Source: an uncultured Gammaproteobacteria bacterium (lineage in GTDB: Bacteria > Pseudomonadota > Gammaproteobacteria > SZUA-229). From it: DNA of 64,000 bases. Under the pieces are notes generated by a model. The model did not search any database, was not told the origin of the DNA, and worked only from the letters and a program-made list of their open reading frames with translations. This document shows positions 1 through 64,000 of the stretch, one piece after another (within the stretch, counting starts at the first letter, position 1; the number at the start of each line of letters is the position of its first letter). The translations under genes and the position numbers were made by a program. The stretch spans positions 2,258 to 66,257 of the forward strand of contig CAWECN010000013.1 of NCBI GenBank assembly GCA_963807625.1, written 5' to 3'.

Positions 1-3000
1 GACTGGCAGGTCGGCCACCAGCAGATATCGAACTTCTTCGCCGACCGAAATATCCTGTGGTGAACTCGCCGGTGTGTTAGCCGTATCGACCGTCAGTTTG
101 GGCAGCGCGATGACCGGTATCATCTGCACGTTAGCAACCTGGTCTATCGTAGTATAGATACGTGCACGACCAGCATCATTCGGGAAGGCTGCCGTGTTAT
201 CTAGCTGTGGTGCGTTCTGATTACCAAAATTACCATCGAGACTGTCATACGACATGCTCACCGTATTTGTCAGTGTCTGTAACGGTGCGATGGTGATATC
301 TGGATCAACACGATAGTAAAAAGTTACTCTGTTCGCCGGACCCGGGTCGACCTGCAGTAACAGGGGATTGAAACTTTCGTCGACAGTAATAACTGCCGGT
401 GTACCATTGCCAATGATGTTGTCAGGTATGCTGGCAAAGAGCGCGGCTTCATCCGCTTCATCGATCAGTGTATCGCCATCGTTATCCAGACCATCGCTGG
501 AAAAATCAACGACTCCCATCAGATCGGATATATCCAGCGTATCGGTTGAAATAACATTGAAGGCCGGCGAACGAGCCGGCGTCGATGTCTGGTTCTCCAG
601 GGTGATCCGGTAGATGTAGGAGTCATTGGTATCGCCGTTACTGATGGTGTCAGCAAAGGTCGAACAGCCTGTTCCGAATCCGTTCAGGTCTTCATTACAT
701 ACTGTCTTAGTAACAATCAGGTTCGGTTCAACATCGGTCAGATCAACCCTGCGTCCCGTTTCTGCTGGATAACCGGGTGGAACAATATATCCGGCAGGAC
801 TGTTTACAGTGTCACTTACATCGATGTTGATCGGTGGTTGCGCCATACCGGCGATCGGCGCTGACTGAAACACAGCGGTAAATGATGTTTTGGCAATATT
901 GGTACTCGGGTTACCATGCAGATTAGGCGCATAGCCACCAGGCACCGGGTACGCCAGATCGACGGGGTCGTTTAACAGGCGTGTCTTAAAATCTACACGG
1001 AAGAACTCATCGGCAACGCCAATGCCACTAGCAGCATTAAAATTCCATGTTATATCCGTTTCAGAGAGAGGCGTTGTTCCAGCGCCGCCAGTTGCGCCGT
1101 TAAGTATAATGCCGCCGGTACTGGTAAAGTTATAAGGACTAGCGCCAAATGGAATAAATCCCTGGCCGTCAGGCAGGTCATCTACCACCGTAACATTCTG
1201 TACCTCGATCAGGGCAAAGCCCGGGGTTACAAAACCAAACCAGCCACCCGACTCAACACGGTAGTTACAATCTTCACCGATCTGTGAATTCAGGTTACCC
1301 GTCAATGGCGGTGTATTTGGCGGAGCAACTGCTGGCGTTAAGACATCTGCCGGTGCTGCAGGCTCCGGTAAATTATCTTCTGCACAGTACCATGCACTTT
1401 TTACCAGGTTAAAACCAAGCACCCTGGAACGGATCGCATCGAATGAATAATTGTTCGCCAGCTGCGCGACGTTTGGTGTTGTGTTCGATATCACCGGTGG
1501 TGCCGGGAAGGTCAATGCCGTACCATCAAACTGTGTGACTTCACCGAATACGTCTACACGGAATGTCAGGTCATCATCCACTGCGCCAGCTGCTTTTACA
1601 ACTGAAAAGGTGATGGTCTCTGTTGTGTTTGGTGCAATGACACCGCGATCACAGGCATATACCGCTGCCGATGCCGGAATGGCAGCAGGATCATCCCAGT
1701 GCGGATGTGGCGGCGGATTAGCAACCGGGCCAGAACAACCGGCAGGTAATGGTAGCTGAGCTGTCATCGCTTGACCAAGTGTCACATACGCCGTGTAATC
1801 ATCAGCATCATGACCACCGTTATTGGTCAGCAGCACGTTCAGGTTCAACGGGACACCAGGATCATTGGTCAGGATGAACAACGCATCTGAAATAGCAACA
1901 TCCAGGTCTTCCGGATCTGAACTGTAATTAAAAGGCTGATTACGGGTCTGTCCTTGCGGGCCGGTAGAATCAACAGCATCGAAATTAACCACCACGGTAT
2001 TCGTTAACGCCAATGCATTATCAGGATCTGTTAAAGGTGTTGTCTCTGGTGCCACATCGAGGTCGGCGACGAGGTCAAATCGTGATACTTCGATCATCAC
2101 GATACCAAAAGTGAATGAGATGATATCGCCATTACGCAACATGTCTCGTTGCTGCGGAAGATTTGCGCCAGTTGAAGTACTGGTCAATGTGAATGTCGGA
2201 TTTAAATCATCCAGTGGATCAGGGGTAGTCAATTCTGGATCATCACGGGTAAAAGTATCGATGAAACCCGGATAACCGCCATAGGCAGGTATCGTGGTAT
2301 TTGTCGGTTGACCAAATGGCTGACCGTTTTCCGGACCATAACTGTTATCCATCACATAACCGGCTGGCAGATTCGTCAAAACCGTTAACCCCTGTATCGA
2401 ACCGCCAGTCTGGTTTTCCAGCGTTATGGTCATCAGACCTTTACTGCCGAGCGGCTGCCCCGGGTTACTACCGGTTACTGTCTGCGTGATGACCAGTCCC
2501 GCTGGCACCACATCAGTACTAAGAGTGCCTGTTTCCAGTATCGTTACCCCTGGAGTAACACCGCCGGTCGATGCAGGCACTGTAATCGGACCACCAGCGG
2601 GTGAATTAACAGCACAACCCCAGGAGATATCAGCCGTGTTTACATTATTGGTATTTAAGTTAAGGATCCTGCCAACGTAATAGATAGAGACATTACTGCT
2701 GGCGGCAACATCATCAGGGTCCACGATATTTCCGAATGGATCTGCGACGTTATAGGAAGAGTTAAACGCTATACAGTTATTCCCGGGATTACCACCATTC
2801 GCAATAGCTGCGGCTTCGGCCTCGCCTTCCGTGGGACAGATATAGTTGATAGTAAAGTTACCATTGATCGAGTCATTCATCAGCAACGCTTCCATGTTTG
2901 CCAGACCTGCGTTAGCAACGTTTACCTGCCAGATGACATCATCATTGAAGCTGCCGTATACCGGGTCAGTGTAGGCTGAACCGATGGTTTGCCCGGCATC

Positions 3001-4437
3001 ATAGTTCCGTCCATCCTTTAATATGGTCGGTACCGGCTGACGGATAGGCAGTTCGAAATCGCCGGTAGCAACAGATTGCCTGGCTGCCAGACAGGACATA
3101 TCAAAATCGGCGCTGGCGTTAATATTCCTCACCGCCGCAATCAGGTTTTCAGCAACCGTGCTGCGAACACCAAAAGTGATAACGACATTTGCACCCGCCG
3201 CCAGGTTGGCCAGTTGCGGAACCTGTGCTGAGGTCCAGGTCAGCTGTGAACCGACTATACCCGGGTTACCGGGTGCTCCGGCTGGAACCGTGTTGATGGT
3301 AGTCGAATCATTAATATACTCCAGCCCGGATAACTGCAGATCTTCGACGATAGTAATATTGGTCATCGGTGCAGTTGTCGGGTTCTGTATGGTAAGGCTG
3401 ACTACACCATCACCACACAATTCACAGTAGCTGGTAGCAGCATGTGAAATAACGTTAGATAACGGGCCACTGGTAAACTGGAAGTCATACTGTACATTTA
3501 CCGGGCCAGCAGAATCTGTAGCAACACCTGTACGCTCACTCAGGCTGGCAGTGTTATCTAACACCGGGCAGGCGCTGGCTGGTGTTACCGTAGCATCGAC
3601 TGTCAGGTTTACGATCTCGCCAGCTGCGAGGTATTCAAAAGTATAATCATTCGCCCCAGGTCCGTTAGCACCCGGTGGCGGGTTCGGTACAATAAACGTT
3701 AAACCGTTGAGGTCTGCACTGAGGACATCATTCAACTGAACATCAAACAGACCACCACTGCCTGTCGAAGATACCGTGATGTTATAACTGATGACATCGC
3801 CCGTTATCACAGAAACAGTAGGCGTAGATTTGGTAATGCTTAGGCCGCCAGCATTTACATCAATATTCTGCGTAACTGGTGTGCTTGCAGCCGAACCGTT
3901 GTTACCATTGACTGTATTGTAGGTAACGTTATAACCCAGTGACTGTGTACCGGCGGCTGCACTGGTATTCGTCTCCAGACGGAATACATAGTTGTAAGTA
4001 CAACCCGGGTTAATGACGGTGCTGTTATTAGAGAATATATTGATGGTGACCGGCGTGCCAGCACCGCCACCCTGGCTAGCATTGGCATTCATATTGGGAC
4101 AGCTGCCACCGACATCGGTAACTGTTACTGACGTAGATGCCAGCGCGAAACCGGCAGGTACGGTTACCGGGATGTCGCGAATATCAAACGCCGGGTCTGG
4201 TCCGGTGTTGGTAACCGACAGAGTAAACCCGTCACCGGTATTAACTTCAGTCGCACCGTTCCATGTACCGCCGATATCCATGTAGGTACGTGCACCATCG
4301 GCAGGTGAAAAACTGGTTGATAAACCGATGTTTGGTAGGGCGAAAGCATTTTGCATCGGCCATAGCAAAACGCCGCCCACAAACAAACACTTTGCGAGCA
4401 GATTTCGATGACTAACTAGTTTTGCGATATCAAACAA
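1..4437 (-). CDS. Giant secreted repeat protein, partial (N-terminal >1470 aa in window; C-terminus lies beyond position 1). DUF11-type 'conserved repeat domain' adhesin-like surface protein.
   Basis: Manual translation of the minus strand gives one open frame from about 4437 to position 1 with no stop. It is absent from the ORF track because there is no in-window stop. The N-terminus looks like a signal peptide (FDIAKLVSHRNLLAKCLFVGGVLLWPMQNAFA/LP) if a non-ATG start (TTG at 4437) is used; the first in-frame ATG (about 4356) lies after the hydrophobic core. The body is Thr/Asn/Val/Gly/Pro/Asp-rich. It has repeated about 100-aa modules of the DUF11 pattern (e.g. LSITKSTPTVSVITGDVISYNITVSSTGSGGLFDVQLNDVL; VTKTVCNEDLNGFGTGCSTFADTISNGDTNDSYIYRITLENQTSTPARSPAFNVISTDTL). 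A Ca-binding-like DGLDNDGDTLIDEADE motif is encoded near 430-510. The + strand small ORFs 368-4285 in the track are antisense artefacts. Confidence 0.7.
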   Translation of the reverse strand, partial: MFDIAKLVSHRNLLAKCLFVGGVLLWPMQNAFALPNIGLSTSFSPADGARTYMDIGGTWNGATEVNTGDGFTLSVTNTGPDPAFDIRDIPVTVPAGFALASTSVTVTDVGGSCPNMNANASQGGGAGTPVTINIFSNNSTVINPGCTYNYVFRLETNTSAAAGTQSLGYNVTYNTVNGNNGSAASTPVTQNIDVNAGGLSITKSTPTVSVITGDVISYNITVSSTGSGGLFDVQLNDVLSADLNGLTFIVPNPPPGANGPGANDYTFEYLAAGEIVNLTVDATVTPASACPVLDNTASLSERTGVATDSAGPVNVQYDFQFTSGPLSNVISHAATSYCELCGDGVVSLTIQNPTTAPMTNITIVEDLQLSGLEYINDSTTINTVPAGAPGNPGIVGSQLTWTSAQVPQLANLAAGANVVITFGVRSTVAENLIAAVRNINASADFDMSCLAARQSVATGDFELPIRQPVPTILKDGRNYDAGQTIGSAYTDPVYGSFNDDVIWQVNVANAGLANMEALLMNDSINGNFTINYICPTEGEAEAAAIANGGNPGNNCIAFNSSYNVADPFGNIVDPDDVAASSNVSIYYVGRILNLNTNNVNTADISWGCAVNSPAGGPITVPASTGGVTPGVTILETGTLSTDVVPAGLVITQTVTGSNPGQPLGSKGLMTITLENQTGGSIQGLTVLTNLPAGYVMDNSYGPENGQPFGQPTNTTIPAYGGYPGFIDTFTRDDPELTTPDPLDDLNPTFTLTSTSTGANLPQQRDMLRNGDIISFTFGIVMIEVSRFDLVADLDVAPETTPLTDPDNALALTNTVVVNFDAVDSTGPQGQTRNQPFNYSSDPEDLDVAISDALFILTNDPGVPLNLNVLLTNNGGHDADDYTAYVTLGQAMTAQLPLPAGCSGPVANPPPHPHWDDPAAIPASAAVYACDRGVIAPNTTETITFSVVKAAGAVDDDLTFRVDVFGEVTQFDGTALTFPAPPVISNTTPNVAQLANNYSFDAIRSRVLGFNLVKSAWYCAEDNLPEPAAPADVLTPAVAPPNTPPLTGNLNSQIGEDCNYRVESGGWFGFVTPGFALIEVQNVTVVDDLPDGQGFIPFGASPYNFTSTGGIILNGATGGAGTTPLSETDITWNFNAASGIGVADEFFRVDFKTRLLNDPVDLAYPVPGGYAPNLHGNPSTNIAKTSFTAVFQSAPIAGMAQPPINIDVSDTVNSPAGYIVPPGYPAETGRRVDLTDVEPNLIVTKTVCNEDLNGFGTGCSTFADTISNGDTNDSYIYRITLENQTSTPARSPAFNVISTDTLDISDLMGVVDFSSDGLDNDGDTLIDEADEAALFASIPDNIIGNGTPAVITVDESFNPLLLQVDPGPANRVTFYYRVDPDITIAPLQTLTNTVSMSYDSLDGNFGNQNAPQLDNTAAFPNDAGRARIYTTIDQVANVQMIPVIALPKLTVDTANTPASSPQDISVGEEVRYLLVADLPV

Positions 4438-4704
4438 CGGCAAATACCAAAGTTATTACAACTAACTTTTAATTATTATTTATTTATATTTGGTAATTTG
4501 TATTTGATCGCATTTTGATAGTTTTATATGCCAAAAAAAAAGGATACCGTAGCCCGGCAGAACCCTGCATATGAAACATTTCTTTGAGTATAGTTACTAA
4601 GTTAAATTTCGCATTGAATATGTCGAAAATTGGACACTAAAAATTAATACTATTACGACACAAGAAAATACTTAGAGGATATAGCAAGTCAACTTCTTAC
4701 CAGC

Positions 4705-6057
4705 TTATGTAGCTGGTAAGAAATCGATTGGATACAGGATAGTAATAGCAGGTACGCCATCTTTGGCGCCAAAATTGAATTTTTTCACCCGGTCAGCAAT
4801 CTTCTTATCCAGCTCCGGTGCATCCATATCGCTGGAATCAACTGTACATGCTGATACTTTGCCATCGGGTTCGATAGTCAATCGCAATACCATCTTACCC
4901 TGCAAGGTTGGATTCTTACGCAACTCACGGTTATATATACGGTAGAGCGCAGATTTATAACGATCGAATACGATCTGGATCTCTTCATCGGTACGTGATG
5001 GACCCGGGCCGCTACTCAATGGCGCTTCTTCACCATAGAAATCACTGCCGATAGAACTCTCTACGCGGGAGAATTCGACACCACCCATACCATCACCCGA
5101 ACCACCTGTGTTACGACTCAGGGCAGCAGTATTGATGCCGCTGCTTGTTGTACCGACATTCGATGTCACCAGTGAGCGAGTCGTCTTCTTGGCCTTGCTG
5201 CCCTTACCGCTGATCTTGGCTTTCGAACCGAGGCTGGCGATCGGGGTGTCATCGATCAGGTCTGCGAAGTCATCCTTAAATGCCATCAGGCCGGCACGCT
5301 CAGCTTTCTTACGCGCTTTTTTAGCTTCAGGCACAGGTTTATCGTCTTTCTTCTTGGCCTTTTCTTTATCCGGTTTTTTCTCTTCCTGTTTTTCCTGCTT
5401 TGGTGGCGGAGGTGGTGGTGGTTTAGGCGCCATCAATTTCGCTAAACGTTCTGGTATTTCCACCACTTCTACACGGTCAGGTACAGGGATATCCCACATC
5501 GGTATTAGAAGACCTAGCAAGATGGAGAATAATAAAACGATCAGTAATATTTTTCTAAACTGTTTCTGATCACGATCATTTCTGTTCCATGGCATCTGCA
5601 TCGGGCGATATGGTAGTTCAACCATTTCACGCTCAATGACAAATTCTTCAAGACGCGCTTCTTCACGCTCCTGCAAGGCCAGGCTTTCATCATTTAAAAG
5701 ATTTATTTTTGCAGTAAGACTTTCGACAGTTTCGTAACGTTCACTCTGCTGGCCCTGTAATTCAGCAACTCTCGAGTCATAATTAACAACCAGGTCACGA
5801 ACACGTTTCTGCTGTTTAGAAGCGTTATCCTGGTCATAATTTTCGCCCCAGAATAAATCAGAACCGCCCAGTTTCTCCAATTTCTCCAGCTGATCACTGA
5901 TTTCACTAAGAACGGCAAAACGTTGACGCCTAGTTTTAAGCTCTTTTAATTCATCTGAAACACCGACATCTTCATTTTCAAGTGCGTTCAGACGAGTATA
6001 GGCTTCATCAATCTTACGATTGATCTCTTCCTGTTCTTGTGAAATTTCGTCAAACAC
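4705..6057 (-). CDS. TonB C-terminal-domain protein with a long cytoplasmic coiled-coil N-terminus, one TM helix and a proline-rich spacer (GltG/AgmX-like architecture).
   Basis: 450 aa. About 170 aa of charged coiled coil, then TM helix ILLIVLLFSILLGLLIPMW, then a PPPPPPP + KEK-rich spacer, a Ser/Gly/Thr linker, and a C-terminal TonB-C-like fold (IQIVFDRYKSALYRIY...GKMVLRLTIEPDGKV...ITILYPIDF). It lies immediately downstream of ExbB/ExbD genes in the same operon. Confidence 0.7.
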   Translation of the reverse strand: MFDEISQEQEEINRKIDEAYTRLNALENEDVGVSDELKELKTRRQRFAVLSEISDQLEKLEKLGGSDLFWGENYDQDNASKQQKRVRDLVVNYDSRVAELQGQQSERYETVESLTAKINLLNDESLALQEREEARLEEFVIEREMVELPYRPMQMPWNRNDRDQKQFRKILLIVLLFSILLGLLIPMWDIPVPDRVEVVEIPERLAKLMAPKPPPPPPPKQEKQEEKKPDKEKAKKKDDKPVPEAKKARKKAERAGLMAFKDDFADLIDDTPIASLGSKAKISGKGSKAKKTTRSLVTSNVGTTSSGINTAALSRNTGGSGDGMGGVEFSRVESSIGSDFYGEEAPLSSGPGPSRTDEEIQIVFDRYKSALYRIYNRELRKNPTLQGKMVLRLTIEPDGKVSACTVDSSDMDAPELDKKIADRVKKFNFGAKDGVPAITILYPIDFLPAT

Positions 6058-6075
6058 TGGAATCTACGTCAGCCT

Positions 6076-6579
6076 TTACTGTTTACTTTTTGCTTTTTGA
6101 ACAACTGCCAGGGAAATCTTTCCATAACCGGCACTGGTACAACTCGACATCACTTTTTTCATTAGATGGAATGGTACCGTTCGATGCGCCAGCACAGTCA
6201 CCTCGTTACTTTTTGCCACTGATTTAGTGCTGATGCCGATAACTTTTTTCTTCTGTAAAAGTAATCGCTGTTTTACCGGCTCGATAATAGCCGTTTTGCT
6301 ATCAATCACTTCCTGCGTGGTGATCACGGGCTCGCCCTGAACCAGTATCTGGTCCGGAGTAATCATGATAATAACTGTTTCACGCGGTTTAGCTTCAACC
6401 GTAGAGTCAGGTAATTTAATTCTTTTCGGTGGTTCCATGACATCGCTGGATGATGAATTCACCAACAGGAAAAATACCAGGATGGTAAATACATCCATCA
6501 ATGAGACCAGGTTTAAACCAGTAGCAGCTGAACCCTTGCTACTGCGCGACATGCGCTTGATGCGACGGCTTTGACTCAT
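6076..6579 (-). CDS. ExbD/TolR family biopolymer transport protein (AglS/AglQ-like)
   Basis: 167 aa. Single N-terminal TM helix (LNLVSLMDVFTILVFFLLV) plus a periplasmic domain typical of ExbD/TolR. Its ATGA start overlaps the stop of the upstream ExbD gene. Confidence 0.8.
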   Translation of the reverse strand: MSQSRRIKRMSRSSKGSAATGLNLVSLMDVFTILVFFLLVNSSSSDVMEPPKRIKLPDSTVEAKPRETVIIMITPDQILVQGEPVITTQEVIDSKTAIIEPVKQRLLLQKKKVIGISTKSVAKSNEVTVLAHRTVPFHLMKKVMSSCTSAGYGKISLAVVQKAKSKQ

Positions 6580-7133
6580 GGTGCGTCGCCTATAGAAATA
6601 TCAGGAAACAGAACGACCTGCTGCAGCACATCTGCTTCACCATCCGCACCCGGCTGACGAACAAATGTTGCTCGTACAGCATCCATAATTCTGATTAACG
6701 CACGATATTCAATGTCCGGTTCCATTAATACAACCGCATCTGTTTTATCCGGATATTTACCTTTTATTTTTACCAGGTATTCAGAAAGCAGTTCCATGTC
6801 ATATAGTTTAGTGACATCGAAGTCACCCTCTTCGTCAACACTGAGTGGGACATCCTCTTCTTTTAGCAACGGAAAACGGGCCAGTACCTGTTTACCATTA
6901 CCAATCTCCAGGCCTTTCTGTCGAACGATAACCTCTATACTAAGTTGCGGCTTTTTACTGTCAGCGGAACCATCACCCGCAGGCAAACTTAACTCAAGAA
7001 TGGTAATTCTTGAGAACACAGCAGTTATCAGCAGGAACGGAACAAGCACAACCATCAAGTTAAGGAAGGTTGTAATATTAAGTTCAGCCGGCTCCTTCTG
7101 CAGCCGCTTGTAATGGTGTCTTCGTCTAGCCAT
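6576..7133 (-). CDS. ExbD/TolR family protein (second copy)
   Basis: Single TM helix (ITTFLNLMVVLVPFLLITAVF) plus an ExbD-like periplasmic domain. The likely start is MARRRHHY (ATG at 7133) rather than the track start at 7175. It overlaps the exbB-like stop by a few nt, which suggests translational coupling. Confidence 0.75.
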   Translation of the reverse strand: MARRRHHYKRLQKEPAELNITTFLNLMVVLVPFLLITAVFSRITILELSLPAGDGSADSKKPQLSIEVIVRQKGLEIGNGKQVLARFPLLKEEDVPLSVDEEGDFDVTKLYDMELLSEYLVKIKGKYPDKTDAVVLMEPDIEYRALIRIMDAVRATFVRQPGADGEADVLQQVVLFPDISIGDAP

Positions 7134-7794
7134 TCTTCGCAGCCAGTGCCGCTTGACGTTTTGCGAAATCAGCAATCAGGTTTAATGTTTTCACTGATGC
7201 CATCTCAAGACTATCAATAATCTCCGTTGTTTTAGAAGAAATTATTGCGTGAACAATTAACAGAGGGATAGCTGCCATCAGACCAAAAGCTGTAGTATTC
7301 ATAGCTACCGAAATACTTGCAGAAAGCAAATCCGCTTTTTCAGCAGGGTCTGCATTAGCTACCGCAGTAAAAGCTTCAATGAGGCCCATAATCGTACCTA
7401 GCAGACCAAGCAATGTGCAGATATTTGCAAACAGTGCAATAAATGGTGTGCGTTTTTCCAATTGAGGAATAATCTCCATCATACTTTCTTCCATGGCGAT
7501 CTCGATATCATCGCGGCGACGAACCGAACCTTGTCTTGCCAGCCCCATGTTCAACAAACGGGCGATAGCTGATTTATCTTCAGAAATGGAGTCACGTGCC
7601 GAATCAAATTCACCTTCTTCAAGTAAAGGGTGCACAGTGTCCCAGACTCCTTTATTTGTCTTGCCCACACCCGACAATTTGATATATCGCTCAATACATA
7701 TCGCTACACCAAAAGAAAATATTATTAATATCGGGTACATAAACGTACCACCGGTTTGGAAAAATTGCACAATAGTCAGGATAGTATCCATCAT
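7126..7794 (-). CDS. MotA/TolQ/ExbB proton-channel family protein (AglR-like)
   Basis: 222 aa with three TM helices in TolQ/ExbB topology (YPILIIFSFGVAICIERY; FIALFANICTLLGLLGTIMGLIEAF; AMNTTAFGLMAAIPLLIVHAII). Confidence 0.85.
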   Translation of the reverse strand: MMDTILTIVQFFQTGGTFMYPILIIFSFGVAICIERYIKLSGVGKTNKGVWDTVHPLLEEGEFDSARDSISEDKSAIARLLNMGLARQGSVRRRDDIEIAMEESMMEIIPQLEKRTPFIALFANICTLLGLLGTIMGLIEAFTAVANADPAEKADLLSASISVAMNTTAFGLMAAIPLLIVHAIISSKTTEIIDSLEMASVKTLNLIADFAKRQAALAAKNG

Positions 7795-7818
7795 GTACTC
7801 CTCATTTTAAATCGCTTG

Positions 7819-8127
7819 TTATTGTACGTTCTTACCATGACTCAACTCGTAAAAATCAAGTTCACGTAAAAACACTTCTTTGTCTACAGGGCGCATACTG
7901 TCATCTAACAGTCCTGAATTTAAACTTGTAGCCACACCTACTTCAGAATTTTGCCAGGGTACGATATAAAGTGACTTAGGCGCCTCTTTATTACCGATGA
8001 TTGAAATACCTGATAACTCTTTTACTTCAGTATCTGCTTTTTTTTCTTCGGCAAAAACATTCTGTAACATTGATACCTGTATCACCAGGTAATACAAAAC
8101 TGTATTGATTATAGTTTTAATTTTCAT
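7819..8127 (-). CDS. Small secreted/periplasmic protein (about 100 aa) of unknown function; GltF-like by position
   Basis: The ORF gives a signal-peptide-like N-terminus if started at MKIKTIINTVLYYLVIQVSMLQNVFA (aa 15 of the track ORF). It is wedged between the TPR lipoprotein gene and the exbB-like gene on the same strand. Confidence 0.45.
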   Translation of the reverse strand: MKIKTIINTVLYYLVIQVSMLQNVFAEEKKADTEVKELSGISIIGNKEAPKSLYIVPWQNSEVGVATSLNSGLLDDSMRPVDKEVFLRELDFYELSHGKNVQ

Positions 8128-8207
8128 AATGTCATCACCTTGTGCAATTATTATCAGCCAAGAATACAAAAAACCATCACGTAAATATTTTTCTTAATGG
8201 TTATAAT

Positions 8208-8810
8208 TTATTTTCCCAGGCGCCGCTTTACATCAACGACCCAGATAGCCACGGTCTTATCACCCGGTTCCAATTCCAGGTAAACCTCGAACTGCTGCAG
8301 CGCACACTCATAATCATGCATATACAGATCGCATAAAACACCCAGGTTTCTTATCGCTGGCAGGTATTCGGGGTGTTCTTTGATAGCATTCTCATATGCC
8401 GTTCTCGCCGCCTTGAACTTGCCGGACTTTCTATAAAGCAGACCCAGTTCATTATTTGCCACCGGGTGTCCGATATCCAGCTTTAACGCGCTGATCAGGT
8501 TTTCTTCTGCTGCCTTGGTATCACCTAACCTGTTATAAGCGATCGCGATATTCACATAAGGTGCCGGCAGACGTTTCTCTCGTTCGATAACTGATTTTAA
8601 AACGGATACCGCCTGTGCATTTTTTTCTTCCTGCATCAGGACGATAGCTCCCTTAAAATCGTCCTCCACATCCGAGTCTATATCCAGGTGGCGAGTCGTT
8701 TTCTTTTCATAACTGACGACTGTATCCTCTCTAACATCGCCGCCACCAGCGCAGGAAAACAAGCTTAACGACACGATAAAAACTGATAGATATTTCGAGA
8801 CCTTCATCAT
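8208..8810 (-). CDS. TPR-repeat lipoprotein (about 200 aa)
   Basis: Lipobox LSLFSCAGG follows MMKVSKYLSVFIVS, so the likely start is the internal Met and the track start at 8852 is too long. TPR-like helical repeats are present (AAEENLISALKLDIGHPVANNELGLLYRKSGKFKAARTAYENAIKEHPEY...). Confidence 0.65.
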   Translation of the reverse strand: MMKVSKYLSVFIVSLSLFSCAGGGDVREDTVVSYEKKTTRHLDIDSDVEDDFKGAIVLMQEEKNAQAVSVLKSVIEREKRLPAPYVNIAIAYNRLGDTKAAEENLISALKLDIGHPVANNELGLLYRKSGKFKAARTAYENAIKEHPEYLPAIRNLGVLCDLYMHDYECALQQFEVYLELEPGDKTVAIWVVDVKRRLGK

Positions 8811-8844
8811 ATTTCTACTACCTGTCATAGTCATGCCGTACATA

Positions 8845-11800
8845 TCAACCACCGACCGCTGCCTGTTCAGTAACAGCTTTCTTATTATCTATTTCATTTT
8901 TTTCTTTAGTATTCTCTTTATCTTTTCTATCTTTTACCTGTGGCCCCGGCTGAATCAGGGTGATGATCGCGCTACCCTTTTCTGTCTTGGCATATCGCGC
9001 AGGTAATAGCACAGCCAGCTTGGCAATACTCTTATCGATCCACTCGTTATAGATACCTACATCGAGAAGCTCCATATTCTTCTCATGAACATTGATGGCT
9101 TTTTCTTCAAACGGGTAAACCTGCTCTTCGATCACCAGCTCATATTGCTCCAGTTCTTCATCACCCAGATTCGCCGGCCTCTCAGATTCGAGTAATGCCA
9201 CACTAAACTCGTAGTAGATCTCAGCGATAAAGAAAGTAGCTGCTGCCGTAACTTCACCAACCTGGTACTCGACCAGTTTCGTATAAGTGTCGATAGCCGT
9301 ACGCATACGCTGCTTTTTCTTCTTCAGGTTTTTCTTGAACGGCTTGACGAGCGCAACTTTTTTAAATTCCTCAAGCTTTGGTTCAGCCAGTACCAGTGAA
9401 GCCTTGGCGGCAAGGAACCTGGTTCGGTCGGTCCTGCCGTTACCCGCTACTGCATCTCCAGCTACGATCTGTTTTAACTGGAAAACATACTGTTTACGCT
9501 CACCTTTCTCCAGGTATATGTCAGCCATTTTCTGACGTGCCTCGATGGCACCTTCGATCGGCACAGGGAAATAATCAACTATCTTGGTATACACGAGCAG
9601 CGCTTTGCTCTTCTCACCTGCTTTCACATATAACTCGGCCGCCTGGTTTAACGCTTCACGCCTTAGCGCCTTATCATCCGGATTCTGTTTTTCGATGCGC
9701 TCAAACTCGACAGCAGACTTAAGGAATTTCCCATCTTCTTTATAGACCACCGCAAGCTTCTTAGTTATATCCTTGTTCAGTTTATTGTCTGGATAAAGTT
9801 TCCTGAATCCTTCGAGTACGGTAGCGACTGCCCCCCATTGTTTTAACAACATGAGCGACGCGGCTGCATCATACTCTGCGGTCGGCCTGATCTTCGAATT
9901 TGGAGCAACCTTTGCAACACGTAGGAAATGCTCGGCAGCAACTTTATGGTCACCCAGCTTACGCGCCTGCTCACCCTGCTTGTATACAGAAGCAGCAAGG
10001 TTTTCTGTCAACGAATTATAACTCTTGTCCTTTTTATCGGTCAGTGCCAGTGTCTGCACGTATGCATCTTCGGCTTCTTTATAGTTCGCTATATCAAACG
10101 AGGCATGCGCCACGACCATCCATGAAGAGCGCAAAAGCTTCTTGTCAGCATTCGGATACACCTTGATGACCCGGCGGCCATAGGTGATCGCCTGCTCATA
10201 ATCTTCCAGTGCATACATATCATCGACCGCTGCCACCAGTACTACCGCTGCATGTTTATGCGTTGGAAAATAATCAGTAAACTTCAACGAGCTACGGATG
10301 ATCTCACGCTTGATTATATTGCGCTGTGACTGATTGGCGACTTTCAGGTGTTCGCGATAAGCATAGACCGCAGCATAACCGGCACTCGCCGAATCTTCAT
10401 GTGTAAGATAGTTATAGGCAGTACGTTCGTATTCAGTCGCTGCACCAAGATAATCTTTATGTTCAAGCAACAGTCCGGCTAACTGGTTGTTAAGTTTAGG
10501 TGCCTGCTTCTCTTCCGGGAACGAAGACAGGTATTCGCGGTACCAGAATATCGCCTCCTGGTAATTTTCTTCTTTCTGTTTCACCAGGCGTCTATCCTGG
10601 TACAAAGCATGATAGTGGTTTGCCAGGTCAATGAGGTTTGATTTTAAGAATGCCAGCACGGTCGGATTGGCATTGATATCAAAGAATGTCCAGTAGTTTG
10701 AATTCAGGGCATATGTCTTAGAGAATTCTTTCTTGGCATCGACAACCAGGCGAGGAAAACCACCCTTCTTATAGATCTCGATCACGCGGATATTAAAGTA
10801 TGGTGACTCCTTTGAGATCGGATTCCTGCCGATGTAGGTCTCGTAAGATTTAGCAGCATCAGAGTAGCGGCGTTTCGTCAGGTAGTACTCGCCAAGGTGA
10901 CTATAGATACTCGCCTCGTAAAAGCGGTGCCCGTGTTTATCAAAAAATTCAACGATCGAGTCAGCGCCACCGAGGTATGAGAAACTGAGACTGATCACAC
11001 GGTATGTGTCATCGATGCGTTTTTTCTCGATCTTGTTTTCTATACTATCGAGGTCATATCCGTTATCGACCTTGTAATCAAGCATCCTGATATAGTCGCG
11101 CAATGCTTCCTCATATAGATCCTGTTTAAAGTATGCCCAGCCCTGTTTATACAATGCCAGCTCATAAAACTCAGAACCCACACCGGCATCGATCACAGCC
11201 TGGTAAGACTCTTCGGAATCCAGATACTTCTTACGTGTGAAAAAATACTCTGCTCGACGGAACTGTGCCTCATCGATGTGTCTAGACTGCGGGTACTGAC
11301 TGATCAATTGCTCCAGGGTTTGCATCGCCACTTCTATCTGCCCGGTCTCTTCATAGGCTCGGGACAACTGGTAGAGCACCTGATCATTACGCTCGAACAA
11401 AGGATATTTCTTTAACAGGCCTTTATACAACTCGATAGCTTCTTTGGCACCCGCTGTCTGCAGATCATCAGCATCACCCGGTTTCTGCCCGGGGACATCG
11501 ATCTTTTTCTTCTTGGGTTTGCCCAAATCGATCTTCTTGCCTGCACGCTCACTGAACTCTTTCTCGCTCTCACTAATGTCGGCGATCGGGCTACCTTTTG
11601 CAGTAACACTTTCTTTCTCTTCACCTGCAGCAACAGGCACGAAACTGGTATCAGGTGTACTTATATCTGTCGCCTGAGAGGCACTATCAGCAACCGGTGT
11701 CACTTCTTTGGCATCAGGTATATCTCCAGTTGCCTGTTTGACCTGCTCTGCCTGCTCTTGAGCACGGGCAACATCTTCAACCTCATACTCTTTTTGAATC

Positions 11801-12048
11801 TTCAGATCGGCAAGCCGGCGTAGCGCTTCCGGCGTCATCTCTGTCTCAGGTGTTTCCTTGAGAAACTTCTCATAACTGGCCATCGCCTTCTCAAGGCTAC
11901 CGTCAACTTTTTCCTGCTTCAACTCGAACTTGACGTCGCTCAAACTGCCAAGCGTGCCTTCGTTATTCGTAGTCGCACAGGAGATCAACAACATCGATGC
12001 TGTTATCAGTGCCGGTAGTGAGAAGTTATCAAGTCGCATCATCTTCAA
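8845..12048 (-). CDS. Large TPR-repeat lipoprotein (1067 aa), GltD/GltE-like by context
   Basis: N-terminal lipoprotein signal (SMLLISCATTNNEG). An acidic, low-complexity region is followed by more than 15 TPR-like repeats over about 800 aa, and the C-terminus is Lys/Glu-rich. It is co-directional and tightly packed with the neighbouring genes. Confidence 0.75.
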   Translation of the reverse strand: MKMMRLDNFSLPALITASMLLISCATTNNEGTLGSLSDVKFELKQEKVDGSLEKAMASYEKFLKETPETEMTPEALRRLADLKIQKEYEVEDVARAQEQAEQVKQATGDIPDAKEVTPVADSASQATDISTPDTSFVPVAAGEEKESVTAKGSPIADISESEKEFSERAGKKIDLGKPKKKKIDVPGQKPGDADDLQTAGAKEAIELYKGLLKKYPLFERNDQVLYQLSRAYEETGQIEVAMQTLEQLISQYPQSRHIDEAQFRRAEYFFTRKKYLDSEESYQAVIDAGVGSEFYELALYKQGWAYFKQDLYEEALRDYIRMLDYKVDNGYDLDSIENKIEKKRIDDTYRVISLSFSYLGGADSIVEFFDKHGHRFYEASIYSHLGEYYLTKRRYSDAAKSYETYIGRNPISKESPYFNIRVIEIYKKGGFPRLVVDAKKEFSKTYALNSNYWTFFDINANPTVLAFLKSNLIDLANHYHALYQDRRLVKQKEENYQEAIFWYREYLSSFPEEKQAPKLNNQLAGLLLEHKDYLGAATEYERTAYNYLTHEDSASAGYAAVYAYREHLKVANQSQRNIIKREIIRSSLKFTDYFPTHKHAAVVLVAAVDDMYALEDYEQAITYGRRVIKVYPNADKKLLRSSWMVVAHASFDIANYKEAEDAYVQTLALTDKKDKSYNSLTENLAASVYKQGEQARKLGDHKVAAEHFLRVAKVAPNSKIRPTAEYDAAASLMLLKQWGAVATVLEGFRKLYPDNKLNKDITKKLAVVYKEDGKFLKSAVEFERIEKQNPDDKALRREALNQAAELYVKAGEKSKALLVYTKIVDYFPVPIEGAIEARQKMADIYLEKGERKQYVFQLKQIVAGDAVAGNGRTDRTRFLAAKASLVLAEPKLEEFKKVALVKPFKKNLKKKKQRMRTAIDTYTKLVEYQVGEVTAAATFFIAEIYYEFSVALLESERPANLGDEELEQYELVIEEQVYPFEEKAINVHEKNMELLDVGIYNEWIDKSIAKLAVLLPARYAKTEKGSAIITLIQPGPQVKDRKDKENTKEKNEIDNKKAVTEQAAVGG

Positions 12049-12049
12049 C

Positions 12050-14161
12050 CTATCGACCTAACAACTGTTGCTTGAAGGATGACGAGCCAGTAGCCTCATC
12101 ATTTTCCACTTCGGAATCAACCTGTGGTTTTTCCTCTATCACTTCCCTTGTCTCGACCGGTTTCTCTTCTGTAACCTCGGGTTGTTTATCGACATTCTCA
12201 GGTACACCACCGCTCTGTTTAGCGATCTCGGCCTCCAGTTGTGCTTTTGTTGCACGGTCATAACTTTCGGCCAGCGCGAAACGTGCCTTTATCTGGTACT
12301 CTTCCAGGCGTTTCCTGCGACGGTCGAGTTCATTGACGGCCATGGTTTCCAGCAGACGACCCTGTTTCGCCATAACACCTTTGAGCGTTCTCTGTGCGGT
12401 GAACAGGCGCGTTCTCAACTGGCGGATTGGAATGGTGTAACCTTCATAACTCTGTGTCGCTGCCTGCCTTGTTCGTATAAAGGAGTTGTATGTTATCTTC
12501 AGCTGCTTGATGATCTCGTCTAGTGAGATCAGATTATTATATGCATCGGTGAGGCGCTGATCATATTCGCTACGCACCTGCCATGTCACGATACCGCGTA
12601 TCCGCTTAACACGCAGCTGCACATCCTGGCTCACCTGTGAAGAATTGATCGCAATCTTTTCTTCCAGCGCTGCGATGACATCCAGCGCCTGGCGCTCGGT
12701 CGATGTCGCCAGGTATTCAGGGCGCGGTGCGATCAGCATATTTTTCAGCTTTGTCGCAAGGTTCTCCCGCTGTTCCAGGCGTAGCTTAATCCTGGCGTCC
12801 AGTTTAATAAATTTCTTTTCTACGACCGGCAGTAGCGGTTCCTGGTAAGCGCGTCTTATCTCGATCATCTCTTCATAGACCCTTAGATCCTCCAGCCATT
12901 TATCGATATGGTGGCGTAGTTCAGCCAGGTCTTTGTAATTTTTGTACGACTCCTGAAAATCATGTGACGCCATCAGCTCCAGGATGTAACGCGTTTCTGG
13001 TGTGTCAGGCAGCTCTCGTAAATTAACCACCCAGTTTTTATCCTTGCTTGATTTCTCATCGAGTAAAGCAGTAAGAAACTTGCCTTTACGGATCGTTTTG
13101 ATGGAATCATCCAGGCTGCCGATCTCTTCTGCGAAAACGTCCATCGCATGGCTATAAAGATTGGCGGCATTACCGTGAGCATTTAATTTTCCGTAAGCAT
13201 ACGGAACGGCCATCAATACTTCCTGTACAGAGTAATTAGTTTCAGCACGTTTATGAAGCATCGACCATGGTACCAGCGCACGGTCAAACTGACCCTCGGC
13301 AACAGCGACCCAACCTGCACCGAGCAGAGCCCGGTTTGAATATGGCCCGTCGAGACGGACACGTTCAAAATATATCTTTGCCTTTTTTGCATTGGCTTTA
13401 TCGAGATAATAATAAGCCAGTTTGATATTCGTCTTGTCCTTTAGTGTAAGCAGGCCGTTATCACTGAACTCCATTTTCCCGAGTTCGTCAAGTACACGCA
13501 GACCTTCCTTCTCATTACCGCTCTGGATCAAGGCGATACCCAGGTTATATATGACATAACCTTTGAGTATCTTCTCTCCTTTCAGCCCCTGTAAGATATC
13601 GACTGCCTGGGTAAACTGTCCGGTATCGATACTCGCTAATGCCTTCAGGTAAGCGACATCTGTCTTAAATGTTTCAGGTTCTTTACCGCGCAATACATCG
13701 AGTGAATATTTTTCCTGGTAGCGTGATCTATCCGGCTCATCACGGATAAGCTCAAGCGCATACAGGGTGCTCGCAGGATCATTCTTCTTATAGAAAACCC
13801 TTGCCAGGGCGAGGGCCGCCTGATTACGTATCGCAAGATCGATGCCTTCACCCAGCACTGCCTGTATCGCACGGCCAGCACGCTGGTTCATGCGGTATTG
13901 CATCTCCAGCTCACCGACCGAGAACTCGGCCTGTGTCAGATGACTGTGAAAGGGATCGAGACCGGATTCATCCAGTTCATAATATTGCGACAACTCTGTA
14001 TCGAGCCGTGCCAGTGCATCGAAGTGCAGGTCCTGGTATGCGTAATACAGGACTTCGCCGAAATACAGGTCTCGCAATTCGACATCCTTCAGGCCGCTCG
14101 CCGCATATAGCGAAGAGCTGCATAAGAAAACAGAGAAGATAAGGGTAAAACGGAGCAACAT
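12050..14161 (-). CDS. Secreted TPR-like helical-repeat protein (703 aa) with a C-terminal coiled coil
   Basis: Signal peptide MLLRFTLIFSVFLCSSSLYAASG. TPR-like repeats, then a long coiled-coil C-terminal third (RRKRLEEYQIKARFALAESYDRATKAQLEAEIAKQ...). Its stop abuts the start of the 1067-aa gene. Confidence 0.6.
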   Translation of the reverse strand: MLLRFTLIFSVFLCSSSLYAASGLKDVELRDLYFGEVLYYAYQDLHFDALARLDTELSQYYELDESGLDPFHSHLTQAEFSVGELEMQYRMNQRAGRAIQAVLGEGIDLAIRNQAALALARVFYKKNDPASTLYALELIRDEPDRSRYQEKYSLDVLRGKEPETFKTDVAYLKALASIDTGQFTQAVDILQGLKGEKILKGYVIYNLGIALIQSGNEKEGLRVLDELGKMEFSDNGLLTLKDKTNIKLAYYYLDKANAKKAKIYFERVRLDGPYSNRALLGAGWVAVAEGQFDRALVPWSMLHKRAETNYSVQEVLMAVPYAYGKLNAHGNAANLYSHAMDVFAEEIGSLDDSIKTIRKGKFLTALLDEKSSKDKNWVVNLRELPDTPETRYILELMASHDFQESYKNYKDLAELRHHIDKWLEDLRVYEEMIEIRRAYQEPLLPVVEKKFIKLDARIKLRLEQRENLATKLKNMLIAPRPEYLATSTERQALDVIAALEEKIAINSSQVSQDVQLRVKRIRGIVTWQVRSEYDQRLTDAYNNLISLDEIIKQLKITYNSFIRTRQAATQSYEGYTIPIRQLRTRLFTAQRTLKGVMAKQGRLLETMAVNELDRRRKRLEEYQIKARFALAESYDRATKAQLEAEIAKQSGGVPENVDKQPEVTEEKPVETREVIEEKPQVDSEVENDEATGSSSFKQQLLGR

Positions 14162-14163
14162 GT

Positions 14164-14703
14164 TTACCAGTCTTTAAAAGAGATCGTTTGATCAGATGAA
14201 CTGCTGCCTGATATCTGTATCTCTACAAACTTGGGCCCGACAGCTTTTGTTACTGTAAAATTTTCACTGCGTTGATATTCATTACCGGATTTTGATCGAC
14301 CGATAAAACTGGCAACCAGCTGATGATCTCCGGTTTTTATATTACCGGTATAAATGCGCTGCACACCACCCGCCCTCAATGCCTCGATCTCTTTGTAGGT
14401 ATAGAGGTGATGCGCTACGACCTTGTTATCCATCTTGATCTGCACAGAATCCAGTACGAAACCTTCATCGCCTGCGACCGAGACGAACAGTGATACCTGG
14501 GTATTAGAGGGAAATAATAATTTTTCTTCCAGTCGTGACAGTTCCGAGGTCAGATCCAGCACATCTTTTTTGATATCCTGCACCTGCTCATCGAGCCCCT
14601 TGATCTGTTCCTGGGTGACTTCAGCCGCATGCAATGATAATGGAACAGTGTTTATTAATAACAAAACTGGAACAAAAAATCTGGCGAATAAATTTTTCAG
14701 CAT
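14164..14703 (-). CDS. Periplasmic protein (179 aa) with a signal peptide and an N-terminal coiled coil; first gene of the operon
   Basis: Signal peptide MLKNLFARFFVPVLLLINTVPLSLHAA, then a coiled coil (IKGLDEQVQDIKKDVLDLTSELSRLEEKL) and a beta-rich C-terminus. A 260-bp AT-rich promoter region lies upstream, divergent from dgkA. Confidence 0.5.
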   Translation of the reverse strand: MLKNLFARFFVPVLLLINTVPLSLHAAEVTQEQIKGLDEQVQDIKKDVLDLTSELSRLEEKLLFPSNTQVSLFVSVAGDEGFVLDSVQIKMDNKVVAHHLYTYKEIEALRAGGVQRIYTGNIKTGDHQLVASFIGRSKSGNEYQRSENFTVTKAVGPKFVEIQISGSSSSDQTISFKDW

Positions 14704-14963
14704 AGCGTAAATCTCAATGGGCTACTCGGCTAACAGGTAGCTGTTATACATAATATTTATAATGTATGTTTCTGTTTAATATTCGACAAGTATATGAAAG
14801 TATCGCGAAAAGTCTGTAAAAAACGGTTTAAAAAAACAGATTCTTCTATAACAAAATTCATCTAATGCCGTCATCAAAATATGTTATATGTTCAGCATAC
14901 CGGCAAACTGATATATACTGATAAATCAATGACTAAGAAAATTCAGGCACACTGAAATCAAAC

Positions 14964-15338
14964 ATGGCTAAAACAGGCGCAACAGGATTCACCCGTATTA
15001 TCAATGCCGCAGGTTATTCGTGGGCAGGATTGAAAGCAGCTTATACTAACGAGGCGGCGTTTCGGCAGGAGCTCTGGCTGGTTATCGTACTGTCACCCGT
15101 CGCTGTAATCTTTGGACCGAGTTATGCGGATAAAGCCGTCTTATTAGCAAGCCTGATATTCATTCTCCTTATCGAGATTCTCAATTCAGCGCTGGAAGCA
15201 GTGGTCGACCGCTTCGGCGATGAGATACATCCATTGTCGGGACGTGCCAAGGACATGGGGTCAGCAGCAGTATTACTGGCTTTCTTTATCACTGGCCTGA
15301 TCTGGTTTTCAGTTTTTAGTGAAACACTCGGGTTTTAA
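14964..15338 (+). CDS. dgkA: Diacylglycerol kinase
   Basis: 124 aa with three TM helices. It has the characteristic DgkA motifs (EAAFRQE, NSALEAVVDRFGDE, SGRAKDMGSAAVL). Confidence 0.9.
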   Translation: MAKTGATGFTRIINAAGYSWAGLKAAYTNEAAFRQELWLVIVLSPVAVIFGPSYADKAVLLASLIFILLIEILNSALEAVVDRFGDEIHPLSGRAKDMGSAAVLLAFFITGLIWFSVFSETLGF

Positions 15339-15608
15339 TATAACCAGGAAACGTTACTAGTCCTTACCAGTAGAATACCTGACCGGATCAAACCATCACT
15401 TCTTAATCACAAATATTTTCATGCTTATCACCCTCAGGGTCATTCACAATAAGCAGGCGAACAATTTATATACTCTACCCAGGCACACTGATTTAATTAC
15501 AAAAAAGTGCGATTTAGTCCTTCTTAAGTTTTTTCAGTTTTTTCTTCTATACTTTGCTTATTACACTGATTCAATCCGATGAACTTTTTAATATAAAACA
15601 CCGTTATT

Positions 15609-16340
15609 ATGAAAATCAAACAACTACTCTGTCTCGTAGCACTATCAACGCCGTTAACAAGTAATGCCGACACACTGGCGATTTCAGCCGGTGGCGGTGT
15701 ATGGAACACCTCATCCAGCGGTACCTTTGGTAAAACTAGTGATCCTGCCCAGGTCGATGTTAAAGATAACCTGTTCTGGGGTGACGAATCACAGGGCTAC
15801 CTGTTTGCCACCCTGGAACACCCTATACCTATCATCCCTAACGTCAAGTTGATGTACACCAAGGTCGACCAGTCTGGCAGTGGTAACACAAACTTTGACT
15901 ATGATGGAATCAATTATAGTGGCGATGTCTCTAATGATTTCTCATTGGAAACCATGGACCTGATCGCTTACTACGAAGTATTAGACAATGTCGTCAGTCT
16001 TGATATCGGTCTTAATATACGTAAATTAGACACTGACTTTTCGATTACCAGTACAGGCAACAGCACAACTGACTCGCTCAGTGAAACGGTACCGATGTTA
16101 TATGCACTGGTCGGCGGCTCACCTATACCGGATCTGATCATCAGTGGTGAAATAAGTTATGTAGCGTTTTCTGGTAGCAGTGTTTCTGATATCACCGCAA
16201 AAATCGCCTACACCACCAACTTTTTTGTTGGTTTCGAAGCAGGTTACCGTAGCCAGAAATATGAGTTCGATGATGTTTCAGGCAATGACGCTAACCTGAC
16301 CATAGACGGTTTATTCGCAGGCGCTTACGTAAAATTCTAA
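15609..16340 (+). CDS. Outer-membrane beta-barrel protein (small, about 8-strand porin-like)
   Basis: Signal peptide MKIKQLLCLVALSTPLTSNA. It has alternating amphipathic beta-strand pattern and the C-terminal aromatic terminus ...GAYVKF typical of OM beta-barrels. Confidence 0.6.
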   Translation: MKIKQLLCLVALSTPLTSNADTLAISAGGGVWNTSSSGTFGKTSDPAQVDVKDNLFWGDESQGYLFATLEHPIPIIPNVKLMYTKVDQSGSGNTNFDYDGINYSGDVSNDFSLETMDLIAYYEVLDNVVSLDIGLNIRKLDTDFSITSTGNSTTDSLSETVPMLYALVGGSPIPDLIISGEISYVAFSGSSVSDITAKIAYTTNFFVGFEAGYRSQKYEFDDVSGNDANLTIDGLFAGAYVKF

Positions 16341-16377
16341 TTCAAAGAGTGCTGTAACTATTCAGACATGCCGCTGC

Positions 16378-16422
16378 AGATTATCGAGCAATCTGCAGCG
16401 GCATTTTAATTTATGTCAGTTA
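16378..16422 (+). terminator. Rho-independent terminator hairpin after the OM-protein gene, between convergent genes
   Basis: Perfect 15-bp inverted repeat atgccgctgcagatt / aatctgcagcggcat followed by ttttaattt. Confidence 0.6.
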
Positions 16423-17549
16423 TTATTTATCGCAGGCAGCTGTGCTTGATGTGACTGCAGGAACCATTTGTCTGTCACGATATGCTTTGTGAACCAGTGC
16501 GTCTTCATCAGCTGGCTGGCGAAGATTCGTTTCACGAACATCGGCAACCGTTCCATCATGTCCGGCCCTGGCAAACGTTCGCCAAAACGTCGCTCCATCA
16601 CATGGTTATAAGCCTGCAGTTTTTCTTTACTGTAATCACCCGCACAGTCACGTATCACATCTGCTGCTAACATGGCTGATTCGACCGCAGGTCGAATACC
16701 TTCCCCGCTCTGCGGATAGGCCAGCCCTGCCGAATCACCGATCAACAGAACATTCTCTGCGACCATCTCGCGTACGGCATGGTTGTACAGCAGGTATGCG
16801 TGGCCATTATATTTCGCCGTGATGTCCTCAGGAATCTTCCCCTGTGCTGCAAGGTAACTACAGAAGTCTTTAACATGGCTGGATAGCTTGCTCTTATCTT
16901 CGCGGCCCAGGCCGATATTCAGATAATCACCTTTACGGAACACCCAGCCGTAACCCATCAGGTCAGGCGTAAAAAACAGTTCAGGCACTTCCTCTTTTAC
17001 AGTACAGCTCTGCTTTTGTTCAGCGCTCATCTCGAACTCAGCCTCCTGCGCGACAACCGCCAGTTCGCTGATACCTTTTGAGTCGATTGCCCGCGCCACA
17101 GGACAGTAATGCCCACCGGCACCTATCACGAGCCTGGCCTGGTATTCACCGTTAACCAGCCAGCCGTCATCATTTTTTTCCATCTTCTTGAAGGGCTGCT
17201 CGAGGATGAATTCAGCGCCACAGCGCTGCAGCAGATAATCATCGAATTCGATCCGCCGGATACCATAACTTACCGGATTACCCGGATAACTGGATTCGAC
17301 CTGCTTCTGCCCCAGCATGCCTATTTTAAAGCCGCTGATCCTCTGCAGCACGCGTCCTTTAGCGTAATCATCAAGATCAACGTTTAATACACGCATCACT
17401 TCAGGTGTGACCCAGCCTGCACAGATCTTTTGCCGCGGGAAAGACTGTTTATCCAGGATTCCGATTGTTAGCCCCGAGTCTTTTAAACTATATGCCAGTG
17501 TCGAACCTGCCGGACCGCCACCAACGATTAGGACATCGTAAGATCTCAT
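16416..17549 (-). CDS. FAD-dependent oxidoreductase (geranylgeranyl-reductase-like flavoprotein family)
   Basis: N-terminal dinucleotide-binding motif YDVLIVGGGPAGSTLA, and the overall family pattern with GAGGHYCP... and LIGDSAGL near the C-terminus. Confidence 0.8.
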   Translation of the reverse strand: MRSYDVLIVGGGPAGSTLAYSLKDSGLTIGILDKQSFPRQKICAGWVTPEVMRVLNVDLDDYAKGRVLQRISGFKIGMLGQKQVESSYPGNPVSYGIRRIEFDDYLLQRCGAEFILEQPFKKMEKNDDGWLVNGEYQARLVIGAGGHYCPVARAIDSKGISELAVVAQEAEFEMSAEQKQSCTVKEEVPELFFTPDLMGYGWVFRKGDYLNIGLGREDKSKLSSHVKDFCSYLAAQGKIPEDITAKYNGHAYLLYNHAVREMVAENVLLIGDSAGLAYPQSGEGIRPAVESAMLAADVIRDCAGDYSKEKLQAYNHVMERRFGERLPGPDMMERLPMFVKRIFASQLMKTHWFTKHIVTDKWFLQSHQAQLPAINNN

Positions 17550-17552
17550 GTG

Positions 17553-18929
17553 TTATTCTGCTTCTGAAGAGATGACTGTCAGCTTTGCTTTACCTGCCGA
17601 TTTACTCTTATCAGTATCATAGATGTAATGACGTGACCATGGCACATGGTTGCTGTCAGCATGATGGAATACCACCTGGAACAATTGCAGTTCACCCGTA
17701 TTGAATGCAGCTATTGAACCATAGAGATATAAACCCCACGCCTTGACGAACTCCTCATCCATCATCTCGGTGATCTGCTCTTTATGCTCTTCAAAACGTT
17801 GCGCCCATAATTCGAGCGTACGTGAATAATGCAGACGGATGTTTTCGACATCGTATACTGCAAGGCGGTTTGCCTCGAAGATATTCATCATCTGGCTCAA
17901 TGCAGGAGGACGTGCGCCAGGAAAAATCCTTCGTTCTATCCAGGCATTCATCGGACCTTCAACCGTTCTACCGATAGTATGGATCAGTCCGCGACCATCA
18001 GGTTTTAAAAAGCGCCTGACGATATCACCCAGCTCTTCATAGTCATGTATAGCGACATGCTCCAGCATACCGACCGAAACAAAGACATCATAAGTGCCCT
18101 TAATATTTCGATAGTCATCCAGCACATACTCGATCTGCCGGGACAGGCCCTCTTCCTCGGCACGCTGCTTCGCATATTTGACCTGTTGTTTCGAGATGTT
18201 GTAGGCAGTAACATTCACACCATAATGTTTTGCCATGAAACGTGCGAGACCACCCCAGCCACATCCGGCTTCAACGACTTTATCTCCGGGCTTCAGGTCA
18301 AGTTTACGGCAGACGTGATGCAGTTTGGCCACCTGCGCTTCTTCCAGCGTCATACCTTCGTGGGGAAAATACGCACAGGTATACTGCATCTCTTCCTTAT
18401 CTAACCATAGTTTGTAAAAGTCGTTACCGATATCATAGTGATGGTGGATATTTTCTTTCGCTTTATCGAACGAGTTGAAGATACGGCGATGCCCCAGCCA
18501 TATAACGAAACGCCTCAGCAGACCCGGCTTACCTACACCGCTGATACCTTTATAGATGACCTGCATAAATTCAGCCATATGGCCTTCAAATACCACACGC
18601 CCCGAGCAGTAAAGATCTCCCCAGTGAAGCTCGGGATTAATGATGGTTTTTAACAGGGCGGCACGGTCACGATAGACCAGGACAGCGATCGGATAATCAC
18701 AGGGCAGTGTTACTTCGACACCATCCCATAAACTGATGCGAACAGGCGGGTTACCCACCACATCAAGCATCTTTGTTACCAGCCAGCGATCCAGCCAGGT
18801 CACGCCTGAGTGAAACATCGGCGAATTCTTACGATGAAATTTTATAGAAGAAGGCTGCTGGATTGCATCAGCACCAGCGTCCCTAGCGTCCGGTGCTCCA
18901 TGGATAATATTATTCTCTTTTAGAGCCAT
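17553..18929 (-). CDS. Cyclopropane-fatty-acyl-phospholipid synthase family SAM-dependent methyltransferase
   Basis: SAM-binding motif VVEAGCGWGGLARFMAKHYGVNVTAYNIS plus the CFA-synthase-like C-terminal domain. There is an about 100-aa N-terminal extension. Its stop lies 3 nt from the oxidoreductase start, so the two form an operon. Confidence 0.8.
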   Translation of the reverse strand: MALKENNIIHGAPDARDAGADAIQQPSSIKFHRKNSPMFHSGVTWLDRWLVTKMLDVVGNPPVRISLWDGVEVTLPCDYPIAVLVYRDRAALLKTIINPELHWGDLYCSGRVVFEGHMAEFMQVIYKGISGVGKPGLLRRFVIWLGHRRIFNSFDKAKENIHHHYDIGNDFYKLWLDKEEMQYTCAYFPHEGMTLEEAQVAKLHHVCRKLDLKPGDKVVEAGCGWGGLARFMAKHYGVNVTAYNISKQQVKYAKQRAEEEGLSRQIEYVLDDYRNIKGTYDVFVSVGMLEHVAIHDYEELGDIVRRFLKPDGRGLIHTIGRTVEGPMNAWIERRIFPGARPPALSQMMNIFEANRLAVYDVENIRLHYSRTLELWAQRFEEHKEQITEMMDEEFVKAWGLYLYGSIAAFNTGELQLFQVVFHHADSNHVPWSRHYIYDTDKSKSAGKAKLTVISSEAE

Positions 18930-19153
18930 TTTCTTTCTCGTCGCAACACCGAAATAATATAGTAATACATCATTTCAGACTTGATACAATCATTCTTTAA
19001 TACTAAATGATTCATATACATAAACAAAGCCCTCTTTTTGATAAAGATCAATGATTTAGTATGTATTTACCTATGTGTACCACCGGAGCATGTTGTAAAA
19101 GAGTCCACCTCAACACTGCCACATGAAGCGTCATCGGGGTACAATGCCCGCCC

Positions 19154-21061
19154 ATGTTACAAGCAAAAAATCTGGGCGTCAGGCGGGGCGTCAAACTGTT
19201 ATTCGACGACACCAGCTTCCAGATCCATCCCGGACAAAAAGTCGGCATTACGGGAGCCAATGGCACGGGTAAATCCAGCCTGTTCTCACTGATCTTAAAA
19301 CAGCTGCATGCTGATTCCGGTGAGTGCAGCTACCCGGACAACTGGGTGATCGCACATGTCTCCCAGGAATTGGCCGATAGCGATCGACAGGCGATCGAAT
19401 TTGTACTCGATGGCGATACTGAGCTAAGACAGGTACAGCAGGCCATCGATAAAGCAGAAAAAGCTGACGATGGCATACAGGTCGCCACCCTGCATGGTCA
19501 GCTAGATAACATCGACGGTTACACTGCAAACTCACGAGCCAGCCAGCTACTCGCTGGCCTGGGCTTTAAGGCCAGTGATGAATCACGCGCCTTCAACGAA
19601 TTTTCAGGCGGCTGGCAGATGCGCCTCAACCTGGCGAAAGCACTCATGTGCCGGTCCGATCTGTTACTGCTGGATGAACCGACCAACCACCTCGATCTGG
19701 ACACCATCATCTGGCTCGAATCCTGGCTATCTGCCTATCGTGGCACACTGTTACTAATCTCCCATGATCGTGATTTTTTAAATAATATCTGCACTCATAT
19801 CGGACACCTGGAACAGCAGAAGATACAGCTCTATGTGGGCAATTATTCAGCATTCGAACGCATACGCGCAGAGAGATTAGCCAACCAGCAGTCAGAGTAT
19901 GTCAAACAGCAACGTCATATCGCGCATATAGAATCCTACATCGAACGATTTCGCGCCAAGGCGACCAAGGCCAAACAGGCACAGAGCCGACTGAAAGCAC
20001 TCGAGCGGATGCAGACTATCGCGCCGGCACATGTAGACTCCCCTTTTCACTTCTCCCTGTTTGAACCGGAGAAAATCCCCAACAGCCTGCTGCACATGGA
20101 ATCTGTAGACGCAGGCTACGACGACACGCTCATATTGAAGGGGATTGACTTCCAGTTGCTGCCCGGTGACAGGATCGGATTACTCGGGCCGAATGGGGCG
20201 GGTAAGTCTACATTCATAAAAGTACTGGCGAACCAGATTTCAATATCCAGCGGTGAATACCGGCTGGCGAAAGAGACCAGGATCGGTTATTTCGCGCAAC
20301 ACCAGCTAGAACAGTTACATAATGAGCACACCCCTGTTGAACATCTTCAACAGATAGACAGGAATAGTCGCGAGGCAGAGTTAAGAGATTATCTCGGTCG
20401 TTTTGGTTTTTCAAATGACATGGCATTATCAAAGATACAGAATTTTTCCGGAGGCGAAAAATCTCGTCTGGTGCTATCGATGATCATATACCAGAGACCC
20501 AACCTGTTATTACTCGATGAGCCGACCAATCACCTCGACCTTGAGATGCGTGAAGCACTTGCAGAAGCCCTGCAGGAATTTTCCGGCGCCATGGTCATCG
20601 TCTCGCATGACAGGCACCTGCTCAATTCGACATGTGATCAACTGTTATTAGTAAACCAGCAAACTATCAGCGAATTTCCACTCGGACTTGACGAATACCC
20701 CAGATGGTTAAGTGAACACAACAACAGTCTCCCGGTCAGCACATCAGGTGCTGAAGGCGCCGACGCTCAAGGTATATCCAACAAAGAAAGGAAACGACGG
20801 GAAGCCGAACAGAGAAAAAAGACACTGCCGTTAAGAAAAAAGATAAAACAGCTCGAAGACGACATGCAGAAACTCTCGAAAAAACTGACCGAGATAGACC
20901 AGCAGTTATCTGATAGCGACATCTACACCGATCAGAACAAACAGAAACTACAGGAACTGTTATTAAAAAAAGCCGAGTTCGATAAAACACATGGAGCGGC
21001 GGAGACCGAATGGTTTGAGATCAATGAAGAACTCGAAGATATGTCCCTCGACACACACTAA
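19154..21061 (+). CDS. ABC-F family ATPase (Uup/YheS-like, two ABC domains and a C-terminal coiled-coil arm)
   Basis: Two Walker A motifs (GANGTGKS, GPNGAGKS) and two signature motifs (FSGGWQMR, FSGGEKSR). A Lys/Glu-rich coiled-coil tail follows. There are no transmembrane domains. Confidence 0.9.
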   Translation: MLQAKNLGVRRGVKLLFDDTSFQIHPGQKVGITGANGTGKSSLFSLILKQLHADSGECSYPDNWVIAHVSQELADSDRQAIEFVLDGDTELRQVQQAIDKAEKADDGIQVATLHGQLDNIDGYTANSRASQLLAGLGFKASDESRAFNEFSGGWQMRLNLAKALMCRSDLLLLDEPTNHLDLDTIIWLESWLSAYRGTLLLISHDRDFLNNICTHIGHLEQQKIQLYVGNYSAFERIRAERLANQQSEYVKQQRHIAHIESYIERFRAKATKAKQAQSRLKALERMQTIAPAHVDSPFHFSLFEPEKIPNSLLHMESVDAGYDDTLILKGIDFQLLPGDRIGLLGPNGAGKSTFIKVLANQISISSGEYRLAKETRIGYFAQHQLEQLHNEHTPVEHLQQIDRNSREAELRDYLGRFGFSNDMALSKIQNFSGGEKSRLVLSMIIYQRPNLLLLDEPTNHLDLEMREALAEALQEFSGAMVIVSHDRHLLNSTCDQLLLVNQQTISEFPLGLDEYPRWLSEHNNSLPVSTSGAEGADAQGISNKERKRREAEQRKKTLPLRKKIKQLEDDMQKLSKKLTEIDQQLSDSDIYTDQNKQKLQELLLKKAEFDKTHGAAETEWFEINEELEDMSLDTH

Positions 21062-21077
21062 CCAGCGAGCACGATAG

Positions 21078-21533
21078 ATGAACAAAAAATGTTTAGCAAC
21101 AACCGTCATACTGTTATTAATTATCACAGCGGGCTTTTATAAATTCATAGTTCAGGGAAGTACGACAGAAAGCAGCGATGGTCGAATAACGATCTTATTA
21201 AATGATAACGAAAGAAACCTGGTGCTGGCCGAGATGCGTGCTTTTTTAGTAAGTATCCAGCAGATAAACCAGGGACTAGCTGAAGATGATATGGAGCGGG
21301 TCGCAATGTCTGCTCGTAGATCAGGCAATGCAGCACAGGGTAGCATGCCAGGCAGCCTGGTCGGGAAACTGCCGATCGAATTCAAGAAGCTCGGCAGGGA
21401 TACACACACCAGGTTTGATCAGCTGGCCATGGACGCAGAAGACCTGGAAGACAACAGCCATACCATGGAGCAACTATCGACATTGATGCAGAACTGCGTT
21501 ACCTGCCATGCAACCTATCGAATAGATATCTAG
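21078..21533 (+). CDS. Putative class II cytochrome c (cytochrome c-prime/c556-like), membrane-anchored or secreted
   Basis: 151 aa. N-terminal signal/anchor KKCLATTVILLLIITAGFY, a predicted helical body, and a single CxxCH heme motif (CVTCH) about 10 residues from the C-terminus, as in four-helix-bundle cytochromes. Confidence 0.45.
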   Translation: MNKKCLATTVILLLIITAGFYKFIVQGSTTESSDGRITILLNDNERNLVLAEMRAFLVSIQQINQGLAEDDMERVAMSARRSGNAAQGSMPGSLVGKLPIEFKKLGRDTHTRFDQLAMDAEDLEDNSHTMEQLSTLMQNCVTCHATYRIDI

Positions 21534-21645
21534 TTTCTGGTATCGACGTTAGAAGTATAGTTACACCAGAACCATTTCATCGCAGGAAGATTCTCCTACG
21601 AGGGAATGGTATTGTATTTAATTATTACTCATAACTTCTGTTTGA

Positions 21646-22485
21646 TCATAAGCAATCCGATCGATATTTATGCATCTTATGTTCCGCATCGTCGTAACAC
21701 ATAATAATATCTTTCACGATATCACTTCGCACGATGTCGGCATATTCAAATTCATGGACATAGACACCCTTCACCGCATGCGTACGACAGATAGCGTCGT
21801 GCAAACCGGAATAACAGCGGATATCTGACTGGCTCAGGTCGCCGCTGATCACCACGGTAGACTGTTCTCCGATGCGTGTCATAAACATCTTTATCTCGTC
21901 AGGCGTACAGTTCTGCGCTTCATCCAGAACCACGAACGCACGGTTGAACGTTTTACCTCGCATATAAGCCAGCGGTTCCACCGTGATATTGCCATTTTTG
22001 AGTGCACATTCGATCACCCCTTTTCCAGCATTGCTTATCAGGCATGATTTAAAAGCACTGAAATAAGGATCAAACTTTTCATCAAGTTTGCCAGGCAGGA
22101 ACCCCATGCTATTGCCGGCCTCTACTGCAGGACGGGTAAAGATTATACGATCGATATCACCTGAGATCAGCGCCTGCGCAGCCATAGCTGCAGCACAATA
22201 GCTCTTTCCCGTACCAGCGGGACCTAATCCGAATATCAGTGTATGTGTTTTGATCGCAGCCATAAACATATCCTGAGATTTGTTTTTTGGCTGGATAGGT
22301 TTTATCTGTGTGGTCTGATGTTGATACTGGTGTGACGGGGATTTTCGAGAGAGGGAGTGAGGGTAAGGATCATTATGCGGAGAGGAGTGGAAATCGATGA
22401 CTACGTTATCCTCCGACATGTAATCTTGTTGTTGTAATTTATTTTTTTGTCTTTTCGCTCGACCATGCTTTCTCGACATGCACAC
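21646..22485 (-). CDS. PhoH-like ATPase
   Basis: Walker A GPAGTGKS, Walker B/PhoH signature VVLDEAQNCTPDEIKMFMTRIGEQSTVVISGDLSQSDI. The first about 72 codons of the track ORF are low-complexity (Q/H/P/K-rich) and may be 5' over-extension. A likely alternative start is MFMAAIK near 22269. Confidence 0.75.
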   Translation of the reverse strand: MCMSRKHGRAKRQKNKLQQQDYMSEDNVVIDFHSSPHNDPYPHSLSRKSPSHQYQHQTTQIKPIQPKNKSQDMFMAAIKTHTLIFGLGPAGTGKSYCAAAMAAQALISGDIDRIIFTRPAVEAGNSMGFLPGKLDEKFDPYFSAFKSCLISNAGKGVIECALKNGNITVEPLAYMRGKTFNRAFVVLDEAQNCTPDEIKMFMTRIGEQSTVVISGDLSQSDIRCYSGLHDAICRTHAVKGVYVHEFEYADIVRSDIVKDIIMCYDDAEHKMHKYRSDCL

Positions 22486-22690
22486 ACCTCGGAAGTTGGT
22501 TAATAAAGTTGTTAAATAAATTAAATATCAAAATAATATTTTATATAAATACCCGCCTGTCCTGTTACCAAGTATTATTACTACTTTATAATGACAATGT
22601 AAACAACTTTTTTGAAAAAAGTTTTTTTATTTTGAACAAGCCTGAAAAAAATAACGCACACCTTAACTACTTTTAAAATATACTTATCGA

Positions 22691-24136
22691 ATGGGCGAAG
22701 AAATACAATACAGTCGTTTTACTAAAACTGACTATCAGAAATTTACTTCTCGTCTCAAAGAAGAAACTGTACTAGTAAAAAACTGGTTTGAAACCAATCG
22801 CTTCTCATCTGCACCACTGATGGCCGGTTACGAACTCGAAGCATGGTTGATAAACAAGACAGGTCATCCTGTCGCCATCAATGAGTCATTCCTGGAAAAA
22901 GCAAACAATGATCTGTTGAGTCCTGAACTCGCAAAGTTTAATGTCGAACTCAACGTTGCCCCCGGTAACTTATCTCAGAACATCCTGTCTACTTTCGAAA
23001 GTGAACTCGACAGGTTATGGCAACAATGTTCAGCTACCGCGGCATCTCTGGATAGTGCTTTTCTTGGCATAGGGATCCTGCCTACATTGCAGGACAGCGA
23101 CCTCACGCTTGAGAATATATCGCTGATGGATCGTTACAAAGCGCTCAACGAACAGGTACTGAGGCAACGCAACGGCCTGGAGATAACACTAAACATCAAT
23201 GGCAGAGACAACCTGCAGGTAAGCCATAAAGACGTGATGCTGGAGGCAGCTGCGACATCACTGCAGATCCACATACAGGTACCCCAGGAAGCGGCCGCCC
23301 GCTATTACAATGCATCGATAATATTATCAGCTCCGATGGTAGCCATAAGCGCCAACTCCCCCTGTTTATTCGGCCGACGCCTCTGGCAGGAGACACGTAT
23401 CCCCGTCTTCGAACAGGCCGTACCTACCGGGGGTTATGGCGGCGCAGCAGCCGGCCCGGTACACCGTGTCAGCTTTGGCTCTGACTATGTGCGCGACTCA
23501 CTCTTCGAATGCTTCCAGGAAAACTTTGACCATTTTCCCATATTACTGCCGGTACAGTATGAAACAGCATTAGAAAAAGTCAGGCACCTGCGGCTACACA
23601 ATGGCACCATCTGGCGCTGGAATCGACCCTTGATCGGGTTCGATGAAGACCAGACACCACATCTGCGTATCGAGCATCGCGTCTGTGCTGCTGCGCCCAG
23701 TACTATAGACAATATTGCCAATATCGCTTTTTATTATGGACTGGCACATTATTATGCGACGGCAGATAAACCACCTGAATACACTATGCCATTCGCCGAT
23801 GCTAAAAATAATTTTTATCGTGCTGCACAACTAGGTATAAAACATAAGACCAGCTGGTTCAGTAAAAATACCGAATCATTACAAAAGATCATACTGGACA
23901 GGTTACTGGTCGAAGCCGAAACTGGCCTTTACCGCATGGGTATAGACGAACGGGACAGCCGGCGTTATCTCTCTGTCATCGAGCAACGCGTGGAAAAAAA
24001 CCGCACCGGCAGCGAATGGCAGTTAAATTTCCTTAACGCACATCAAGATGACAGGACCTTGCTCACGTTAAACTATCTGAAGAACCAGAAATCTGGTCGT
24101 CCAGTACATGAATGGGATTTCGAGACGACCACATAG
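22691..24136 (+). CDS. Glutamate-cysteine ligase family 2 (GCS2)/carboxylate-amine ligase-like protein
   Basis: 481 aa. The GCS2-like N-terminal region (MAGYELEAWLINKTG) and the overall length and composition are consistent with ATP-dependent carboxylate-amine ligases. The assignment is from family recall, not a search. Confidence 0.55.
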   Translation: MGEEIQYSRFTKTDYQKFTSRLKEETVLVKNWFETNRFSSAPLMAGYELEAWLINKTGHPVAINESFLEKANNDLLSPELAKFNVELNVAPGNLSQNILSTFESELDRLWQQCSATAASLDSAFLGIGILPTLQDSDLTLENISLMDRYKALNEQVLRQRNGLEITLNINGRDNLQVSHKDVMLEAAATSLQIHIQVPQEAAARYYNASIILSAPMVAISANSPCLFGRRLWQETRIPVFEQAVPTGGYGGAAAGPVHRVSFGSDYVRDSLFECFQENFDHFPILLPVQYETALEKVRHLRLHNGTIWRWNRPLIGFDEDQTPHLRIEHRVCAAAPSTIDNIANIAFYYGLAHYYATADKPPEYTMPFADAKNNFYRAAQLGIKHKTSWFSKNTESLQKIILDRLLVEAETGLYRMGIDERDSRRYLSVIEQRVEKNRTGSEWQLNFLNAHQDDRTLLTLNYLKNQKSGRPVHEWDFETTT

Positions 24137-24156
24137 TCAACACATGAGACATTAAC

Positions 24157-25152
24157 ATGTTAAATGAAATGAACCACATCCCTGACGCTTTTCTAGAGAC
24201 GAAAGCAGAAGAACTGCACGAAATACTGAAAGCACCGACACTGTTTCACCTTGAAGGAATAAATCCACAGCCATTATTCATATGCACTCTTTTGCATGGC
24301 GACGAGACCACTGGCCTATATGCCATTCAACGACTGTTGAAAAAATACAGAAACAAACCATTGCCAAGGGCCATCTCACTTTTCATTGGTAACATAGCGG
24401 CCGCCAGGGAGAATCAACGCAACCTCGACACACAGGATGACTACAACCGCATCTGGCCGGGAAGCTACCATAGCGATTCGCCCGAAAAAGATATGATGCA
24501 GATCGTCACCAATATAATGCAGAAGAAGAAACCTTTCGCCAGCATCGACATACACAATAATACGGGAAAGAATCCGCATTACGGCTGCATCAACATCCTC
24601 AACCCGCATGGCCTTGTACTGGTCTCTGCGTTCAGCGACATCGCCGTGTATTTCACCGACCCCAAGGGCGTACAGTCCTCAGCATTCTCAGACTTTTGTC
24701 CTTCTGTCGTACTGGAGTGTGGCCAGGCAAGTGACAGGTCTGGTGAAGACCATGCATTATCATATATCGAAAAAATACTGCAGATGGACAGCCTCTCAGC
24801 GGGAGACAGCGACAACCTGATGCTCTATCACACCATCGCACGTGTTACGGTACCCAAGACAGTAAGCATCGGTGACAGCACGAAAGACATCTGCCTGAAC
24901 CCGCAGCTTGAAGAAAAAAACTTTCACCAGATCCTGCCGGGCACCGAATTTGCCTCGGTTAACTCAGCAAAAGACAAACTGATCATCGTCAACAGCGAAA
25001 GTCATGAAGACATCACTGACGAATACATGGAGTTAAAAGACGACAGGATACTATTCAAAAAACCGATAACACTATCCATGTTCACCACCAGCGAGAGAGC
25101 GATAAGGCAGGACTGTGTATGTTACTTGATGGAAGAGCTACGTATCGGCTAA
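24157..25152 (+). CDS. Succinylglutamate desuccinylase/aspartoacylase (AstE/AspA) family zinc hydrolase
   Basis: Has the family's HGxE-type zinc site (LLHGDETTG) and the overall length for this family. It sits 20 nt downstream of the GCS2-like gene, probably in the same operon. Confidence 0.6.
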   Translation: MLNEMNHIPDAFLETKAEELHEILKAPTLFHLEGINPQPLFICTLLHGDETTGLYAIQRLLKKYRNKPLPRAISLFIGNIAAARENQRNLDTQDDYNRIWPGSYHSDSPEKDMMQIVTNIMQKKKPFASIDIHNNTGKNPHYGCINILNPHGLVLVSAFSDIAVYFTDPKGVQSSAFSDFCPSVVLECGQASDRSGEDHALSYIEKILQMDSLSAGDSDNLMLYHTIARVTVPKTVSIGDSTKDICLNPQLEEKNFHQILPGTEFASVNSAKDKLIIVNSESHEDITDEYMELKDDRILFKKPITLSMFTTSERAIRQDCVCYLMEELRIG

Positions 25153-25164
25153 CAGCCCAAAGCT

Positions 25165-25629
25165 CTATTTCAACTGGACTTCAAAAAACACGTTACCTGC
25201 ATCGATATCACGTACCGCGAACATCCTGCCATCTTTCTCATAGAGGGTATAATGATAGGTCCGTACCCCATCGGTCGAGACAAGTTCGTCACCGACCACT
25301 TTACGCTCTATCCTGCCTTCCAGTGGCGGCGCCCTGGCAATAAGACGTGAGTCGAGGAAAATGGACGCCTTGTCACTCTTTGTTTCTTTGAACTCCCGTT
25401 CCATTCCGGCTTTGCTATCATCATTCTTAGAGATAGAGACCGCTTCAGTCTCGATATCGACGACCTTGATTTTATTATTGCTCATTATCTCCAGGATCTT
25501 CTGTCCTGACAGCTGGATGTAACCATGTTCGATAAGCTCATCTACCGTTAAAAACTCTTTCTCATCAGCATAGGAACTTACAGAAAATAACACTAATAAA
25601 ACAACGACACAACTCTTCATAATATTCAT
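25165..25629 (-). CDS. Secreted hypothetical protein (154 aa), co-transcribed downstream of the GGDEF-EAL gene
   Basis: Signal peptide MNIMKSCVVVLLVLFSVSSYA. A 12-nt gap separates it from the upstream gene on the same strand. Confidence 0.45.
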   Translation of the reverse strand: MNIMKSCVVVLLVLFSVSSYADEKEFLTVDELIEHGYIQLSGQKILEIMSNNKIKVVDIETEAVSISKNDDSKAGMEREFKETKSDKASIFLDSRLIARAPPLEGRIERKVVGDELVSTDGVRTYHYTLYEKDGRMFAVRDIDAGNVFFEVQLK

Positions 25630-25641
25630 CTCATCAATTCT

Positions 25642-27729
25642 CTAAGAATCTTTTTCAATTTCACTAATAACATCAAGTAAAGCGTCTGCATTGACTGCGG
25701 CAGAAAAATAAAACCCCTGCACCACGTTGCAGCCGAGCAGTTCCAGTTGAGTCAACGTATCCTCGGTTTCGACACCTTCTGCAACGACCCTGTGCCCCAG
25801 GTTATGTGCCAACTCTATCACTGATCGCACGATACTCGTCTCTTCGGCATTACCCTTCATCTCAAGCACTAAACTCTTATCGATCTTCACTTCATTGATG
25901 GGTAATTTTTTTAAGTAGCTCAACGATGAATACCCGGTACCAAAATCATCTATCGCATAATTAAGCTGTTTCAGAACCGGGTTATTGATAACCTCTATCA
26001 CTTGCTCGGGATTCGACATGATAACGCTTTCCGAGATCTCTATCATTAACATGGAAGGATCAACATCATACTTACTACATAAGCTGGCGATGTGATCAGC
26101 CAGCTCCGAATTCAACAGGTCTCGTGATGACAGGTTTATGGAAACCATGATATCCGCCCCCTGTTGCTTCCACCTGGCGATCTGGCTGACTGACTTTTCC
26201 AGAGCCCAGAAACTGATCACCCCGATCAGGTTACTGGTTTCGGCCAGTGGTATAAATTCTTCCGGCAAGATATTTCCACGTTCAGGGTGTTCCCATCGTG
26301 AAAGCGCTTCGACCGCGTGAACCTTTTTTGTACTCAGTTCTACCATCGGCTGATAATAGAGCTGCAGTTCATCATTCTCCACCGCCTCACGCAGATCGTT
26401 CATCAGGGCAAGACGTGCCGTGGTGTAATGATCCGCATCGGGATCATATAAACAGGGATCGCCTTTGCTGCTCTTGGCTTCATACATTGCGATATCGGCA
26501 TAGCGTATCAAAGACGCTTCATCTTCACCATGCTCAGGGAATAACGCTATGCCGATGCTCGCACCGATAGACAGGACCTGGCCATCGAGTTCGAAGCTGG
26601 GTTGCAGACTATCCATGATCTTCTTCGCAACCTCTATCGCCTGCCCGGCATCTGTCTCCGGCAGGACGATGCCGAACTCGTCACCCCCAAGGCGTCCGAC
26701 GGTATCACTCTGTCTAAGGGCAGTCGGCAGGCGGCTGGCAACATCCACTAACAGACGGTCACCCTGAGGATGACCCAGGGTATCATTCACTTCTTTGAAG
26801 TTATTCAAATCTAGCATCAGGAACGCGACATGTTTATCCTTCCTCTTCGCAAGATAGATATTCTGTTTCAGCCTCTCCACCAGAAGTGTCCGGTTGGGCA
26901 GTTCTGTCAGCGGGTCGTGCATCGCCTGTCTTGCGATCTCCACATTTAATGCCTGCAGTTCTATCGTCCGTTCCTGGACACGTTTTTCCAGGTCTCTGTT
27001 AAGATAACCAAGATCTTCTAGAGCAGAATCTCGGTCAGCGATCAGCAGTTCTAAATTTTCAGACATCTGGTTAAAGTCCGCCGCCAGGTCTGTTAACTCG
27101 GTATCACCCTGGACACGTATCTCATCACCGAATATCTCATTAGCGATCCTGTTTGCGCCGGCAGATAGTGCCATGATAGGCCGCAGGATATAGCGGCTGA
27201 ATACGAAGTAGATCCCCATACCGACGAATAAACCGATCAACAGGGTAATCAAAACTTTTTCTTCGAACTTGGAAACAGAGGCTGCCACATAATCACTGTT
27301 ATCCAGTACTACCACGGCCTGGGCCAGCATCACGTCTTCAAACATCACCGGGACTTTGTATGAGACAAGTTCAGGAATTTTTTCCAGCTCGTGAACGATC
27401 AATGCAGAATCGACATTGTTCAGAGTGTCCAGCGTGTTCTGGATATAGATATCGTTCAGGTCGAGATAGGTCGTCAGGGAATTATCCTGCGCATCGATGA
27501 TGACTGCATGCACCACCTGCGCCTGCGTGGTCACATCCTGTATATACTTGTTTAATTTATTGACATCGTATTCGATCAGGGCATCGATGCTGACGGATGA
27601 CAGCACCTGCCCCAGGGATTGCGCACGAACCTTCAGCACCTGCTCCATGGTGAAAACTTCATCACGGAACTGCATGTAGGCGTTGGTGATCATGGCTACC
27701 AGCAGGATGCCTGACATCAGCAGAACCAT
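25642..27729 (-). CDS. Membrane-bound c-di-GMP enzyme: periplasmic sensor domain - HAMP - GGDEF - EAL
   Basis: Two TM helices bracket an about 130-aa periplasmic segment. The GGDEF motif is intact (RLGGDEFGIVL). The EAL domain has EALSRW, DDFGTGYSSLSYL and EGVET motifs. Confidence 0.9.
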   Translation of the reverse strand: MVLLMSGILLVAMITNAYMQFRDEVFTMEQVLKVRAQSLGQVLSSVSIDALIEYDVNKLNKYIQDVTTQAQVVHAVIIDAQDNSLTTYLDLNDIYIQNTLDTLNNVDSALIVHELEKIPELVSYKVPVMFEDVMLAQAVVVLDNSDYVAASVSKFEEKVLITLLIGLFVGMGIYFVFSRYILRPIMALSAGANRIANEIFGDEIRVQGDTELTDLAADFNQMSENLELLIADRDSALEDLGYLNRDLEKRVQERTIELQALNVEIARQAMHDPLTELPNRTLLVERLKQNIYLAKRKDKHVAFLMLDLNNFKEVNDTLGHPQGDRLLVDVASRLPTALRQSDTVGRLGGDEFGIVLPETDAGQAIEVAKKIMDSLQPSFELDGQVLSIGASIGIALFPEHGEDEASLIRYADIAMYEAKSSKGDPCLYDPDADHYTTARLALMNDLREAVENDELQLYYQPMVELSTKKVHAVEALSRWEHPERGNILPEEFIPLAETSNLIGVISFWALEKSVSQIARWKQQGADIMVSINLSSRDLLNSELADHIASLCSKYDVDPSMLMIEISESVIMSNPEQVIEVINNPVLKQLNYAIDDFGTGYSSLSYLKKLPINEVKIDKSLVLEMKGNAEETSIVRSVIELAHNLGHRVVAEGVETEDTLTQLELLGCNVVQGFYFSAAVNADALLDVISEIEKDS

Positions 27730-27828
27730 CTGCCCGCCAAGGCTGTTTAAGATCCGCCTTCTTTTTATGACTGTATATTTGATCGAATCACCACTTATTG
27801 CTTACAACAAGTTGGATCAGTCTTTTTA

Positions 27829-28251
27829 TCAGTCAGGTTTGACAGCATGTCTGCCGCTTCCTAAAAACACAACGGCGACAGAAGTAAGCAGGTAGAACAT
27901 CTGCAACTCAACCGACCAGCCTCCGTGCTCAGACAAGCTGAAGAGATCACCGGTATGCGCAAGCACGATAGCAAACAGCATGTTTACAGCCATCAGTAGA
28001 GCACCTAGCCTTGCCTTGTAGCCAACGATGACCATCAGTGGTGCAACCACCTCGCCCACATAGACACCGTAAGCAAGTATCGAAGGCAGCCCATAACCAC
28101 CGAGCATTCCGCCGATGAAATCCAGGGACCCCGGATGCAATATCTTGGCCACACCATGGAACAGCATTAATCCAGCCACGGTTAACCGAAGTACCAGCTT
28201 GCCCGCATCATCATTTAACGATGTTAAATTCACTACACACCTCCCCCACAA
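27829..28251 (-). CDS. DoxX family membrane protein
   Basis: 140 aa with four TM helices, and DoxX-like motifs (RLTVAGLMLFHGVAKI, YKARLGALL). Confidence 0.7.
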   Translation of the reverse strand: MWGRCVVNLTSLNDDAGKLVLRLTVAGLMLFHGVAKILHPGSLDFIGGMLGGYGLPSILAYGVYVGEVVAPLMVIVGYKARLGALLMAVNMLFAIVLAHTGDLFSLSEHGGWSVELQMFYLLTSVAVVFLGSGRHAVKPD

Positions 28252-28344
28252 AGTTGTTAGCTATCTACAGGCAACCATCGGCCTATAAACAATACTAATC
28301 GGTAATAAGCTAAATACAAGTATAACTTTTGTTTTTAGTGAGCT

Positions 28345-28857
28345 ATGCTAGCAACAACAGAAACAATAATAAAAATAAATATGAATAATATCTCACTGTT
28401 ACTCCCAAAAAACCGACGACCTGTGTGGACGCCATCACTCGAAGCCATTGACGAAACGATGGAAGATGAACTGTCTAGCTATGTCGAGATTCCATTATTA
28501 GGTAAGATTACAGCGGGCAACCCGATCGAACGTATCGAGCACGATGAAAAGATAAAGGTGCCGGCGAACATGGTGCGCAAGGACACTTACGCGCTAAAGG
28601 TGTCTGGCCATTCGATGATCGATGACAATATCCAGGACGGCGACATCGTCATCATCGAGAAAAAACTTTCTGCCGAAAATGGTCAGTCGGTGGTCGCCCT
28701 GATCAACAACGAGCAGGTCACCCTGAAAAAGTTTTATATCGAGGCTGACGGCATTCGCCTGCAGCCAGCCAATCCTGACATGGAACCCATCCTCCTCAAA
28801 AATGAAGAGGTACAGGTACTCGGAGTAGTAACCGGTGTGATCCGAAAATTTGACTAA
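28345..28857 (+). CDS. S24 family peptidase, UmuD-like (LexA C-terminal-type domain without a recognisable HTH)
   Basis: Ala-Gly self-cleavage site (KITAGNP), catalytic Ser in VSGHSMIDD, and Lys in LKKF. The N-terminal about 50 aa show no helix-turn-helix. The start is uncertain; internal Mets would give a UmuD-sized product. Confidence 0.6.
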   Translation: MLATTETIIKINMNNISLLLPKNRRPVWTPSLEAIDETMEDELSSYVEIPLLGKITAGNPIERIEHDEKIKVPANMVRKDTYALKVSGHSMIDDNIQDGDIVIIEKKLSAENGQSVVALINNEQVTLKKFYIEADGIRLQPANPDMEPILLKNEEVQVLGVVTGVIRKFD

Positions 28858-28885
28858 GCACGAAAACAAACACCAGATTCAACTC

Positions 28886-28916
28886 AAGGGCCTGTACTTA
28901 ACAGGCCCTTTTTCGT
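28886..28916 (+). terminator. Rho-independent terminator after the S24 peptidase gene
   Basis: Hairpin aagggcctgt-actta-acaggccctt followed by tttttcgttt. Confidence 0.7.
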
Positions 28917-29084
28917 TTCCTGGTATTTAACTTCTGCGCGTTACTGCATAAATCTTAGGGAGATAGTCATGTCATCTAATGGTAATATTCGCCGTCAGAA
29001 CAGGATATTGGTCGTATCGAGCCAGCACACGTCGGTGACCAGTCAGGCAATGTACCGATAAGCATATGATTTTCAAGATAATAT

Positions 29085-30779
29085 ATGAAAGTTCAAGTAA
29101 GTGAATTAATTGTCAGATACATGGAACGCCTGGGCATCGACACCATCTTTGGCATGCCTGGTGCGCATATCCTGCCGGTTTATGACAAGCTGTATGATTC
29201 ATCGATTCAATCGGTACTGGCAAAACATGAACAGGGCGCGGCATTCATGGCCTGTGGTTACACCCGCGCTTCTGGAAACATCGGTGCCTGTATCACTACT
29301 GCCGGGCCCGGTGCGACGAACCTCGTTACCGGTATCGCCAATGCCTATGCAGACAAACAGGCGATCCTCCTCATTACCGGTGAAACCCCGACATACATTT
29401 TTGGTAAGGGCGGCCTGCAGGAGAGCTCCGGAGAAGGCGGTAGCATAAACCAGTGCGCCCTGTTTGACAGCATCACCCGGTACAGCCGCGTTATCGAGCG
29501 CACCGACTACCTGGAGAACGTGCTCAACCAGGCATCGAAGATCCTGCTATCCGATAATTCCGGACCGGTGTTACTCAGCCTGCCATTCAACGTTCAGAAA
29601 GAGATGGTCGATATCGATATACTCGAGAACATCATCACCAGCAGAAAAGCGCCTGCGTCCAGACCAGCTGAGGCACCATCCAGGATGCAGTCATCGCACC
29701 AGATCGAGCACTTCGTCGATCTGCTTCGTGACAGCAAACAGCCGGTCATCGTCTCCGGTTATGGCTGCATCCGATCGGGCGCACAGGCACAGGTCACCGA
29801 ACTCAGTCAGTCACTCAACATTCCAGTCACCTCAAGCCTTAAGGGTAAAGGTACGATCAATGAATGTTCAGAATTATCACTTGGCAGCCTGGGGGTCACC
29901 TCCAGTGGCTATGCCTATGACTACATCATCAACAAATCCGACCTGGTCATCGTGCTCGGTGCCAGCTTCAACGAACGCACTAGCTACCTGTGGAACGACA
30001 AACTACTCGGTGATAAAAACGTCGTTCAAGTCGATATCGACGATGACCAGTTAAATAAAGTGTACCAGGCCGACCTCACCATCCATGCCGATATCAAACA
30101 GACATTAAGTAATGTGATCGATAGACTGCAAGACGAGACCTTCGGTAAGAAACAACTGGAAAACATCAGCGAATACAAGAGCAATATCGAAGACAGGGCG
30201 ACAAGCAAAGGCAACTCTATCTTCCAGGCCGAGTTCTCGCTGGTAAAAGCTTTCTTCGAAAAGATGAACACGGTCTTCCCCGAAGGCATCTCAGTGTTTG
30301 ATGACAACATCATCTTCGCGCAGAACCTGCTGCAGGTCTCGACCAAGAACAACTTCTACCCCAACGCTGGCATCTCCTCGTTAGGCCATGCTATCCCCGC
30401 AGCTATCGGTGCGCAATTTTCTGAACGGACGACCATGTTTGCCATCATCGGTGATGGTGGTTTCCAGATGTGCTGCATGGAGATCATGACAGCGGTAAAT
30501 TACGAGATTCCACTTAACATCATCCTGTTCAACAACAGCAGCATGGGGCTGATAAGGAAGAACCAGATCCAGAGTTATGACAACCGTTTCATCGACTGCG
30601 ACTTCATCAACCCGGACTATGCCAAACTCGCACAGTCTTTTGGCATCAACCACATACTCATCGAATCAGAAAACAAGCTGGATACGCTGTTCGAAGAAAC
30701 AGACTTTGATAATGGCATCAATCTAATCGAAATAATTATCGATAAGAATGCGTTTCCAAATTATTCATCCAGACGTTAA
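29085..30779 (+). CDS. Thiamine-pyrophosphate enzyme of the acetolactate-synthase/POX family (large subunit-like)
   Basis: 564 aa. N-terminal TPP/pyrimidine-binding domain (FGMPGAHILPVYD, TTAGPGATNLVTGIANAY), and C-terminal TPP-binding motif GDGGFQM...NN. There is no adjacent small regulatory subunit. Confidence 0.8.
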   Translation: MKVQVSELIVRYMERLGIDTIFGMPGAHILPVYDKLYDSSIQSVLAKHEQGAAFMACGYTRASGNIGACITTAGPGATNLVTGIANAYADKQAILLITGETPTYIFGKGGLQESSGEGGSINQCALFDSITRYSRVIERTDYLENVLNQASKILLSDNSGPVLLSLPFNVQKEMVDIDILENIITSRKAPASRPAEAPSRMQSSHQIEHFVDLLRDSKQPVIVSGYGCIRSGAQAQVTELSQSLNIPVTSSLKGKGTINECSELSLGSLGVTSSGYAYDYIINKSDLVIVLGASFNERTSYLWNDKLLGDKNVVQVDIDDDQLNKVYQADLTIHADIKQTLSNVIDRLQDETFGKKQLENISEYKSNIEDRATSKGNSIFQAEFSLVKAFFEKMNTVFPEGISVFDDNIIFAQNLLQVSTKNNFYPNAGISSLGHAIPAAIGAQFSERTTMFAIIGDGGFQMCCMEIMTAVNYEIPLNIILFNNSSMGLIRKNQIQSYDNRFIDCDFINPDYAKLAQSFGINHILIESENKLDTLFEETDFDNGINLIEIIIDKNAFPNYSSRR

Positions 30780-30801
30780 CGCAACAGAAAAGTATTAAGC
30801 G

Positions 30802-32658
30802 ATGAACCCCGTTCTTGACACCTCACTACTACACCAGGGAAAACAGCTCAATGAGAGTTCAGCAGAGCTCGATAAATTACTAAAACAGTTGTCACGGTCT
30901 GCCGATGACAACGCCATCGACCGTGTCATCTCTCTCTACAAAGATGAGATAGTGAAACTGGAAAAGAACACCTGGAAACAGGCTCCCTCGAAAAAGGACA
31001 TCGAGCAATATCAAAATGCATTCAGCGTACTGGAAAAACTGCACGAATTGAAATCCATCGACACACGACATAGTTTCAAAATCGTCATCCCCGTTGCCGA
31101 CCGGCCGCAACACCTGAAACACTGCCTGGATAGCCTTCTTACACTCTGTGAGAGTTATAGCTATGGCGGTTTGAAAGATAGCCGATACCATAAGATATCC
31201 GCACTGGTCGCCGATGACTCCAAAGAACCCGGGAACATCGAGCAACACAAAGAGTACTGCAGAGCACTCAGTGACAAGGGAATAACCACCGATTACTTCG
31301 GCTTACAGGAACAGCTGGAACTGGCCCGTGCCACTTCTGCTGAACATGTTCATCTACAGAACATCATATCGGGTACCGACGAAGTAGATGATCCTGCCGA
31401 TTTTTCGCATAAGGGCGCATCGATCATGCGCAATATTACCTACCTAAAGATCGACCAGTTACTAAGCCTGGATAAAAAGCGAGATAACACGTTAATCTAT
31501 TTCATCGACAGTGACCAGGAGTTCTGCATCAACGCAACAAACTCCGAAAATAATTTTTACGCGATCAACTACTTCCACTACCTGGACGAGATCTTCAGCA
31601 CGAATGATGTCTCTGTTCTTACCGGAAAAGTCGTGGGTGACCCACCCGTCTCACCATCGGTAATGGCTGGTAATTTTCAACAGGACGTTTACAACTTCCT
31701 TAACGCCATCGATAAAACTGAGCCAGCAGAACCATGCCAGTTCCATCAGCATGAAGCTGATACTACCGATGATGCCGCTTATCATGATATGGCCAATCTT
31801 TTCGGCTTTTCACAACATGAACAGGCCTTCGATTACCACTGCACACTCCATGGCAAACACGACAACAGCGACTGCTTCAGCGACTTCGCCAACAAGCTTG
31901 GACACTTCTTCTATGGTGAGCACCCCACGCGAAAAACATTTTTTAATTATGGCGATGGCTTCTCGGCTGCGACTCCTGCACGAACTGTCTACACGGGTAA
32001 CTATGTCATAACAACAGAATGCCTGAACTATTTTATCCCCTTCGCCACACTGAAATTACGCATGGCTGGCCCGGTACTCGGCCGCATATTAAAAAGCCGT
32101 CTCCAGGATAAATTTGTTTCTGCAAACCTGCCTATGCTGCATAACCGCACGGTCGAATCCACCGGCAGGTCCGAGTTTCGTGCCGGGGTGATTAACACTA
32201 ACCAGTCTATCGATCTAAGCAATGAATTCATCCGCCAGTTCTATGGTGATGTCATGCTGTTCTCTATAAAGAATCTGACAGAACAGGATCAATTTGATGA
32301 AGAGCTTGATGCTGACACGGTACAGGCTGTTCTCGACAGCACCTATCGAGAGATAAGAGATAGCTATATCGAAAAACACGACACCGTATTACAACTCAGA
32401 TCGAAGATTGAAAACCAGCTAAACGACCAGGTTCACTGGTGGCATAAACCTTCAACGAAGGCAGATGAAACGACTCAGGCCGTCTCATACTTCGAAACGT
32501 TCCTGAGTAACATCCAGTCGAATTTTGCTGAAGACAGTTATGCATTCCAGCAGATCACTTCGACGACAAGTGCAAACAAACACCTGCAGGAAATCCTTCA
32601 TGCCATCCTGCAGTACGACAAAGACATGAAAAACTGGCAACAGGCACTCGGAGCGTAA
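30802..32658 (+). CDS. Hypothetical 618-aa protein with a GT-A-fold glycosyltransferase-like central domain
   Basis: GT2-like N-terminal strand and helix (FKIVIPVADRPQHLKHCLDSLL), a DD motif (ALVADDSKEP) and a DxD-like motif (IDSDQEF). This is flanked by an N-terminal coiled coil and an about 280-aa C-terminal region of unknown fold. There is no signal peptide or TM helix. Confidence 0.4.
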   Translation: MNPVLDTSLLHQGKQLNESSAELDKLLKQLSRSADDNAIDRVISLYKDEIVKLEKNTWKQAPSKKDIEQYQNAFSVLEKLHELKSIDTRHSFKIVIPVADRPQHLKHCLDSLLTLCESYSYGGLKDSRYHKISALVADDSKEPGNIEQHKEYCRALSDKGITTDYFGLQEQLELARATSAEHVHLQNIISGTDEVDDPADFSHKGASIMRNITYLKIDQLLSLDKKRDNTLIYFIDSDQEFCINATNSENNFYAINYFHYLDEIFSTNDVSVLTGKVVGDPPVSPSVMAGNFQQDVYNFLNAIDKTEPAEPCQFHQHEADTTDDAAYHDMANLFGFSQHEQAFDYHCTLHGKHDNSDCFSDFANKLGHFFYGEHPTRKTFFNYGDGFSAATPARTVYTGNYVITTECLNYFIPFATLKLRMAGPVLGRILKSRLQDKFVSANLPMLHNRTVESTGRSEFRAGVINTNQSIDLSNEFIRQFYGDVMLFSIKNLTEQDQFDEELDADTVQAVLDSTYREIRDSYIEKHDTVLQLRSKIENQLNDQVHWWHKPSTKADETTQAVSYFETFLSNIQSNFAEDSYAFQQITSTTSANKHLQEILHAILQYDKDMKNWQQALGA

Positions 32659-33189
32659 ATGAATGTCTTCGTCTTAAATACCGGTCGCTGCGGTTCCGCA
32701 ACTTTCATAAAAGCGTGCCAGCACATTAGCAACTACACATCATCACACGAATCATTACTCGACAGGACAGGTGATCAGCGGCTTGCTTACCCGAAAAACC
32801 ATATCGAGGCAGACAATCGCCTGAGCTGGTTCCTGGGACAACTCGATAAAAAATATGCAGACGATGCCATCTACGTCCACCTGAAACGGGAACGAGAGGC
32901 AGTCGCGGCAAGTTTTTCGAAACGTATCGACTTCGGAATTTTAAAGGCCTACGAACAGGGCATTCTAATGCATCAAGAACACCGCTACCCGGCATCTGAT
33001 ATCGCCCTCGACTATATCGATACGGTCAACGCCAATATAGCGTTATTCCTCAAGGACAAGACAAATAAGATAGATGTTTCTATCGAAACCGTGAACACTG
33101 ACTTCGTTGGTTTCTGGGAATTGATCGGTGCCGAAGGCAACCTGGAAGAAGCATTGAATGAATGGACGATCAACTATAACGCATCGTGA
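32659..33189 (+). CDS. Small P-loop sulfotransferase-like protein (176 aa), tentative
   Basis: N-terminal NTGRCGSATF resembles the 5'-PSB loop of sulfotransferases. Its start codon overlaps the upstream stop (TAAATG). Low confidence. Confidence 0.3.
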   Translation: MNVFVLNTGRCGSATFIKACQHISNYTSSHESLLDRTGDQRLAYPKNHIEADNRLSWFLGQLDKKYADDAIYVHLKREREAVAASFSKRIDFGILKAYEQGILMHQEHRYPASDIALDYIDTVNANIALFLKDKTNKIDVSIETVNTDFVGFWELIGAEGNLEEALNEWTINYNAS

Positions 33190-33206
33190 ACCTTGCAGTG
33201 ATTGGT

Positions 33207-33806
33207 TTACCTTCTCAGGATACTGCATCCACGTTCGTTATCAATAAATTCATAACTGAACTCGGGATGTATCTTTAACCAGATCTTTACCAGTTCCAGC
33301 TCATCATCACGCGCAGCATCATCAAGAAAAACAATGCAGTGCTCGGCCAGCCTGTCACTCAACATGGGTAATGCCGGGTAACGAGAATGTTTCTGTAAAA
33401 ACCCTGGTGGACCATCGATCACCAGCATATCAATCGTTTTTTCAGGAAGCCTGGTTATGTCGTACCATTGAAAACCCTTATCTTCCAGTACGATCTCCCG
33501 TAGTGGTGCATGGATGACATCGCAATATCCAGATAAAGAAAAATCACTTAACTGGCCCCTGGTCTTGTTGAGAAACTCTTCGCCATTCTCCAGGCTATAA
33601 ACATGACCCGACCGGTTTATCCGGCAACACTGAGATATCACCAGGCTACTGGTACCGCTACTGCATTCGACGATAACCTTCGGTTTATTCTCCAGGCAAT
33701 AATCACTGATCAGTTTTAGAAAATCGGGTGCGGCCGACCAGGTCTCTGTGACTGGCAATGTACGCTTAAAACCAAGAGATTTTTCCAGCAACTGATATGA
33801 CATCAT
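33207..33806 (-). CDS. Putative class I SAM-dependent methyltransferase (199 aa)
   Basis: Glycine-rich SAM-binding-like motif VIVECSSGTSSLV, and an acidic motif LVIDGPPG / FLDDAARDDE, as in small O-methyltransferases. Tentative. Confidence 0.4.
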   Translation of the reverse strand: MMSYQLLEKSLGFKRTLPVTETWSAAPDFLKLISDYCLENKPKVIVECSSGTSSLVISQCCRINRSGHVYSLENGEEFLNKTRGQLSDFSLSGYCDVIHAPLREIVLEDKGFQWYDITRLPEKTIDMLVIDGPPGFLQKHSRYPALPMLSDRLAEHCIVFLDDAARDDELELVKIWLKIHPEFSYEFIDNERGCSILRR

Positions 33807-33831
33807 CGACGAAGTGTTAACACGGATAAGA

Positions 33832-34044
33832 CTACAGGTAACCGAAGACGATAGAGCCTGCCATGAACAGACTCATACCGATAAGGCCGATACTCCACAC
33901 CACCATCCATAACTGTTTCCCTTTTTTACCGAGGTAGATTAGAACGCTTCCGATGATAACTGACAAAAATACGGTGAATAACAACATATCGTTATGCGAA
34001 TTTTTTGTTAGCATTTCCGGCGGGATGGCATCATTCGGATTCAT
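33832..34044 (-). CDS. Small two-TM membrane protein (70 aa)
   Basis: Two hydrophobic helices, no known motif. Confidence 0.3.
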   Translation of the reverse strand: MNPNDAIPPEMLTKNSHNDMLLFTVFLSVIIGSVLIYLGKKGKQLWMVVWSIGLIGMSLFMAGSIVFGYL

Positions 34045-34090
34045 AGATCAGGGATACCGTCTTAATATTTCTTAATCATAAAATAAAAAA

Positions 34091-34120
34091 GCAGCCATAT
34101 AGCTGCCTCTTTATTAAGCT
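34091..34120 (-). terminator. Candidate rho-independent terminator after the zinc-ribbon gene
   Basis: Short hairpin gcagc-catata-gctgc preceded on the + strand by aaataaaaaa, which is a T-run on the minus strand. Confidence 0.4.
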
Positions 34121-34132
34121 GTGATCACCAGA

Positions 34133-34324
34133 TCACGCCTGATAAGTCATGTCCTGTCCACAGCACATCGGTGATTTCACCATACCGTGATCATCAGGAC
34201 ATTTTGATACATACACGATAGTGCCATCATCAGTCGTGATCGAGTCATGCACCAGCTCTTTACCACATGTAGCACATGTCATCGAGCCGATTCCCATACC
34301 GCATACTTCGCATTTATAAGCCAT
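34133..34324 (-). CDS. Small zinc-ribbon/rubredoxin-like protein (63 aa)
   Basis: Two CxxC pairs (CEVCGM...CATCGK) plus a C-terminal CPDDHG...CCG. Confidence 0.5.
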   Translation of the reverse strand: MAYKCEVCGMGIGSMTCATCGKELVHDSITTDDGTIVYVSKCPDDHGMVKSPMCCGQDMTYQA

Positions 34325-34464
34325 TTATTACCACCTTCTATAGAGTCGCATAGTTTTTAATTAACGGAACTCTATTGTATTCAAAGTTACTGAATTGTAA
34401 ATAGCACTTATCATGTGTGTATTAATAATTGTATGATTTCATACAGGCAATTACTGGTTTACGA

Positions 34465-35127
34465 TCATGCAGCTAACGGTTGTGCCAGTGAATCCAGTAT
34501 CTGCTGACGTCTATGTAAAACCGTCTCCACGACCTTCTGGTAATCAGCGCCGACCGCACTGAACATCGCGGGCACATCGATACCCAGTCCATGCAAAGTA
34601 TCATCAAGGAAGTCCAGCCGCGTCTCTATCGATTGCAGATAGGCATGACTTTCAGCTTCAGGTAATTTTTCCAGCTCAGCATGCAAGCTATTCAGGCCAA
34701 AAGCCACATGGTCGATTTCGTCCTCGAGCGGTGTTTTTAGCGAATCACGCGTTCCCGGATCTGCCATCGGCACGATCTGTTCGACCGCCTCACTGCCTAG
34801 CGCCTCAACGCAGACATACATGTCGGTCAGAAAATCCAGCCAGTTCAATGAACGAAAATGCGCTAAAAACATCTCCTGCTGCAGCTCATCGAATACAGGC
34901 GTGGTATCTGTACCAAACCGCTCGATCCACTCCTGCTGAATCTTTACATGCCGGCTCTCATCGCCCACCTGTTTCGCCATAAATAACCGGCTCTCATCAT
35001 CCGGTGCATCAGCGATACGTTCCGCCACCGCACGCATGATCAGGTAATCCACCTGGGTATACATCACCAGCAAGCGTCCCATGGCCACTTTGTACCCCGC
35101 ATCACTTACCGTTTGATTTTTGTTCAT
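34465..35127 (-). CDS. Ferritin-like diiron-carboxylate protein (COQ7/MiaE/rubrerythrin superfamily)
   Basis: Two ExxH motifs on predicted helices (DESRHVKI; EDEIDHVAF), with additional Glu ligands about 30 residues upstream of each. The 220-aa all-helical protein is consistent with a four-helix-bundle diiron site. Confidence 0.55.
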   Translation of the reverse strand: MNKNQTVSDAGYKVAMGRLLVMYTQVDYLIMRAVAERIADAPDDESRLFMAKQVGDESRHVKIQQEWIERFGTDTTPVFDELQQEMFLAHFRSLNWLDFLTDMYVCVEALGSEAVEQIVPMADPGTRDSLKTPLEDEIDHVAFGLNSLHAELEKLPEAESHAYLQSIETRLDFLDDTLHGLGIDVPAMFSAVGADYQKVVETVLHRRQQILDSLAQPLAA

Positions 35128-35285
35128 TTCATCCCCTCCTTAACAGTTGATAGCATCTATGCCGACAGTGATTCCATCGCCGGGTTCAGTAATTGCTCAA
35201 AATACTGAAATAATTAGGTATATTTTTTGATAGGCGTTTATTTTAGAATATGCCTCCAAATTTTCATCTGTCACTATTATCACCC

Positions 35286-36620
35286 ATGAAAAAACCTGAA
35301 CTGCTGTCACCCGCCGGATTGATCAAGAACATGCGCTATGCCTTCGCCTATGGCGCTGATGCAGTATACGCCGGTTTACCGCGTTACAGTTTAAGGGTGC
35401 GCAACAATGATTTTCGCCTGCCCAACCTCGAGGCCGGTATCAACGAAGCACACGAGCTGGGCAAGAAGTTTTTCGTCGCCACAAATATCCTGCCGCATAC
35501 AGCAAAGATCAAAACATTTATGGATGATATGGAACCGATCATTGCGCTTAACCCGGATGCACTGATCATGGCTGACCCCGGGCTGATCATGATGATACGG
35601 GAGAAGTGGCCGGAGACGCCGATCCATCTCTCGGTACAGGCAAACACGCTGAATTCACCCTCCGTTAAATTCTGGCAATCGGTCGGCGTCGAACGGATCA
35701 TCCTGTCACGAGAGCTGTCACTGGAAGAGATCGCACAGATCCGTGATGATTGCCCGGACGTAGAGCTCGAAGTATTCGTTCATGGCTCGTTATGCATCGC
35801 CTACTCCGGGCGCTGCCTGCTCTCAGGTTACTTCAACCACCGCGATCCCAACCAGGGCACCTGTACAAACTCCTGTCGCTGGAACTACAAAGTAAAGAAC
35901 AATGATGCCGATCAATCGATCGAAAACACCGGCGTATGGAAACCGGAATCTGACGACATAGCTTCTCAGCAGTACGTCATCGAAGAAGAAGGCCGCCATG
36001 GCGAATACATGCCGATCGAAGAAGATGAGCATGGCACCTATATCATGAACTCGAGAGATCTACGTGCCGTCGAACATATCCATCGCCTGGTCGATATCGG
36101 CGTCGACTGCCTGAAGATCGAAGGTCGTACCAAGTCCTATTACTATACCGCGAGGGCAACACAGATCTACAGACAGGCCATCGATGATGCTGTCAGCGGT
36201 AAAAAGTTTGACCCGCAGCTGATGAACGAACTGGAGAACCTCGCACACCGCGGTTACACCGACGGTTTCTTCGAACGTCATGCGCCTGAAGAGATGCAGC
36301 GATACCGTGACAGCAGTTCACGCAGTCAGCGGCAGATCTTTGCTGGCGAAGTCATCGACTTTAACTCACAGGACAAACGCATCCTGGTCGACATCAAGAA
36401 CAAGATAAGTGTGGGCGATGAAATGGAACTACTGACCTCATCCGGCAATCACCACTTCACCCTTGCGACGATGCAGGACAAAAAAGGCAACAGCGTCGAT
36501 TGCGCCCCCGGTAGCGGCCACCAGGTATGGGTAGATGTCGACAAGAACATCGACGAAGTCAACCTCGGCCTATTATGCCGCAGCGTACCCGAGGAATTAT
36601 CCCGTATAGATCTGGACTAA
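35286..36620 (+). CDS. Peptidase U32 family protein (YegQ/TrhP-like, Fe-S dependent hydroxylase family)
   Basis: The N-terminus MKKPELLSPAGL...AVYAG matches the U32 family start; the track ORF begins 12 codons earlier. The conserved Cys cluster (CIAYSGRCLLSGY, CTNSC) and the length (445 aa) are as for E. coli YegQ. Confidence 0.85.
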   Translation: MKKPELLSPAGLIKNMRYAFAYGADAVYAGLPRYSLRVRNNDFRLPNLEAGINEAHELGKKFFVATNILPHTAKIKTFMDDMEPIIALNPDALIMADPGLIMMIREKWPETPIHLSVQANTLNSPSVKFWQSVGVERIILSRELSLEEIAQIRDDCPDVELEVFVHGSLCIAYSGRCLLSGYFNHRDPNQGTCTNSCRWNYKVKNNDADQSIENTGVWKPESDDIASQQYVIEEEGRHGEYMPIEEDEHGTYIMNSRDLRAVEHIHRLVDIGVDCLKIEGRTKSYYYTARATQIYRQAIDDAVSGKKFDPQLMNELENLAHRGYTDGFFERHAPEEMQRYRDSSSRSQRQIFAGEVIDFNSQDKRILVDIKNKISVGDEMELLTSSGNHHFTLATMQDKKGNSVDCAPGSGHQVWVDVDKNIDEVNLGLLCRSVPEELSRIDLD

Positions 36621-36773
36621 GAGCCTGTCTAATAATAGTTAGTTTAATTTATCGTTATATTAAGTATTAATGATGTACACCATTAATACTTGAAAAAATT
36701 CTGCGACTTTATGGAAATTGCCGAAACACCGTACCATACTCAATATTCACTGTCTTTTGAGAGGTTTGCATAA

Positions 36774-37475
36774 ATGGTTACGGTAGATGAAGAAGTCATT
36801 CTTGCCAACGCGATACTCGAGGTGCCCGCGGATAATTATGAAGATTTTGAGCAGGAGATCGACCCTGCAAAACTGGGCGAAAAACTGGTACAGACGAACA
36901 CCCTCAAAGGCACTCGCAGACAATATCAGCTATACGGCTCCAACTACCTCTTGCTCGACTTTAAAGAAAAAAAACGAGCACAAGAAAAACAGTTCTGTGT
37001 CAATCTCGCCTGGCTCTCATCCGAGCCTGAACGCAATAAAGTCATCGTCTGGAAGTGGTTATACGCAGCCCTGGGTGCTGCAGCGCTAGCAGCTTTATTC
37101 GTCTACCTCGGAGTCTCGGAAATCGTCGCCCCCGAATATTGCATGATAGTCGGCAGCATTACCGTCGCTGCCACCCTGATCTGCGCATTGATCTTTGTTT
37201 ACCTGATGCGAGATGAATTCATAATCAAAAGCCATTATGGCGATGCCAGGCTGTTTTTGATCGATAATAAAAAACCCTCTCAGCAGGAATTTGACCGCTA
37301 TTTCATCAGCCTGCAACAGGCTATCGATAGAGCACAGACCAATATCACTGTCTCAGACAGGCTGGTCGGCGAGCTCAAGATGTGCCGCCGACTTAGGGAT
37401 GAAGGCATCATCGATGATGAAGCCTATACCATCGCAAGAACCGCTATCTTCAAACACGAACAATATAAATCCTGA
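36774..37475 (+). CDS. Hypothetical membrane protein (233 aa, two adjacent TM helices)
   Basis: Hydrophobic segments WLYAALGAAALAALFVYLGV and MIVGSITVAATLICALIFVYL. No recognised motif. Confidence 0.4.
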   Translation: MVTVDEEVILANAILEVPADNYEDFEQEIDPAKLGEKLVQTNTLKGTRRQYQLYGSNYLLLDFKEKKRAQEKQFCVNLAWLSSEPERNKVIVWKWLYAALGAAALAALFVYLGVSEIVAPEYCMIVGSITVAATLICALIFVYLMRDEFIIKSHYGDARLFLIDNKKPSQQEFDRYFISLQQAIDRAQTNITVSDRLVGELKMCRRLRDEGIIDDEAYTIARTAIFKHEQYKS

Positions 37476-37596
37476 AAACTCGATATTTTTAAACAAGAAG
37501 TTAAAGCGGACGCGGGGTTAGTATTTATCCATATTGAGGGACAGGTCATTACCTGATCTCTCCGTCCCTCTTTATCGATCCATTAAGATCGTTCAC

Positions 37597-38007
37597 TTAC
37601 TGCAGTGTTTGCCCATTTGACTGATTCTGCACCAGCGATGCATGATGCTCGACCATTAACCAGCCGCAATCAAACTTCCGGTATACATTCGTCGCCAGAA
37701 CAACCGCTGCGACCTGGCCTGAGTTGAGCATTTCCTCCGCCACGACATATACCGCCAGCTCATCTGATAGCACACGCCTGATTACTGTGATCTTCATTTC
37801 GGCACTATCGACATTACTGAATATGTTCGCCCAACTGCGGATAATCGCATCATATTCCACGATAACACCCGCCCCGGGATGCACGCAGACCACATCCTCG
37901 TCGGCCCATAAACCAGCCATCACATCCGGATCACAGCGCATGAACGATTCGTAGAAAACGGCCTCAGCTTCGTCAGGAGTCTTAAACTGTAGTTTTGATT
38001 TTTTCAT
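37597..38007 (-). CDS. NTF2-like / SnoaL-like (ketosteroid-isomerase fold) protein
   Basis: 136 aa with a pattern typical of the NTF2-like family (DPDVMAGLWADEDVVCVHPG...). Tentative. Confidence 0.45.
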   Translation of the reverse strand: MKKSKLQFKTPDEAEAVFYESFMRCDPDVMAGLWADEDVVCVHPGAGVIVEYDAIIRSWANIFSNVDSAEMKITVIRRVLSDELAVYVVAEEMLNSGQVAAVVLATNVYRKFDCGWLMVEHHASLVQNQSNGQTLQ

Positions 38008-38089
38008 TACCCGGTTTAGTGTTCAGCCGAAAGCAATCGTTCATAATCTTGCCGGTATCGACCATCAATTCCGTTAATAAAACAATAAG

Positions 38090-38419
38090 TCAAAAATCAA
38101 TTGGCAGGTAAAAGAAGATGAAACGTCCATCTTCGATATCGATTTTTAGAGTAGCTCCATGATAAAGCGCGTAATCGATATAACCGGGAATAGCGCTGTT
38201 AACGTGGCATTCACTGGCATGCTGCGGGGATTCGAAGTCACGATCCCGGTCATACCAGGCCAGTAACATGTTATCACCGACACGTCTTTCAGCTTCCTCG
38301 TTGGCAACCTGCATCGCCTGCAGGTAATCATCTAGCACAGGGTCGGGCGATAACTCGACGATGGTGACACCGGTGTAATCCGGTTCAAGTGGCATATTAC
38401 ATTTAGATTCGATAGTCAT
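38090..38419 (-). CDS. Hypothetical protein (109 aa)
   Basis: ORF only; no recognisable motif. Confidence 0.3.
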   Translation of the reverse strand: MTIESKCNMPLEPDYTGVTIVELSPDPVLDDYLQAMQVANEEAERRVGDNMLLAWYDRDRDFESPQHASECHVNSAIPGYIDYALYHGATLKIDIEDGRFIFFYLPIDF

Positions 38420-38654
38420 GGCTCGATTTAAGGTTCTACTAAGATCAGGGTTATTGATTGTAATGCATATTTATCGACAAAGTGGATAGCTCATAATTAC
38501 CCTTTAATAAGAATACATTAATAACCACCTGAATTATTATAAAAAAATTCTAAATGCTGACTTCATATTTAATGTGAGATATTATTCTGAATCAAGCTAA
38601 TCAGCGACAAGCTTCACCCAGCATCAAACTGTTAAATTCACTAATACAAGGAGT

Positions 38655-40454
38655 ATGAAGATGACCCAGAGAAACAGAAAGTTGAATGCTAATCCAGATG
38701 TACCCGATTTTCGTGACTACATCTACGAACCTGCTTTGATCCAACTGCAACAGACCATTGATCCACCGCAAGACCAGAAGATCCTCGACCAGTTCAGTGA
38801 GGGTGCATGCACCGGATTTTCTCTCGCAGCCTGTATCAACCATCTATATAAGAATGCAGACCAGAACACACAGGTCAGTGCACGCATGCTTTACGAGATG
38901 GCAAAACGAAGTGATGAGTGGCCCGGAGAAGATTACGATGGATCCAGCTTACGTGGTGCCATCCAGGGCTGGAAGAACATGGGCGTATGTAAAGATACCA
39001 TGTGGCAATATAAGACGACCAACCCTGGTGAGCTGACCATCGATCGTGCAAAAGATGCCCGCAACCACACCATCGGCGCCTATTACCGGATAAAACCTGA
39101 AATAACACATTTTCATGCCGCATTAAACGAAGTCGGCATCATCGCAGTATCAGCTTATGTTCATAGAGGCTGGAACAATCCGCGTGATGGAATCATCGAA
39201 TACCACGAAAAGAAAGATGGCGGGCATGCTTTCGCTGTCGTCGGTTATAACGATAAAGGCTTCTGGGTACAGAATTCATGGGGCAATACATGGGGCGAAA
39301 ATGGCCTGGCACTCTGGTCGTATGAAGACTGGAATGCAAACGTTATGGATGCATGGGTCTTTCTACTAGCACTGCCTACTCCACAATTGTTTGGTATGCG
39401 CCCTGCAGTTACAGAGAAGACTCCTGATGCTGGGAAAACCAGTAAACCGACCACAGACAGGAGCAAGATAGCTGGTCACTTCGTACACATCGACGACGGT
39501 CGTTATAAAGAAAGCGGACGTTACTGGAGCTGCGCAAGCGATACAGAACAGACGGCGAAACTTGTAGCCGAGAATGGCAAGTACAAACACCTGCTCATAT
39601 ATGCACATGGCGGCCTCAATTCACCTGCAGATTCCGCAAACCGGATTGCAGCGATGAAAGATGTTTTCAAAGCTAACAAGATCTATCCGTTACATATCAT
39701 GTACGACACCGGCGTGATGGAAGAATTAAAAGACCTGATCTGGCGAAAAGACTTAGAGGCAGAAGACAGAGTCGGTGGTTTTACCGACTGGACCGACCGT
39801 TTCCTTGAAGGCCTGCTGCGCAGACCCGGCACCATGTTATGGAATGAGATGAAACGCGATGCCAATGATGCATTCATGCAAAATGGTGCTGGTACCGATG
39901 CATTAAATCGTTTCCTTAGCCATTTCAAACGAACCGGCGCAAACATCAAGATACACATCGCAGGACACAGTACCGGCGCCATCGTGCTGGCACACCTGTT
40001 AAATGTAATGAAACGCAAAAAACTGACTTTCTCAAGTTGTTCACTGCTCGCACCGGCATGCTCTATCGATCTATATAAATCGAATTATTTCCCCATACTA
40101 CAGAACAAACATGCAGTGAAAATAAATGACATGGCTATTTATAATCTAAAAGACAAGCTGGAACTGGATGACGACGTAGCAAGCGCCTATCGTAAATCAC
40201 TGCTCTACCTGGTCTCTAATGCATTTGAGAACACAAAAGAGAAACCGATTCTAGGCATGGAGAAATTCAAGAACGATATCGTGTTCAGTAGAAAAAAACC
40301 GACCATGATCTATTCAAACGGAATAAATGGCACGACCCGTAGTACTAGTCATGGTGGTTTTGATAATGACACACATACGATGAATCATATCTTGAAGAGA
40401 ATATTGAAAGATAATCCAGCAAGAGCATTTACAGAAAAAGATTTGGACTTTTAG
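38655..40454 (+). CDS. Fusion protein: N-terminal papain-like (C1 family) cysteine peptidase domain plus C-terminal alpha/beta-hydrolase (esterase/lipase-like) domain; cytoplasmic by sequence
   Basis: C1 signatures: Cys in EGACTGFSLAAC, His in DGGHAFAVVGYND, and Asn/Trp in WVQNSWGNTWGENG. C-terminal half: oxyanion-hole-like IYAHGGLNS and nucleophile elbow IHIAGHSTGAIV (GxSxG). There is no signal peptide. It is preceded by a 235-bp AT-rich region. Confidence 0.6.
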   Translation: MKMTQRNRKLNANPDVPDFRDYIYEPALIQLQQTIDPPQDQKILDQFSEGACTGFSLAACINHLYKNADQNTQVSARMLYEMAKRSDEWPGEDYDGSSLRGAIQGWKNMGVCKDTMWQYKTTNPGELTIDRAKDARNHTIGAYYRIKPEITHFHAALNEVGIIAVSAYVHRGWNNPRDGIIEYHEKKDGGHAFAVVGYNDKGFWVQNSWGNTWGENGLALWSYEDWNANVMDAWVFLLALPTPQLFGMRPAVTEKTPDAGKTSKPTTDRSKIAGHFVHIDDGRYKESGRYWSCASDTEQTAKLVAENGKYKHLLIYAHGGLNSPADSANRIAAMKDVFKANKIYPLHIMYDTGVMEELKDLIWRKDLEAEDRVGGFTDWTDRFLEGLLRRPGTMLWNEMKRDANDAFMQNGAGTDALNRFLSHFKRTGANIKIHIAGHSTGAIVLAHLLNVMKRKKLTFSSCSLLAPACSIDLYKSNYFPILQNKHAVKINDMAIYNLKDKLELDDDVASAYRKSLLYLVSNAFENTKEKPILGMEKFKNDIVFSRKKPTMIYSNGINGTTRSTSHGGFDNDTHTMNHILKRILKDNPARAFTEKDLDF

Positions 40455-40473
40455 TACGCGTTAAATAAAAACA

Positions 40474-40522
40474 GGGGCCAGAGTAAAATACTTAACTGAA
40501 ATAGTTTTAACTCTGACCCCAA
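40474..40522. repeat. Imperfect inverted repeat (ggggccagagtaaaa ... ttttaactctgacccc); its right arm is copy 1 of a direct repeat
   Basis: Seen directly. The same 17-18 nt (ttttaactctgaccccaa) recurs at 43905-43922. It lies between convergent gene ends. Confidence 0.6.
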
Positions 40523-40591
40523 AATATCCCTTAACTTGTTCTATTACAAGATGACCAGGGTTAAAGAATTAAAGAGCCGCGCCTGCTTTAA

Positions 40592-40951
40592 TTACTTATA
40601 TTTTTCACTCATGTTTTTGAATTGCTTCATAAGGTCATCGCAAGTCTTTTTAGGTGCTTCGCATTGACTAACAGTCCTGGTTTCCAGTTCACTCTTATCA
40701 CCGGTATAAATTATCTTCTTGAACATAGCGGGAGAAACGTTATCCACTTCCGGAGCCAGGAACCAGTAAACACGGTCTGTGTTTTCCATCTTGGAAACGA
40801 TCGTCCAGCCGTCCTCTTGAGTAATCTTTGCTGAAGAATCTTTTGCCAGCTCTTCAATCGAATGACCGGCACCCGTTTTACTATCTGTTCCATAACAGGC
40901 GGCCAGTAAAAAGAACAGAGCTAGCGTGATAATGAAATGTAAATTTCTCAT
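40592..40951 (-). CDS. Small lipoprotein (119 aa)
   Basis: Lipobox FFLLAACYG after MRNLHFIITLAL. Confidence 0.5.
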   Translation of the reverse strand: MRNLHFIITLALFFLLAACYGTDSKTGAGHSIEELAKDSSAKITQEDGWTIVSKMENTDRVYWFLAPEVDNVSPAMFKKIIYTGDKSELETRTVSQCEAPKKTCDDLMKQFKNMSEKYK

Positions 40952-41004
40952 AATGTTTCTATTAGACCAGCCTGGTTAAAGAGGCCGAGCCCTTTGATTG
41001 TATA

Positions 41005-43764
41005 TTAGAAAGAATTGCTCTCTGACCCGGTTTTTCTCCATTGCAAAAACAGCTTATGGATCTCGATGACGACGGTAACAGACAGCGCCAGTAACAGCAG
41101 ATCTATCCAGTGCTCCAGCGAAACAGGCTGGATGCCAAGCACATCCTTCAGCCATGGTGTATACATCGCGCCGATATGGATCAGCTGCGCGATGATCGTG
41201 CCAAACAGCAGGATGCGGTTACGCATTGGATTATGCCTGAATATTGACCGTGTTTCAGAACGGCAGTTGAACACATGCACATTTTCAAACAGCACCATCA
41301 GCAGCAGGGTGCCGTTTCGCGCCTCATCAACGGTGAACCCCCAGTCGAGCAAGGCCTTGAAAAGCATGAATGCAACGATACCGATCACCAGCGCAGAGCT
41401 GACCACGCGTTCTATCATGATGCGGTTGAAGATGGGTTCTTTGGGGGAGCGCGGTGGATGGGTCAGCTCATCGCCTTCTCCCGGTTCGAAGGCGAGTGCA
41501 ACATCCTGTATACCGTTAGTCACCAGGTTTAACCAGAGCAGCTGAACAGCCATCAGCGGCAACGGCAATCCGGTAAACAATGCCAGGGTAAACAACACCA
41601 GTTCAGCGGCACCGGTCGAAATGAGCAGAAAGATGACCTTGCGCACATTAGCATAGGAGATACGCCCTTCTTCGACACCGGAGACGATGGAATTAAAATT
41701 ATCATCGGTGATGATTATGTCAGCGGTTTCGCGCGCGACATCCGTTCCGCTCTTACCCATAGCAACGCCAACCTGTGCAGCCCTCAAGGCAGGCGCGTCA
41801 TTGGCGCCATCACCGCTGACAGCGACGAAATGCCCGTTACGCTGAAGCGAGCGAACGATATCGAGCTTCTGCGATGGTTCGACACGCGCAAACACATGCG
41901 CACGATGAGTCATCTCATCGATCTCACCCAGATCGGAAGCCGACCTCAATTCCGGACCGGTCACGATATGCTCCTCGCCATCAGCCATGCCCAGCCCCTG
42001 GGCGATGGCCAGCGCAGTCGCCGGGTGGTCACCGGTCACCATCGCCACTTCGATGCCCGCATCACGGCACCGTTGAACAGCCTCTTTCGCTTCCGGCCGC
42101 AACGGGTCGATCATACCCACGAGCCCGAGCATGGTAAGACCGCTCATGTGCTGCTCACAAAAAACATCGCTCTCCGGCGGTGCTTTATCACTGCTTGCAA
42201 CAGCGAGGACACGGTAGCCCTGGCGGGCGAGTTCATTGGCCTGCTTATCAAGCGCCGGAATATCGATAGCCACATCCCCGCCGAGGAACGCCATGGTGTC
42301 ACACATCGGCAATAACTTTTCGAACGCACCCTTGGCAAACACACAGCGCCGATCGCCCGCCTGGTTCAGGCTGGCCGAAAACAGGCGCTCAGATTCAAAA
42401 GGCAGGGTATCGAGTTCGGGGAAGGCGTTGACCGTCTGTGCTTTAACGATACCGGCCTTGTGCGCCATGACCAGCAATGAAACATCGACTGCATCACCAT
42501 GTTGTGTCCACTCGCCGTCATGCCGGCCAAGATAACCATCATTGGTGAGGATGGCAGCAAGGCAAAGCCGCTCCACTAATGCCGTTTCCGCCTCCGATGG
42601 CGAATCATGTGGCGGGATCACCTCACCGACAGGTGCCATACCTTCACCGGTAACATTCCATACATTACCATCCGGAAACTGGATTCGACGTGCCGTGAGC
42701 AGATTGACCGTCAGGGTGCCCGTCTTGTCCGTAGCTATGTAGGTACACGAACCCAGCGACTCCACTGCTACCAGGCGCCGGATGATGACATTGCGTTTTG
42801 CCATGCGCCGCATACCGATGGCAAGTGCGACCGTTAACGCTACCGGCAAACCCTCCGGAATGACAGACACGGCAAGGGCGACGGCAAGCATGAATATCTC
42901 AGCGAAAGGCATGCCGCGGGAAAGTGATATCGCCGCCATCAACAGCGCAGCGATGCCGACGATGATCGCGATCCTCCGCGTAAACCGCTCCATCCGTACC
43001 AGCAGTGGCGGCTTCGCGGATGCACCCTGAATAACCTCAGTAGCGATCGCACCCAGTTCTGTTTCCAATGCAGTTGCAACGACCACACCGCTGCCCCTGC
43101 CGCGGTTCACCATGGTGCCTGCGAACACCATGTTTTTACGGTCACCCAGAAAGGTATTCTCATCGAGCACATCATCGTCTTTCTTCAATACCGCCTGCGA
43201 CTCGCCCGTGAGCAGTGATTCATCGATCTCGAGATCATGGCTGGACAGTAAACGGATATCTGCAGGCACCTTCTCGCCAGACTCCAGCAGCAGGATATCG
43301 CCCGGCACCAGCTGTTCCGCATCGATCTCACAGGTATCACCATCACGCAACACCCGGCTTTGTGTCGATACCAGCTGTTGCAATGCAGTCGCCGCACGCT
43401 GCGCCGAAAACTCCTGCATCGTTCCGATGATCGCATTGATCATCAGCACGCCCGTGATGAATCCCGCATCAGACCATTCCTCGATAACCAGCGCAAAGAT
43501 TGCCGCAGCCACCAGCACGTAGATCAACGGACTGACGAACTGGCACAGAAAAATCATGAATAAAGAAGGCGGTTCCGCACGCGGCAGGCTGTTAGGCCCG
43601 TACTGTTCCAGCCTGGACTGCGCTTCCTGTGAAGAGATACCTTGCCGCGTAGTACGCAACCGCGCAACGATATCGTCGCCATGAATCGCATGCGGAAATT
43701 CGGGCAACGATGGAAGCAGTGAATCTTGCAGCTGGTGATTTACCTTGGTTTCAGAACGGCTCAT
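41005..43764 (-). CDS. P-type cation-transporting ATPase (type II, Ca2+/Mg2+-like)
   Basis: 919 aa. Phosphorylation motif DKTGTLT, TGD motif, hinge GDGANDAPAL, and about 10 TM helices. It has a cation-ATPase N-terminal domain. Confidence 0.9.
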   Translation of the reverse strand: MSRSETKVNHQLQDSLLPSLPEFPHAIHGDDIVARLRTTRQGISSQEAQSRLEQYGPNSLPRAEPPSLFMIFLCQFVSPLIYVLVAAAIFALVIEEWSDAGFITGVLMINAIIGTMQEFSAQRAATALQQLVSTQSRVLRDGDTCEIDAEQLVPGDILLLESGEKVPADIRLLSSHDLEIDESLLTGESQAVLKKDDDVLDENTFLGDRKNMVFAGTMVNRGRGSGVVVATALETELGAIATEVIQGASAKPPLLVRMERFTRRIAIIVGIAALLMAAISLSRGMPFAEIFMLAVALAVSVIPEGLPVALTVALAIGMRRMAKRNVIIRRLVAVESLGSCTYIATDKTGTLTVNLLTARRIQFPDGNVWNVTGEGMAPVGEVIPPHDSPSEAETALVERLCLAAILTNDGYLGRHDGEWTQHGDAVDVSLLVMAHKAGIVKAQTVNAFPELDTLPFESERLFSASLNQAGDRRCVFAKGAFEKLLPMCDTMAFLGGDVAIDIPALDKQANELARQGYRVLAVASSDKAPPESDVFCEQHMSGLTMLGLVGMIDPLRPEAKEAVQRCRDAGIEVAMVTGDHPATALAIAQGLGMADGEEHIVTGPELRSASDLGEIDEMTHRAHVFARVEPSQKLDIVRSLQRNGHFVAVSGDGANDAPALRAAQVGVAMGKSGTDVARETADIIITDDNFNSIVSGVEEGRISYANVRKVIFLLISTGAAELVLFTLALFTGLPLPLMAVQLLWLNLVTNGIQDVALAFEPGEGDELTHPPRSPKEPIFNRIMIERVVSSALVIGIVAFMLFKALLDWGFTVDEARNGTLLLMVLFENVHVFNCRSETRSIFRHNPMRNRILLFGTIIAQLIHIGAMYTPWLKDVLGIQPVSLEHWIDLLLLALSVTVVIEIHKLFLQWRKTGSESNSF

Positions 43765-43902
43765 GTAGAAACTACACTCTCAGGGGTAGACTAATGCGAG
43801 TATTCTACCGGACGATCTACTCCTGATACATACGTTTTACTAATTGTTGCGAAATTAGAAACAGATAAAAGGACAGAGAGAAAGCTCACACATATCGACT
43901 CG

Positions 43903-43923
43903 AGTTTTTACTCTGACCCCAAG
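43903..43923. repeat. Copy 2 of the 18-bp direct repeat (tttttactctgaccccaa)
   Basis: Near-identical to 40505-40522. Together the two copies bracket the lipoprotein gene and the P-type ATPase gene. Confidence 0.6.
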
Positions 43924-43929
43924 TATTCA

Positions 43930-44370
43930 TCAGTGTAGCGGCAGTACCCGGCACTCACATGTGTCCACTTCAAAAGTGTACGTTGGCCAGAAAAGATTGA
44001 GGCTTTTTGCATCCAGCGTGTGTTCACCGGCAGGGACGACGAAGGTAATAACACCAGCAGAACCATCCGTATTACACGAGGGCTCCTCATCAGGGTAGTG
44101 AGAAGTCAGGCTGCCAACAGTCCGTCCGTCGATCTTCACATCGATACCCACCTGTGCCTTTCCAGTGGTCGTGTAGATCGTAACAACCGACGTGTTATCT
44201 GAATTACATGACTGCATCCTGGCTTCGGCAGAATCATCAAACTGGCCCACCATCGACATAGCCCGCTCATCCAGCATATCACTGATATCTTTAGGCTCAA
44301 CAGCCCGTGCCTGGGAAATAGAAAGAAGAGAAACAAGAGCAAACGTGCAGAGACTAATTTCTTTATTCAT
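43930..44370 (-). CDS. Secreted hypothetical protein (about 146 aa) with 6 Cys
   Basis: Signal peptide MNKEISLCTFALVSLLSISQARA from the internal Met; the track ORF start at 44496 is probably over-extended. Confidence 0.45.
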   Translation of the reverse strand: MNKEISLCTFALVSLLSISQARAVEPKDISDMLDERAMSMVGQFDDSAEARMQSCNSDNTSVVTIYTTTGKAQVGIDVKIDGRTVGSLTSHYPDEEPSCNTDGSAGVITFVVPAGEHTLDAKSLNLFWPTYTFEVDTCECRVLPLH

Positions 44371-44914
44371 GACTGTAACCATCACTTGTGAGAAAAAAAT
44401 AGGATGACTTATAACAATTGACACTAAGTTAATAGCAAATAATAGCCAAAAATCGAGTCGAATAGATAAAGCGGAAGATACTTCCTTTTGCATCATGGCA
44501 TAGTAATTGCTTTGCTATGTTTGCGTTTTGATTAGATTTGATTCTTTTAGCCGATCATGGATTGGTCAAAAAACAATCCCTCCGACCCGTTGGCAAAGTT
44601 GGAAGCTGAGGTTGCTCGAAGGGACAGGCTTTAGCGGAACGGCAGTTACAAAACACGTCCTGTGTTTTGCCCTTCGGGCCAGCTATAAGACAGCTGTTCA
44701 AATTCGCTCCGGGCGAATTTAGTCTTGGGTACTCTTTTGGGCTGTAGCAAACAAGTACCACGCCCGTGGATGTGACAAATTTGACTGGATCAAATTTGAA
44801 TGAGCAGAGCGAGCCTGAAAGGTAAAGCACATGGATGTGCCGCATAGAACCCACGACACCCTCTCATAAAAAGAAGAAGCATAGATTGCCGCGTCGCTTT
44901 CGCGACTCGCAATG

Positions 44915-44972
44915 ACGGATAAAAAAATAAAAACTACCAACAAAATAATAAAGCCCGCTCAAGGCGGGCTTT
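44915..44972 (-). terminator. Rho-independent terminator of thiC
   Basis: Hairpin aaagcccgc-tcaa-ggcgggcttt. On the minus strand it is followed by a long T-rich tract (the complement of aaaaaaataaaaactaccaacaaaataataa). Confidence 0.7.
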
Positions 44973-45024
44973 AAGGTCCTTCGCATACGCTCAGGATGAC
45001 AGCTAATTTATTACAGAATAAAAA

Positions 45025-47130
<2,106 letters not shown>

Positions 47131-47156
47131 TTATCGATTAATCATGAAGGCGTTTT

Positions 47157-47819
47157 ATGGACTTCGAAAAAGCTCGTTTTAATATGGTCGAACAGCAGGT
47201 TCGCCCATGGGATGTACTCAATCCGCGTGTACTGGCGGTGATCAGCGAGATTCCTCGTGAACAGTTTGCCCCGGATGAATACAAGAACCTGGCTTATGTC
47301 GATACCCGCATCCCTTTAGGCAGTTATGAAGACCAGCCATGCACCATGGCCAACCCGACCATCGATGGCCGCATCCTGCAGGAACTGGATATTCAGGATG
47401 AAGACCTGATCCTCGAGATAGGTACTGGCAGCGGCTACCTGACTGCCTGCCTGGCAAAACTGGGCCGCCATGTAGACAGCGTTGATATCAACGAAGACAT
47501 GACCGCGATGGCAGAGAAAAACCTGCAGGCGCTAAATATCAATAATGTAAACCTTTCCACCGGTGATGCATCCAAGACCTGGGAACAGAAGCGGAATTAC
47601 GATGTTATCGCGATTACTGCTGCCATGAAGAGCATTCCACAGAGCTACAAGAAGATGCTGAAAACCGGTGGCAGGATGTTCGTGGTGACTGGCAAGGCGC
47701 CCGCGATGACCGCGCACCGTGTAACCCGCATCGGTAAAAACGAGTGGACCACCGAAGATCTGTTCGAGACATCAATCGAGCCGATAATCGAACCTGTTGA
47801 ACACAAATTTATATTTTAG
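47157..47819 (+). CDS. pcm: Protein-L-isoaspartate O-methyltransferase
   Basis: SAM motif LEIGTGSGYLTACLA and family-wide similarity (DVIAITAA, GGRMFVV). Confidence 0.85.
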   Translation: MDFEKARFNMVEQQVRPWDVLNPRVLAVISEIPREQFAPDEYKNLAYVDTRIPLGSYEDQPCTMANPTIDGRILQELDIQDEDLILEIGTGSGYLTACLAKLGRHVDSVDINEDMTAMAEKNLQALNINNVNLSTGDASKTWEQKRNYDVIAITAAMKSIPQSYKKMLKTGGRMFVVTGKAPAMTAHRVTRIGKNEWTTEDLFETSIEPIIEPVEHKFIF

Positions 47820-47823
47820 AATT

Positions 47824-48144
47824 ATGCTTGAACTTAATGCGCAAGAATTAAAGGCGCATCTTGAAACATGTGTCCAGCAGCCTTTATTGCTCGACGTGCG
47901 CCAACCCTGGGAATATGAGGTCTGCAAGATCGAGAACAGTGTATTACTGCCGATGTCACAGATCACAGCCGAATACAACTCACTGGATTTCGATCGCGAG
48001 ACAGTGGTCATATGCCACCATGGTATCCGCAGCCGTCGCGTCGGTCGTTACCTGGAAGAAGCAGGGTTTAGCAACATTATCAACCTGTCAGGCGGTGTCG
48101 CACAGTGGGCACAGACCGTCGATAAAGATATGCCGACATATTAG
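47824..48144 (+). CDS. Rhodanese-like single-domain sulfurtransferase
   Basis: Active-site loop CHHGIRS with catalytic Cys. The rhodanese fold is about 105 aa. The start is taken at MLELNAQ, just after the pcm stop. Confidence 0.75.
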   Translation: MLELNAQELKAHLETCVQQPLLLDVRQPWEYEVCKIENSVLLPMSQITAEYNSLDFDRETVVICHHGIRSRRVGRYLEEAGFSNIINLSGGVAQWAQTVDKDMPTY

Positions 48145-48183
48145 CAACACTTTTTAACCGTATAATTTAACAACCAAGAGAAC

Positions 48184-49548
48184 ATGATGAAAAAGCTTAC
48201 CCAGGGTGTCTTCAGTTTATTATTCTGTTCTATCGCAGCACCGTCTCTGGCACTTGACCTGAAAGAAGCCATGGATCTCGCTGAACAGTATGATACGACT
48301 TTCCAGGCAGCGTTTGCCGGTTACCTGGCAGCGTCTGAAGCATCCACACAGAGCACCTCTGCCGTGTTACCACAAGTCGGTTTCAACGCATATTACCAGC
48401 GTGGCGATACCGAGAATGACAGGAACGGCGTCGTCACTAAATCAGAAAATAACAGTGACGGTTACTCCCTCAATCTGAACCAGGTGATCTACGACAAGAC
48501 CACCTTTGATACTCTCGATCAAGGTGATGCCATCGTCGCCAAGGCTGTCGCCGATCTCGAAGTCGCCAAGCAGGAGACCATCGTGCGTGTCGCCACCGCT
48601 TATTTCGATGTACTGACTGCTATCGACACACTGGAGACCGCGACTGCTGAGAGGTTAGCCATCGGTAAGCAGCTGGAACAGAGTACCGAACGTTTTAACG
48701 TGGGTCTGTCGGCGATCACCGATGTCAAAGAACAACAGGCCAGTTATGACGTTTCCAAGGCAGATGAGATCATCGCTACCAATGACCTGTCGAATAAACG
48801 TGAAGCGCTGCGTTTCATCATCAATACCTACCCGGAAAACCTGAAGGTTGCTGATGAGAATATGCCACTGGTCATACCTGAACCGATGAACATCGATGCA
48901 TGGGTAGATAAATCACTGCAGAATAATTTTTCGATCATGTCAGCCAACTATTCGCTCAAGGCCGCACAGAGTGCCTATGATGGCAGCAAGGGAGGTCACT
49001 ATCCGACACTCAGTTTCAACGCGTCCTATGGTGTAAACAGTATCGGTGAGCGCGATTTTGGTATCGGTACCGTGATACCCCCATATGACAATACAGATAC
49101 CAAGGTCATGTTCAACCTGGATGTACCTATCTACAAAGGCGGCTTGACCAGTTCAACCGTTCGCCAGAGAGCCTCGGAACGCGACCAGGCACAGGCACTG
49201 CTCGAACAGGAAAGGCGACGCACCACAGGTCTGGCACGTAGCGCCTACCTGAGCCTGGAAGCAGATATCGCCAACGTGAAAGCCAGGAGACAGGCCATCA
49301 TCTCTACCCAGACATCACTGGATGCGACACTGGCTGGCTACGATGCCGGCACACGTACCAGTGTTGACGTACTGTTATCACAACGCCTGTTATTTAGTGC
49401 CCAGCGTGATTACTCGGTAGCACGTTACACCTACCTTTCCAACAACCTGAGACTGAAACAGGTCGCCGGTATCCTTACCCCGAAAGATATCGATGCAATA
49501 AACGAATGGCTCATCGAAAGACCAACCAAAGAAGATCAGAGCAACTAG
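48184..49548 (+). CDS. tolC: TolC family outer-membrane efflux channel
   Basis: Signal peptide, two-repeat TolC architecture, and conserved motifs of the OEP family. Confidence 0.8.
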   Translation: MMKKLTQGVFSLLFCSIAAPSLALDLKEAMDLAEQYDTTFQAAFAGYLAASEASTQSTSAVLPQVGFNAYYQRGDTENDRNGVVTKSENNSDGYSLNLNQVIYDKTTFDTLDQGDAIVAKAVADLEVAKQETIVRVATAYFDVLTAIDTLETATAERLAIGKQLEQSTERFNVGLSAITDVKEQQASYDVSKADEIIATNDLSNKREALRFIINTYPENLKVADENMPLVIPEPMNIDAWVDKSLQNNFSIMSANYSLKAAQSAYDGSKGGHYPTLSFNASYGVNSIGERDFGIGTVIPPYDNTDTKVMFNLDVPIYKGGLTSSTVRQRASERDQAQALLEQERRRTTGLARSAYLSLEADIANVKARRQAIISTQTSLDATLAGYDAGTRTSVDVLLSQRLLFSAQRDYSVARYTYLSNNLRLKQVAGILTPKDIDAINEWLIERPTKEDQSN

Positions 49549-49588
49549 CAGTAAACACACCGATAAGCCCATCGGATATTCGCTACTG

Positions 49589-50548
49589 GTGAACAAAACA
49601 GTCAACAGATCACTACAGTTAAGCGCCTACCTGGCGCCCAAATACTGGCCAGTATGGTTTGCCATCGGATTATTGCGGTTAGCGACCTTTCTACCGGTGT
49701 CGACGCTGCAAGCGATGGGTTCTGCACTGGGCATCTTCATCTATCGTATCGTGCCATCGAGAAGGCGTGCCGCCCGTATCAATCTAAAACAGGCATACCC
49801 TGATTTCTCTGATGAAGAAATCGATGTGCTCAATAAAAAATCATTCAGAAGTCTTGGCATCTCGATCTTCGAAACTGGAATCGCCTGGTTCACCAGGAGT
49901 GAAGCCTTACAGAATATATGCCAGATCGAAGGCAAGGAACATCTCGACGCGGCGATGGCAAAGGGCAAAGGTGTACTCTTATTGACCGGTCACTTCACCA
50001 CACTGGAGATGGGCGGACACCTGATCGGTACCTACGTCGATAAATACAACGCCGTGTTCAAACGGGCACACAACCCCCTGTTCAACGCACTGATGGTGCA
50101 CTACCGCTCAAAGATGGGTGACGACCTTATAGAAACCCGTAACGTTCGCGCCATCATCAAAGGCCTGAAAAGCGGGCACGCGACCTGGTTTGGTCCCGAT
50201 CAGGATTTTGCCGACCAGGACATCGTATTCACCCCCTTCCTCGGTGGTACCGCCTCTACCTTAACTGCCACCGCCAAGCTGGCGAAGATGACTGGCGCTG
50301 CCGTGGTCCCTTTCTATCCGGTACGGCTGGAAAAAGGCAAGGGCTACAAACTCATCGTGAGCCCTGCACTGGAGAACTTTCCTTCCGATGATATCGAGGC
50401 CGATAGCGCCAGGGTGAATGAGACCATCGAAGCCATGGTGTACAACCAGCCGGAACAGTACCTGTGGTCACACAAACGCTTCAAGACACAAGCTGATCGT
50501 AAAACGAATATTTACGCTTATATAGAATGTTTTTCTATCGCTTGTTAA
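49589..50548 (+). CDS. Lipid A biosynthesis lauroyl/myristoyl acyltransferase (LpxL/LpxM family)
   Basis: N-terminal TM anchor, HX4D-type motif in LLLTGHFTTLEMG, PDQD motif, and length 319 aa. Confidence 0.85.
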   Translation: MNKTVNRSLQLSAYLAPKYWPVWFAIGLLRLATFLPVSTLQAMGSALGIFIYRIVPSRRRAARINLKQAYPDFSDEEIDVLNKKSFRSLGISIFETGIAWFTRSEALQNICQIEGKEHLDAAMAKGKGVLLLTGHFTTLEMGGHLIGTYVDKYNAVFKRAHNPLFNALMVHYRSKMGDDLIETRNVRAIIKGLKSGHATWFGPDQDFADQDIVFTPFLGGTASTLTATAKLAKMTGAAVVPFYPVRLEKGKGYKLIVSPALENFPSDDIEADSARVNETIEAMVYNQPEQYLWSHKRFKTQADRKTNIYAYIECFSIAC

Positions 50549-51768
50549 TCGATTGTTCTTAAGCCCAGCTCATCCTGGGCCATATCATCTGGAAATCGGT
50601 CAAGTAATAAACACAGCCGTTACTTCTGGCAACGGCTCGGATTTAGTTATTCAAAACTGCCTAAAGAAGTGCCTATGGTTTCATTGCGCATCTGTCGGCG
50701 AAGTGAATACCTTGCTACCGCTTTTAAAAAATCTACATTCAAAAAATAATCAATTAAAATTCATTATCACAACAAACACCATTACTGGCAGTAAAATTGT
50801 CAAACAGACAGAAACTAAATTACCTGTTTCACAGCTACCTTCCATTTGACTGGCGCTTTAGCGTTAACCGTTTTCTCACCATAACAAACCCTGCTGCACT
50901 CTATGTTTTAGAAACTGAAATATGGCCGAATCTGTTTAACCTGTGCTTTAACAAAGGCGTCGCCATACACATCATCAATGCGCGCTTGTCCAGCAAAACC
51001 ACCTCTGCAAAACCCTGGTTAAAAGCCCTGCTTAAAACTGCCCTGTCGAAAGTTGACACTATTTCTGCCCGCTCTGAACAAGAAGCTTTTGCATATGAGT
51101 TACTCGGTGCCGATAAAAACAAAATATCAACTGTCGGCAACTTAAAACTCACCACCGCTCTGAGCAAGCATCAATTTACGGAGGATAGTAATTTTTCAAT
51201 AGCCCGGGGTTATGTCCTTGTTGCCTCCACCCATGATGATGAAGAATGTCAGATTTATACTATCTGGAAAAAATTAAACCGGGAAGAGCTTCTTATTATT
51301 GTGCCAAGACACCCTGAACGAGCAGCATCTATCGCCAAAAAACTCAACTGCGATAACCTGTCCATAAGAAGTAAAAAACAGCCCATAACAGATAAAACTA
51401 AAGTATTTTTACTCGACACAGTAGGTGAGTTAAACAACTATTTTAAAAATGCAAAACTTGTCATTATGGGTGGTTCGTTTACACCAATAGGCGGACACAA
51501 TATTTTAGAACCTGCCAGTTATAATAATGCGGTCATCACCGGGCCTTACATGGAAAACTTTAAAGAAGAACTGGAATTGATGATTGACAAAAATGCGATT
51601 ATTCAAGTTAGTTCTTTTGATACCTTAGGTCGAGAATTAACAAAGTTGCTGGATAATAAAAATCACAGAACAACATTACAAAAACATACGAAAGAATTAA
51701 CACATAACGCAGAAGTAATACTCGATAGCTATACCACGCTGATACTTAATCATTTAAGCCAACGTTAA
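50527..51768 (+). pseudogene. waaA: Kdo transferase (waaA/kdtA) interrupted by at least two, probably three, +1 frameshifts in its first 300 nt
   Basis: WaaA-like segments occur in three successive frames. Frame 2: ...RYFWQRLGFSYSKLPKEVPMV, which I align to E. coli RKRWGERYGFYRHPLKPGGIML. Frame 0: WFHCASVGEVNTLLPLLKNL...TTNTITGSKIVKQTETKL. Frame 1 (50797-51768): NYLFHSYLPFD...VLETEIWPNLF... through the C-terminus. The switches occur at the ttt run near 50655-50665 and the aaa run near 50805-50815. A possible short first frame (ATG 50527, MFFYRLLID) overlaps the lpxL-like stop. Confidence 0.6.
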
Positions 51769-51978
51769 TACTTGTTATTCTAGACTAAGCTGACGGTTAA
51801 CCAGTCGAGCTCATATTTGACACGCCGACTCAGATAAAACTCCATGCAAAACACCACAATCTGACGTCCGTGATTGTGGCTGGCAGGGAAAAAATGCGGC
51901 CCAAAAACGGACAATTAGAATCTATTAAATCCCAACCCCTTCGTTACTTTCGATTGCGGACTTGTACACATATATGTG

Positions 51979-52716
51979 TTATATACCCAGACGCCGTAAT
52001 AAACGATTTAATTCTTTTTTAAGGCGTTTAGTGAGGCTTATTTTAGGAAATTTGTAATCTGGGAAGAGCTGTATCCCTGTATGTAAATGAACAGGTTCCT
52101 CCATAGTTCGCTTTTCAATAACCAGAACGCTATCATAATAATGTAATGAGTGAACCGATTTGGTAAACTCATTCACACTTAAGCGGCTTGTTTTTGAATG
52201 CCATGCATTTATGTAGTCAATAAATCGTTTACTATATTCAATATATGAATCACTCTTTTTATAGCCCCCGCCAAATCCATACCAGTATGAAGTGTGTAAA
52301 TCTTCACAAAGATAGACACCATTTTCCTCGACTTTGTAGAACAGCTCCTCAAAAGTGTTAATTTGTTGCTTCATAGTGTGACCGCCATCATCAATTAAAA
52401 TATCAATGCGTGGTATTTTTCCGGCTAGCGATTTTAAAAATGTTCGATCTTCCTGGTCACCTATAAAAATTTGAACTTGATCATCTGCAAACTGACTGCA
52501 ATCTGGATTAATATCGACGCCGTATATTTTACAATCTGGACCAAAATAGTCCTTCCACATTAGTAGAGAACCACCTTGTGATACACCAAACTCAACAATG
52601 TGAACATCAGTACCCCTGTAGTGCGAAAAATGTCGATCATAAATTTCAAAATAATGTTGCCATTTGTCAATCAGTCGCCCTGTATTGTTTGTGAAAAATT
52701 TTTCTAAATCATTCAT
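51979..52716 (-). CDS. Class I SAM-dependent O-methyltransferase-like protein (CmcI/TylF-like), probably LPS or glycan modification
   Basis: Motif VEFGVSQGGSLLMW, an acidic DxGxH region (ILIDDGGH), and its location within the LPS core cluster. Confidence 0.55.
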   Translation of the reverse strand: MNDLEKFFTNNTGRLIDKWQHYFEIYDRHFSHYRGTDVHIVEFGVSQGGSLLMWKDYFGPDCKIYGVDINPDCSQFADDQVQIFIGDQEDRTFLKSLAGKIPRIDILIDDGGHTMKQQINTFEELFYKVEENGVYLCEDLHTSYWYGFGGGYKKSDSYIEYSKRFIDYINAWHSKTSRLSVNEFTKSVHSLHYYDSVLVIEKRTMEEPVHLHTGIQLFPDYKFPKISLTKRLKKELNRLLRRLGI

Positions 52717-52955
52717 AACTGGATACTCAGTTCTAATTGCTTTATTGAATCATTATACAAATACACTGGATTAAGAGTATTGTCGAGTGCCCAAAGTGGG
52801 GCGACGCCCCCAATTTTGCCATAATTAATAAGCATCCGTTATGGTTAATCCATATCTATTAATATAGGTAGAAATAAATATTTGAAATGGCCGATTAGGT
52901 TTGAACTACTAGCGTTTATTGCTTTTGCTGAAAACTGCCTACTGCCTACTTAAAA

Positions 52956-53717
52956 CTATCTTTTCACATACCCATCTAAAAAAGCAGACCAATCGTCTTC
53001 ATCGAAGTTAAAACCATCTGTGTTTTTTTTAAACTTTAACAATGATCGCTTCAAACGCGAAATATTATCCATCTTCCAGGAATCTGGACCTATCCGGATA
53101 TTACTATTATCAAAATCTATCAGGTAAATTTTCATGCTTTCAGTAAGCAGAATATTTCTGGCATTTAAGTCAGCATGATACACATTATTTTGATGAAATA
53201 ATTTGATGCATGCGCCGATTTTTTTCCATTGTTCAACATCAATGCTGCTTTCACTTAAAACATCAGCAAGCGTTTTTGTATTTTTAATTTCCTCAGTTAT
53301 TAAATCTGCCCTATACGACACTAATGCTTTTTCAACGTGCGCAGCCACCGCTTGCGGTACGGGCAGACCAAACTCGTTCATTTTTTTTAATAAATGAAAC
53401 TCTCTAAATGAACGTGACTTTATAATGCTGAAACCAAGGTAACGGTCTTTTAAAATTGATGCCACTGCACCGCCTCGATAATAGTGTTTCAGTACGAATG
53501 ATTTTTCACCTTGCGAGAAATAGACGACCCGGGCTCTTCCTATTCCACCCTGCTGCCCGACCGGTGTGTGAGATTCCGATTTATTTTGCTGATAACACTG
53601 ATTAGTGTGATAATCGCGATTAAATAACTGCAATGTCGGTTCAGCTATAATGCTGGCATCATATAGAATATATGAATTACCTGTTTTACTGATTTTTAAA
53701 TTTTTATCCAATGACAT
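52956..53717 (-). CDS. kdkA: 3-deoxy-D-manno-octulosonic acid (Kdo) kinase
   Basis: Kinase catalytic loop YHADLNARNILL and DFD motif (LIDFDNS). Length 253 aa. It lies next to waaA and heptosyltransferase genes. Confidence 0.8.
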   Translation of the reverse strand: MSLDKNLKISKTGNSYILYDASIIAEPTLQLFNRDYHTNQCYQQNKSESHTPVGQQGGIGRARVVYFSQGEKSFVLKHYYRGGAVASILKDRYLGFSIIKSRSFREFHLLKKMNEFGLPVPQAVAAHVEKALVSYRADLITEEIKNTKTLADVLSESSIDVEQWKKIGACIKLFHQNNVYHADLNARNILLTESMKIYLIDFDNSNIRIGPDSWKMDNISRLKRSLLKFKKNTDGFNFDEDDWSAFLDGYVKR

Positions 53718-53744
53718 TTAAAAGTTTAATCCAACGATGATTTA

Positions 53745-54836
53745 ATGGCCTCTGCTCAGACATATTCACGCGACAATCCGCCACAAACATTATGTCTGTT
53801 ACGACTGTCTGCCCTGGGTGATATTACGCATGTTTTACCTACTTTGCGAACATTGCAGAAGCACTGGCCACAGACAAAGATCTCCTGGATCATCGGTAAA
53901 ACAGAATACCAGCTGGTCAAAGACCTCGAGGACATCCATTTTATTATCTTCGACAAATCAGCTGGTCGCGCGTCTTACCGGGAACTGAAAAGACAGGTTA
54001 AGCATCACCTCGATGGCCAGAAGTTTGATGTGCTGCTGCACATGCAGTTATCCATCCGCGCCTCGGTCGCCAGCCTGTTCATACCTGCAAAGATCAAGCT
54101 GGGTTTTGACCGGGCCCGCGCCAAGGACATGCAGTCATTATTCTGCAACCGACAGATCAGGCCTGCATCTCTACGCCAGCATGTACTCGACAGCTTCCTC
54201 GAGTTCCCTGGTTATTTTGGCCTCGAACCCGTTTTCGAATGGCGGCTGCCGGTGTCTCAGGCTGCTATCGAGAGTATAAAAAAACGACTACCGACGGATA
54301 AAAAATTATTTGTCATCAATCCCTGTGCCGTCGCCAAATCAAAGAACTGGCGCAACTGGAGTGCCGAAGGTTATGCCGCTATCGCTGACCTGGTCAGTGA
54401 CAGCTATGGTATGCAGGTTGTTCTGACTGGCGGCAACAGCCCGCTTGAAACAGAGATGGCTGATAATATTCTTTCGTTATGCCAATCGGCTAAACCGCTT
54501 AACTTTATCGGCAGGACCAGTATCGATGAACTGGTCGCAGTACTACAACTGGCCGACATAGTGATCGCCCCCGATACCGGGCCGGTCCATATCGCCAGCG
54601 CACTGGGCACCGATACGATCGGCCTGTATGCGGCGACCAACCCTGATCGTGCCGGGCCTTATAACCACATGGGCTATGTCGTCAGCAAATACCCGCAAGC
54701 CCTGTTAGAGTACAATAATAAGACCGTTGAACAGGCTTCCTGGGGAGAACGCATAAAAACCGCGGAATGCATGAAACTGATCACTATTGACGATGTAATA
54801 ATACAGATCGAAAATATTCACAGGCCATCAACTTGA
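53745..54836 (+). CDS. Glycosyltransferase family 9 (LPS heptosyltransferase)
   Basis: N-terminal LRLSALGDITHVLP motif and C-terminal GT9 core (GPDTGPVHIASALG). Confidence 0.8.
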   Translation: MASAQTYSRDNPPQTLCLLRLSALGDITHVLPTLRTLQKHWPQTKISWIIGKTEYQLVKDLEDIHFIIFDKSAGRASYRELKRQVKHHLDGQKFDVLLHMQLSIRASVASLFIPAKIKLGFDRARAKDMQSLFCNRQIRPASLRQHVLDSFLEFPGYFGLEPVFEWRLPVSQAAIESIKKRLPTDKKLFVINPCAVAKSKNWRNWSAEGYAAIADLVSDSYGMQVVLTGGNSPLETEMADNILSLCQSAKPLNFIGRTSIDELVAVLQLADIVIAPDTGPVHIASALGTDTIGLYAATNPDRAGPYNHMGYVVSKYPQALLEYNNKTVEQASWGERIKTAECMKLITIDDVIIQIENIHRPST

Positions 54837-54885
54837 ACAGCCACTTGAACAGCAACTCGAATGACAACCTGAACATGAAAACAGC

Positions 54886-55626
54886 ATGACACATAAATAC
54901 AGAATAATCGGCTGCATTCCAGCCAGATACGCATCGACACGGCTGCCAGGAAAACCGCTATCAGATATCAACGGCAAACCGATGATCCTGCATGTACTCG
55001 AGCGGGCATTGCAGGCGGCAACGCTGAGCGATGTCATCGTATTGACAGATGACCAGCGAATATATGACGTGGTAAATAAAGCAGGATACAGCGTCGCTAT
55101 GACGTCTGAAAACTGTGCATCAGGCACCGACCGCATCGCCGAATACATGCAGGAATCTAATGCTGATATTTTCGTCAATATACAGGGTGACGAAGTAACG
55201 CTAGACCCGCTGCACATCAACCACCTGGTACACAGCTTCGTTGATCAGACAAAACCGCAGATGGGTACACTGTCACACTGGTGTGAAGACAAGTCTGTTT
55301 TAGCAGCACCGTCAAATGTCAAAGTCGTAACATCTATTAGTGGCAATGCCCTGTATTTTTCCAGGAACATGATACCGGTCACACAGCAGGGTGAGATCGC
55401 CGACCGCGGGCAGATCCATATCGGTGTATATATCTACACCCGTGAGACATTGACCCGGTTGATGCAACTGGAACAGACGCCGCTAGAGCAGACCGAAAAG
55501 CTGGAACAGCTACGTGCACTGGAAAATGATATCGCCATCAATGTAACGACACTGGAAGATTACCAGGGGCTGGCAGTAGACACGCCGGAAGATCTGGAGA
55601 GAGCGCGGGACCTGTTTAAAAACTGA
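54886..55626 (+). CDS. kdsB: 3-deoxy-manno-octulosonate cytidylyltransferase (CMP-Kdo synthetase)
   Basis: N-terminal IPARYASTRLPGKPL and family-wide motifs (SGTDRIAE, NIQGDE). Confidence 0.9.
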   Translation: MTHKYRIIGCIPARYASTRLPGKPLSDINGKPMILHVLERALQAATLSDVIVLTDDQRIYDVVNKAGYSVAMTSENCASGTDRIAEYMQESNADIFVNIQGDEVTLDPLHINHLVHSFVDQTKPQMGTLSHWCEDKSVLAAPSNVKVVTSISGNALYFSRNMIPVTQQGEIADRGQIHIGVYIYTRETLTRLMQLEQTPLEQTEKLEQLRALENDIAINVTTLEDYQGLAVDTPEDLERARDLFKN

Positions 55627-55678
55627 CCGTAGCTGTTACTGAAACTTCACTCAACAGCCGAAGATACACCAGTAGCGG

Positions 55679-57064
55679 CTACTCCTTACAGCCTTTATAC
55701 TCACTGGTATATTCAGCATCTTTGGTGATACTGAACTCGTCCCTGACCTGCCCTTCATTATTGATAAAACGCGCCGTCAGCTTGTTGTCCACCACATCGA
55801 TGACCATGGAACCCGCTTCAAGAAAACCGGTATGGTGTGACGGGTGATCGATCGGGCCGCTATCGACATTTGATGACGAGCCGGCGATAGTATAGATCGT
55901 GCCCTGATGTGCTTTTGGCTGCAGCGGCTTTTTATATTGCTTATGTTTACCCTCTATACCCTCTGACACGATATTTTCTGCAGAGAACTCGTCGGATGAG
56001 CCATAGGCACAATCCATCAGGTAGGAACGCTCGTACATATGGCTATGACCGGAAAGCACCAGGTCGACGCCGGCCTGTTCCAGGATAGGCAGGATATTTT
56101 CTCTCATATCCTGCATCCTGCCACGGCTATCATATTCCTCGTCAGAATCATGGCTGCCCTTGGTATAAGGCGGATGATGAAAGGCGACGACGGTCCACGG
56201 TTTGTCATTCTCTGCCAGGTCACGCTCTAACCAGCTGGCCATTTCTCCTGTTTTCGAACGATCGCTGGCCTGCGAGTCAAGCATCACAAAATGGACATTC
56301 GAATAGTCGATCGCGTAATAATTTTCTGTTCTTGAGGCAACGCCGCCAGCTTCTGCACTTTTTGGCAGGTCGAACACCCTGAAATAGGTCCATCGGCGAT
56401 CATCATGGTTACCATAAACCGGCCATAACGCGGTGTTGGCCAGCTGATCACCGAATGTATCAAACAGGGCGGCCTGGAACTGTGCATTGGTGCCCGAGGT
56501 ATACGCGAGGTCACCCAGTGAAATCCAGATATCGACCAGTGGATCAGTATTAGATGTCTCATCTGAGGATTCCTGCCCAGGGTCGATTGGATTACCCTGC
56601 ATCCAGCTCAGTGCGGAATCACGCACCTGGTTTACTGTTTCACCCGGGTTACCCGAATCACCGATGACCCATATCCGGGTAGACGTCACTGTTTCAGGGT
56701 GAGTGTAGAACCACTGCTTCTCGATATTAGTATTATCGTATCCACTGACTCTGCCAGTCTGATAATAGTAACGTGTCCCCGGCTTTAGATTCGTAAGTCT
56801 TACCATATGATTTTTGGTAGACGAGCCTTCGATCATGATGCTCGGCATATGCTCCCGGTTCTGACCGTAGCGGACAACACCGAGTTGACTGTCTTCTGTC
56901 ATCCAGCGGATAACCGCGCTCTCTGAAGTCACCATCTGTATATAAGGTGCGCGATAACCTGTTAACAGGCTCCCCTGGAATACGACTACGAAACGACCGA
57001 CCGCGTAAACAAGCGCGATGAAAACGAGAAATTTAACAAGCTTTTTTATCAATGACATTAACAA
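55679..57064 (-). CDS. Membrane-anchored purple-acid-phosphatase-like metallophosphoesterase
   Basis: N-terminal TM helix, a PAP-type N-terminal beta domain, and the five metallophosphatase motifs (GDSG, GDLAY, GNHD, AFHHPPY, GHSHMYER). Confidence 0.75.
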   Translation of the reverse strand: MLMSLIKKLVKFLVFIALVYAVGRFVVVFQGSLLTGYRAPYIQMVTSESAVIRWMTEDSQLGVVRYGQNREHMPSIMIEGSSTKNHMVRLTNLKPGTRYYYQTGRVSGYDNTNIEKQWFYTHPETVTSTRIWVIGDSGNPGETVNQVRDSALSWMQGNPIDPGQESSDETSNTDPLVDIWISLGDLAYTSGTNAQFQAALFDTFGDQLANTALWPVYGNHDDRRWTYFRVFDLPKSAEAGGVASRTENYYAIDYSNVHFVMLDSQASDRSKTGEMASWLERDLAENDKPWTVVAFHHPPYTKGSHDSDEEYDSRGRMQDMRENILPILEQAGVDLVLSGHSHMYERSYLMDCAYGSSDEFSAENIVSEGIEGKHKQYKKPLQPKAHQGTIYTIAGSSSNVDSGPIDHPSHHTGFLEAGSMVIDVVDNKLTARFINNEGQVRDEFSITKDAEYTSEYKGCKE

Positions 57065-57258
57065 CAGTATGACACACCAGAAGGATATATATCTTGTTGA
57101 TTATGATACAATACACGGCGTTTAGTAATAAATTAGTACATTAATTTTACGAGTTAATTTGATGTACAACAACTAAATATCAAATATGAACACATCGTGA
57201 TATCCAGACCGATCAACAATAATAAATTCCCTGCATCTGCTCACATTATCATCCGACC

Positions 57259-59307
57259 ATGATGTCATTTATCAACAAGCTTCCGCGTCTGCATCTCTAT
57301 GTTCTGACAGTTTTATGTCTGTTTCTTGTCATACAGACAGGTCTGCGATTAATCTTCTGGCTGAAGTTTAATAATCCGGAAGACCCGGTATTGACGGGCG
57401 ACCTTATCTGGTCGTTCTACCTGGGGATGAAATTTGACCTGCAGGCGTCTCTCGGTACCCTGTTGCCGGTACTGATACTGGGCTGGATAAAACCCTTGCA
57501 CCCGGTGTACAGCAGGTTCGGTAAACGCCTGTGGGCGGTTTATATCAGCCTGGCGTTTATCGTGATGTACCTGGTCTATATCACTGATGCCGGGCATTAT
57601 GCATACCTGCAACAACGCTTGAATGCCACTGCATTACGTTTTCTCGAGAATCCTTTCATATCGGCCAACATGGTATGGGAGACCTACCCGGTGATCAGCG
57701 GCGGGCTGATCTTTATCCTGGTCAATGCGATCACCATCTACCTGTTCCTGAAACTTACCGGCCTGATCAACAGTACTGACGCTGATTCGGCTTACTGGTC
57801 TGATAAACGCTGGTATCAAAAAACTGCGCTGGTCTTTGTTACGATCTTTGTCGTATTTTTCGGTCTGATGGCAAAGATCTCCTGGTACCCGTTACGCTGG
57901 AGTGACGCTTTTTTCAGCACCCATGCATATAGCGCACAACTGGCCTCGAACCCCGTTATCTATTTTTCAAACACCCTGAAAAACGTCGCCGAAACCTACG
58001 ACCTGGAAGCGGCAAAACGAGCTTACCCAGTGATGACTGACTACCTGGGTATCCAGCAGCCCCAACGATCAGCCGATGGCCCGCTGAATTACGATCGTTA
58101 TCATGAGTATGCTCATAGCGCTGGCATGACAAACAGCAAAACCAATGTCATCGTCGTCATCCTCGAATCTTTCGCCTCGTACAAGACCAGCCTGTCCGGC
58201 AACCCGCTGCAGCCGACACCTAATATTGAAAGACTGGCCAACGAAGGTTATTTCTTTAAAAACTTCTTTACCCCGAGCACCGGCACTGCACGTTCAATCT
58301 GGACCTTTGTTACCGGCCTGCCTGATATCGAAAAGAACAAAACCTCCAGCCGTAATCCGCTTATCGTCGACCAGCACACCATCATCAACGCATTCAAGGA
58401 TCACAGGAAACTCTACTTCCTGGGCGGCAGCGCAAGCTGGGCTAATGTTCGCGGCCTGTTATCATCAAATCTTCCCAGTCTCAGGCTGTTCGAAGAAGGC
58501 AGTTATGACTCGCCGGACATCGACGTCTGGGGCATCTCGGACCTCAGCCTTTTCCGTGAAGCGAATGCGGTCCTCAAAGAAGTGGCCCAGCCTTTTTTCG
58601 CGATAATTCAGACCTCTGGCAACCACCGCCCCTACACCATACCGGATGATAACGAAGGTTTTGTCACCTGGTCGGAAGACGACCTGCAGTACGACGTCAG
58701 GAAATACGGCTTTCAGTCACTGGAAGAACTTAACTCATTTCGTTTCATGGACCACAGCATCGGGCATTTCATGAAGATCGCAGAAAAAGAACCTTATTTT
58801 GAAAACACGCTTTTTGTCTTCTTCGGTGACCATGGAATCCACGCCCCTACCGGCGCGCATATACCTGCCTATGAAGCACAGCTCAACATGCAGGGGCTAC
58901 GAGTCCCCCTGGTTTTATATGGAAAAAGCGTTATCGGCAACAGCAGAGTCTTTGATACAATAGCCAGCGAAGTCGACGTACTCCCAACCATTGCTGCGAT
59001 AACCAGGACCAGTTACCTGAATACCACGATCGGCAGGGATCTGACCGATGCTGCATTTGATGACGATCGTTATGCATTCACCATCGAACATGGCAGCGGA
59101 CGGACTATCGGGTTAATATCGGATGACTATTATCTGCTGATGAGGCCGGATGGCAGCAGCAAACGGCTGCATCATCTGACGGGGGACGATGCACGGACCG
59201 ACGTATCAGCGAAGGATGCTGAAATTGCAGAATTAATGACTCGAAAATTGACTGCGATCTGGGACACGGTCCGTTATATGCGAGAAAATAATAAACCAGA
59301 ACAATAA
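57259..59307 (+). CDS. LTA-synthase/sulfatase-like membrane protein (phosphoglycerol- or phosphoethanolamine-transferase type)
   Basis: Five N-terminal TM helices plus an extracytoplasmic alkaline-phosphatase-superfamily domain (VIVVILESFASY...; GDHG). Confidence 0.7.
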   Translation: MMSFINKLPRLHLYVLTVLCLFLVIQTGLRLIFWLKFNNPEDPVLTGDLIWSFYLGMKFDLQASLGTLLPVLILGWIKPLHPVYSRFGKRLWAVYISLAFIVMYLVYITDAGHYAYLQQRLNATALRFLENPFISANMVWETYPVISGGLIFILVNAITIYLFLKLTGLINSTDADSAYWSDKRWYQKTALVFVTIFVVFFGLMAKISWYPLRWSDAFFSTHAYSAQLASNPVIYFSNTLKNVAETYDLEAAKRAYPVMTDYLGIQQPQRSADGPLNYDRYHEYAHSAGMTNSKTNVIVVILESFASYKTSLSGNPLQPTPNIERLANEGYFFKNFFTPSTGTARSIWTFVTGLPDIEKNKTSSRNPLIVDQHTIINAFKDHRKLYFLGGSASWANVRGLLSSNLPSLRLFEEGSYDSPDIDVWGISDLSLFREANAVLKEVAQPFFAIIQTSGNHRPYTIPDDNEGFVTWSEDDLQYDVRKYGFQSLEELNSFRFMDHSIGHFMKIAEKEPYFENTLFVFFGDHGIHAPTGAHIPAYEAQLNMQGLRVPLVLYGKSVIGNSRVFDTIASEVDVLPTIAAITRTSYLNTTIGRDLTDAAFDDDRYAFTIEHGSGRTIGLISDDYYLLMRPDGSSKRLHHLTGDDARTDVSAKDAEIAELMTRKLTAIWDTVRYMRENNKPEQ

Positions 59308-59336
59308 ACGAAAGTGATCACACAGGAAATATATAC

Positions 59337-60686
59337 ATGAACATCTCAGTCATTGGCACCGGTTATGTAGGGCTTGTAACAGGCACCTGTTTTGCAGAGA
59401 TGGGACACAATGTCATCTGCGTTGATATCGATGAGACCAAGATCACCAATCTGAAAAATGGCATCATGCCGATCTATGAGCCTGGCCTGGAAGAGATGGT
59501 GGTAAAGAACGCCAATGAGAACCGCCTGCACTTCACCACGGATATCAAGGAAGCATCTGAGAAGTCATCCATACACTTCATCGCTGTTGGCACGCCACCG
59601 GGCGCCGATGATGCTGCAGACCTGCGTTTTGTACAGGAGGTCGCTCGCCAGTTGGGCCAGACCATGACAGCGAACTATAACGTCGTGGTAGACAAATCGA
59701 CCGTCCCTGTGGGTACCGCTGATAAAGTCAGAGCGATCATCGATGAAGAGATTAAAACACGAAATCTCGATATCGAATTTGACGTAGTCAGCAACCCGGA
59801 ATTTCTGAAAGAAGGCACCGCCATCGATGACTTCATGAATCCCGACCGTGTCGTGATCGGTGCTGACAGTGAACGCGGTCGCAAGATCATGCATGGCCTC
59901 TACGCACCATTTACACCGAGCCATGAACGCATCCTGATCATGGGCGTGCGTGGCGCCGAGATGACCAAGTACGCATCGAACGCCATGCTGGCAACCAAGA
60001 TCTCCTTCATGAACGAGATTGCCGAATTATGTGAAAAACTCGATGTCGATATAGAAGACGTCCGCCATGGCATGGGATCTGACTCACGTATCGGTTATGA
60101 ATTCATCTACCCTGGCTGCGGTTATGGCGGTTCCTGCTTCCCTAAAGACGTCAAAGCACTGGTGAGGATGGCGGCAGAAAATGATGTGCCATACAATGTA
60201 CTGGATGCCGTCGAAGTACGTAATCAACGTCAGAAAGAACGCATGTTCGTGAAGATCAACGATTTCTACAATGGCGATGTAAGCGGCAAGACATTCTGCA
60301 TGTGGGGACTGGCGTTCAAACCGGGCACCGATGACATGCGTGAAGCACCATCGCTGCAGATCATAAACGACCTTGTTAATGCTGGCGCTAAGGTTCAAGC
60401 GTATGACCCGGTGGCAAAAGAAACCGCAACGATCGATATCCCGAATGAATGGCTCAACGATGGCCGCGTACAGATACTTGACGACCAGTACCAGGCGATG
60501 GAATCTACCGATGCCCTGATCCTGGTTACAGAATGGAAGCAGTTCAGAAACCCTGACTTTAATTATATTAAAGAGAAGTTATCCGAACCGGTTATCTTCG
60601 ACGGCCGTAACCAATATGATCCAGAATTGATGGCCAGCTTCGGCATAACCTATTCCGGCATCGGACGCACCAATAGCGACAACTGA
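59337..60686 (+). CDS. ugd: UDP-glucose 6-dehydrogenase
   Basis: N-terminal Rossmann motif ISVIGTGYVGLVTG, catalytic Cys region GGSCFPKDV, and a C-terminal UDP-binding domain. Confidence 0.85.
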   Translation: MNISVIGTGYVGLVTGTCFAEMGHNVICVDIDETKITNLKNGIMPIYEPGLEEMVVKNANENRLHFTTDIKEASEKSSIHFIAVGTPPGADDAADLRFVQEVARQLGQTMTANYNVVVDKSTVPVGTADKVRAIIDEEIKTRNLDIEFDVVSNPEFLKEGTAIDDFMNPDRVVIGADSERGRKIMHGLYAPFTPSHERILIMGVRGAEMTKYASNAMLATKISFMNEIAELCEKLDVDIEDVRHGMGSDSRIGYEFIYPGCGYGGSCFPKDVKALVRMAAENDVPYNVLDAVEVRNQRQKERMFVKINDFYNGDVSGKTFCMWGLAFKPGTDDMREAPSLQIINDLVNAGAKVQAYDPVAKETATIDIPNEWLNDGRVQILDDQYQAMESTDALILVTEWKQFRNPDFNYIKEKLSEPVIFDGRNQYDPELMASFGITYSGIGRTNSDN

Positions 60687-60701
60687 CAAATACGGATAAA
60701 G

Positions 60702-61640
60702 ATGACTAAAAAACGCATTTTAGTTACCGGTGGCGCTGGCTTCCTCGGTACCAATTTAACCAGACGCCTGCTCGACGATGGGCATCACGTCATCAGCCTG
60801 GATAACTATCTATCTGGCCTGAAACAGAATGTAGCGATATTTGAAGATCACCCTGATTATGAGTTCATCGAGCATGACATCATAGAGCCGATAGATCTCC
60901 AGGTCGATGAGATATACAACCTGGCCTGCGCAGGTTCACCGCCCAAATATCAGGAAAACCCGATACACACCACTAAGACAAACGTGTATGGCATCATCAA
61001 TATGCTGGAGCTGGCAAGAAAAAATGATGCCCGGATAATGCAGGCGTCGACTTCAGAGGTTTATGGTAATCCGGATGTACACCCACAGGTCGAAAGCTAC
61101 CAGGGCAACGTCAACACGCATGGCATCCGCTCCTGCTATGACGAAGGAAAACGCTGTGCTGAGTCATTGTGTTTTGATTACATGCGTCGCTTTGGTGTAA
61201 AGATAAAAGTCGCCCGCATATTCAATACCTATGGCCCATACATGGATGCCGAAGATGGCAGGGTAGTATCAAATTTTATCGTACAGGCGATCAACGGAAA
61301 ATCTCCGACCATATATGGTGATGGCTCGCAGACGCGTTCCTTCTGTTATGTAGATAACCTCATTGAGGCCTTCGTACGCCTGATGGCATCACGCGATGAC
61401 TTCTATGGCCCGGTGAATACCGGTAACCCGGGCGAATTCACCGTGAAAGAACTGGCAGAGAAAGTCATCGAGATGACTGCTGCCGATGTAGAGGTTACCT
61501 ACCATCCGCTACCGCAGGATGACCCGACTGTGAGATGCCCGGATATCACCCTGGCACAGAAAGAACTCGGCTGGACACCGGACATACCGTTACAGGAAGG
61601 CCTGGTCAAAACCATCGAATATTTCAAGGGCATCAATTGA
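60702..61640 (+). CDS. UDP-glucuronate decarboxylase (UDP-xylose synthase, short-chain dehydrogenase family)
   Basis: [12 protein letters not shown] Rossmann motif, STSEVYG, catalytic YxxxK region (YDEGKRCAE), and length 312 aa. It is adjacent to ugd. Confidence 0.8.
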
Positions 61641-61677
61641 TAGCGAGCCCCGACTCAAACCAAATGGCTACTATCTA

Positions 61678-62439
61678 ATGGCAAAGATCAGCGCCTGCAT
61701 CATCTCTTTCAATGAAGAGAAAAAAATCGAAGACTGCTTAAAGAGTCTCGTAGGCATCGCTGATGAGATCATCGTCGTTGATTCCAACAGTACCGATAAC
61801 ACCGTAGAGATCGCACGAAAATATACCGACAGGATAATCCTGCAGGACTTTCTCGGCTTCATCGAACAGAAGAACTTCGCCGTACAACAGGCGCAGAACG
61901 ACTGGATACTCAGCCTGGACTGCGACGAGAGACTGTCGCCCGAATTGCAGAGTGCAATAACTGACATCAAGAGCACTATCGAAAAGGCTGACGCCTACAA
62001 GATGCCAAGAAAAACTTTTTATATTTACCGCTGGCTGAACCACTGCTGGTATCCCGACCTCAAGATCAGGTTATTCAATAAGAATAACGCACACTGGGGT
62101 GGCACTAACCCGCATGACCACATCGTTACCTCGGCCACCAACATCGTTCAGTTACCCGGCGATCTATATCACTATTCGTTCGACAGCATATCGGACCACC
62201 TCAAGACCATAGACAGTTTCACAGAAATCGGCGCAGATGAACTGGTCAGAAAAAATAAACCGGTCACCGTATTTAGCCCACTTACCCATTCGAGCTGGAC
62301 TTTTTTAAAACTATACATATTCAAACGCGGATTTCTTGATGGTTTTGCAGGACTGATCGTTTCCGTACTGTCTTATATGCATGTATTCATTAAATACAGC
62401 AAAGCGTACATAAAATACAAACAGGCAAAACAGAGATGA
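61678..62439 (+). CDS. Glycosyltransferase family 2
   Basis: ISACIISFNEE...VVDSNSTDNT and a DCDE (DxD) motif. Confidence 0.8.
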   Translation: MAKISACIISFNEEKKIEDCLKSLVGIADEIIVVDSNSTDNTVEIARKYTDRIILQDFLGFIEQKNFAVQQAQNDWILSLDCDERLSPELQSAITDIKSTIEKADAYKMPRKTFYIYRWLNHCWYPDLKIRLFNKNNAHWGGTNPHDHIVTSATNIVQLPGDLYHYSFDSISDHLKTIDSFTEIGADELVRKNKPVTVFSPLTHSSWTFLKLYIFKRGFLDGFAGLIVSVLSYMHVFIKYSKAYIKYKQAKQR

Positions 62440-63578
62440 ACGTACTCGAACTGTGCCTCTCAGCCGGACTTGGCGGACTTGAGCTTTATGTTTTTCGTTC
62501 GAGTGTCGCCCTGGCTAACAGCCAGTCAACACAAAATACAGTAATTCCTGTTTTAACACATGGCAGTAAACTGAATCATTACTATAAAGACCACGCCAGT
62601 TTTAACATTCAATATATAAAACATTTCTTCAGCCCCCTGCCATTGCTAAACGCCAGAAAACTGGCTGCCATCATCGACGATAATAATATCGACGTCATCC
62701 ACATGCACTGGGGAAAAGATCTGCCGCTAGCTGCATTTGCCAAGGCCTTCTCTAAAAGAAAACCAGCTATCGTCTACACCAGGCAGATGATGATCACCCG
62801 TGCAAAAAATGATTTCTACCATAACTTTCTCTATCGCCAGCTGGACCTGATGCTGACGATCACGAATGAACTCGAAGGACTTTGCAAAAAGTTTATTCCT
62901 TCATTCGCAGATAAGATTACGACTCTTTATTACGGCGTTAAGAGACCCGAACAGATCCTTGACGATGCAGATATTCGACAGCAGAGAGAGAAGCTAGGCT
63001 TATCCAGAAATGATTTCGTCGCCGGATTAATAGGCCGGCTAGAAGAAAGTAAGGGTCAGCACATACTGATAGACGCAATACACAGCGCAAAACAGAATGG
63101 TCACGAGATAAAGGCCTTCATCGTCGGTCACGAGATGAACCCGGGTTACCGAGACACTCTCAAAAGCCGGGCGAACGATCTTGGCGTTCTTGATAACATC
63201 GTTTTTCAGGATTTTACCAGTGAACCGCAGCAATTAATGCAGCTATGCGACTGTGTCATACTGGCATCTGGCCAGGAAACGTTCGGACTGGTACTGCCCG
63301 AAGCCATGCGTGCCGGTGTCGCCGTCATCGGCAGCAATAGCGGTGGCGTCCCGGAGATAATCGATCACGACAAAACAGGGCTGCTGTTCGAAACACAAAA
63401 CTCAAACAGCCTGTACCAGCAACTCGAGCGGTTATACCTGGATGCCAATTTTAAAGATGACATTGCAAAACAGGGGAAACTTAGTGCAGACCAACGCTTC
63501 GATAATGAGACGCATTTTCGAAAACTTGAACAACACCTTATATCAGCGAAAGATTATCGCAATAACACAACATCATGA
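62436..63578 (+). CDS. Glycosyltransferase family 4
   Basis: C-terminal GT4 core E(x7)E-type motif (ETFGLVLPEAMRAGVAVIGSNSGGVPEII). Confidence 0.8.
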   Translation: MNVLELCLSAGLGGLELYVFRSSVALANSQSTQNTVIPVLTHGSKLNHYYKDHASFNIQYIKHFFSPLPLLNARKLAAIIDDNNIDVIHMHWGKDLPLAAFAKAFSKRKPAIVYTRQMMITRAKNDFYHNFLYRQLDLMLTITNELEGLCKKFIPSFADKITTLYYGVKRPEQILDDADIRQQREKLGLSRNDFVAGLIGRLEESKGQHILIDAIHSAKQNGHEIKAFIVGHEMNPGYRDTLKSRANDLGVLDNIVFQDFTSEPQQLMQLCDCVILASGQETFGLVLPEAMRAGVAVIGSNSGGVPEIIDHDKTGLLFETQNSNSLYQQLERLYLDANFKDDIAKQGKLSADQRFDNETHFRKLEQHLISAKDYRNNTTS

Positions 63579-64000
63579 AACTCTGGGGCAGCAAAGGCGT
63601 CTGGAGCCGCAAAAATACAGAACAAAAGATTAAAGATATATCTTTTTCTGATATAAAAAAGATTGCCATACTGCGTCATGCTGCTTTAGGAGATATGGTA
63701 CTAACACGCAGCTTCATCATAGAAGCACGCAAGGCCTTCCCGAATGCTGTAATAACGATCAGTGTTGTGAGCAACTACACCCGGGGGACACCCGAGGACC
63801 TTGTTGACCGTGTTCATGTCGTACATGGCTCTGATAACAGAAACGTTTCAATTATCGAACAATACAAACGGATTAAAGAACTGGGCGAGCAAGATATTAT
63901 TTTTGACCAGGCATCATCAAGCCGTTCAACCATGACATGCTTGCTGAACCGCGCTACTTTAAAGATAGGTTTCCCCTATAGAAAACTTCAGGCCATGTTC
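63575..64000 (+). CDS. Glycosyltransferase family 9 (heptosyltransferase), 5' portion; continues past the window end
   Basis: ILRHAALGDMVLTRSF motif. Its ATGA start overlaps the GT4 stop. No stop occurs before position 64000. Confidence 0.6.
   Translation, partial: MKLWGSKGVWSRKNTEQKIKDISFSDIKKIAILRHAALGDMVLTRSFIIEARKAFPNAVITISVVSNYTRGTPEDLVDRVHVVHGSDNRNVSIIEQYKRIKELGEQDIIFDQASSSRSTMTCLLNRATLKIGFPYRKLQAMF

What the first reader, a model, noticed from the sequence alone, without database searches (positions are those of the whole stretch)
1..4437. Giant DUF11-type repeat surface protein, missed by the ORF track, with a probable non-ATG start and a Ca-binding-like motif
The entire first 4.4 kb is one uninterrupted minus-strand reading frame that continues beyond the window, so its C-terminus is not visible. 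It encodes tandem about 100-aa beta-rich modules with the DUF11 consensus, and it is Thr/Asn/Val/Gly-rich, which is typical of adhesins. A convincing signal peptide exists only if translation starts at a TTG (4437) upstream of the first ATG. A DGLDNDGDTLIDEADE motif (encoded near 430-510) resembles thrombospondin-type-3/EF-hand-like calcium sites. Its location immediately downstream of the TolQR-TonB-TPR operon suggests functional linkage.
Basis: seen in the sequence. Interest (0 to 1): 0.55.

Follow-up and report, generated by a model that had tools for sequence, protein, structure and literature searches.

The report
Giant adhesin tied to Glt-like motor
The first 4.4 kb encode the front third of a real, roughly 4,700-residue secreted fibre protein that across many bacterial phyla sits between an ancient proton-driven envelope motor of unknown function and a huge outer-membrane barrel, which suggests what that motor works on.

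Summary
Window 1-4437 (minus strand) is an uninterrupted 1,479-codon frame under strong purifying selection (dN/dS about 0.09-0.14). It starts at a TTG (4437-4435) that five close orthologs share and that distant orthologs replace with ATG. A Sec-type signal peptide follows. Only one module (aa 199-303) passes the DUF11/CLIPPER threshold, and it carries the isopeptide K-D-N triad at canonical spacing. The rest is a string of divergent Ig-like beta-sandwiches, not literal repeats. The DGLDNDGD motif is a 12-residue DxDxDG calcium-type loop present in all 44 orthologs compared.

Orthologs show a full protein of about 3,000-4,700 aa that ends in a conserved ~230-aa C-terminal domain. A ~1,740-aa protein with three OmpA domains and a very large beta-barrel always follows it, and in four loci the two are fused in frame. 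The upstream "TolQR-TonB-TPR" operon matches, gene for gene, the Agl/Glt "core complex" of Luciano et al. 2011, whose function is unknown. This 11-gene arrangement recurs in most of the fetched loci that extend far enough.

Best reading: a Sec-exported fibrillar surface protein held by its C-terminus in the barrel and serviced by the proton-driven core. The protein class is known. I found no paper describing the system-level link.

The parts
1..4437 (-). 5' part (codons 1-1479) of the giant gene. The gene continues beyond the window's left edge; orthologs indicate a full length of about 3,000-4,700 aa.
   Evidence: Open frame. 85% aa identity to L003 and L066, with dN/dS 0.09-0.10. Ortholog lengths.
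4435..4437 (-). Probable TTG start codon. A second in-frame TTG lies at 4441-4443.
   Evidence: The TTG directly precedes 'FD(I/V/F)AK' in the window, L003, L004 and L007, and sits at the aligned position in L001 and L002. More distant orthologs have ATG at the equivalent place.
4339..4437 (-). Sec-type signal peptide, aa 1-33: n-region with K6/R11/K16, h-region CLFVGGVLLWP, and predicted cleavage at NAFA|LP.
   Evidence: Hydropathy maximum of 2.0 over aa 13-25. The same design is seen in the orthologs compared. Judged by inspection; no SignalP was available.
3844..4338 (-). N-terminal module (aa 34-198), a sub-threshold DUF11-like segment. It is found only in the closer relatives.
   Evidence: Pfam DUF11 17.1 bits, below the cutoff. 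tblastn with aa 1-320 hits only the closer loci.
3529..3843 (-). The one bona fide CLIPPER (DUF11, PF01345) domain, aa 199-303, with candidate isopeptide triad K203 / D237 / N295.
   Evidence: PF01345 scores 38.7 bits against a cutoff of 24.6, and TIGR01451 also hits. K203, D237 and N295 are nearly invariant in alignment A1. Their spacing is 34/92, against 33/91 for K715/D748/N806 in the CLIPPER crystal structure 9IFR.
2338..3462 (-). Family-specific conserved core (aa 326-700). It has an invariant CxxC (aa 338-341, nt 3415-3426), invariant K474, the NDDVIW motif, and invariant C534 and C608.
   Evidence: This is the part conserved out to Beta- and Deltaproteobacteria, Myxococcota and other phyla. 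An exhaustive HMMER search of 1.84 billion representatives found only 108 clusters. Conservation of K and C. No Pfam hit.
1138..3537 (-). Predicted string of beta-rich, Ig-like modules (aa 301-1100).
   Evidence: AlphaFold2: mean pLDDT 68.6, pTM 0.59, nearly all strand. Foldseek matches integrin leg domains, antigen I/II C123, pilins and alpha-2-macroglobulin MG domains, with low TM-scores.
178..732 (-). Universally conserved module (aa 1236-1420). It begins at invariant K1244 next to the C1247-C1258 pair and carries the acidic loop. D1299 and N1391 are my proposed isopeptide partners.
   Evidence: Alignments of 44 and 25 orthologs: K1244 is 44/44, and K, C, D and N columns are invariant or nearly so. 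No Pfam hit.
448..495 (-). DGLDNDGDTLIDEADE. The 12-residue DxDxDG calcium-type loop is DNDGDTLIDEAD (aa 1318-1329, nt 451-486).
   Evidence: Present in 44/44 orthologs, consensus DGLDNDGDGLIDAAD. Faint NF033662 hit. Weak profile match (E=0.8) to the GDGIDNDGNGYIDD stretch of the S8 protease deseasin, 3vv3.
4438..4704 (-). AT-rich intergenic region holding conserved non-coding blocks (about 4582-4624, and a GGTATT 6-13 nt before the TTG) and a terminator-like hairpin with a T-run at 4545-4559.
   Evidence: Alignment of 7 orthologous spacers. Terminator scan. No Rfam match. Consensus fold is weak, -2.4 kcal/mol.
4705..14703 (-). Upstream nine-gene operon, transcribed towards the giant gene:
- p179 (14164-14703)
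- GltC-like p703 (12050-14161)
- GltD-like TPR lipoprotein (8845-12048)
- GltE-like TPR lipoprotein (8208-8852)
- small secreted protein (7819-8169)
- ExbB/AglR-like (7126-7794)
- two ExbD/AglQS-like (6576-7175 and 6076-6579)
- GltG-like TonB_C protein (4705-6057)
   Evidence: Pfam. NCBIfam NF033768 scores 68.8 bits against a cutoff of 40, with weak GltG and GltE equivalog hits. Signal peptides and lipoboxes. Gene order and sizes match the 'core complex' table of Luciano 2011.

Best explanation
Window 1-4437 encodes the N-terminal third of a giant protein, about 4,700 aa in the closest complete orthologs.

Shown:
- The gene is real and under purifying selection.
- The upstream core, the giant gene and the OmpA/barrel gene are conserved together.
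- The giant protein and the barrel protein are fused in frame in some lineages.

Inferred from sequence, with comparative support:
- Translation starts at TTG 4437.
- The protein is exported by Sec and the signal peptide is cut after NAFA.
- It folds into a long string of Ig-like beta-sandwich modules.
- These are stabilised by conserved disulfide pairs and by at least one CLIPPER-type Lys-Asn isopeptide bond (K203-N295, helped by D237). Further isopeptides are likely at the other conserved lysines.
- A conserved DxDxDG loop binds calcium.

Inferred from orthologs:
- The off-window remainder is a CLIPPER/CnaB stalk ending in a conserved ~230-aa C-terminal domain.
- That C-terminal end is held in, or next to, the very large outer-membrane beta-barrel of the next gene. 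The barrel protein (about 1,740 aa) is itself tied to peptidoglycan by three OmpA domains.
- The part encoded in the window would then be the cell-distal, probably ligand-binding end.

Inferred by analogy with Myxococcus Agl-Glt:
- The upstream operon is the ancestral Agl/Glt 'core complex': an ExbB/ExbD-type proton motor, a TonB-like GltG, and TPR proteins like GltC, GltD and GltE.
- It couples proton-motive force across the periplasm to the barrel-fibre unit. The purpose could be to export or mount the fibre, to expose or retract it, or to apply force to it.
For: Gene is real: open frame; dN/dS 0.09-0.14.

Start and signal peptide: TTG conserved in five close orthologs, ATG at the equivalent place in distant ones; the n/h/c design is seen in the orthologs compared.

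Fold: PF01345 above threshold. The AF2 model is nearly all beta, and Foldseek matches Ig-like adhesin stalks.

Isopeptide:
- K203/D237/N295 are conserved at the spacing seen in 9IFR.
- Lysine is only 0.7% of residues, yet K474, K948, K1013, K1244 and K1447 are kept in 40-44 of 44 orthologs.

Disulfides: cysteines invariant in candidate pairs. The paper read reports that disulfides co-occur with isopeptide domains in 58% of Pseudomonadota cases.

Calcium loop: 44/44 orthologs.

Full length and C-terminal domain:
- The apparent ends of L001 and L002 are frameshifts at different positions.
- Complete orthologs are 3,074-3,694 aa, and about 4,700 aa once the frameshifts in L001 are bridged.
- The C-terminal domain aligns in 22 loci.

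Partner:
- It has more than 2,256 homologs of about 1,700-1,750 aa with three OmpA domains.
- AF2 predicts about 34 long antiparallel strands. Foldseek's top hits are LptD, SlpA, TonB-dependent transporters and MtrB.
- In-frame fusion of cargo and partner in L047, L058, L118 and L120.

Synteny. The operon ends after the barrel gene.

Identity of the core complex: and the literature read.
Against: - There is no experimental evidence on localisation, isopeptides, calcium binding or dependence on proton-motive force.
- No recognised adhesive (ligand-binding) domain was found.
- Only one window module passes a CLIPPER model.
- Both AF2 models are of moderate confidence (pLDDT 68.6 and 59.3). Foldseek TM-scores are low (0.15-0.3), so the strand count and barrel size are approximate.
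- A terminator-like hairpin and conserved non-coding blocks lie between the core operon and the giant gene. Co-transcription is therefore not assured.
- Four core-seeded loci (L100, L111, L122, L134) have unrelated genes downstream. Four giant-seeded Desulfobacterales-type loci (L045, L046, L050, L053) show no core within 10 kb upstream. Linkage is strong but not obligatory in cis.
- The window's own 3' end is unseen, so the C-terminal domain and the partner are inferred from orthologs of 75-86% identity.
Confidence: 0.62

Rival explanations
1. The giant protein is an envelope-internal or cell-coat structural element: a periplasm-spanning tether, sheath or S-layer-like component bound to the OmpA/barrel protein. 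It is not an outward-facing adhesin, and the Glt-like core assembles or remodels that structure, as Agl-Nfs does for the spore coat.
For: The partner has three peptidoglycan-binding OmpA domains and resembles the OM-PG tether SlpA in fold searches. Agl-Nfs is a documented non-motility, coat-assembly use of a Glt-like machine. No adhesive domain was detected.
Against: About 30-40 tandem Ig-like domains would give a fibre far longer than the periplasm is wide. The CLIPPER/CnaB domains, the disulfides and the calcium loop are typical of extracellular stalks. A cargo-linker-OmpA-barrel fusion is topologically simplest if the cargo is outside the cell.
Confidence: 0.15
2. The protein is the traction adhesin of a gliding-type surface motility machine. 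The Glt-like motor moves the barrel-fibre unit along the cell body as in Myxococcus focal adhesions, and this would be relevant because many carriers are Thiotrichaceae.
For: The core complex is the evolutionary root of Agl-Glt. Its layout of motor, periplasmic TPR transducer, OM barrel and adhesin parallels the model of Glt with the adhesin CglB. Many loci come from Thiotrichaceae MAGs, a family that includes gliding filaments (my own knowledge).
Against: [quoted passage not shown] Three OmpA domains would pin the barrel to peptidoglycan. The Group A genes needed for gliding (gltA, B, F, H-K) were not seen in the cluster.
Confidence: 0.1
3. It is an ordinary stand-alone DUF11 surface protein, and its position next to the ExbB/ExbD/TonB/TPR operon is coincidental.
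For: There is a 268-bp spacer with a terminator-like hairpin. DUF11 proteins are common and occur in many contexts.
Against: The same 11-gene order recurs in about 45 giant-seeded loci across phyla. Most core-seeded loci with enough downstream sequence carry a large protein with the same C-terminal domain. Cargo and partner are fused in four loci. The family-specific core is rare: 108 clusters in 1.84 billion representatives.
Confidence: 0.03
4. It is a type 1 secretion (RTX/LapA/BapA-like) giant adhesin, a T9SS substrate or a classical autotransporter.
For: Its size, acidic composition and calcium-type motif resemble RTX adhesins. A conserved C-terminal domain plus a proton-driven motor resembles T9SS. 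The fused forms resemble autotransporters.
Against: It has an N-terminal Sec signal peptide. There are no HemolysinCabind/RTX, T9SS CTD or Autotransporter Pfam hits in complete orthologs or their C-termini. No ABC/MFP/TolC genes lie in the conserved cluster. The barrel is far larger than the 12-strand barrel of a classical autotransporter (my own knowledge).
Confidence: 0.03

Closest known systems
CLIPPER (DUF11, PF01345) fibrillar adhesins; crystal structure 9IFR from Acinetobacter silvestris (Costa et al., Protein Sci 2025, PMC12617251)
   Same: One domain scores above the Pfam threshold and has a K/D/N triad at the same spacing. The protein is very long, has a signal peptide and conserved disulfides, and comes from a Gram-negative host. 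Orthologs carry tandem CLIPPER, CLIPPER_2, DUF7619 and SdrD_B stalk domains.
   Different: - Most of the window part is not recognisable as CLIPPER.
- It has a rare family-specific N-terminal core, with a CxxC and the NDDVIW motif.
- It has a conserved ~230-aa C-terminal domain that matches no known sorting signal.
- It has a dedicated OmpA/barrel partner and a Glt-like core next to it. The passages of that paper I read mention neither.
Agl/Glt 'core complex' (aglRQS + gltC, D, E, G) of Gamma- and Betaproteobacteria, Geobacter and Fibrobacter (Luciano et al. 2011, PMC3169522)
   Same: The upstream operon has the same gene content, order and protein sizes, including the extra small gene. The order is GltC-like, GltD-like, GltE-like, small protein, AglR, AglQ/S, GltG-like. 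The GltG C-terminal domain model hits above its cutoff.
   Different: The papers I read describe the core as a stand-alone unit of unknown function, perhaps a basal transport or secretion machine. Here it is flanked by a conserved upstream gene (p179), a giant C-terminal-domain-bearing protein and an OmpA/barrel protein. No paper in the searched library links these.
Myxococcus xanthus focal-adhesion outer-membrane module (GltA/B/H barrels + GltK + the adhesin CglB, connected by GltC)
   Same: The logic is the same: proton motor, then TonB-like and TPR periplasmic transducer, then outer-membrane barrel, then surface adhesin.
   Different: The adhesin here is a multi-thousand-residue Ig-like fibre, not a VWA lipoprotein. 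The barrel is one huge protein with three OmpA domains rather than three small porin-like barrels. No GltA/B/H/K or CglB homologs were seen.
Type 9 secretion of giant gliding adhesins (SprB, the SprA translocon, the GldLM motor). Comparison drawn from my own knowledge.
   Same: A Sec signal peptide plus a conserved C-terminal domain on a giant Ig-repeat adhesin; a very large outer-membrane barrel; a proton-driven motor; TPR lipoproteins. The GltD-like protein gives a weak PorW/SprE hit, E 1.9e-6.
   Different: There is no sequence membership. T9SS CTD models do not hit, the motor is of the ExbB/ExbD type, and the host phyla are different.
Autotransporters and inverse autotransporters (type V secretion), and the MtrAB-type 'protein inside a barrel' arrangement
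   Same: In four loci the fibre and the barrel are a single polypeptide joined by a Pro/Gly-rich linker. MtrB is among the structural matches to the barrel.
   Different: In this lineage the two are separate genes. About 1,000 residues of OmpA and Ig-like domains sit between the linker and the barrel. The barrel is much larger than 12-16 strands, and there is no Autotransporter Pfam hit.
DxDxDG calcium-binding loops (EF-hand-like, thrombospondin type 3, subtilase insertion loops)
   Same: DNDGD(G/T)LID(A/E)AD has D at positions 1, 3, 5 and 9, a hydrophobic residue at 8 and an acidic residue at 12. The only PDB sequence match is GDGIDNDGNGYIDD in the S8 protease deseasin, 3vv3.
   Different: It is a single copy inserted in an Ig-like module, not a repeat array. 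No TSP_3 or EF-hand Pfam hit appeared at E<=1. In the window's clade position 6 is T rather than G.

Membership tests
Pfam PF01345 CLIPPER / DUF11 | HMM score at or above the gathering threshold (24.6 bits) | tested here: met
   36.3 bits for the whole protein and 38.7 bits for aa 199-304 alone. TIGR01451 scores 25.5 against a cutoff of 24.
Pfam PF01345 CLIPPER / DUF11 | Lys / Asp / Asn isopeptide triad at the positions seen in 9IFR (K715, D748, N806) | tested here: met
   K203, D237 and N295 are nearly invariant in alignment A1. Their spacing is 34/92 against 33/91 in 9IFR. This shows the residues are present, not that the bond forms.
Pfam PF01345 CLIPPER / DUF11 | An intramolecular isopeptide bond actually forms | not testable with these tools
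   It needs mass spectrometry or crystallography.
   Within the window only one module passes. Two are sub-threshold and four segments have no hit. There is no DNA tandem repeat. The feature is met only in the off-window part of orthologs, with 5 stretches in L001 and L051.
Fibrillar adhesin (signal peptide + stalk repeats + adhesive domain + anchor) | N-terminal secretion signal | tested here: met
   n/h/c regions and an AxA site, seen in the orthologs compared. Judged by inspection; SignalP was not available.
Fibrillar adhesin (signal peptide + stalk repeats + adhesive domain + anchor) | A recognisable adhesive (ligand-binding) domain | tested here: not met
   No adhesive-domain family appears in the Pfam or NCBIfam scans. 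The conserved N-terminal core is a candidate only.
Fibrillar adhesin (signal peptide + stalk repeats + adhesive domain + anchor) | A known cell-surface anchor or sorting signal (LPXTG, T9SS CTD, T1SS, PEP-CTERM and the like) | tested here: not met
   Ortholog C-termini give only DUF11 and SdrD_B hits. Instead there is a conserved ~230-aa C-terminal domain next to, or fused with, an OmpA/barrel protein.
Agl/Glt core complex (Luciano 2011), for the upstream operon | Clustered genes for one MotA/TolQ/ExbB, two ExbD/TolR, a TonB-like GltG, and TPR proteins like GltC, GltD and GltE, in the published order | tested here: met
   Pfam. Order and sizes match the paper's Table S3. Lipoboxes and signal peptides.
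Agl/Glt core complex (Luciano 2011), for the upstream operon | GltG/GltJ-type C-terminal domain (NCBIfam NF033768) | tested here: met
   68.8 bits against a cutoff of 40.
Agl/Glt core complex (Luciano 2011), for the upstream operon | Equivalog-level identity to M. xanthus GltG and GltE; phylogenetic placement inside the Glt clade | tested here: not met
   GltG scores 58 bits against a cutoff of 650, and GltE 31 against 225. This is expected for non-myxobacterial homologs. No phylogeny was run.
Type 1 secretion RTX adhesins | No Sec signal peptide; C-terminal RTX nonapeptide repeats; adjacent ABC/MFP/TolC genes | tested here: not met
   A signal peptide is present. There is no HemolysinCabind hit in complete orthologs. 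No such genes lie in the cluster.
Type V autotransporters | Passenger and a 12-16-strand beta-barrel in one polypeptide; Autotransporter Pfam domain | tested here: not met
   The genes are separate in this lineage, though fused in 4 distant loci. The barrel is predicted with about 34 strands and resembles LptD or SlpA. No Autotransporter hit.
DxDxDG / EF-hand-like calcium loop | A 12-residue loop with acidic residues at 1, 3, 5, 9 and 12, Gly at 6 and a hydrophobic residue at 8 | tested here: met
   The family consensus DNDGDGLIDAAD fits. The window has T at position 6. The pattern is met; no Pfam TSP_3 or EF-hand hit.
DxDxDG / EF-hand-like calcium loop | Calcium is actually bound | not testable with these tools
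   It needs ITC, a 45Ca overlay or a structure.

The most novel reading that the evidence does not exclude
The ancestral Agl/Glt 'core complex', whose function has been unknown since 2011, is the proton-powered engine of a previously unrecognised envelope system. That system exports, mounts and/or mechanically operates a giant Sec-dependent fibrillar protein marked by a conserved ~230-aa C-terminal domain. It acts through, or on, a dedicated OmpA-tethered giant outer-membrane barrel. In effect this would be a proteobacterial counterpart of T9SS/SprB, or a motor-assisted two-partner autotransporter. Myxococcus gliding and spore-coat machines would then be derivatives in which the cargo was swapped.
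Probability: 0.35. Interest if true: 0.85.

Novelty: new variant of a known kind. Interest (0 to 1): 0.6.

Why it matters
Taken alone, the gene is one more giant CLIPPER-type surface protein. The context gives it weight.

The Agl/Glt core complex is the evolutionary seed of Myxococcus gliding and of Nfs spore-coat assembly. It is widespread in Gamma- and Betaproteobacteria. In the papers I read (2011, 2013, 2020) it is still described as having unknown function.

Three observations give that open question a concrete, testable answer, namely what the ancestral motor acts on:
- A giant protein with a conserved C-terminal domain and an OmpA/giant-barrel protein are its near-constant neighbours.
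- Those two proteins are naturally fused in some lineages.
- The same C-terminal domain marks several different cargo proteins.

Cultured organisms are available for experiments: Microbulbifer carries the locus here, and Luciano's table lists Cellvibrio, Saccharophagus, Marinobacter and Shewanella frigidimarina as carrying the core.

The result also flags a candidate new route for displaying very large proteins on Gram-negative surfaces. On the practical side, such genes are badly fragmented in public protein sets: only about 10-20 homologs were recovered by word-based search against more than 2,200 for the partner. The family is therefore easy to miss.

Tried and rejected
- Sequence search of the whole protein, of the CLIPPER domain and of a profile of the calcium module against PDB chains gave no significant hit. 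The CLIPPER structure 9IFR was not retrieved by sequence.
- Looking up the window's own TonB-like and ExbD proteins to extend the contig past the left edge failed; neither is on record. The true 3' end of this copy is therefore inferred from orthologs.
- The first word-based homolog search returned only 10 proteins, and a second with the conserved core only 11, mostly fragments. This limited the depth of the alignment for the first structure model.
- Foldseek on multi-domain models gave only generic Ig-string or large-barrel matches with low TM-scores. I use them for fold class only.
- A structured RNA leader in the 268-bp spacer: no Rfam hit, and RNAalifold gave -2.4 kcal/mol with little covariation. 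I do not claim one.
- Rejected explanations: T1SS, T9SS, autotransporter membership, chance adjacency and pseudogene. The reasons are given under the rival explanations.
- Literature searches combining DUF11/CLIPPER, giant or fibrillar adhesin, OmpA and Glt/core complex found no paper that makes the link. The library is incomplete, so prior description elsewhere cannot be excluded.

Full report
**1. The observation**

Translating window 4437 to 1 on the minus strand gives 1,479 sense codons with no stop, and the frame runs off the left edge. The chance of this in random sequence is about 1e-31. The ORF tool does not list ORFs that run off the source. That, and nothing biological, is why it was "missed by the ORF track".

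The frame opens after a TAA at 4455-4453. TTG codons lie at 4443 and 4437, and the first ATG is codon 28. Codon-level comparison with three orthologs gives dN/dS of 0.088 (L003), 0.10 (L066) and 0.136 (L001), with dS near 1. This is a functional gene.

The protein is also strongly acidic (D+E 10.1 % against K+R 2.9 %) and has only 11 lysines.

**2. Start codon and signal peptide**

In L001, L002, L003, L004 and L007 the orthologous ORF begins one or two codons after an in-frame stop, with a TTG at exactly the position of window 4437. More distant orthologs (L013, L018, L020, L008, L011, L060) have an ATG at the equivalent place.

The orthologs compared share a basic n-region, a hydrophobic core (hydropathy maximum 2.0 over aa 13-25) and an AxA site, NAFA|LP in the window. 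Starting at the ATG of codon 28 would delete the n- and h-regions.

A GGTATT block 6-13 nt upstream of the TTG is invariant in seven orthologous spacers. It may be a weak ribosome-binding site.

**3. Domain content of the window part**

Pfam finds PF01345 (DUF11, now called CLIPPER) above threshold only at aa 199-303. When the protein is scanned in pieces, aa 34-198 and aa 641-830 give sub-threshold hits and four pieces give nothing. NCBIfam TIGR01451 agrees. There is no DNA tandem repeat.

An AlphaFold2 model of aa 301-1100, built from 22 sequences, has mean pLDDT 68.6 and pTM 0.59 and is nearly all beta-strand. Foldseek places it with strings of Ig-like domains: integrin leg domains, streptococcal antigen I/II C123, pilins and alpha-2-macroglobulin MG domains. 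TM-scores are low, as expected for flexible multi-domain chains. So "tandem DUF11 repeats" overstates the window part. It is one bona fide CLIPPER domain within a run of divergent beta-rich modules.

CLIPPER was characterised in 2025 as a CnaA-like fold carrying a Lys-Asn isopeptide catalysed by an Asp: K715, D748 and N806 in PDB 9IFR (PMC12617251). In the window domain K203, D237 and N295 are nearly invariant among homologs. They are spaced 34 and 92 residues apart, against 33 and 91 in 9IFR.

Although lysine is almost purged from the protein, K474, K948, K1013, K1244 and K1447 are retained in 40-44 of 44 diverse orthologs, and most of them lie in short beta-strand-like motifs such as IVTK and NLVK. 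Cysteines are invariant in what look like pairs: 338/341, 901/929, 1018/1057, 1247/1258, plus 534, 555 and 608. This fits an exported protein stabilised by disulfides and probably by several isopeptides. The bonds themselves are inferred.

**4. The acidic motif**

DGLDNDGDTLIDEADE lies at aa 1315-1330, nt 448-495. It sits inside a module that begins at the invariant K1244 and is conserved in every ortholog examined. The family consensus is DGLDNDGDGLIDAAD.

Residues DNDGD(G/T)LID(A/E)AD fit the 12-residue DxDxDG calcium loop. A profile of the module matches nothing significant in the PDB. The best match (E=0.8) is GDGIDNDGNGYIDD in the subtilase deseasin. From my own knowledge, not tested here, such loops are calcium sites in subtilases. 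No TSP_3 or EF-hand HMM hit appeared.

**5. The rest of the protein, from orthologs**

P0001 (78 % identity) and P0002 (73 %) seem to end near residue 2,350. However, the frames continue after frameshifts that sit at different positions in the two contigs, so these ends are assembly errors. Bridging them gives about 4,700 aa in L001. Complete orthologs range from 3,074 aa to the 3,694 aa of cultured Microbulbifer donghaiensis. Their C-terminal two-thirds hold several CLIPPER, DUF7507 (CLIPPER_2), DUF7619 and SdrD_B (CnaB-like) domains.

All end in a conserved region of about 230 aa. It consists of a CnaB-like domain followed by an unassigned domain ending ...LRLSYL...CCYEL.IE.E(I/V)FWR(R/K)G.P. 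The region aligns across 22 loci and matches no Pfam sorting signal.

**6. The partner**

The next gene overlaps the stop codon of the giant gene. It encodes a protein of about 1,740 aa (P0011) with a signal peptide and three OmpA domains. It has more than 2,256 homologs of very uniform length, annotated only as "OmpA family" or "MotB".

AlphaFold2 on aa 601-1740, from 41 sequences, gives mean pLDDT 59.3, rising to 65-90 in the best part. It predicts about 34 long antiparallel strands. Foldseek's best matches are LptD, Deinococcus SlpA, TonB-dependent transporters and MtrB. This indicates a very large outer-membrane barrel. The operon ends there, because the downstream genes differ between L064 and L065.

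In four high-GC loci (L047, L058, L118, L120) the giant protein's C-terminal domain continues in frame, with no stop codon and no signal peptide. A Pro/Gly-rich linker joins it to the region homologous to the mature OmpA partner. Such a natural fusion argues strongly that the two proteins form one physical unit. It also implies that the C-terminus of the giant protein is the cell-proximal end, which would make the window-encoded part the distal end.

**7. The upstream operon**

Nine minus-strand genes (14703 to 4705) encode, in order:
- a secreted 179-aa protein
- a secreted 703-aa protein
- a 1,067-aa TPR lipoprotein
- a 214-aa TPR lipoprotein
- a small secreted protein
- ExbB
- two ExbD proteins
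- a TonB_C protein

The TonB_C protein hits the AgmX/PglI (GltJ/GltG) C-terminal domain model above its cutoff and the GltG equivalog weakly. The small TPR protein hits GltE weakly.

The order and sizes reproduce the "core complex" table of Luciano et al. 2011: GltC, GltD, GltE, one extra gene, AglR, AglQ, AglS, GltG. That table lists Cellvibrio, Hahella, Marinobacter, Saccharophagus, Shewanella frigidimarina and Teredinibacter. That paper and later ones state that the function of this core is unknown and that it may be a basal transport or secretion machine.

**8. Linkage**

A genome scan seeded with the giant protein returned 61 loci. They include Gammaproteobacteria (many of them Thiotrichaceae MAGs, plus Woeseiaceae, Thiohalomonadaceae and cultured Microbulbifer), Betaproteobacteria, Desulfobacterales, Myxococcota, Spirochaetaceae, Fibrobacteraceae and others. 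In about 45 of them the whole nine-gene cluster precedes the giant gene in the same orientation. In four it is divergent, and in four Desulfobacterales-type loci it is not within 10 kb.

A metagenome scan seeded instead with the TonB-like gene found at least 582 relatives. Of 34 loci with at least 2.5 kb of downstream sequence:
- 18 carry the same giant core.
- Most of the others examined carry a different large secreted protein (1,316 to about 3,300 aa) that ends in the same C-terminal domain and is followed by the OmpA/barrel gene.
- Four have unrelated genes downstream.

The family-specific N-terminal core of the window protein is rare: 108 clusters among 1.84 billion representatives. The picture is a conserved core and barrel with interchangeable cargo marked by the C-terminal domain. 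The window's protein belongs to the main cargo family.

**9. Mechanism (inferred)**

By analogy with the modelled Agl-Glt machine, the GltC-like protein would dock the barrel protein to a periplasmic GltD/E/G-like scaffold driven by the ExbB/ExbD motor. What the force does cannot be decided here. It could be export of the fibre across the outer membrane, insertion or retention in the barrel, exposure or retraction, or traction.

A conserved non-coding block, a terminator-like hairpin and a 268-bp spacer suggest the giant gene has its own regulation. No known RNA family matches, and no convincing conserved fold was found.

**10. Novelty**

The protein class (CLIPPER fibrillar adhesin) and the core complex are each known. 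I found no paper linking them, or describing the C-terminal domain, the barrel partner or the fusions, within an incomplete library.

I rate the finding a new variant of a known kind, with moderate-to-high interest. It turns a long-standing "function unknown" into specific experiments that can be done in cultured bacteria.

Noticed in passing
window 4582-4624 and 4438-4470 (minus strand); spacer 4438-4704: Non-coding blocks (GACATATTCAATGC...ACTTAGTAACTATACTCAA, CAAATGCGATCAAA, and GGTATT just before the TTG) are conserved across seven orthologous spacers, even though synonymous sites in the flanking genes are near saturation. They are a probable promoter or operator for the giant gene. A terminator-like hairpin with a T-run (4545-4559) lies between the first block and the start codon.
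   Followed up: partly
L047, L058, L118, L120 (junction about 30 aa after the FWR.G motif): In these high-GC Deltaproteobacteria/Myxococcota-type loci the giant cargo and the OmpA/barrel protein form one continuous reading frame joined by a Pro/Gly-rich linker. This is a natural fusion of two genes that are separate in the window's lineage.
   Followed up: yes
L107, L114, L121, L141, L144 (gene after the TonB-like gene): Other core-complex loci carry quite different large secreted proteins (1,316-3,208 aa) that lack the window protein's N-terminal core but end in the same ~230-aa C-terminal domain. This suggests a cargo-tag system with several cargo families.
   Followed up: partly
L001 17092-18245 and L002 about 7480 and 11440: The orthologous giant genes in public assemblies are broken by frameshifts at different positions and are called as 2-5 separate proteins. 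This explains why word-based protein searches found only about 10-20 homologs, against more than 2,200 for the neighbouring OmpA partner.
   Followed up: yes
window 14164-14703 (minus strand): The first gene of the operon (p179, secreted, no Pfam or NCBIfam hit) is conserved in nearly all loci that extend far enough upstream. It was not among the core-complex entries I read in Luciano's Table S3.
   Followed up: partly
window 45025-47013 (minus strand) and 47014-47156: A thiC gene (Radical SAM ThiC, E 1e-184) has no detectable TPP riboswitch upstream, at either the gathering threshold or a permissive E-value. Only a chance-level algC RNA match was found (E 0.53).
   Followed up: partly
window 25642-27729 (minus strand): A HAMP-GGDEF-EAL protein lies about 11 kb from the operon. 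In L064 a large hybrid sensor kinase with a GGDEF domain follows the locus. From my own knowledge, c-di-GMP signalling often controls large adhesins; no link was tested.
   Followed up: no
window 30802-32658 (+) and 38655-40454 (+): A 618-aa ORF has no Pfam hit at E<=1e-5. A 599-aa protein has a papain-family C1 peptidase domain, which is uncommon in bacteria.
   Followed up: no

Follow-up and report, generated by a model that had tools for sequence, protein, structure and literature searches.

Our analysis supports the identification of a nine-gene minus-strand operon, found in 64,000 nt of DNA from an uncultured gammaproteobacterium (the window), as a relative of the Agl-Glt/Nfs-type "core complex", a set of genes described in Gammaproteobacteria, Geobacter and Methylibium (Luciano et al. 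2011, PLoS Genet, PMC3169522). It further reveals that operons of one subfamily, whose distinctive transducer architecture is present here, adjoin a gene for a giant Sec-dependent fibre protein or one for a very large OmpA-tethered outer-membrane barrel. The argument starts from what can be observed, namely gene content, domain identities, an Asp/Asn asymmetry in the stator, synteny and the class of the barrel.

The nine ORFs (g1 to g9) run from 14703 to 4705, with dgkA on one side and the giant gene (g10) on the other. The original prediction of tight packing with overlaps is borne out: the genes are separated by 1–38 nt or overlap, and a 4-nt overlap joins the genes for the 199-aa (g7) and 167-aa (g8) proteins. 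The g1-to-g9 order is repeated in essentially all of 160 related loci with enough sequence, and the arrangement is therefore far beyond chance. Families were scored with Pfam and NCBIfam profile models, each against the model's own cut-off, and the anticipated domain calls (MotA_ExbB, two ExbD, TPR and TonB_C) hold.

The first gene (g1, 14164–14703; minus strand, as are all features below) was called as an ORF for a 179-aa secreted protein, with a signal peptide ending LHA/AE, followed by a coiled coil and a beta-rich domain; no Pfam or NCBIfam family matched it. A homologue with 37–94% identity adjoins g2 directly upstream in both long-form and short-form loci (defined below), making g1 the first gene of the conserved module and a ninth conserved gene before the GltC-like gene, absent from the published list of core genes. 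The 703-aa product of g2 (12050–14161), conserved in related loci, is secreted as predicted, but its proposed TPR likeness is weak: the N-terminal half gives sub-threshold TPR matches only, and the C-terminal half is an acidic coiled coil. GltC homologues in published gammaproteobacterial clusters comprise 624–660 aa (PMC3169522). The next two genes encode the TPR lipoproteins that had been foreseen: a 1067-aa protein (g3, 8845–12048, lipobox LLISC), with 74 bits for TPR_2 and 92.9 bits for the YbgF/CpoB-type TPR model (cut-off 90.1), the latter matching by its TPR part only; and a protein of about 200 aa (g4, lipobox SLFSC), whose probable start near 8810 lies inside a 214-aa ORF (8208–8852). 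Both have many TPR matches, and lipobox-like motifs are present in 47/60 long-form g3 homologues and 65/73 long-form g4 homologues. Published GltD homologues of 952–964 aa occupy the same position as g3 (PMC3169522). The tentative assignment of g2, g3 and g4 to GltC, GltD and GltE is by position and size, with 31 bits for the NCBIfam GltE model on g4, far under its cut-off of 225, and no match to a GltC or GltD model. The small secreted protein g5 (116-aa ORF at 7819–8169, probable start MKIKT near 8127) keeps its position in both subfamilies, matched no Pfam or NCBIfam family, and is the counterpart of the published core's "additional gene", for which myxobacteria have no homologue (PMC3169522).

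The stator proteins follow. The 222-aa three-helix protein g6 (7126–7794), at the AglR position, belongs to the TolQ/ExbB/MotA family (MotA_ExbB, 91.6 bits), and its channel residues (T134, T168 and P177) are kept across loci. Both TolR/ExbD paralogues are recognized by the ExbD model: g7 (199 aa, 6576–7175) at 50.7 bits and g8 (167 aa, 6076–6579) at 56.5 bits. The conserved Asp of the ExbD transmembrane helix, however, holds for one paralogue only: it is present in g8 (LMDVF) and in all aligned g8 homologues (78/78 long-form, 64/64 short-form), whereas g7 has Asn at this position, as do 74/78 long-form and 53/56 short-form g7 homologues.

The last gene (g9, 4705–6057) encodes a 450-aa GltG-like transducer, recognized from its end domain, an AlphaFold model and alignment: a cytoplasmic helical hairpin (residues 2–144, modelled confidently at pLDDT 81–93), a membrane helix (162–187), a Pro/Lys-rich and Gly/Ser-rich linker, and an end domain (356–447). 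This agrees with the unusual cytoplasmic N-terminus and Pro-rich spacer noticed at the outset. The AgmX/PglI C-terminal domain model (NF033768) gives 68.8 bits against a cut-off of 40, and the GltG model gives 58 bits over residues 147–447, from the membrane helix to the C-terminus, which denotes homology rather than equivalog level. A TonB-C fold is suggested by profile scores at or barely over threshold (TonB_C, 25.2 vs. 24.6 bits; TIGR01352, 27.3 vs. 27.1 bits), but the modelled end domain is of low confidence (pLDDT 40–58), and a profile search of PDB sequences returned insignificant TonB matches (E about 0.6–0.8). The best match in that search, the Rad50 hook (E 0.002), is a weak coiled-coil match. 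A 631-aa protein (P0281) considered as a possible true GltG for comparison scored 52 bits against a cut-off of 650 and is another variant.

We assign the operon to the core complex because of the AgmX/PglI and GltG matches and because its gene order and protein sizes match published clusters such as CJA_3312-3319 and those labelled Maqu, Sde, Sfri and Tgr7 (Table S3; PMC3169522). The published core likewise occupies a single locus, in the order GltC, GltD, GltE, extra small gene, AglR, AglQ, AglS, GltG (PMC3169522); as here, it has one TolQ/ExbB-family protein and two TolR/ExbD paralogues, and g9 shows the GltG-type features: one membrane helix, followed by a Pro-rich linker that leads to an AgmX/PglI end domain. 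Most published GltG-type proteins are of 321–334 aa, compared to 450 aa with the hairpin here; Tgr7_0536 has 535 aa. The core-complex order proposed originally stands, but its TPR trio would correspond to GltC/D/E and not GltD/E/F, because GltF is myxobacteria-specific (PMC3169522). Also in agreement with the literature is the statement that gammaproteobacterial homologues of the core lack an assigned function: Myxococcus motility papers of 2011, 2013 and 2020 ask what the complex does in non-gliding bacteria, and the literature gives it no known function. The Agl-Glt gliding and Agl-Nfs spore-coat machines of M. xanthus resemble the operon in their stator, which combines a TolQ-like protein with two TolR-like ones, in a GltG-type transducer that ends in an AgmX/PglI domain, and in TPR scaffold proteins of the periplasm or outer membrane. 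They differ in that the cytoplasmic part of the transducer is here a helical hairpin and not an FHA domain; that a single giant barrel with an OmpA tether is the partner at the outer membrane, in place of the GltA/B/H/K barrels; and that at the surface a giant isopeptide-type fibre takes the role of the vWA lipoprotein. Profile searches of the operon and its neighbours found no gltA, B, H, K, F, I or J and no CglB-type adhesin.

The same searches set the operon apart from better-known energized systems. It has MotA_ExbB, ExbD and TonB_C-like families in common with ExbB-ExbD-TonB and TolQ-TolR-TolA, presumably with the same 5:2 proton mechanism, but differs from both in the Asp/Asn asymmetry of its two TolR paralogues and in its three large TPR proteins. 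That it is not a canonical iron-uptake locus, as had been claimed, is confirmed: the ExbB equivalog model gives 40.5 bits against 206, the ExbD models at most 26.3 against 123–216, and there is no TonB equivalog; none of the 16 non-operon ORFs scanned with Pfam, the largest in the window included, is a TonB-dependent receptor; and no Fur box with up to three mismatches occurs in the 64 kb. The TolQ and TolR equivalog models are similarly far from their cut-offs (56.7 vs. 221 bits and at most 24.5 vs. 127 bits), and TolA, TolB and Pal are absent from the locus. The Vibrio TonB2/TtpC system consists of TtpB, a large TtpC of about 450 aa with a MotA_ExbB domain, ExbB2, a single ExbD2, TonB2 and TtpD; by this general description it is distinct, as here the sole MotA_ExbB protein has 222 aa, there are two ExbD paralogues, and the 450-aa protein has no MotA_ExbB domain. 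The type IX system of Bacteroidota, with its GldLM motor, SprA translocon, SprB adhesin, GldK/L/M/N components and cargo bearing a C-terminal-domain signal, offers a functional analogy only, in that a proton-driven 5:2-type motor is coupled over the periplasm to a very large barrel and a giant adhesin; there is no homology between the components, and PorW/SprE alone is matched, weakly and through TPRs (26.8 vs. 250 bits).

The gene next downstream on the same strand does encode a giant secreted repeat protein, as predicted. It runs off the start of the window, in which its N-terminal 1,479 residues are encoded (g10, 1–4437), with a probable TTG start at 4437, about 267 nt downstream of g9, a signal peptide, and matches to DUF11 (36.3 bits) and TIGR01451 (25.6 bits). 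In related loci, g9 is followed on the same strand by ORFs exceeding 2,800 aa, and complete homologues match five to nine DUF11 and three to five predicted TIGR04226 isopeptide domains; the family has a variable N-terminal end and a conserved C-terminal region of about 400 residues. Alignment of the intergenic regions identified a promoter- or operator-like element (4587–4636), consisting of the palindrome TGTCCAATTTTCGACA at 4636–4621 and, 28 nt on, TATACT at 4592–4587. The exact palindrome with fixed spacing is shared by the window and four related loci (L001, L002, L008 and L064), whereas the background rate is 14 matches per 1.3 Mb; scans for sigma-70 promoters and for terminators did no better than chance. 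Because it has its own conserved promoter-like element, the giant gene is not simply a member of the operon, and this element together with the 267-nt gap makes co-transcription uncertain. The tandem DUF11/CLIPPER, CLIPPER_2, DUF7619 and SdrD_B domains of these proteins resemble those of CLIPPER/DUF11 fibrillar adhesins, of which giant isopeptide stalks are typical (Protein Sci 2025, PMC12617251). In the characterized Acinetobacter CLIPPER adhesin an OmpA-like anchor is fused to the adhesin C-terminus (PMC12617251), whereas here it is the product of the next gene, a barrel protein distinct from the adhesin, that bears the OmpA domains, and the locus further includes a Tol/Ton-like motor operon.

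This barrel protein is a further outer-membrane component, not part of the original prediction. In related loci it has about 1,690 aa and combines three OmpA domains of the peptidoglycan-binding kind with a very large beta-barrel, predicted to have about 30 or more strands; apparently separate OmpA and 1,150-aa genes in two loci (L081 and L082) reflect a frame break, and full-length homologues are single proteins. The barrel gene and the end of the giant gene lie outside the window, and their presence in this organism is probable from its relatives.

A phylogenetic tree of long- and short-form sequences shows that the two architectures of the g9 family form separate clades. The long form, which has the cytoplasmic N-domain as g9 does, is monophyletic and occurs in Gammaproteobacteria, Desulfobacterota, Nitrospirota and betaproteobacteria. 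All 58 informative long-form loci adjoin a giant Sec-dependent DUF11/CLIPPER isopeptide-domain gene or the partner barrel gene, with the module downstream of the operon in 54 and upstream in 4; of eight long-form loci that seemed to be without a giant gene, 4 have the barrel gene upstream of g1 and 4 are truncated there. None of 34 short-form loci has the module: the short-form operon stands alone in variable contexts, with no downstream family in more than 6 of 55 loci. The proposed link of operon to giant protein is thus strongly supported by synteny for the long-form subfamily and fails for the short form, and because a whole clade is without fibre and barrel, the nine-gene module is not intrinsically a fibre machine. 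Within the long form, the linkage persists down to about 38–45% g9 identity over at least four phylum- or class-level groups and is kept after the module has shifted from downstream to upstream, while the genes around the 11-gene unit (operon, fibre and barrel) are different in every contig. Given the monophyly of the long form, a single acquisition may underlie the association, and the loci are not independent samples. What such synteny points to is a coupling of operon, fibre and barrel, not what the coupling does.

We propose, with slightly more confidence than doubt, that the long-form machine is a proton-motive-force (PMF)-driven Tol/Ton/Agl-type transducer dedicated to the giant fibre and barrel, which threads, extrudes or gates the fibre. 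A TolQ-like pentamer around a heterodimer of the two TolR-like proteins would form a 5:2 inner-membrane stator, with a protonatable Asp on one partner only. The target of this stator would be the GltG-like protein's membrane helix; from there a long disordered linker would lead to the TonB-C-like end domain, and the two would extend over the periplasm into a scaffold composed of the GltC-like protein and two outer-membrane lipoproteins, one GltD-like and one GltE-like. The partners of the machine would be the Sec-exported isopeptide-type (CLIPPER/DUF11) fibre and the OmpA/barrel protein; motor energy could pass the fibre through the barrel, by threading or extrusion, or could gate its exposure, and the fibre's conserved C-terminal module might stay at the barrel or scaffold. 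Analogy with the AglR5QS-GltG-GltD/E/C model of M. xanthus and with TonB systems is the source of the stator stoichiometry, of the contacts between proteins and of the export step.

It is conceivable, though improbable in our judgment, that the motor instead shifts barrel and fibre together along lateral or helical paths in the outer membrane, like the Agl-Glt adhesin complex or type IX SprB, and so drives gliding or translocation over surfaces and not export. The operon and the core of the gliding motor of M. xanthus are homologues; the long-form hairpin could engage a track inside the cell, much as GltI is bound by the FHA domain of GltG; and the operon's closest relatives are uncultured Thiotrichaceae, a family that includes gliders. 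Yet the three OmpA domains of the barrel imply a peptidoglycan tether that is hard to square with long-range movement, the locus holds no component of myxobacterial Group A, whose genes are limited to Myxococcales and Bdellovibrionales (PMC3169522), and Luciano et al. think the core alone an unlikely driver of motility, most carriers not being known gliders (PMC3169522).

We give equally little weight to a structural role, in which the operon would maintain outer membrane-peptidoglycan links in a Tol-Pal-like manner, and the OmpA-barrel and giant protein would form an S-layer- or sheath-like structure assembled independently. The kinship with TolQ and TolR, the GltD-like protein's score over the YbgF/CpoB cut-off, the resemblance of the barrel model to Deinococcus SlpA, an outer membrane-to-cell wall tether, and the solitary short-form module in variable contexts, as might be found for a housekeeping system, all fit such a role; the missing Tol-Pal partners and the low TolQ/TolR equivalog scores do not. 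Neither does the strict long-form linkage to fibre and barrel, which survives permutation of gene order and therefore argues for a specific partnership.

TonB-dependent import, with the barrel as energized importer and the giant protein as surface capture or binding partner, is very unlikely: the TonB-C-like end domain and ExbB/ExbD-like stator would suit it, and the barrel's best structural matches include TonB-dependent transporters, but those matches are generic to large barrels (LptD, MtrB, PapC and porins), the barrel protein has no Plug or TonB_dep_Rec Pfam match even at E up to 5 and no identified TonB box or plug, a Fur box is missing from the window, and giant isopeptide stalks belong typically to fibrillar adhesins. 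Least probable of all is adjacency without functional coupling, a separate adhesin locus inherited beside the operon, which the giant gene's own promoter-like element and gap and a single ancestral juxtaposition in a monophyletic clade would accommodate, but which sits poorly with a linkage that outlasts deep divergence, relocation of the module and turnover of all flanking genes.

The core complex itself was already known; what appears to be new is the linkage of its long form to fibre and barrel, which is absent from the accessible text of the core-complex papers and for which our literature searches, covering mainly journals outside subscription, found no report. The strict, rearrangement-resistant linkage of one subfamily provides a concrete cargo hypothesis for the core complex, and cultured carriers (Microbulbifer species, Alkalilimnicola ehrlichii and Thiohalomonas) allow it to be tested; the conserved Asp/Asn heterodimer is in addition a natural test case for the workings of asymmetric 5:2 stators. 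Long-form operon, OmpA-tethered barrel and giant isopeptide-type fibre may even constitute a previously unrecognized PMF-powered outer-membrane export or actuation system, in effect a new type of secretion system, a tentative reading that we lean against more than toward. If it is true, such a system would occur widely among Gammaproteobacteria, Desulfobacterota and Nitrospirota of marine and sediment habitats, and would show the kind of ancestral job behind the gliding and spore-coat motors of Myxococcus. The cargo hypothesis itself, should it hold, would add a new Gram-negative route by which inner-membrane proton energy puts very large, covalently stabilized proteins on the cell surface, and would account for the origin of the myxobacterial gliding motor.

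Nine minus-strand open reading frames (g1 to g9, 14703 to 4705) lie exactly where the original prediction had placed a tightly packed operon, with spacings of 1-38 nt or overlaps (4 nt between the 199-aa g7 and 167-aa g8 genes); the divergent diacylglycerol kinase gene dgkA (14964-15338, plus strand) forms the upstream boundary. Profile searches for MotA_ExbB, ExbD, TPR and TonB_C recovered the composition proposed for it: one MotA_ExbB protein (g6, 222 aa, 91.6 bits), two ExbD/TolR-family proteins (g7 and g8), strong TPR content in the 1067-aa g3 and 214-aa g4 proteins, and TonB_C in the 450-aa g9 protein. Lipoboxes are visible in g3 and g4 (LLISC and SLFSC), and lipobox-like motifs occur in most homologues. 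The 703-aa g2, described as a TPR-like secreted protein, does give TPR-like signals, but weak ones; the secreted proteins g1 (179 aa) and g5 (116 aa) matched no family in the profile searches.

A cyclopropane-fatty-acid-synthase-like methyltransferase (CMAS, 283 bits) adjoining an FAD-dependent oxidoreductase (16416-18929, minus strand) groups with dgkA into a neighbourhood of membrane-lipid genes on the upstream side of the operon, and a HAMP-GGDEF-EAL protein of c-di-GMP turnover (25642-27729, minus strand) is encoded ~11 kb from it. Elsewhere the window holds the gene for a papain-family (Peptidase_C1 domain) protein of 599 aa (38655-40454, plus strand), a family uncommon in bacteria; two plus-strand ORFs without a Pfam match at the thresholds applied (618 aa, 30802-32658; 243 aa, 15609-16340); and two outliers from the average GC of ~0.47, at 52001-54000 (0.369; two minus-strand ORFs of ~250 aa) and 42001-44000 (0.551; inside a P-type cation ATPase gene).

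Luciano et al. (2011; PMC3169522) define the core complex related to the Myxococcus xanthus gliding motor as gltC, gltD, gltE and gltG with aglR, aglQ, aglS and one extra gene, describe it as one locus present in several Gammaproteobacteria as well as in Methylibium and Geobacter, and give its function as unknown; one of the clusters in their Table S3 includes CJA_3312 (GltG, 323 aa), CJA_3313 (AglS, 173 aa), CJA_3314 (AglQ, 181 aa), CJA_3315 (AglR, 231 aa), CJA_3318 (GltD, 964 aa) and CJA_3319 (GltC, 660 aa). Read from g9 back to g2, the window genes show the same order and size pattern. Because of this agreement, and with an AgmX/PglI domain and a GltG-model match in g9, the Agl-Glt/Nfs core-complex assignment is right: the operon belongs to a known family without a characterised function, which later papers still call unknown while speculating on transport or secretion.

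Our search of 1.84 billion cluster representatives returned 3,838 relatives of g9 (385 at E < 1e-30) in two architectures, a long form of ~450-500 aa with a cytoplasmic N-domain and a short form of ~300-330 aa without it. We compared 80 long-form loci from species-representative genomes with 80 metagenomic short-form loci. Among the long forms, MAGs of uncultured Thiotrichaceae or Gammaproteobacteria stand closest, and the set also takes in Microbulbifer, Thiohalomonadaceae, Alkalilimnicola, Gallionellales, Nitrospirota, Desulfosarcina and Geobacteraceae. Cultured carriers include Microbulbifer harenosus (NZ_CP185860.1, 97725-119104) and M. agarilyticus. When the window proteins were compared by BLAST with all locus ORFs, it emerged that the g1-to-g9 order, both small proteins included, is kept in long-form and short-form loci; g1 is therefore a conserved ninth member, missing from the 2011 list. 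A neighbour-joining tree built on the g9 region common to both forms cleanly parts the long form (81/81) from the short form (79/80). The split into two clades and the ninth gene are both new.

The giant secreted repeat protein predicted just downstream on the same strand was confirmed: its gene (g10) starts ~267 nt after g9, probably at a TTG at 4437, encodes a DUF11-domain protein with a signal peptide, and runs off the window. Among loci with at least 3 kb of downstream sequence, an ORF of 900 aa or more on the same strand, with its start no more than 3 kb from the g9 stop, was found in 54 of 62 long-form loci, most such ORFs exceeding 3,000 aa and extending past the 10-kb flank, and in none of 34 short-form loci, where no other downstream family is conserved either. 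The apparent exceptions strengthen the case for linkage: four of the eight long-form loci lacking a giant ORF downstream (L059 from Nitrospirota; L071; L072 from Desulfosarcina; L075) have a homologue of the OmpA/beta-barrel gene that follows the giant gene in related loci, 51-57% identical and ending just upstream of g1, and the remaining four are truncated upstream. All 58 informative long-form loci thus adjoin either a giant ORF or the barrel gene that partners it, in two gene orders; neither gene was present in any short-form locus examined. The difference gives Fisher p values of ~1e-18 to 1e-26, although the long-form loci, as members of a single clade, are not independent events, and the evidence is of long retention, which has outlasted a rearrangement and spans distant taxa. 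The proposed operon-giant protein link is strongly supported by synteny for the long form and not for the short form.

Complete giant homologues (L026, 3,066 aa; L080, 2,844 aa) have DUF11/CLIPPER repeats (5-9), fimbrial domains of the isopeptide-forming type (3-5), and DUF7619, CLIPPER_2 and SdrD_B domains, the hallmarks of fibrillar adhesin stalks (PMC12617251). Signal peptides occur in all giant homologues; the N-terminal ends vary, whereas the last ~400 residues are strongly conserved.

In related loci, the gene after the giant gene, outside the window, encodes a secreted OmpA-family protein; its full-length homologues (4,363 relatives) are ~1,690 aa long, with three OmpA domains followed by ~1,150 residues. 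Five independent contigs carry, in this order, the stator, a gene for a GltG-like protein of 471-476 aa, a CLIPPER giant (1,630-2,221 aa) and the OmpA/barrel gene (1,689-1,696 aa where called whole), with unrelated genes, different in each, beyond. The barrel start overlaps the giant-gene stop in four of the five (a 5-nt gap in L165), and their g9 proteins are 38-39% identical to that of the window over the full length, the L164 protein reaching 56% in its C-terminal half. A frame break in L081 (11200-11700) and L082 (11200-11600) splits the barrel gene into ORFs of ~500 and ~1,150 aa; as homologues elsewhere are single ~1,690-aa proteins, it probably reflects an assembly indel. That the long form is strictly coupled to a giant CLIPPER fibre and to a giant barrel with an OmpA tether is new; we found no report of it in the literature searched, the coverage of which was incomplete.

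The g9-g10 spacer contains, on the minus strand, the palindrome TGTCCAATTTTCGACA (4636-4621), a TGTCA-N6-TGACA element with the form of a CRP/FNR-family site; exactly 28 nt beyond it comes TATACT (4592-4587). Conservation of the exact palindrome at this spacing is confined to the window and its closest relatives (L001, L002, L008 and L064), with one base different in L006 and L010, against a background of 14 matches in 1.3 Mb. Judged by sequence, the pair, lying in front of the giant gene, looks like a candidate CRP/FNR-family-type operator and -10 box, which suggests a separate, regulated promoter for this gene. A terminator-like hairpin lies in the leader (4559-4545); such matches occur at chance level.

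The claim that g9 is a TonB-C-domain protein with a cytoplasmic N-terminus is supported. It scores just above cut-off with TonB_C (25.2 bits vs. 24.6) and TIGR01352 (27.3 vs. 27.1), and more clearly with the AgmX/PglI C-terminal domain NF033768 (68.8 vs. 40); the GltG model aligns with it from the membrane helix to the C-terminal end (58 bits, E 5e-16). In the AlphaFold model, residues 2-144 fold with confidence (pLDDT 81-93) into a cytoplasmic helical hairpin and residues 162-187 form a membrane helix, while the linker is disordered; the predicted helix-strand-strand-helix-strand order of the end domain, a low-confidence region, would fit a TonB C-terminal domain. The hairpin apex (residues ~66-71, DLFWGE; 5845-5862) carries an LFWG motif kept throughout the long form. 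Among PDB sequences, the N-domain is matched best by the Rad50 zinc-hook coiled coil (E 0.002), the hook CPVC aligning to the apex, which may be mere coiled-coil resemblance.

In the stator, the transmembrane Asp to which the prediction had drawn attention is invariant in g8 (78/78 long-form, 64/64 aligned short-form sequences), the position is mostly Asn in g7 (74/78 and 53/56), and the TolQ-like residues T134, T168 and P177 are conserved across loci. This asymmetry, a new point, fits a putative TolQ5:TolR heterodimer with one protonatable Asp; the published AlphaFold model of the M. xanthus stator is likewise heterodimeric (AglR5:AglQ:AglS). In Desulfosarcina loci, the GltG-like gene is directly followed by another TolQ-like gene with 65-66% identity to g6 (L062, 6753-7475; L072, 11474-12238), in the place taken by the giant gene in other lineages.

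Our analysis establishes the parts list, a single-Asp heterodimer signature, a lipoprotein TPR scaffold, a TonB-like transducer with a long linker, a giant fibre that is Sec-dependent and has a conserved module at its C-terminus, a peptidoglycan-binding giant barrel, and their genetic coupling. In the M. xanthus structural model, the GltG linker lies in a GltD crevice, GltE sits on GltD, and GltC bridges to outer-membrane barrels via strand addition. By analogy with this model and with TonB/Tol, proton flow through the stator would move the GltG-like protein, and force would pass via the TPR scaffold to the barrel, where it would thread or extrude the fibre, or gate its exposure, while the conserved fibre C-terminus would stay at the barrel. 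Lateral movement (motility) instead of export is a less likely rival, which has the Myxococcus kinship in its favour and the probable peptidoglycan tether of the barrel against it. A Tol-Pal-like structural role, also less likely, could draw on the TolQ/TolR-like genes; equivalog models for ExbB, ExbD, TolQ and TolR all score far under their cut-offs. TonB-type import has the TonB_C match in its favour, yet the ExbB-ExbD-TonB iron-uptake reading fails on those same scores, on the lack of a TonB-dependent receptor among 16 ORFs outside the operon scanned against Pfam (the window's largest included), and on the lack of a Fur box with up to three mismatches within the 64-kb window, as expected of what had been called no canonical iron-uptake locus. 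Mere adjacency of operon and giant gene is unlikely, the retention of their linkage arguing against it.

In conclusion, because the short-form module exists without fibre and barrel, our results mean that the core of nine genes is a transducer of energy for general use, of which the fibre-barrel pair is one cargo module. The function of the core complex, a question open since 2011, thereby becomes experimentally approachable in cultured Microbulbifer or Alkalilimnicola.

What the first reader, a model, noticed from the sequence alone, without database searches (positions are those of the whole stretch)
38655..40454. Unusual cytoplasmic fusion of a papain-like C1 cysteine peptidase with an alpha/beta-hydrolase (GHSTG lipase/esterase-like) domain
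The N-terminal 240 aa carry the full papain catalytic set: the Cys in a CTGF context, the GGHA His, and the NSWG Asn/Trp. The C-terminal about 330 aa carry an HGG-type oxyanion loop and a GxSxG nucleophile elbow. There is no secretion signal. The gene sits in an AT-rich patch with small hypothetical genes, and the adjacent segment is flanked by direct repeats. This suggests horizontally acquired accessory DNA. A protease-esterase two-headed enzyme of this type is not a standard housekeeping protein. It could be a toxin or effector, a defence-related protein, or an enzyme that deacylates and cleaves a lipopeptide substrate.
Basis: seen in the sequence. Interest (0 to 1): 0.55.

Follow-up and report, generated by a model that had tools for sequence, protein, structure and literature searches.

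The report
Two-headed protease–lipase-like hydrolase gene
This gene encodes a real, signal-less enzyme that joins a papain-type cysteine protease to a divergent lipase-like serine hydrolase; the same fusion occurs in hundreds of bacterial species, nobody has characterised it, and its relatives repeatedly travel with cell-wall-degrading enzymes, which points to a role in breaking down bacterial envelopes.

Summary
The N-terminal half is a genuine xylellain-type C1A peptidase (Q46/C52/H191/N207). The C-terminal half is a deeply divergent lipase-like alpha/beta-hydrolase (HGG318-320, S439, D506, H566). It has no close solved relative and passes no Pfam threshold.

The fusion is not unusual. At least 570 species genomes across many phyla encode it, and 108 of 114 diverse members keep both catalytic sets.

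It is a stand-alone gene with no conserved neighbour, no adjacent immunity-like gene and no defence-model hit.

The local "acquired island" reading fails. Composition is normal, and the 83%-identical relative is syntenic. The "direct repeats" are copies of a dispersed 25-nt palindromic element.

The functional lead is a recurring link to leaderless peptidoglycan hydrolases. Relatives are fused to Amidase_2, muramidase, GH19, Tlde1 or PG-binding heads. Others have GH108 or amidase genes adjacent, and two loci sit beside tail sheath/tube genes. These links come from sister subfamilies, not the window's own.

Best guess (about 0.45): an envelope-directed lytic or toxic effector. It is an uncharacterised variant built from known enzyme kinds, of moderate interest.

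The parts
38655..40454 (+). ORF of the two-headed hydrolase (599 aa from ATG 38655; the probable true start is ATG 38661, giving 597 aa)
   Evidence: a 100% identical protein is in public data (P0001)
38648..38653 (+). Shine-Dalgarno AAGGAG, 7 nt upstream of ATG 38661
   Evidence: read directly from the sequence
38685..39374 (+). Xylellain-type C1A (papain family) cysteine peptidase domain, residues about 11-240. Catalytic codons: Q46 (38790-38792), C52 (38808-38810), H191 (39225-39227), N207 (39273-39275)
   Evidence: Pfam PF00112 53 bits; phmmer to 3OIS 9.6e-18 with catalytic residues aligned; Foldseek 3ois E=3e-19, TMt 0.78; invariance
39375..39458 (+). Variable, low-confidence interdomain linker (residues about 241-268)
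   Evidence: variable columns in A1; pLDDT below 50 for residues 252-262
39459..40451 (+). Divergent lipase-like alpha/beta-hydrolase domain (residues about 269-599). HGG318-320 (39606-39614), nucleophile S439 in GHSTG (39969-39971), acid D506 (40170-40172), H566 in SHGGFDND (40350-40352). A helical insertion spans residues about 355-427
   Evidence: sub-threshold Pfam hits at the elbow; model pLDDT 83, pTM 0.85, with canonical strand-elbow-helix order; Foldseek top hits are lipases/cutinases/esterases, E 2e-3, and viral lipase-class proteins; profile against PDB aligns the elbow to cinnamoyl esterases, E 0.05; invariance
38420..38654 (.). AT-rich (GC 0.31) divergent intergenic spacer shared with the DUF5619 gene. 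It holds a weak sigma70-like site at 38557-38585
   Evidence: promoter-like sites are no more frequent than in shuffles
40474..40522 (.). Hairpin made of an inverted pair of the dispersed palindromic element. It lies between the convergent target and lipoprotein genes and is a probable terminator (the T-run is on the minus strand)
   Evidence: dG -17.5 kcal/mol, z = -3.46

Best explanation
SHOWN. The gene encodes a leaderless protein of about 597 aa made of two active-looking hydrolase domains. The first is an N-terminal xylellain-type C1A cysteine peptidase (Q46/C52/H191/N207). It has no I29 propeptide. The second is a C-terminal, highly divergent lipase-like alpha/beta-hydrolase (HGG oxyanion loop, S439/D506/H566). 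The protein belongs to a large, uncharacterised, horizontally spread family in which both catalytic sets are retained together. The gene stands alone with its own spacer and terminator.

INFERRED. The protein is an envelope-directed lytic or toxic effector. The serine-hydrolase head attacks membrane (phospho)lipid or a lipid-anchored envelope component. The cysteine-peptidase head cleaves envelope proteins or peptide links. It acts alongside leaderless peptidoglycan hydrolases, which in relatives are fused to it or encoded next to it. Having no signal peptide, it would reach its target by one of two routes. It could act from inside the producer, as programmed lysis that releases tail-like particles or aborts an infection. 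Or it could be exported by a signal-independent route such as a contractile injection system, T6SS or cell lysis. Which route applies is unknown.
For: Domains and catalytic residues.

Joint selection on both active sites: 108 of 114 diverse representatives keep C52+H191 and S439+D506+H566. Q46, H191, D506 and H566 are invariant.

Family size and spread: at least 570 species genomes over many phyla at 50% identity or more; 710 cluster representatives at E<1e-30.

Envelope theme:
- Of 29 long relatives scanned, 8 carry N-terminal peptidoglycan-acting heads: Amidase_2 x4, Muramidase PF11860, GH19, PG_binding_1 and the T6SS-effector domain Tlde1. Others carry TIR, subtilase or phospholipase-C-type heads.
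- All these heads are leaderless.
- A GH108+PG_binding_3 gene lies immediately downstream on the same strand in 6 of 80 loci, scattered through a 42-member subfamily.
- R. etli has a leaderless amidase gene 80 bp upstream on the same strand. S. fredii has a PG-binding-domain neighbour.
- Tail sheath genes, and in one locus a tube gene, lie directly downstream in 2 loci.

Closest structural class of the C-terminal domain: lipases and phospholipase-like proteins. Cinquedea, a secreted bactericidal phospholipase A1 whose homologs are mostly DUF900-annotated, is the only characterised protein I found linked to DUF900 (bioRxiv 10.64898/2026.06.10.730825).
Against: - The peptidoglycan-hydrolase links come from a sister subfamily and more distant relatives. 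None was seen in the window's own subfamily or in the window itself.
- There is no conserved neighbour at all: 131 Pfam families among 146 immediate neighbours.
- Exported or lipoprotein ORFs, which could be immunity proteins, are not enriched next to the gene: 19.9% against 17.8%, p=0.56.
- No secretion-system genes were found among the window ORFs scanned.
- Cross-phylum sequence conservation is very high, which is atypical for arms-race toxins.
- Many loci are housekeeping contexts.
- No PADLOC hit.
- No enzymatic or toxicity data exist.
Confidence: 0.45

Rival explanations
1. Cytoplasmic housekeeping or metabolic bifunctional hydrolase. The two heads jointly degrade an intracellular acylated peptide, lipoprotein or polymer. 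One version is peptidoglycan or lipoprotein recycling alongside AmpD-like cytoplasmic amidases. Another is turnover of storage-granule proteins and esters. No cell killing is involved.
For: - No signal peptide or TM segment.
- No immunity-like neighbour.
- Very strong sequence conservation.
- Housekeeping neighbourhoods in Thiolapillus, Sedimenticolaceae, Eleftheria and Ideonella.
- Lineage synteny of the locus.
- Normal composition.
- Amidase_2, the commonest fused head, includes cytoplasmic AmpD-type recycling amidases (established knowledge).
Against: - Patchy, cross-phylum distribution, with 50-60% identity between phyla, indicates horizontal spread of an accessory gene.
- The other fused or adjacent partners (muramidase PF11860, GH19, GH108+PG_binding_3, PG_binding_1, Tlde1, TIR, phospholipase-C type, subtilase) act on polymeric wall or are toxin heads, not recycling enzymes.
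- Tail sheath/tube neighbours in 2 loci.
Confidence: 0.25
2. Single-gene anti-phage immune protein. The C1+hydrolase module senses an infection cue. It then either kills the cell itself or, in fused relatives, switches on an N-terminal effector such as TIR.
For: - A TIR_2-fused relative (P0131) has the C1 nucleophile changed Cys to Ser and has lost the HGG loop, as expected if the module can act as a sensor.
- Conflict-type neighbours occur in some loci: SLATT_1/DUF4231 (L030); TIR and a SAM-cyclase-AAA_16-TPR protein (L075).
- HicB, PIN, PhdYeFM and Fic genes lie near the Nitrospira copy. A Zeta-toxin-domain gene lies a few genes upstream in two close relatives.
- Caspase-family, trypsin-like and YEATS-associated-helix proteins lie next to the R. 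leguminosarum copy.
- The gene stands alone and has spread horizontally.
Against: - No PADLOC model matches.
- Most neighbourhoods are not defence islands.
- 95% of family members keep both active sites, so the module is normally an enzyme, not a sensor.
- High conservation is unusual for immune sensors.
- The dominant fusion partners are peptidoglycan hydrolases rather than classic Abi effectors.
Confidence: 0.15
3. Recently acquired island cargo. The gene is foreign DNA inserted here, marked by AT-richness and flanking direct repeats.
For: - 1-kb GC dips at 38-39 kb and 40-41 kb.
- A 20-nt direct repeat at 40503 and 43903.
- Small genes of unknown function lie nearby.
Against: - The gene's GC, GC3 and codon usage are within about 1 SD of the window's large ORFs.
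- The 83%-identical relative carries the gene in the same DUF455, U32, membrane protein ... P-type ATPase order.
- The repeats flank the ATPase segment, not the gene, and belong to a dispersed palindromic element present in at least 120 metagenome contigs.
- No tRNA, integrase or transposase was seen nearby.
Confidence: 0.05

Closest known systems
Xylellain (Xylella fastidiosa; PDB 3OIS) and the 'short bacterial, xylellain-type' C1A peptidases
   Same: - Best sequence match (E 9.6e-18) and best structure match (E 3e-19, TMt 0.78, 26-28% identity).
- The Gln/Cys/His/Asn set is aligned.
- There is no I29 propeptide.
- The conserved N-terminal 'PDvpDxRD..Y.P' segment is shared.
- The type is known to move horizontally and into phages (PMC10380794).
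   Different: - Xylellain is a single-domain protein of about 290 aa. Here the peptidase is permanently fused to a 330-aa serine hydrolase.
- Xylellain's longer N-terminal segment, which as I recall from the 2013 FEBS Lett paper blocks the active site, is mostly absent here.
DUF900 (PF05990) / DUF676 / PGAP1-like lipase-type alpha/beta-hydrolases, including cinquedea (a secreted bactericidal archaeal phospholipase A1) and the T6SS/eCIS PGAP1-like phospholipase effectors (TplE/Tle4, EAT17)
   Same: - GHSxG nucleophile elbow and Ser-Asp-His order.
- The best Pfam, PDB and viral-structure neighbours are of this lipase class.
- Some homologs pass the DUF900 threshold.
- Leaderless like the T6SS/eCIS effectors (PMC11297309).
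   Different: - This protein scores below every Pfam cutoff.
- TM-scores to solved structures are 0.41 or lower.
- It has an HGGLN oxyanion motif, a long helical insertion and a distinctive invariant SHGGFDND histidine motif.
- Cinquedea has a signal peptide and a single domain.
- No T6SS/eCIS genes or immunity gene were found next to the window's copy.
Multi-domain leaderless lysins (phage endolysins; mycobacteriophage LysA peptidoglycan hydrolase plus LysB cutinase-like esterase)
   Same: Relatives combine peptidoglycan amidase, muramidase or PG-binding modules with a cysteine peptidase and an esterase/lipase-type head in one protein or one operon, all without signal peptides. This resembles a LysA+LysB toolkit.
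   Different: - Not phage-borne. IMG/VR and GenBank phages carry only the stand-alone C1 domain.
- The peptidase is C1A rather than CHAP or NlpC/P60.
- Similarity to Lysin B is negligible (rank 43).
- The window's protein has no peptidoglycan hydrolase head or neighbour.

Membership tests
Peptidase family C1A (papain family), xylellain-type short bacterial group | Match to the Pfam Peptidase_C1 model above the gathering threshold | tested here: met
   53.1 bits against a cutoff of 20.7, residues 42-219
Peptidase family C1A (papain family), xylellain-type short bacterial group | Catalytic Gln (oxyanion), Cys, His and Asn aligned with those of solved C1 peptidases | tested here: met
   Q46, C52, H191 and N207 align to 3OIS and mexicain. 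They are invariant in 31 homologs and kept in 110-114 of 114 diverse members
Peptidase family C1A (papain family), xylellain-type short bacterial group | Papain two-lobe fold | tested here: met
   Foldseek of the AF2 model: 3ois E 3e-19, TMt 0.78; cathepsins and papain at about 1e-10
Peptidase family C1A (papain family), xylellain-type short bacterial group | Short form: no I29 propeptide and no signal peptide | tested here: met
   Only about 45 residues precede the catalytic Gln and no I29 hit was found. The group is described in PMC10380794
Peptidase family C1A (papain family), xylellain-type short bacterial group | Thiol-dependent peptidase activity (E-64 sensitive) | not testable with these tools
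   Needs an enzyme assay
Alpha/beta-hydrolase fold, lipase-like branch (DUF900/DUF676/PGAP1-like) | Match to a curated family model above threshold | tested here: not met
   DUF900 18.1 against 20.5; Hydrolase_4 19.2 against 27; DUF676 11.5 against 20.3. No NCBIfam hit. Some homologs do pass (P0265 DUF900 22.3; precomputed PF05990/PF12146 hits)
Alpha/beta-hydrolase fold, lipase-like branch (DUF900/DUF676/PGAP1-like) | G-x-S-x-G nucleophile elbow between a strand and a helix | tested here: met
   GHSTG437-441 follows strand 432-438 and precedes helix 441-452 in the model. It aligns to the elbow of cinnamoyl esterases. S439 is kept in 112 of 114 members
Alpha/beta-hydrolase fold, lipase-like branch (DUF900/DUF676/PGAP1-like) | Oxyanion loop, then Ser, then acid, then His, in canonical order and conserved | tested here: met
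   HGG318-320 after a strand; S439; D506 after strand 493-498; H566 after strand 550-554. D506 and H566 are invariant in 114 of 114
Alpha/beta-hydrolase fold, lipase-like branch (DUF900/DUF676/PGAP1-like) | Overall fold similarity to solved alpha/beta-hydrolases | tested here: inconclusive
   Top PDB hits are lipase, cutinases and feruloyl esterases, but with E of 2e-3 or weaker and TM 0.27-0.41. Viral lipase-class hits have E about 4e-4 and TM about 0.3. Profile against PDB gives E 0.05
Alpha/beta-hydrolase fold, lipase-like branch (DUF900/DUF676/PGAP1-like) | Triad residues within hydrogen-bonding geometry in 3D | not testable with these tools
   Model coordinates are not exposed
T6SS / eCIS-delivered lipase or peptidoglycan-targeting effectors | Genetic linkage to injection-machinery genes or marker domains (VgrG/PAAR/Hcp, sheath/tube, DUF4157) | tested here: not met
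   None among the window ORFs scanned. Only 2 of 80 homolog loci lie next to sheath or tube genes. One relative carries a Tlde1 domain
T6SS / eCIS-delivered lipase or peptidoglycan-targeting effectors | Adjacent cognate immunity gene (usually an exported or lipoprotein product) | tested here: not met
   No enrichment of exported ORFs next to the gene (19.9% against 17.8%, p=0.56; lipoproteins p=0.10) and no conserved neighbour. The window does have a convergent lipoprotein gene at 40592-40951
Known anti-phage defence systems (PADLOC-DB v2) | Match to any defence-protein model | tested here: not met
   0 families at E<=1
Phage endolysin / LysB-type lysis enzymes | Encoded in phage genomes or lysis cassettes | tested here: not met
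   No full-length fusion in IMG/VR or GenBank phages, only stand-alone C1 domains at 24-36% identity

The most novel reading that the evidence does not exclude
The family is a self-contained, holin-independent envelope-demolition module. From the cytoplasmic side, the lipase head breaches the inner membrane and the cysteine peptidase cuts envelope tethers. This gives leaderless peptidoglycan hydrolases, whether fused or co-encoded, access to the wall. It would be a previously unrecognised route to programmed bacterial lysis, used to release tail-like particles, to abort infection or to kill after injection. It would be spread by horizontal transfer through sediment and rhizosphere bacteria.
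Probability: 0.15. Interest if true: 0.75.

Novelty: new variant of a known kind. Interest (0 to 1): 0.5.

Why it matters
Both catalytic folds are textbook, but this fixed pairing has no curated family model, no solved structure for its C-terminal half, and no description in any paper I could find. Yet it is present in at least 570 bacterial species, including cultured rhizobia, Thiolapillus and Marinicella. If the envelope-lytic reading is right, it adds a widespread signal-less protease-lipase effector to the known repertoire of bacterial lysis and antagonism enzymes. It would also explain a recurrent set of leaderless peptidoglycan-hydrolase fusions. If the housekeeping reading is right, it marks an unknown cytoplasmic pathway for acylated peptides. 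Either way it is cheaply testable with Cys/Ser point mutants in cultured hosts.

Tried and rejected
- NCBIfam and PADLOC scans of the protein gave no hits.
- An exact-sequence contig look-up for the window's own protein found nothing on record.
- The conserved-neighbour search over 80 genome loci found no universal partner. The maximum was 6 of 80 loci, and 146 immediate neighbours fell into 131 Pfam families.
- The immunity-gene hypothesis failed: there is no enrichment of exported or lipoprotein ORFs next to the gene.
- The phage-origin hypothesis failed: phages carry only the C1 domain.
- Large phage proteins (940-1736 aa) with a C-terminal C1 domain had no other Pfam domain, so they say nothing about substrate.
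- The nearby DUF900-like proteins in the Nitrospira locus share only the HGGLN and GHSxG blocks (E 1e-5) or nothing at all.
- A C-terminal profile against PDB sequences gave only marginal hits.
- The full-length Foldseek search was dominated by the papain half and said nothing about the C-terminal half.
- The island/HGT reading of the locus is rejected on composition, synteny and the nature of the repeats.
- The six GH108-linked genes do not form one exclusive clade, so whether the pairing arose once or several times is unresolved.
- Literature searches for the fusion, for RefSeq accessions and for DUF900 found no description of this family.
- Promoter-like sites were no more frequent than in shuffled sequence.
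- PDB sequence searches with the DUF5619 and DUF1353 neighbours found nothing useful.
- The source organism was not identified, and I judged it not worth a capped database search.
Full report
**1. Observation**

The ORF at 38655..40454 (+) exists and translates to 599 aa. An AAGGAG box at 38648-38653 lies 1 nt from the first ATG but 7 nt from the ATG at 38661. The closest homologs begin at the residue that matches M3. The real product is therefore probably 597 aa starting at 38661.

The N-terminus is hydrophilic, with no signal peptide or membrane segment.

**2. N-terminal half**

- Pfam Peptidase_C1 scores 53.1 bits against a cutoff of 20.7.
- The best solved relative is xylellain from Xylella fastidiosa (3OIS, E 9.6e-18), with the catalytic Gln, Cys, His and Asn aligned.
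- An AlphaFold2 model built on a 31-sequence alignment (pLDDT 81.4, pTM 0.72) matches 3OIS at Foldseek E 3e-19 and TMt 0.78. Cathepsins, papain and falcipains follow.
- There is no I29 propeptide.

This is the 'short bacterial, xylellain-type' C1A group described in PMC10380794, which also notes its transfer into phages. My scans agree. IMG/VR and GenBank phages carry this domain alone, at 24-36% identity, and it matches phrog_16701.

**3. C-terminal half**

Only sub-threshold Pfam hits cluster on the nucleophile elbow: Hydrolase_4, DUF900, LIDHydrolase and DUF676.

A separate model of residues 263-599 has pLDDT 83.2 and pTM 0.85. It shows the canonical alpha/beta-hydrolase order:
- a strand followed by HGG;
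- a strand, then the GHSTG elbow, then a helix;
- a strand followed by D506;
- a strand followed by H566.

A long helical insertion spans about residues 355-427.

Similarity to known structures is weak but consistent:
- Foldseek against PDB finds only weak matches (best E 2e-3, TM 0.41 or lower). Nearly all are lipases, cutinases and feruloyl esterases.
- Against predicted viral structures, the best matches are a phage DUF676 protein, the aviadenovirus ORF19 proteins, a herpesvirus phospholipase-like protein, and PGAP1-like and fungal-lipase-like proteins.
- A profile of 19 diverse C-terminal domains aligns the elbow and the next strand to cinnamoyl esterases at E 0.05.

The domain is therefore an alpha/beta-hydrolase of the lipase class. 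It is far from anything solved or curated.

**4. Family**

The fusion is common.
- The word-indexed search returned more than 120 full-length proteins of about 600 aa at 57-89% identity. They come from Gammaproteobacteria, Nitrospirales, Desulfobulbaceae and Thiolapillus, and are annotated at most 'C1 family peptidase' or 'alpha/beta hydrolase'.
- The exhaustive search of 50%-identity representatives gave 710 hits at E<1e-30, most covering both domains.
These include Gamma-, Beta- and Alphaproteobacteria, Desulfobacterota, Campylobacterota (Sulfurovum), Nitrospirota, Nitrospinota, Planctomycetota, Verrucomicrobiota, Bacteroidota, Zixibacteria, Krumholzibacteriota and one Bathyarchaeota MAG. 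All are at 50% identity or more.
- Fourteen full-length relatives (28-41% identity; the six best 37-41%) lie on plasmids or chromids, mostly of cultured rhizobia, plus Ideonella, Eleftheria and Palleronia.

Such identity across phyla implies both strong constraint and horizontal spread.

Among 114 diverse members, 108 retain both C52+H191 and S439+D506+H566. Q46, H191, D506 and H566 are invariant, and D505 is variable. Both heads are therefore enzymes under joint selection.

**5. Locus**

The gene is flanked as follows:
- Upstream, a 235-bp AT-rich spacer is shared with a divergent DUF5619 gene.
- Downstream, a hairpin (z = -3.46) is shared with a convergent 119-aa lipoprotein gene.

The gene's GC (0.457), GC3 and codon usage are within about 1 SD of the window's large ORFs.

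The 83%-identical relative L164 has the same order: DUF455, U32 peptidase, a membrane protein of about 230 aa, a variable slot, the target, then the P-type ATPase. The two 80%-identical relatives sit in a different but mutually syntenic context.

The 20-nt direct repeats (40503 and 43903) flank the lipoprotein and ATPase genes. They are copies of a 25-nt dispersed palindromic element, gAGTTTTTACTCTGACCCCAAaTaT. This element occurs in at least 120 metagenome contigs, often as inverted pairs 22-172 nt apart.

The 'recently acquired island' reading of this locus is therefore not supported. No tRNA, integrase or secretion machinery was found nearby.

**6. Context across the family**

No neighbour is conserved. 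The commonest occurs in 6 of 80 loci, and 146 immediate neighbours fall into 131 Pfam families. Exported or lipoprotein ORFs are not enriched next to the gene. Sampled annotated neighbourhoods range from plain housekeeping to patches with toxin-antitoxin, Fic, SLATT, TIR, CHAT or caspase-like genes.

**7. The functional lead**

Relatives that carry extra domains put them at the N-terminus of the same C1+hydrolase core. Of 29 long relatives scanned, the heads found were:
- Amidase_2 (four proteins);
- Muramidase PF11860, GH19, PG_binding_1 and the T6SS-effector domain Tlde1;
- TIR_2, subtilase S8, a phospholipase-C-type phosphoesterase, an ALO/FAD oxidase and DUF7379.

All these heads are leaderless. 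The shorter N-terminal extensions seen in other relatives are K/R/A/S-rich and disordered.

Gene neighbours point the same way:
- A leaderless GH108+PG_binding_3 gene lies immediately downstream on the same strand in six loci. These are scattered through a 42-member sister subfamily.
- In R. etli a leaderless Amidase_2/PG-binding gene lies 80 bp upstream on the same strand.
- In S. fredii a PG-binding-domain protein is the divergent neighbour.
- In two loci a contractile-tail sheath gene follows directly, with a gp19-type tube gene in one of them.

Cinquedea, whose homologs are mostly annotated as DUF900, is a secreted bactericidal phospholipase A1. PGAP1-like phospholipases serve as T6SS and eCIS effectors.

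**8. Interpretation**

What is shown: a conserved, leaderless, stand-alone enzyme with two active sites.

What is inferred, with confidence about 0.45: it is an envelope-directed lytic or toxic effector. Its lipase-like head attacks membrane or lipid-anchored components. Its peptidase head cuts envelope proteins or peptide links. It works together with leaderless peptidoglycan hydrolases.

How it reaches its target is unknown. It could act from inside the producer cell, or it could be exported by a signal-independent route.

The main caveat is that every peptidoglycan link comes from sister or distant subfamilies. None comes from the window's own subfamily or from the window itself.

Rivals:
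- a cytoplasmic housekeeping hydrolase for acylated peptides or wall recycling (0.25);
- a single-gene immune protein (0.15);
- recently acquired island cargo (0.05).

**9. Novelty**

Both folds are known. The fixed pairing is uncharacterised, lacks a curated model, and does not appear in the literature I could search. I rate it a new variant of a known kind, with interest 0.5. Several cultured carriers make it directly testable.

Noticed in passing
window 40474-40522 and 43901-43925; L070 2386-2410; metagenome loci L177-L256: A 25-nt element, gAGTTTTTACTCTGACCCCAAaTaT, occurs as an inverted pair forming the hairpin after the target gene. It occurs again as a single copy upstream of the P-type ATPase gene, and once about 290 bp downstream of a 51%-identical homolog in L070. 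It looks like a REP/MITE-like dispersed palindrome of unknown function.
   Followed up: partly
window 38655 vs 38661: The annotated-style start (ATG 38655) is probably wrong. The Shine-Dalgarno spacing and the homolog N-termini favour ATG 38661, giving 597 aa.
   Followed up: yes
window 41005-43764 (-): The P-type cation ATPase gene has clearly higher GC (0.557, GC3 0.63) than its surroundings and is bracketed by the palindromic element copies. It is nevertheless syntenic in the 83% relative L164.
   Followed up: partly
window 37597-38419 vs L164 8653-9735: The slot between the 233-aa membrane protein and the target is variable. The window has SnoaL-like and DUF5619 genes on the minus strand. 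The close relative has a glucose/sorbosone-dehydrogenase-like gene on the plus strand.
   Followed up: partly
window 29085-33806: About 4.7 kb appears to be absent from the syntenic relative L164, judging from gene order only. It holds a TPP-dependent enzyme, two ORFs with no Pfam hit (618 and 176 aa) and a Methyltransf_24 gene.
   Followed up: partly
window 51000-54000: This is the most AT-rich stretch of the window (GC 0.35-0.39). It carries a Methyltransf_24 gene and a Kdo/WaaP-family LPS kinase gene, so it may be a variable LPS-core region.
   Followed up: no
phage loci L098, L110, L127, L142, L146, L152, L158 (IMG/VR): Very large phage proteins (940-1736 aa) end in a xylellain-type C1 peptidase domain and have no other recognisable Pfam domain. 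Their role is unknown. They could be virion-associated or self-processing proteins.
   Followed up: partly
P0131 (808 aa, 50%-cluster representative): This TIR_2-fused relative has the C1 nucleophile changed from Cys to Ser and the HGG loop changed to DDG, but keeps the GHSTG serine. The module may have been repurposed as a sensor.
   Followed up: partly
L075 988-4311, 10161-12010, 15636-16664: Around a betaproteobacterial homolog lie a SAM, adenylate/guanylate cyclase, AAA_16 and TPR protein, then a tail sheath and gp19 tube gene pair, then a TIR_2 protein. This is a conflict-system-rich patch.
   Followed up: partly
L174 (R. leguminosarum pRle248d) 1192-6323: Caspase-family, YEATS-associated-helix and trypsin-like protease genes lie divergently upstream of the homolog. 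This is a typical set for uncharacterised NTP-dependent conflict systems.
   Followed up: no
L001 (Nitrospira sp. M1) 2580-4328 and 8150-9514: Two further lipase-like proteins flank the Nitrospira homolog among HicB, PIN, PhdYeFM and Fic genes. One is 582 aa and shares the HGGLN and GHSxG blocks. The other is a 454-aa lipoprotein with a GHSFG motif.
   Followed up: partly

Follow-up and report, generated by a model that had tools for sequence, protein, structure and literature searches.

The gene for the Kdo transferase WaaA cannot be read in a single frame in the deposited genome of an uncultured gammaproteobacterium (GTDB lineage SZUA-229; assembly GCA_963807625.1, contig CAWECN010000013.1). 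Has this organism lost the enzyme, does it switch its expression by frameshifting, or does it own an ordinary gene that the assembly renders wrongly? We address this question on a stretch of 64,000 nucleotides, hereafter referred to as the window, whose coordinates are used throughout. The original prediction had described the gene as broken by two to three +1 frameshifts at homopolymers and had considered localized sequencing errors, a genuine pseudogene and slippage-prone phase variation as possible causes. In the following, we describe the lesions and the locus in which they lie, and discuss how they might have arisen.

The waaA gene as deposited and as repaired

The waaA gene is found on the forward strand at 50527–51768, and its 1,242 nt correspond to a gene of 1,236 nt plus six extra bases. 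The frame that opens with the ATG at 50527 runs into a TAA stop at 50560–50562 after only 11 codons, while the proper stop codon lies at 51766–51768. As first described, WaaA-homologous peptide is encoded in successive frames: two Pfam fragments score above the gathering threshold, with positions 16–65 of Glycos_transf_N matched by the ORF at 50553–50849 and positions 70–177 by the ORF at 50797–51768, and tblastn with intact homologues as queries places frame jumps at ~50600, 50667 and 50808. The longest downstream ORF in waaA encodes 323 amino acids and does not include the N-terminal segment that bears the HxASxGE motif.

The full extent of the damage is visible in a DNA alignment with 13 relatives (L001, L005–L013 and L019–L021). 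It reveals six extra bases in the window, which are found in none of these relatives, and no other indel in the gene; likewise, neither the DNA of the 13 relatives nor 120 full-length or nearly full-length homologues point to any deletion in waaA. All shifts are indeed +1, as the original prediction had it, yet their number was underestimated: there are six single-base insertions, of which only the last two or three had been caught. All of them fall within 258 nt (50551–50808) in the first ~290 bases of the gene, and the other ~950 nt carry no lesion. Three insertions within 19 nt (50551–50569) take the frame from 1 through 2 and 0 back to 1, and those at 50600, 50666 and 50808 take it through the same round (1>2>0>1) a second time.

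The proposed association with homopolymers does not hold either. No insertion lies in or beside a run of four or more bases, and the nearest such run is 10–53 nt away. Homopolymers do exist in this zone, among them T5 at 50530 and two A6 runs, at 50726 and 50741; as read from the alignment rather than computed, all eight runs of at least four bases at 50500–50850 seem as long as their counterparts in the intact L006 gene. TRF detected no simple-sequence tract at the shift sites.

An uninterrupted waaA frame, absent from the deposited sequence, appears only once the six bases are deleted; it then spans 411 codons, compared with the ~420 amino acids that had been anticipated. The repaired product covers positions 5–421 of the 425 positions of the NCBIfam model NF004388 (E 3e-94), aligns to the structure of WaaA from A. 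aeolicus (PDB 2xci) and possesses an intact HxASxGE motif (WFHCASVGEV, compared with WVHTASIGEF in 2xci), which is encoded in the frame-0 segment at 50667–50807. With its corrected length of 411 amino acids, its full-length similarity, the N-terminal position of this motif and the usual neighbours lpxL, kdkA, a heptosyltransferase gene and kdsB, it resembles the WaaA/KdtA proteins (GT30; PF04413; NF004388; 2xci), from which it differs in the six interruptions of its deposited frame and in an NCBIfam score under the cut-off. This score amounts to 316 bits, against an equivalog cut-off of 438 bits, and the protein therefore appears to belong to a divergent subgroup of WaaA. A protein search with a hand-repaired WaaA returned thousands of homologues; the best 120, which we inspected, measure 380–428 amino acids, represent complete or nearly complete WaaA proteins and share at most 87% identity with the first rough repair. 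At the DNA level, waaA is 97–100% identical to intact waaA genes of related uncultured Gammaproteobacteria. A metagenome scan for the gene yielded eight loci, three of which span the waaA 5' end.

The interrupted part of the gene is also well conserved in its coding capacity. Between the window and L006, codons 1–94 show 10 changes that are synonymous and 2 that are not (omega ~0.05), compared with an omega of 0.36 for the rest of waaA and of 0.27 for the whole gene. The broken stretch therefore gives no sign of decay or relaxed selection.

Outside waaA, the window is clean. Used as tblastn queries, the ORFs of seven related loci uncovered no other frameshift or broken gene in the 64 kb, and Pfam scans of essentially all ORFs of at least 90 amino acids found full-length genes everywhere but in waaA. 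The original observation that no other gene in the window is frameshifted thus withstands both approaches, and the problem is therefore local rather than one of general sequence quality. A tblastn signal for a frameshifted rhodanese gene was traced to an error in L006, not in the window, and the interval 33806–34465, 660 nt without a long ORF, holds two small genes rather than a broken one. Positions 1–4452 are taken up by a large ORF on the reverse strand. The window contains no rRNA or tRNA genes, so that no rRNA operon could serve as a probe for mixed-consensus errors.

Among the LPS genes around waaA, the same scans bear out the earlier statement that lpxL, kdkA, the heptosyltransferase gene and kdsB are intact (by Pfam, and for kdkA also by NCBIfam). 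The Kdo kinase gene kdkA (52956–53717, reverse strand) matches the Pfam Kdo family and scores 239 bits with NF002475, against a cut-off of 142; it is followed on the forward strand by the heptosyltransferase gene (GT9; 53745–54836) and kdsB (54886–55626), both native-like. Next to waaA, lpxL (49589–50548, forward strand) encodes a lipid A acyltransferase of 319 amino acids, whose C-terminus is 6–9 residues longer than in its homologues; most of these have 310–313 amino acids, and nearly all of the 120 listed cover at most 97% of the window protein. The usual lpxL stop seems to have been lost through a missing A at ~50514, and an extra A is found just before the ATG of waaA. This −1/+1 oddity probably belongs to the error cluster in waaA.

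An imported cassette and its mosaic left edge

The interrupted gene forms the left end of a low-GC cassette at 50550–53700, which comprises waaA, a gene for a SAM-dependent methyltransferase (Methyltransf_24; 51979–52716, reverse strand) and kdkA, and which is foreign compared with its flanks. Between 50500 and 53750, the GC content drops from ~50%, the value for the genome, to 35–40%, with a sharp step at 50500. The affinities of the sequence change as well. In the flanks, the closest sequences are L022 and L023, with 85–95% identity in tolC and lpxL, whereas L006 is only ~75% identical there and saturated at synonymous sites (dS >2). In waaA, L006 is 97–100% identical over 50684–51483, with a dS of 0.16, and the corresponding gene of L022 and L023 is a different one, with ~50% GC and 63–75% identity to the window. 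Native-like identity is back at ~53700, and L022 is 93–98% identical across 53699–53899. The methyltransferase gene is missing between waaA and kdkA in L001 and L002, and the BLAST match between the window and L006 also skips this stretch; a protein at least 90% identical to the window methyltransferase is encoded on the contig of L008.

Low GC content and an L006-like waaA between native flanks show that this waaA–methyltransferase–kdkA cassette is, in the lineage of the window, an import from a different, lower-GC lineage. It thereby resembles the exchange of LPS core and O-antigen cassettes by homologous recombination, in that a 3.1-kb low-GC block sits between conserved flanks and is much less diverged from a distant lineage at synonymous sites than these flanks are. 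It differs from such exchanges in that the unit includes waaA, a normally conserved inner-core gene, and in that the left junction is intragenic, inside the first ~150 nt of waaA. At the right edge of the cassette (~53600–53720), we found no comparable errors, and kdkA is intact, which counts against the explanation for the insertions that is favoured below.

At the left junction, we classed the bases of the window as matching only L006 or only L022/L023, the latter being referred to as native; site classification and sliding identity both delineate a mosaic zone at 50500–50680 (forward strand) in which the two classes alternate. Across this zone, identity to L006 climbs from ~75% to 97–100%, while identity to L022/L023 falls from 85–95% to 63–75%. 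Beyond ~50680, the sequence is nearly purely L006-like, the exceptions being native-only sites, a single one near 50880 and several from ~50938 onwards. Five of the six insertions fall in the alternating zone; the sixth, at 50808, lies outside it, at a glutamine codon.

At most of these sites, all of which are given for the forward strand, the extra base can be compared with two distinct alleles. The extra G at 50551 (ttaatc[G]attgtt) is the transition partner of the adjacent A, and the L022 allele is CGAT. The extra C at 50558 (attgtt[C]ttaagc) lies where L022 reads TTCTTA (Leu CTT) and L006 TTTTA (Leu TTA), and the window holds both. At 50569, where another C is inserted (gcccag[C]tcatcc), L006 has CCAGTC and L022 CCGCTC, and the CCAGCTC of the window is the union of the two. 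The extra T at 50600 (aatcgg[T]caagta) is ambiguously placed within GTCA, and the codon of the relatives is GCA or GTA. The extra G at 50666 (cctaaa[G]aagtgc) is found where L022 reads AAAGAA and L006 AAAAAG. Lastly, the extra A at 50808 (aaacag[A]cagaaa), for which an extra G at 50807 would be equivalent, affects a glutamine codon that is CAA or CAG in the relatives: CAG is the native form and CAA that of L006, and the window reads CAGA. These positions represent the most parsimonious placement and some are ambiguous, as at 50600; at 50551–50558, MAFFT favours a single 2-nt insertion with two substitutions.

The densest part of the cluster is contained in the 30-mer TTAATCGATTGTTCTTAAGCCCAGCTCATC. 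By alignment reading, without separate computation, it equals a 27-mer of L006 to which G, C and C were added; read in the same way, it also equals a 27-mer of L022 to which T, A and A were added, with two mismatches. So aligned, the 30-mer is seemingly two alleles united, in which, for example, Leu TTA and Leu CTT have become CTTA.

The choice of inserted bases is non-random. Each of the six has its transition partner directly beside it, compared with 33% expected for random insertions (P ~0.0012), and none extends a run, which random insertions would do in 42% of cases. When the extra bases are added back singly, the edit distance to L022 falls for five of the six (P ~0.003, with a null in which random insertions leave the edit distance unraised in 23% of trials), a test that is complicated by the indel errors of L022 itself. 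Taken together, the six bases bring the window 4 edits nearer to L022 and 4–6 edits farther from seven other references. A weaker test, which these two replaced, looked for the second base of each doublet among the alleles of the relatives; it is found there in four of six cases, against a background of 34%, and this is not significant (P ~0.1). We also considered a cause in methylation motifs, since CAG precedes several of the insertions; most of these triplets, however, belong to glutamine codons (CAA/CAG).

Origin of the frameshifts

We consider it likely, with a probability of roughly 70%, that the frameshifts in waaA represent a consensus artefact from the blending of two haplotypes. We favour this explanation because there are six insertions and no deletions, all confined to 50551–50808; because five of the six match the L022 allele, at a mosaic zone; and because the same class of non-homopolymer +1 errors occurs in Nanopore-only MAGs of related organisms. 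In such a scenario, reads of native-like and of imported waaA 5' ends would have been piled together at the left edge of the cassette. Wherever a substitution or a synonymous codon sets the two versions apart, the consensus may have kept both bases, with a +1 insertion as the outcome, whereas deeper in the cassette one version would dominate and give clean sequence. The real gene would then be an ordinary, intact waaA of 411 codons, and the organism would make a normal Kdo–lipid A core. It is the pattern of the insertions from which we infer that both alleles were kept; to our knowledge, exactly this failure mode has not been described in print for a given polisher.

The related assemblies provide the context for this proposal. 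The size of the contig (334,063 bp) and the long-read MAGs among its relatives suggest that the assembly underlying the window is a long-read, strain-oblivious one. Flye has been documented to merge closely related strains into a single consensus (PMC8302730), and consensus indels in Nanopore assemblies cause frameshifts that split genes (PMC9262707). Three of the related loci (L006, which is a MAG, L007 and L008) come from one sample, MFD03551, of the Microflora Danica project, which relies on Nanopore reads, metaFlye and one round of Medaka (PMC12313526). Similar +1 errors are found in L006, L008 and L022: five private +1 insertions affect tolC and the rhodanese gene of L006, a single one lies in the waaA of L008 (CA[G][A]CGA, where relatives have CAA or CAG), and L022, which carries a Flye-style contig name, has many split genes as well as a waaA and a kdkA that lack their 3' ends. 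By contrast, L001, L005, L011, L012, L019–L021 and L023 are intact, and the +1 errors are absent from the contigs L001/L002, L009/L010, L020 and L023, which we judged to be short-read-style by their JGI, SPAdes NODE_ and MEGAHIT k141 names.

The case at hand thus resembles known frameshift artefacts of Nanopore MAGs, in which contigs of otherwise good quality contain genes split by single-base indels, while short-read assemblies of relatives are free of them. Textbook artefacts, however, concern homopolymer lengths and are usually scattered, whereas the insertions in waaA are clustered off homopolymers at a strain-variable cassette edge, and each resembles two alleles written successively. Of the original suggestion of localized sequencing errors, we accordingly retain the local technical cause and abandon the homopolymer miscalls, for which no insertion is suitably placed.

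Another technical artefact, such as poor polishing or thin coverage without any mixing of haplotypes, for instance raw-read sequence remaining in the draft or a local dip in coverage at the GC step, would likewise leave the real gene intact, and we regard it as unlikely. The ~300 nt hold 6–8 indels if the possible −1/+1 pair at the lpxL stop is included, a density reminiscent of raw reads; the sister long-read MAGs contain scattered indels, and the GC content drops sharply at 50500, all of which would fit. Raw long-read errors, however, include deletions, substitutions and homopolymer miscalls, whereas here we see six insertions only, none of them homopolymeric. Nor would such errors be expected to yield the transition partner of a neighbour in all six cases or the L022 allele in five, and substitutions within the zone do not look random either, the great majority being synonymous and native-like.

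A genuine pseudogene would have to be very recent: an imported waaA, inactivated near the recombination junction, in an organism with either no Kdo transfer or another waaA. This we consider improbable. The early stop of the ATG frame and the loss of the HxASxGE segment from the 323-residue ORF speak for it, as does the place of the gene at a recombination junction; L022, a close relative, has 3'-truncated waaA and kdkA genes, albeit in a contig full of split genes. On the other hand, inactivation would have required six independent +1 insertions without a single deletion, all within 258 nt, in a gene subject to strong purifying selection, whose other 950 nt are free of lesions and 97–100% identical to an intact gene, and the mixed lesions spread along the gene that are typical of pseudogenes are not seen. 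Real indels concentrate in homopolymers, which the insertions in waaA avoid, and mutation does not predict the non-random choice of inserted bases. An omega of ~0.05 in the broken part is equally hard to reconcile with decay, and the LPS neighbours are intact, including kdkA, which acts on the product of WaaA. The pseudogene originally considered therefore fits poorly. The complete chain of events, with real insertions, a fresh import inactivated at its junction and a life either without WaaA-dependent Kdo transfer or with a second Kdo transferase, is if anything less probable still.

Regulated expression, in which slippage-based phase variation or programmed +1 frameshifting restores full-length WaaA, can hardly be credited, even though all shifts are +1 and the six sum back to the ATG frame: no repeat or homopolymer is found at any site, the six contexts lack a common motif, and no full-length homologue that we examined needs a shift. 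In the phase-variable LPS genes of Haemophilus, Neisseria and Campylobacter, the frame is switched by single-base length changes that take place in conserved tracts, either long homopolymers or tetranucleotide repeats; waaA of the window has no such tract, and TRF and the distances to the nearest runs thus leave the slippage-prone phase variation of the original prediction without support. As for programmed frameshifting, the shift site is not conserved among the homologues, which are single-frame except in the long-read assemblies L008 and L022, and we know of no precedent for six successive recoding events in one gene.

Implications for LPS synthesis and for long-read genomes

The split of waaA is thus probably not a real biological feature, and the locus carries a warning for the analysis of long-read MAGs, in which a gene can look like a pseudogene because +1 insertions cluster off homopolymers where a strain-variable cassette begins or ends. 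The doublets may serve as a flag for such false pseudogenes, namely an inserted base that is the transition partner of its neighbour and at the same time matches a second allele.

A secondary point, of mild interest, concerns the low-GC waaA–kdkA cassette, which was apparently exchanged between lineages that show synonymous saturation in their other genes. For the organism itself, the LPS inner-core pathway is most likely complete, and its waaA gives no ground for claims of LPS loss or host dependence.

The 3' end of lpxL and insertions in related genomes

The lipid A acyltransferase gene lpxL (49589-50548, plus strand) immediately precedes waaA, the Kdo transferase gene (50527-51768, plus strand), and encodes 319 residues vs mostly 310-313 in its homologues, extending 6-9 codons beyond their stop codon, such that its end overlaps the waaA ATG (50505-50548). 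Judging from the sequence, this extension appears to be caused by an absent A in TTAATAT at about 50514 together with an additional A ahead of the waaA ATG, and the irregularity probably belongs to one error cluster with the single-base insertions in waaA (50551-50808).

Private +1 insertions are also found in two related loci from Nanopore-only Microflora Danica MAGs of sample MFD03551: five in L006 (7480-9000), in the rhodanese gene and tolC, and one in waaA of L008 (position 10105). Several of these can be read as two alleles in tandem.

Positions 1-4452 (minus strand) are occupied by an open reading frame that spans 1,484 codons or more and continues beyond the left edge of the window.

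The interval between waaA and kdkA

Between waaA and the Kdo kinase gene kdkA (52956-53717, minus strand) lies a gene for a 245-residue Methyltransf_24 protein (51979-52716, minus strand), which yielded no matches in an NCBIfam search. No such methyltransferase gene is present in the waaA-kdkA interval of the related loci L001 and L002. The BLAST alignment between the window and L006 passes over this stretch, and the L008 contig encodes a protein at least 90% identical to that of the window.

In L022 (ENA ERZ25039514, contig_33771), waaA and kdkA are each truncated at their 3' ends (5230-6700), and the contig has no counterpart of window positions 51518-53399. This loss may be either a true deletion or a misassembly; many genes are split on the contig, among them tolC and a heptosyltransferase gene.

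A low-GC cassette and a possible second breakpoint within waaA

Together, waaA, the methyltransferase gene and kdkA form a cassette (50550-53700) with a GC content of 35-40%, vs about 50%. Between the window and L006, dS is 0.16 for waaA and above 2, and thus saturated, for the flanking genes. In L022 and L023, the closest relatives by flanking genes, waaA has a GC content of about 50% and is just 63-75% identical to the window copy. On these sequence comparisons, the inner-core LPS cassette looks to have been recently exchanged between lineages. Furthermore, at the 3' end of waaA (51484-51790), identity to L006 drops from 98% to 71% and that to L008 climbs to 91-95%; the nearest relative thus changes from L006 to L008, and a second recombination breakpoint is suggested within waaA.
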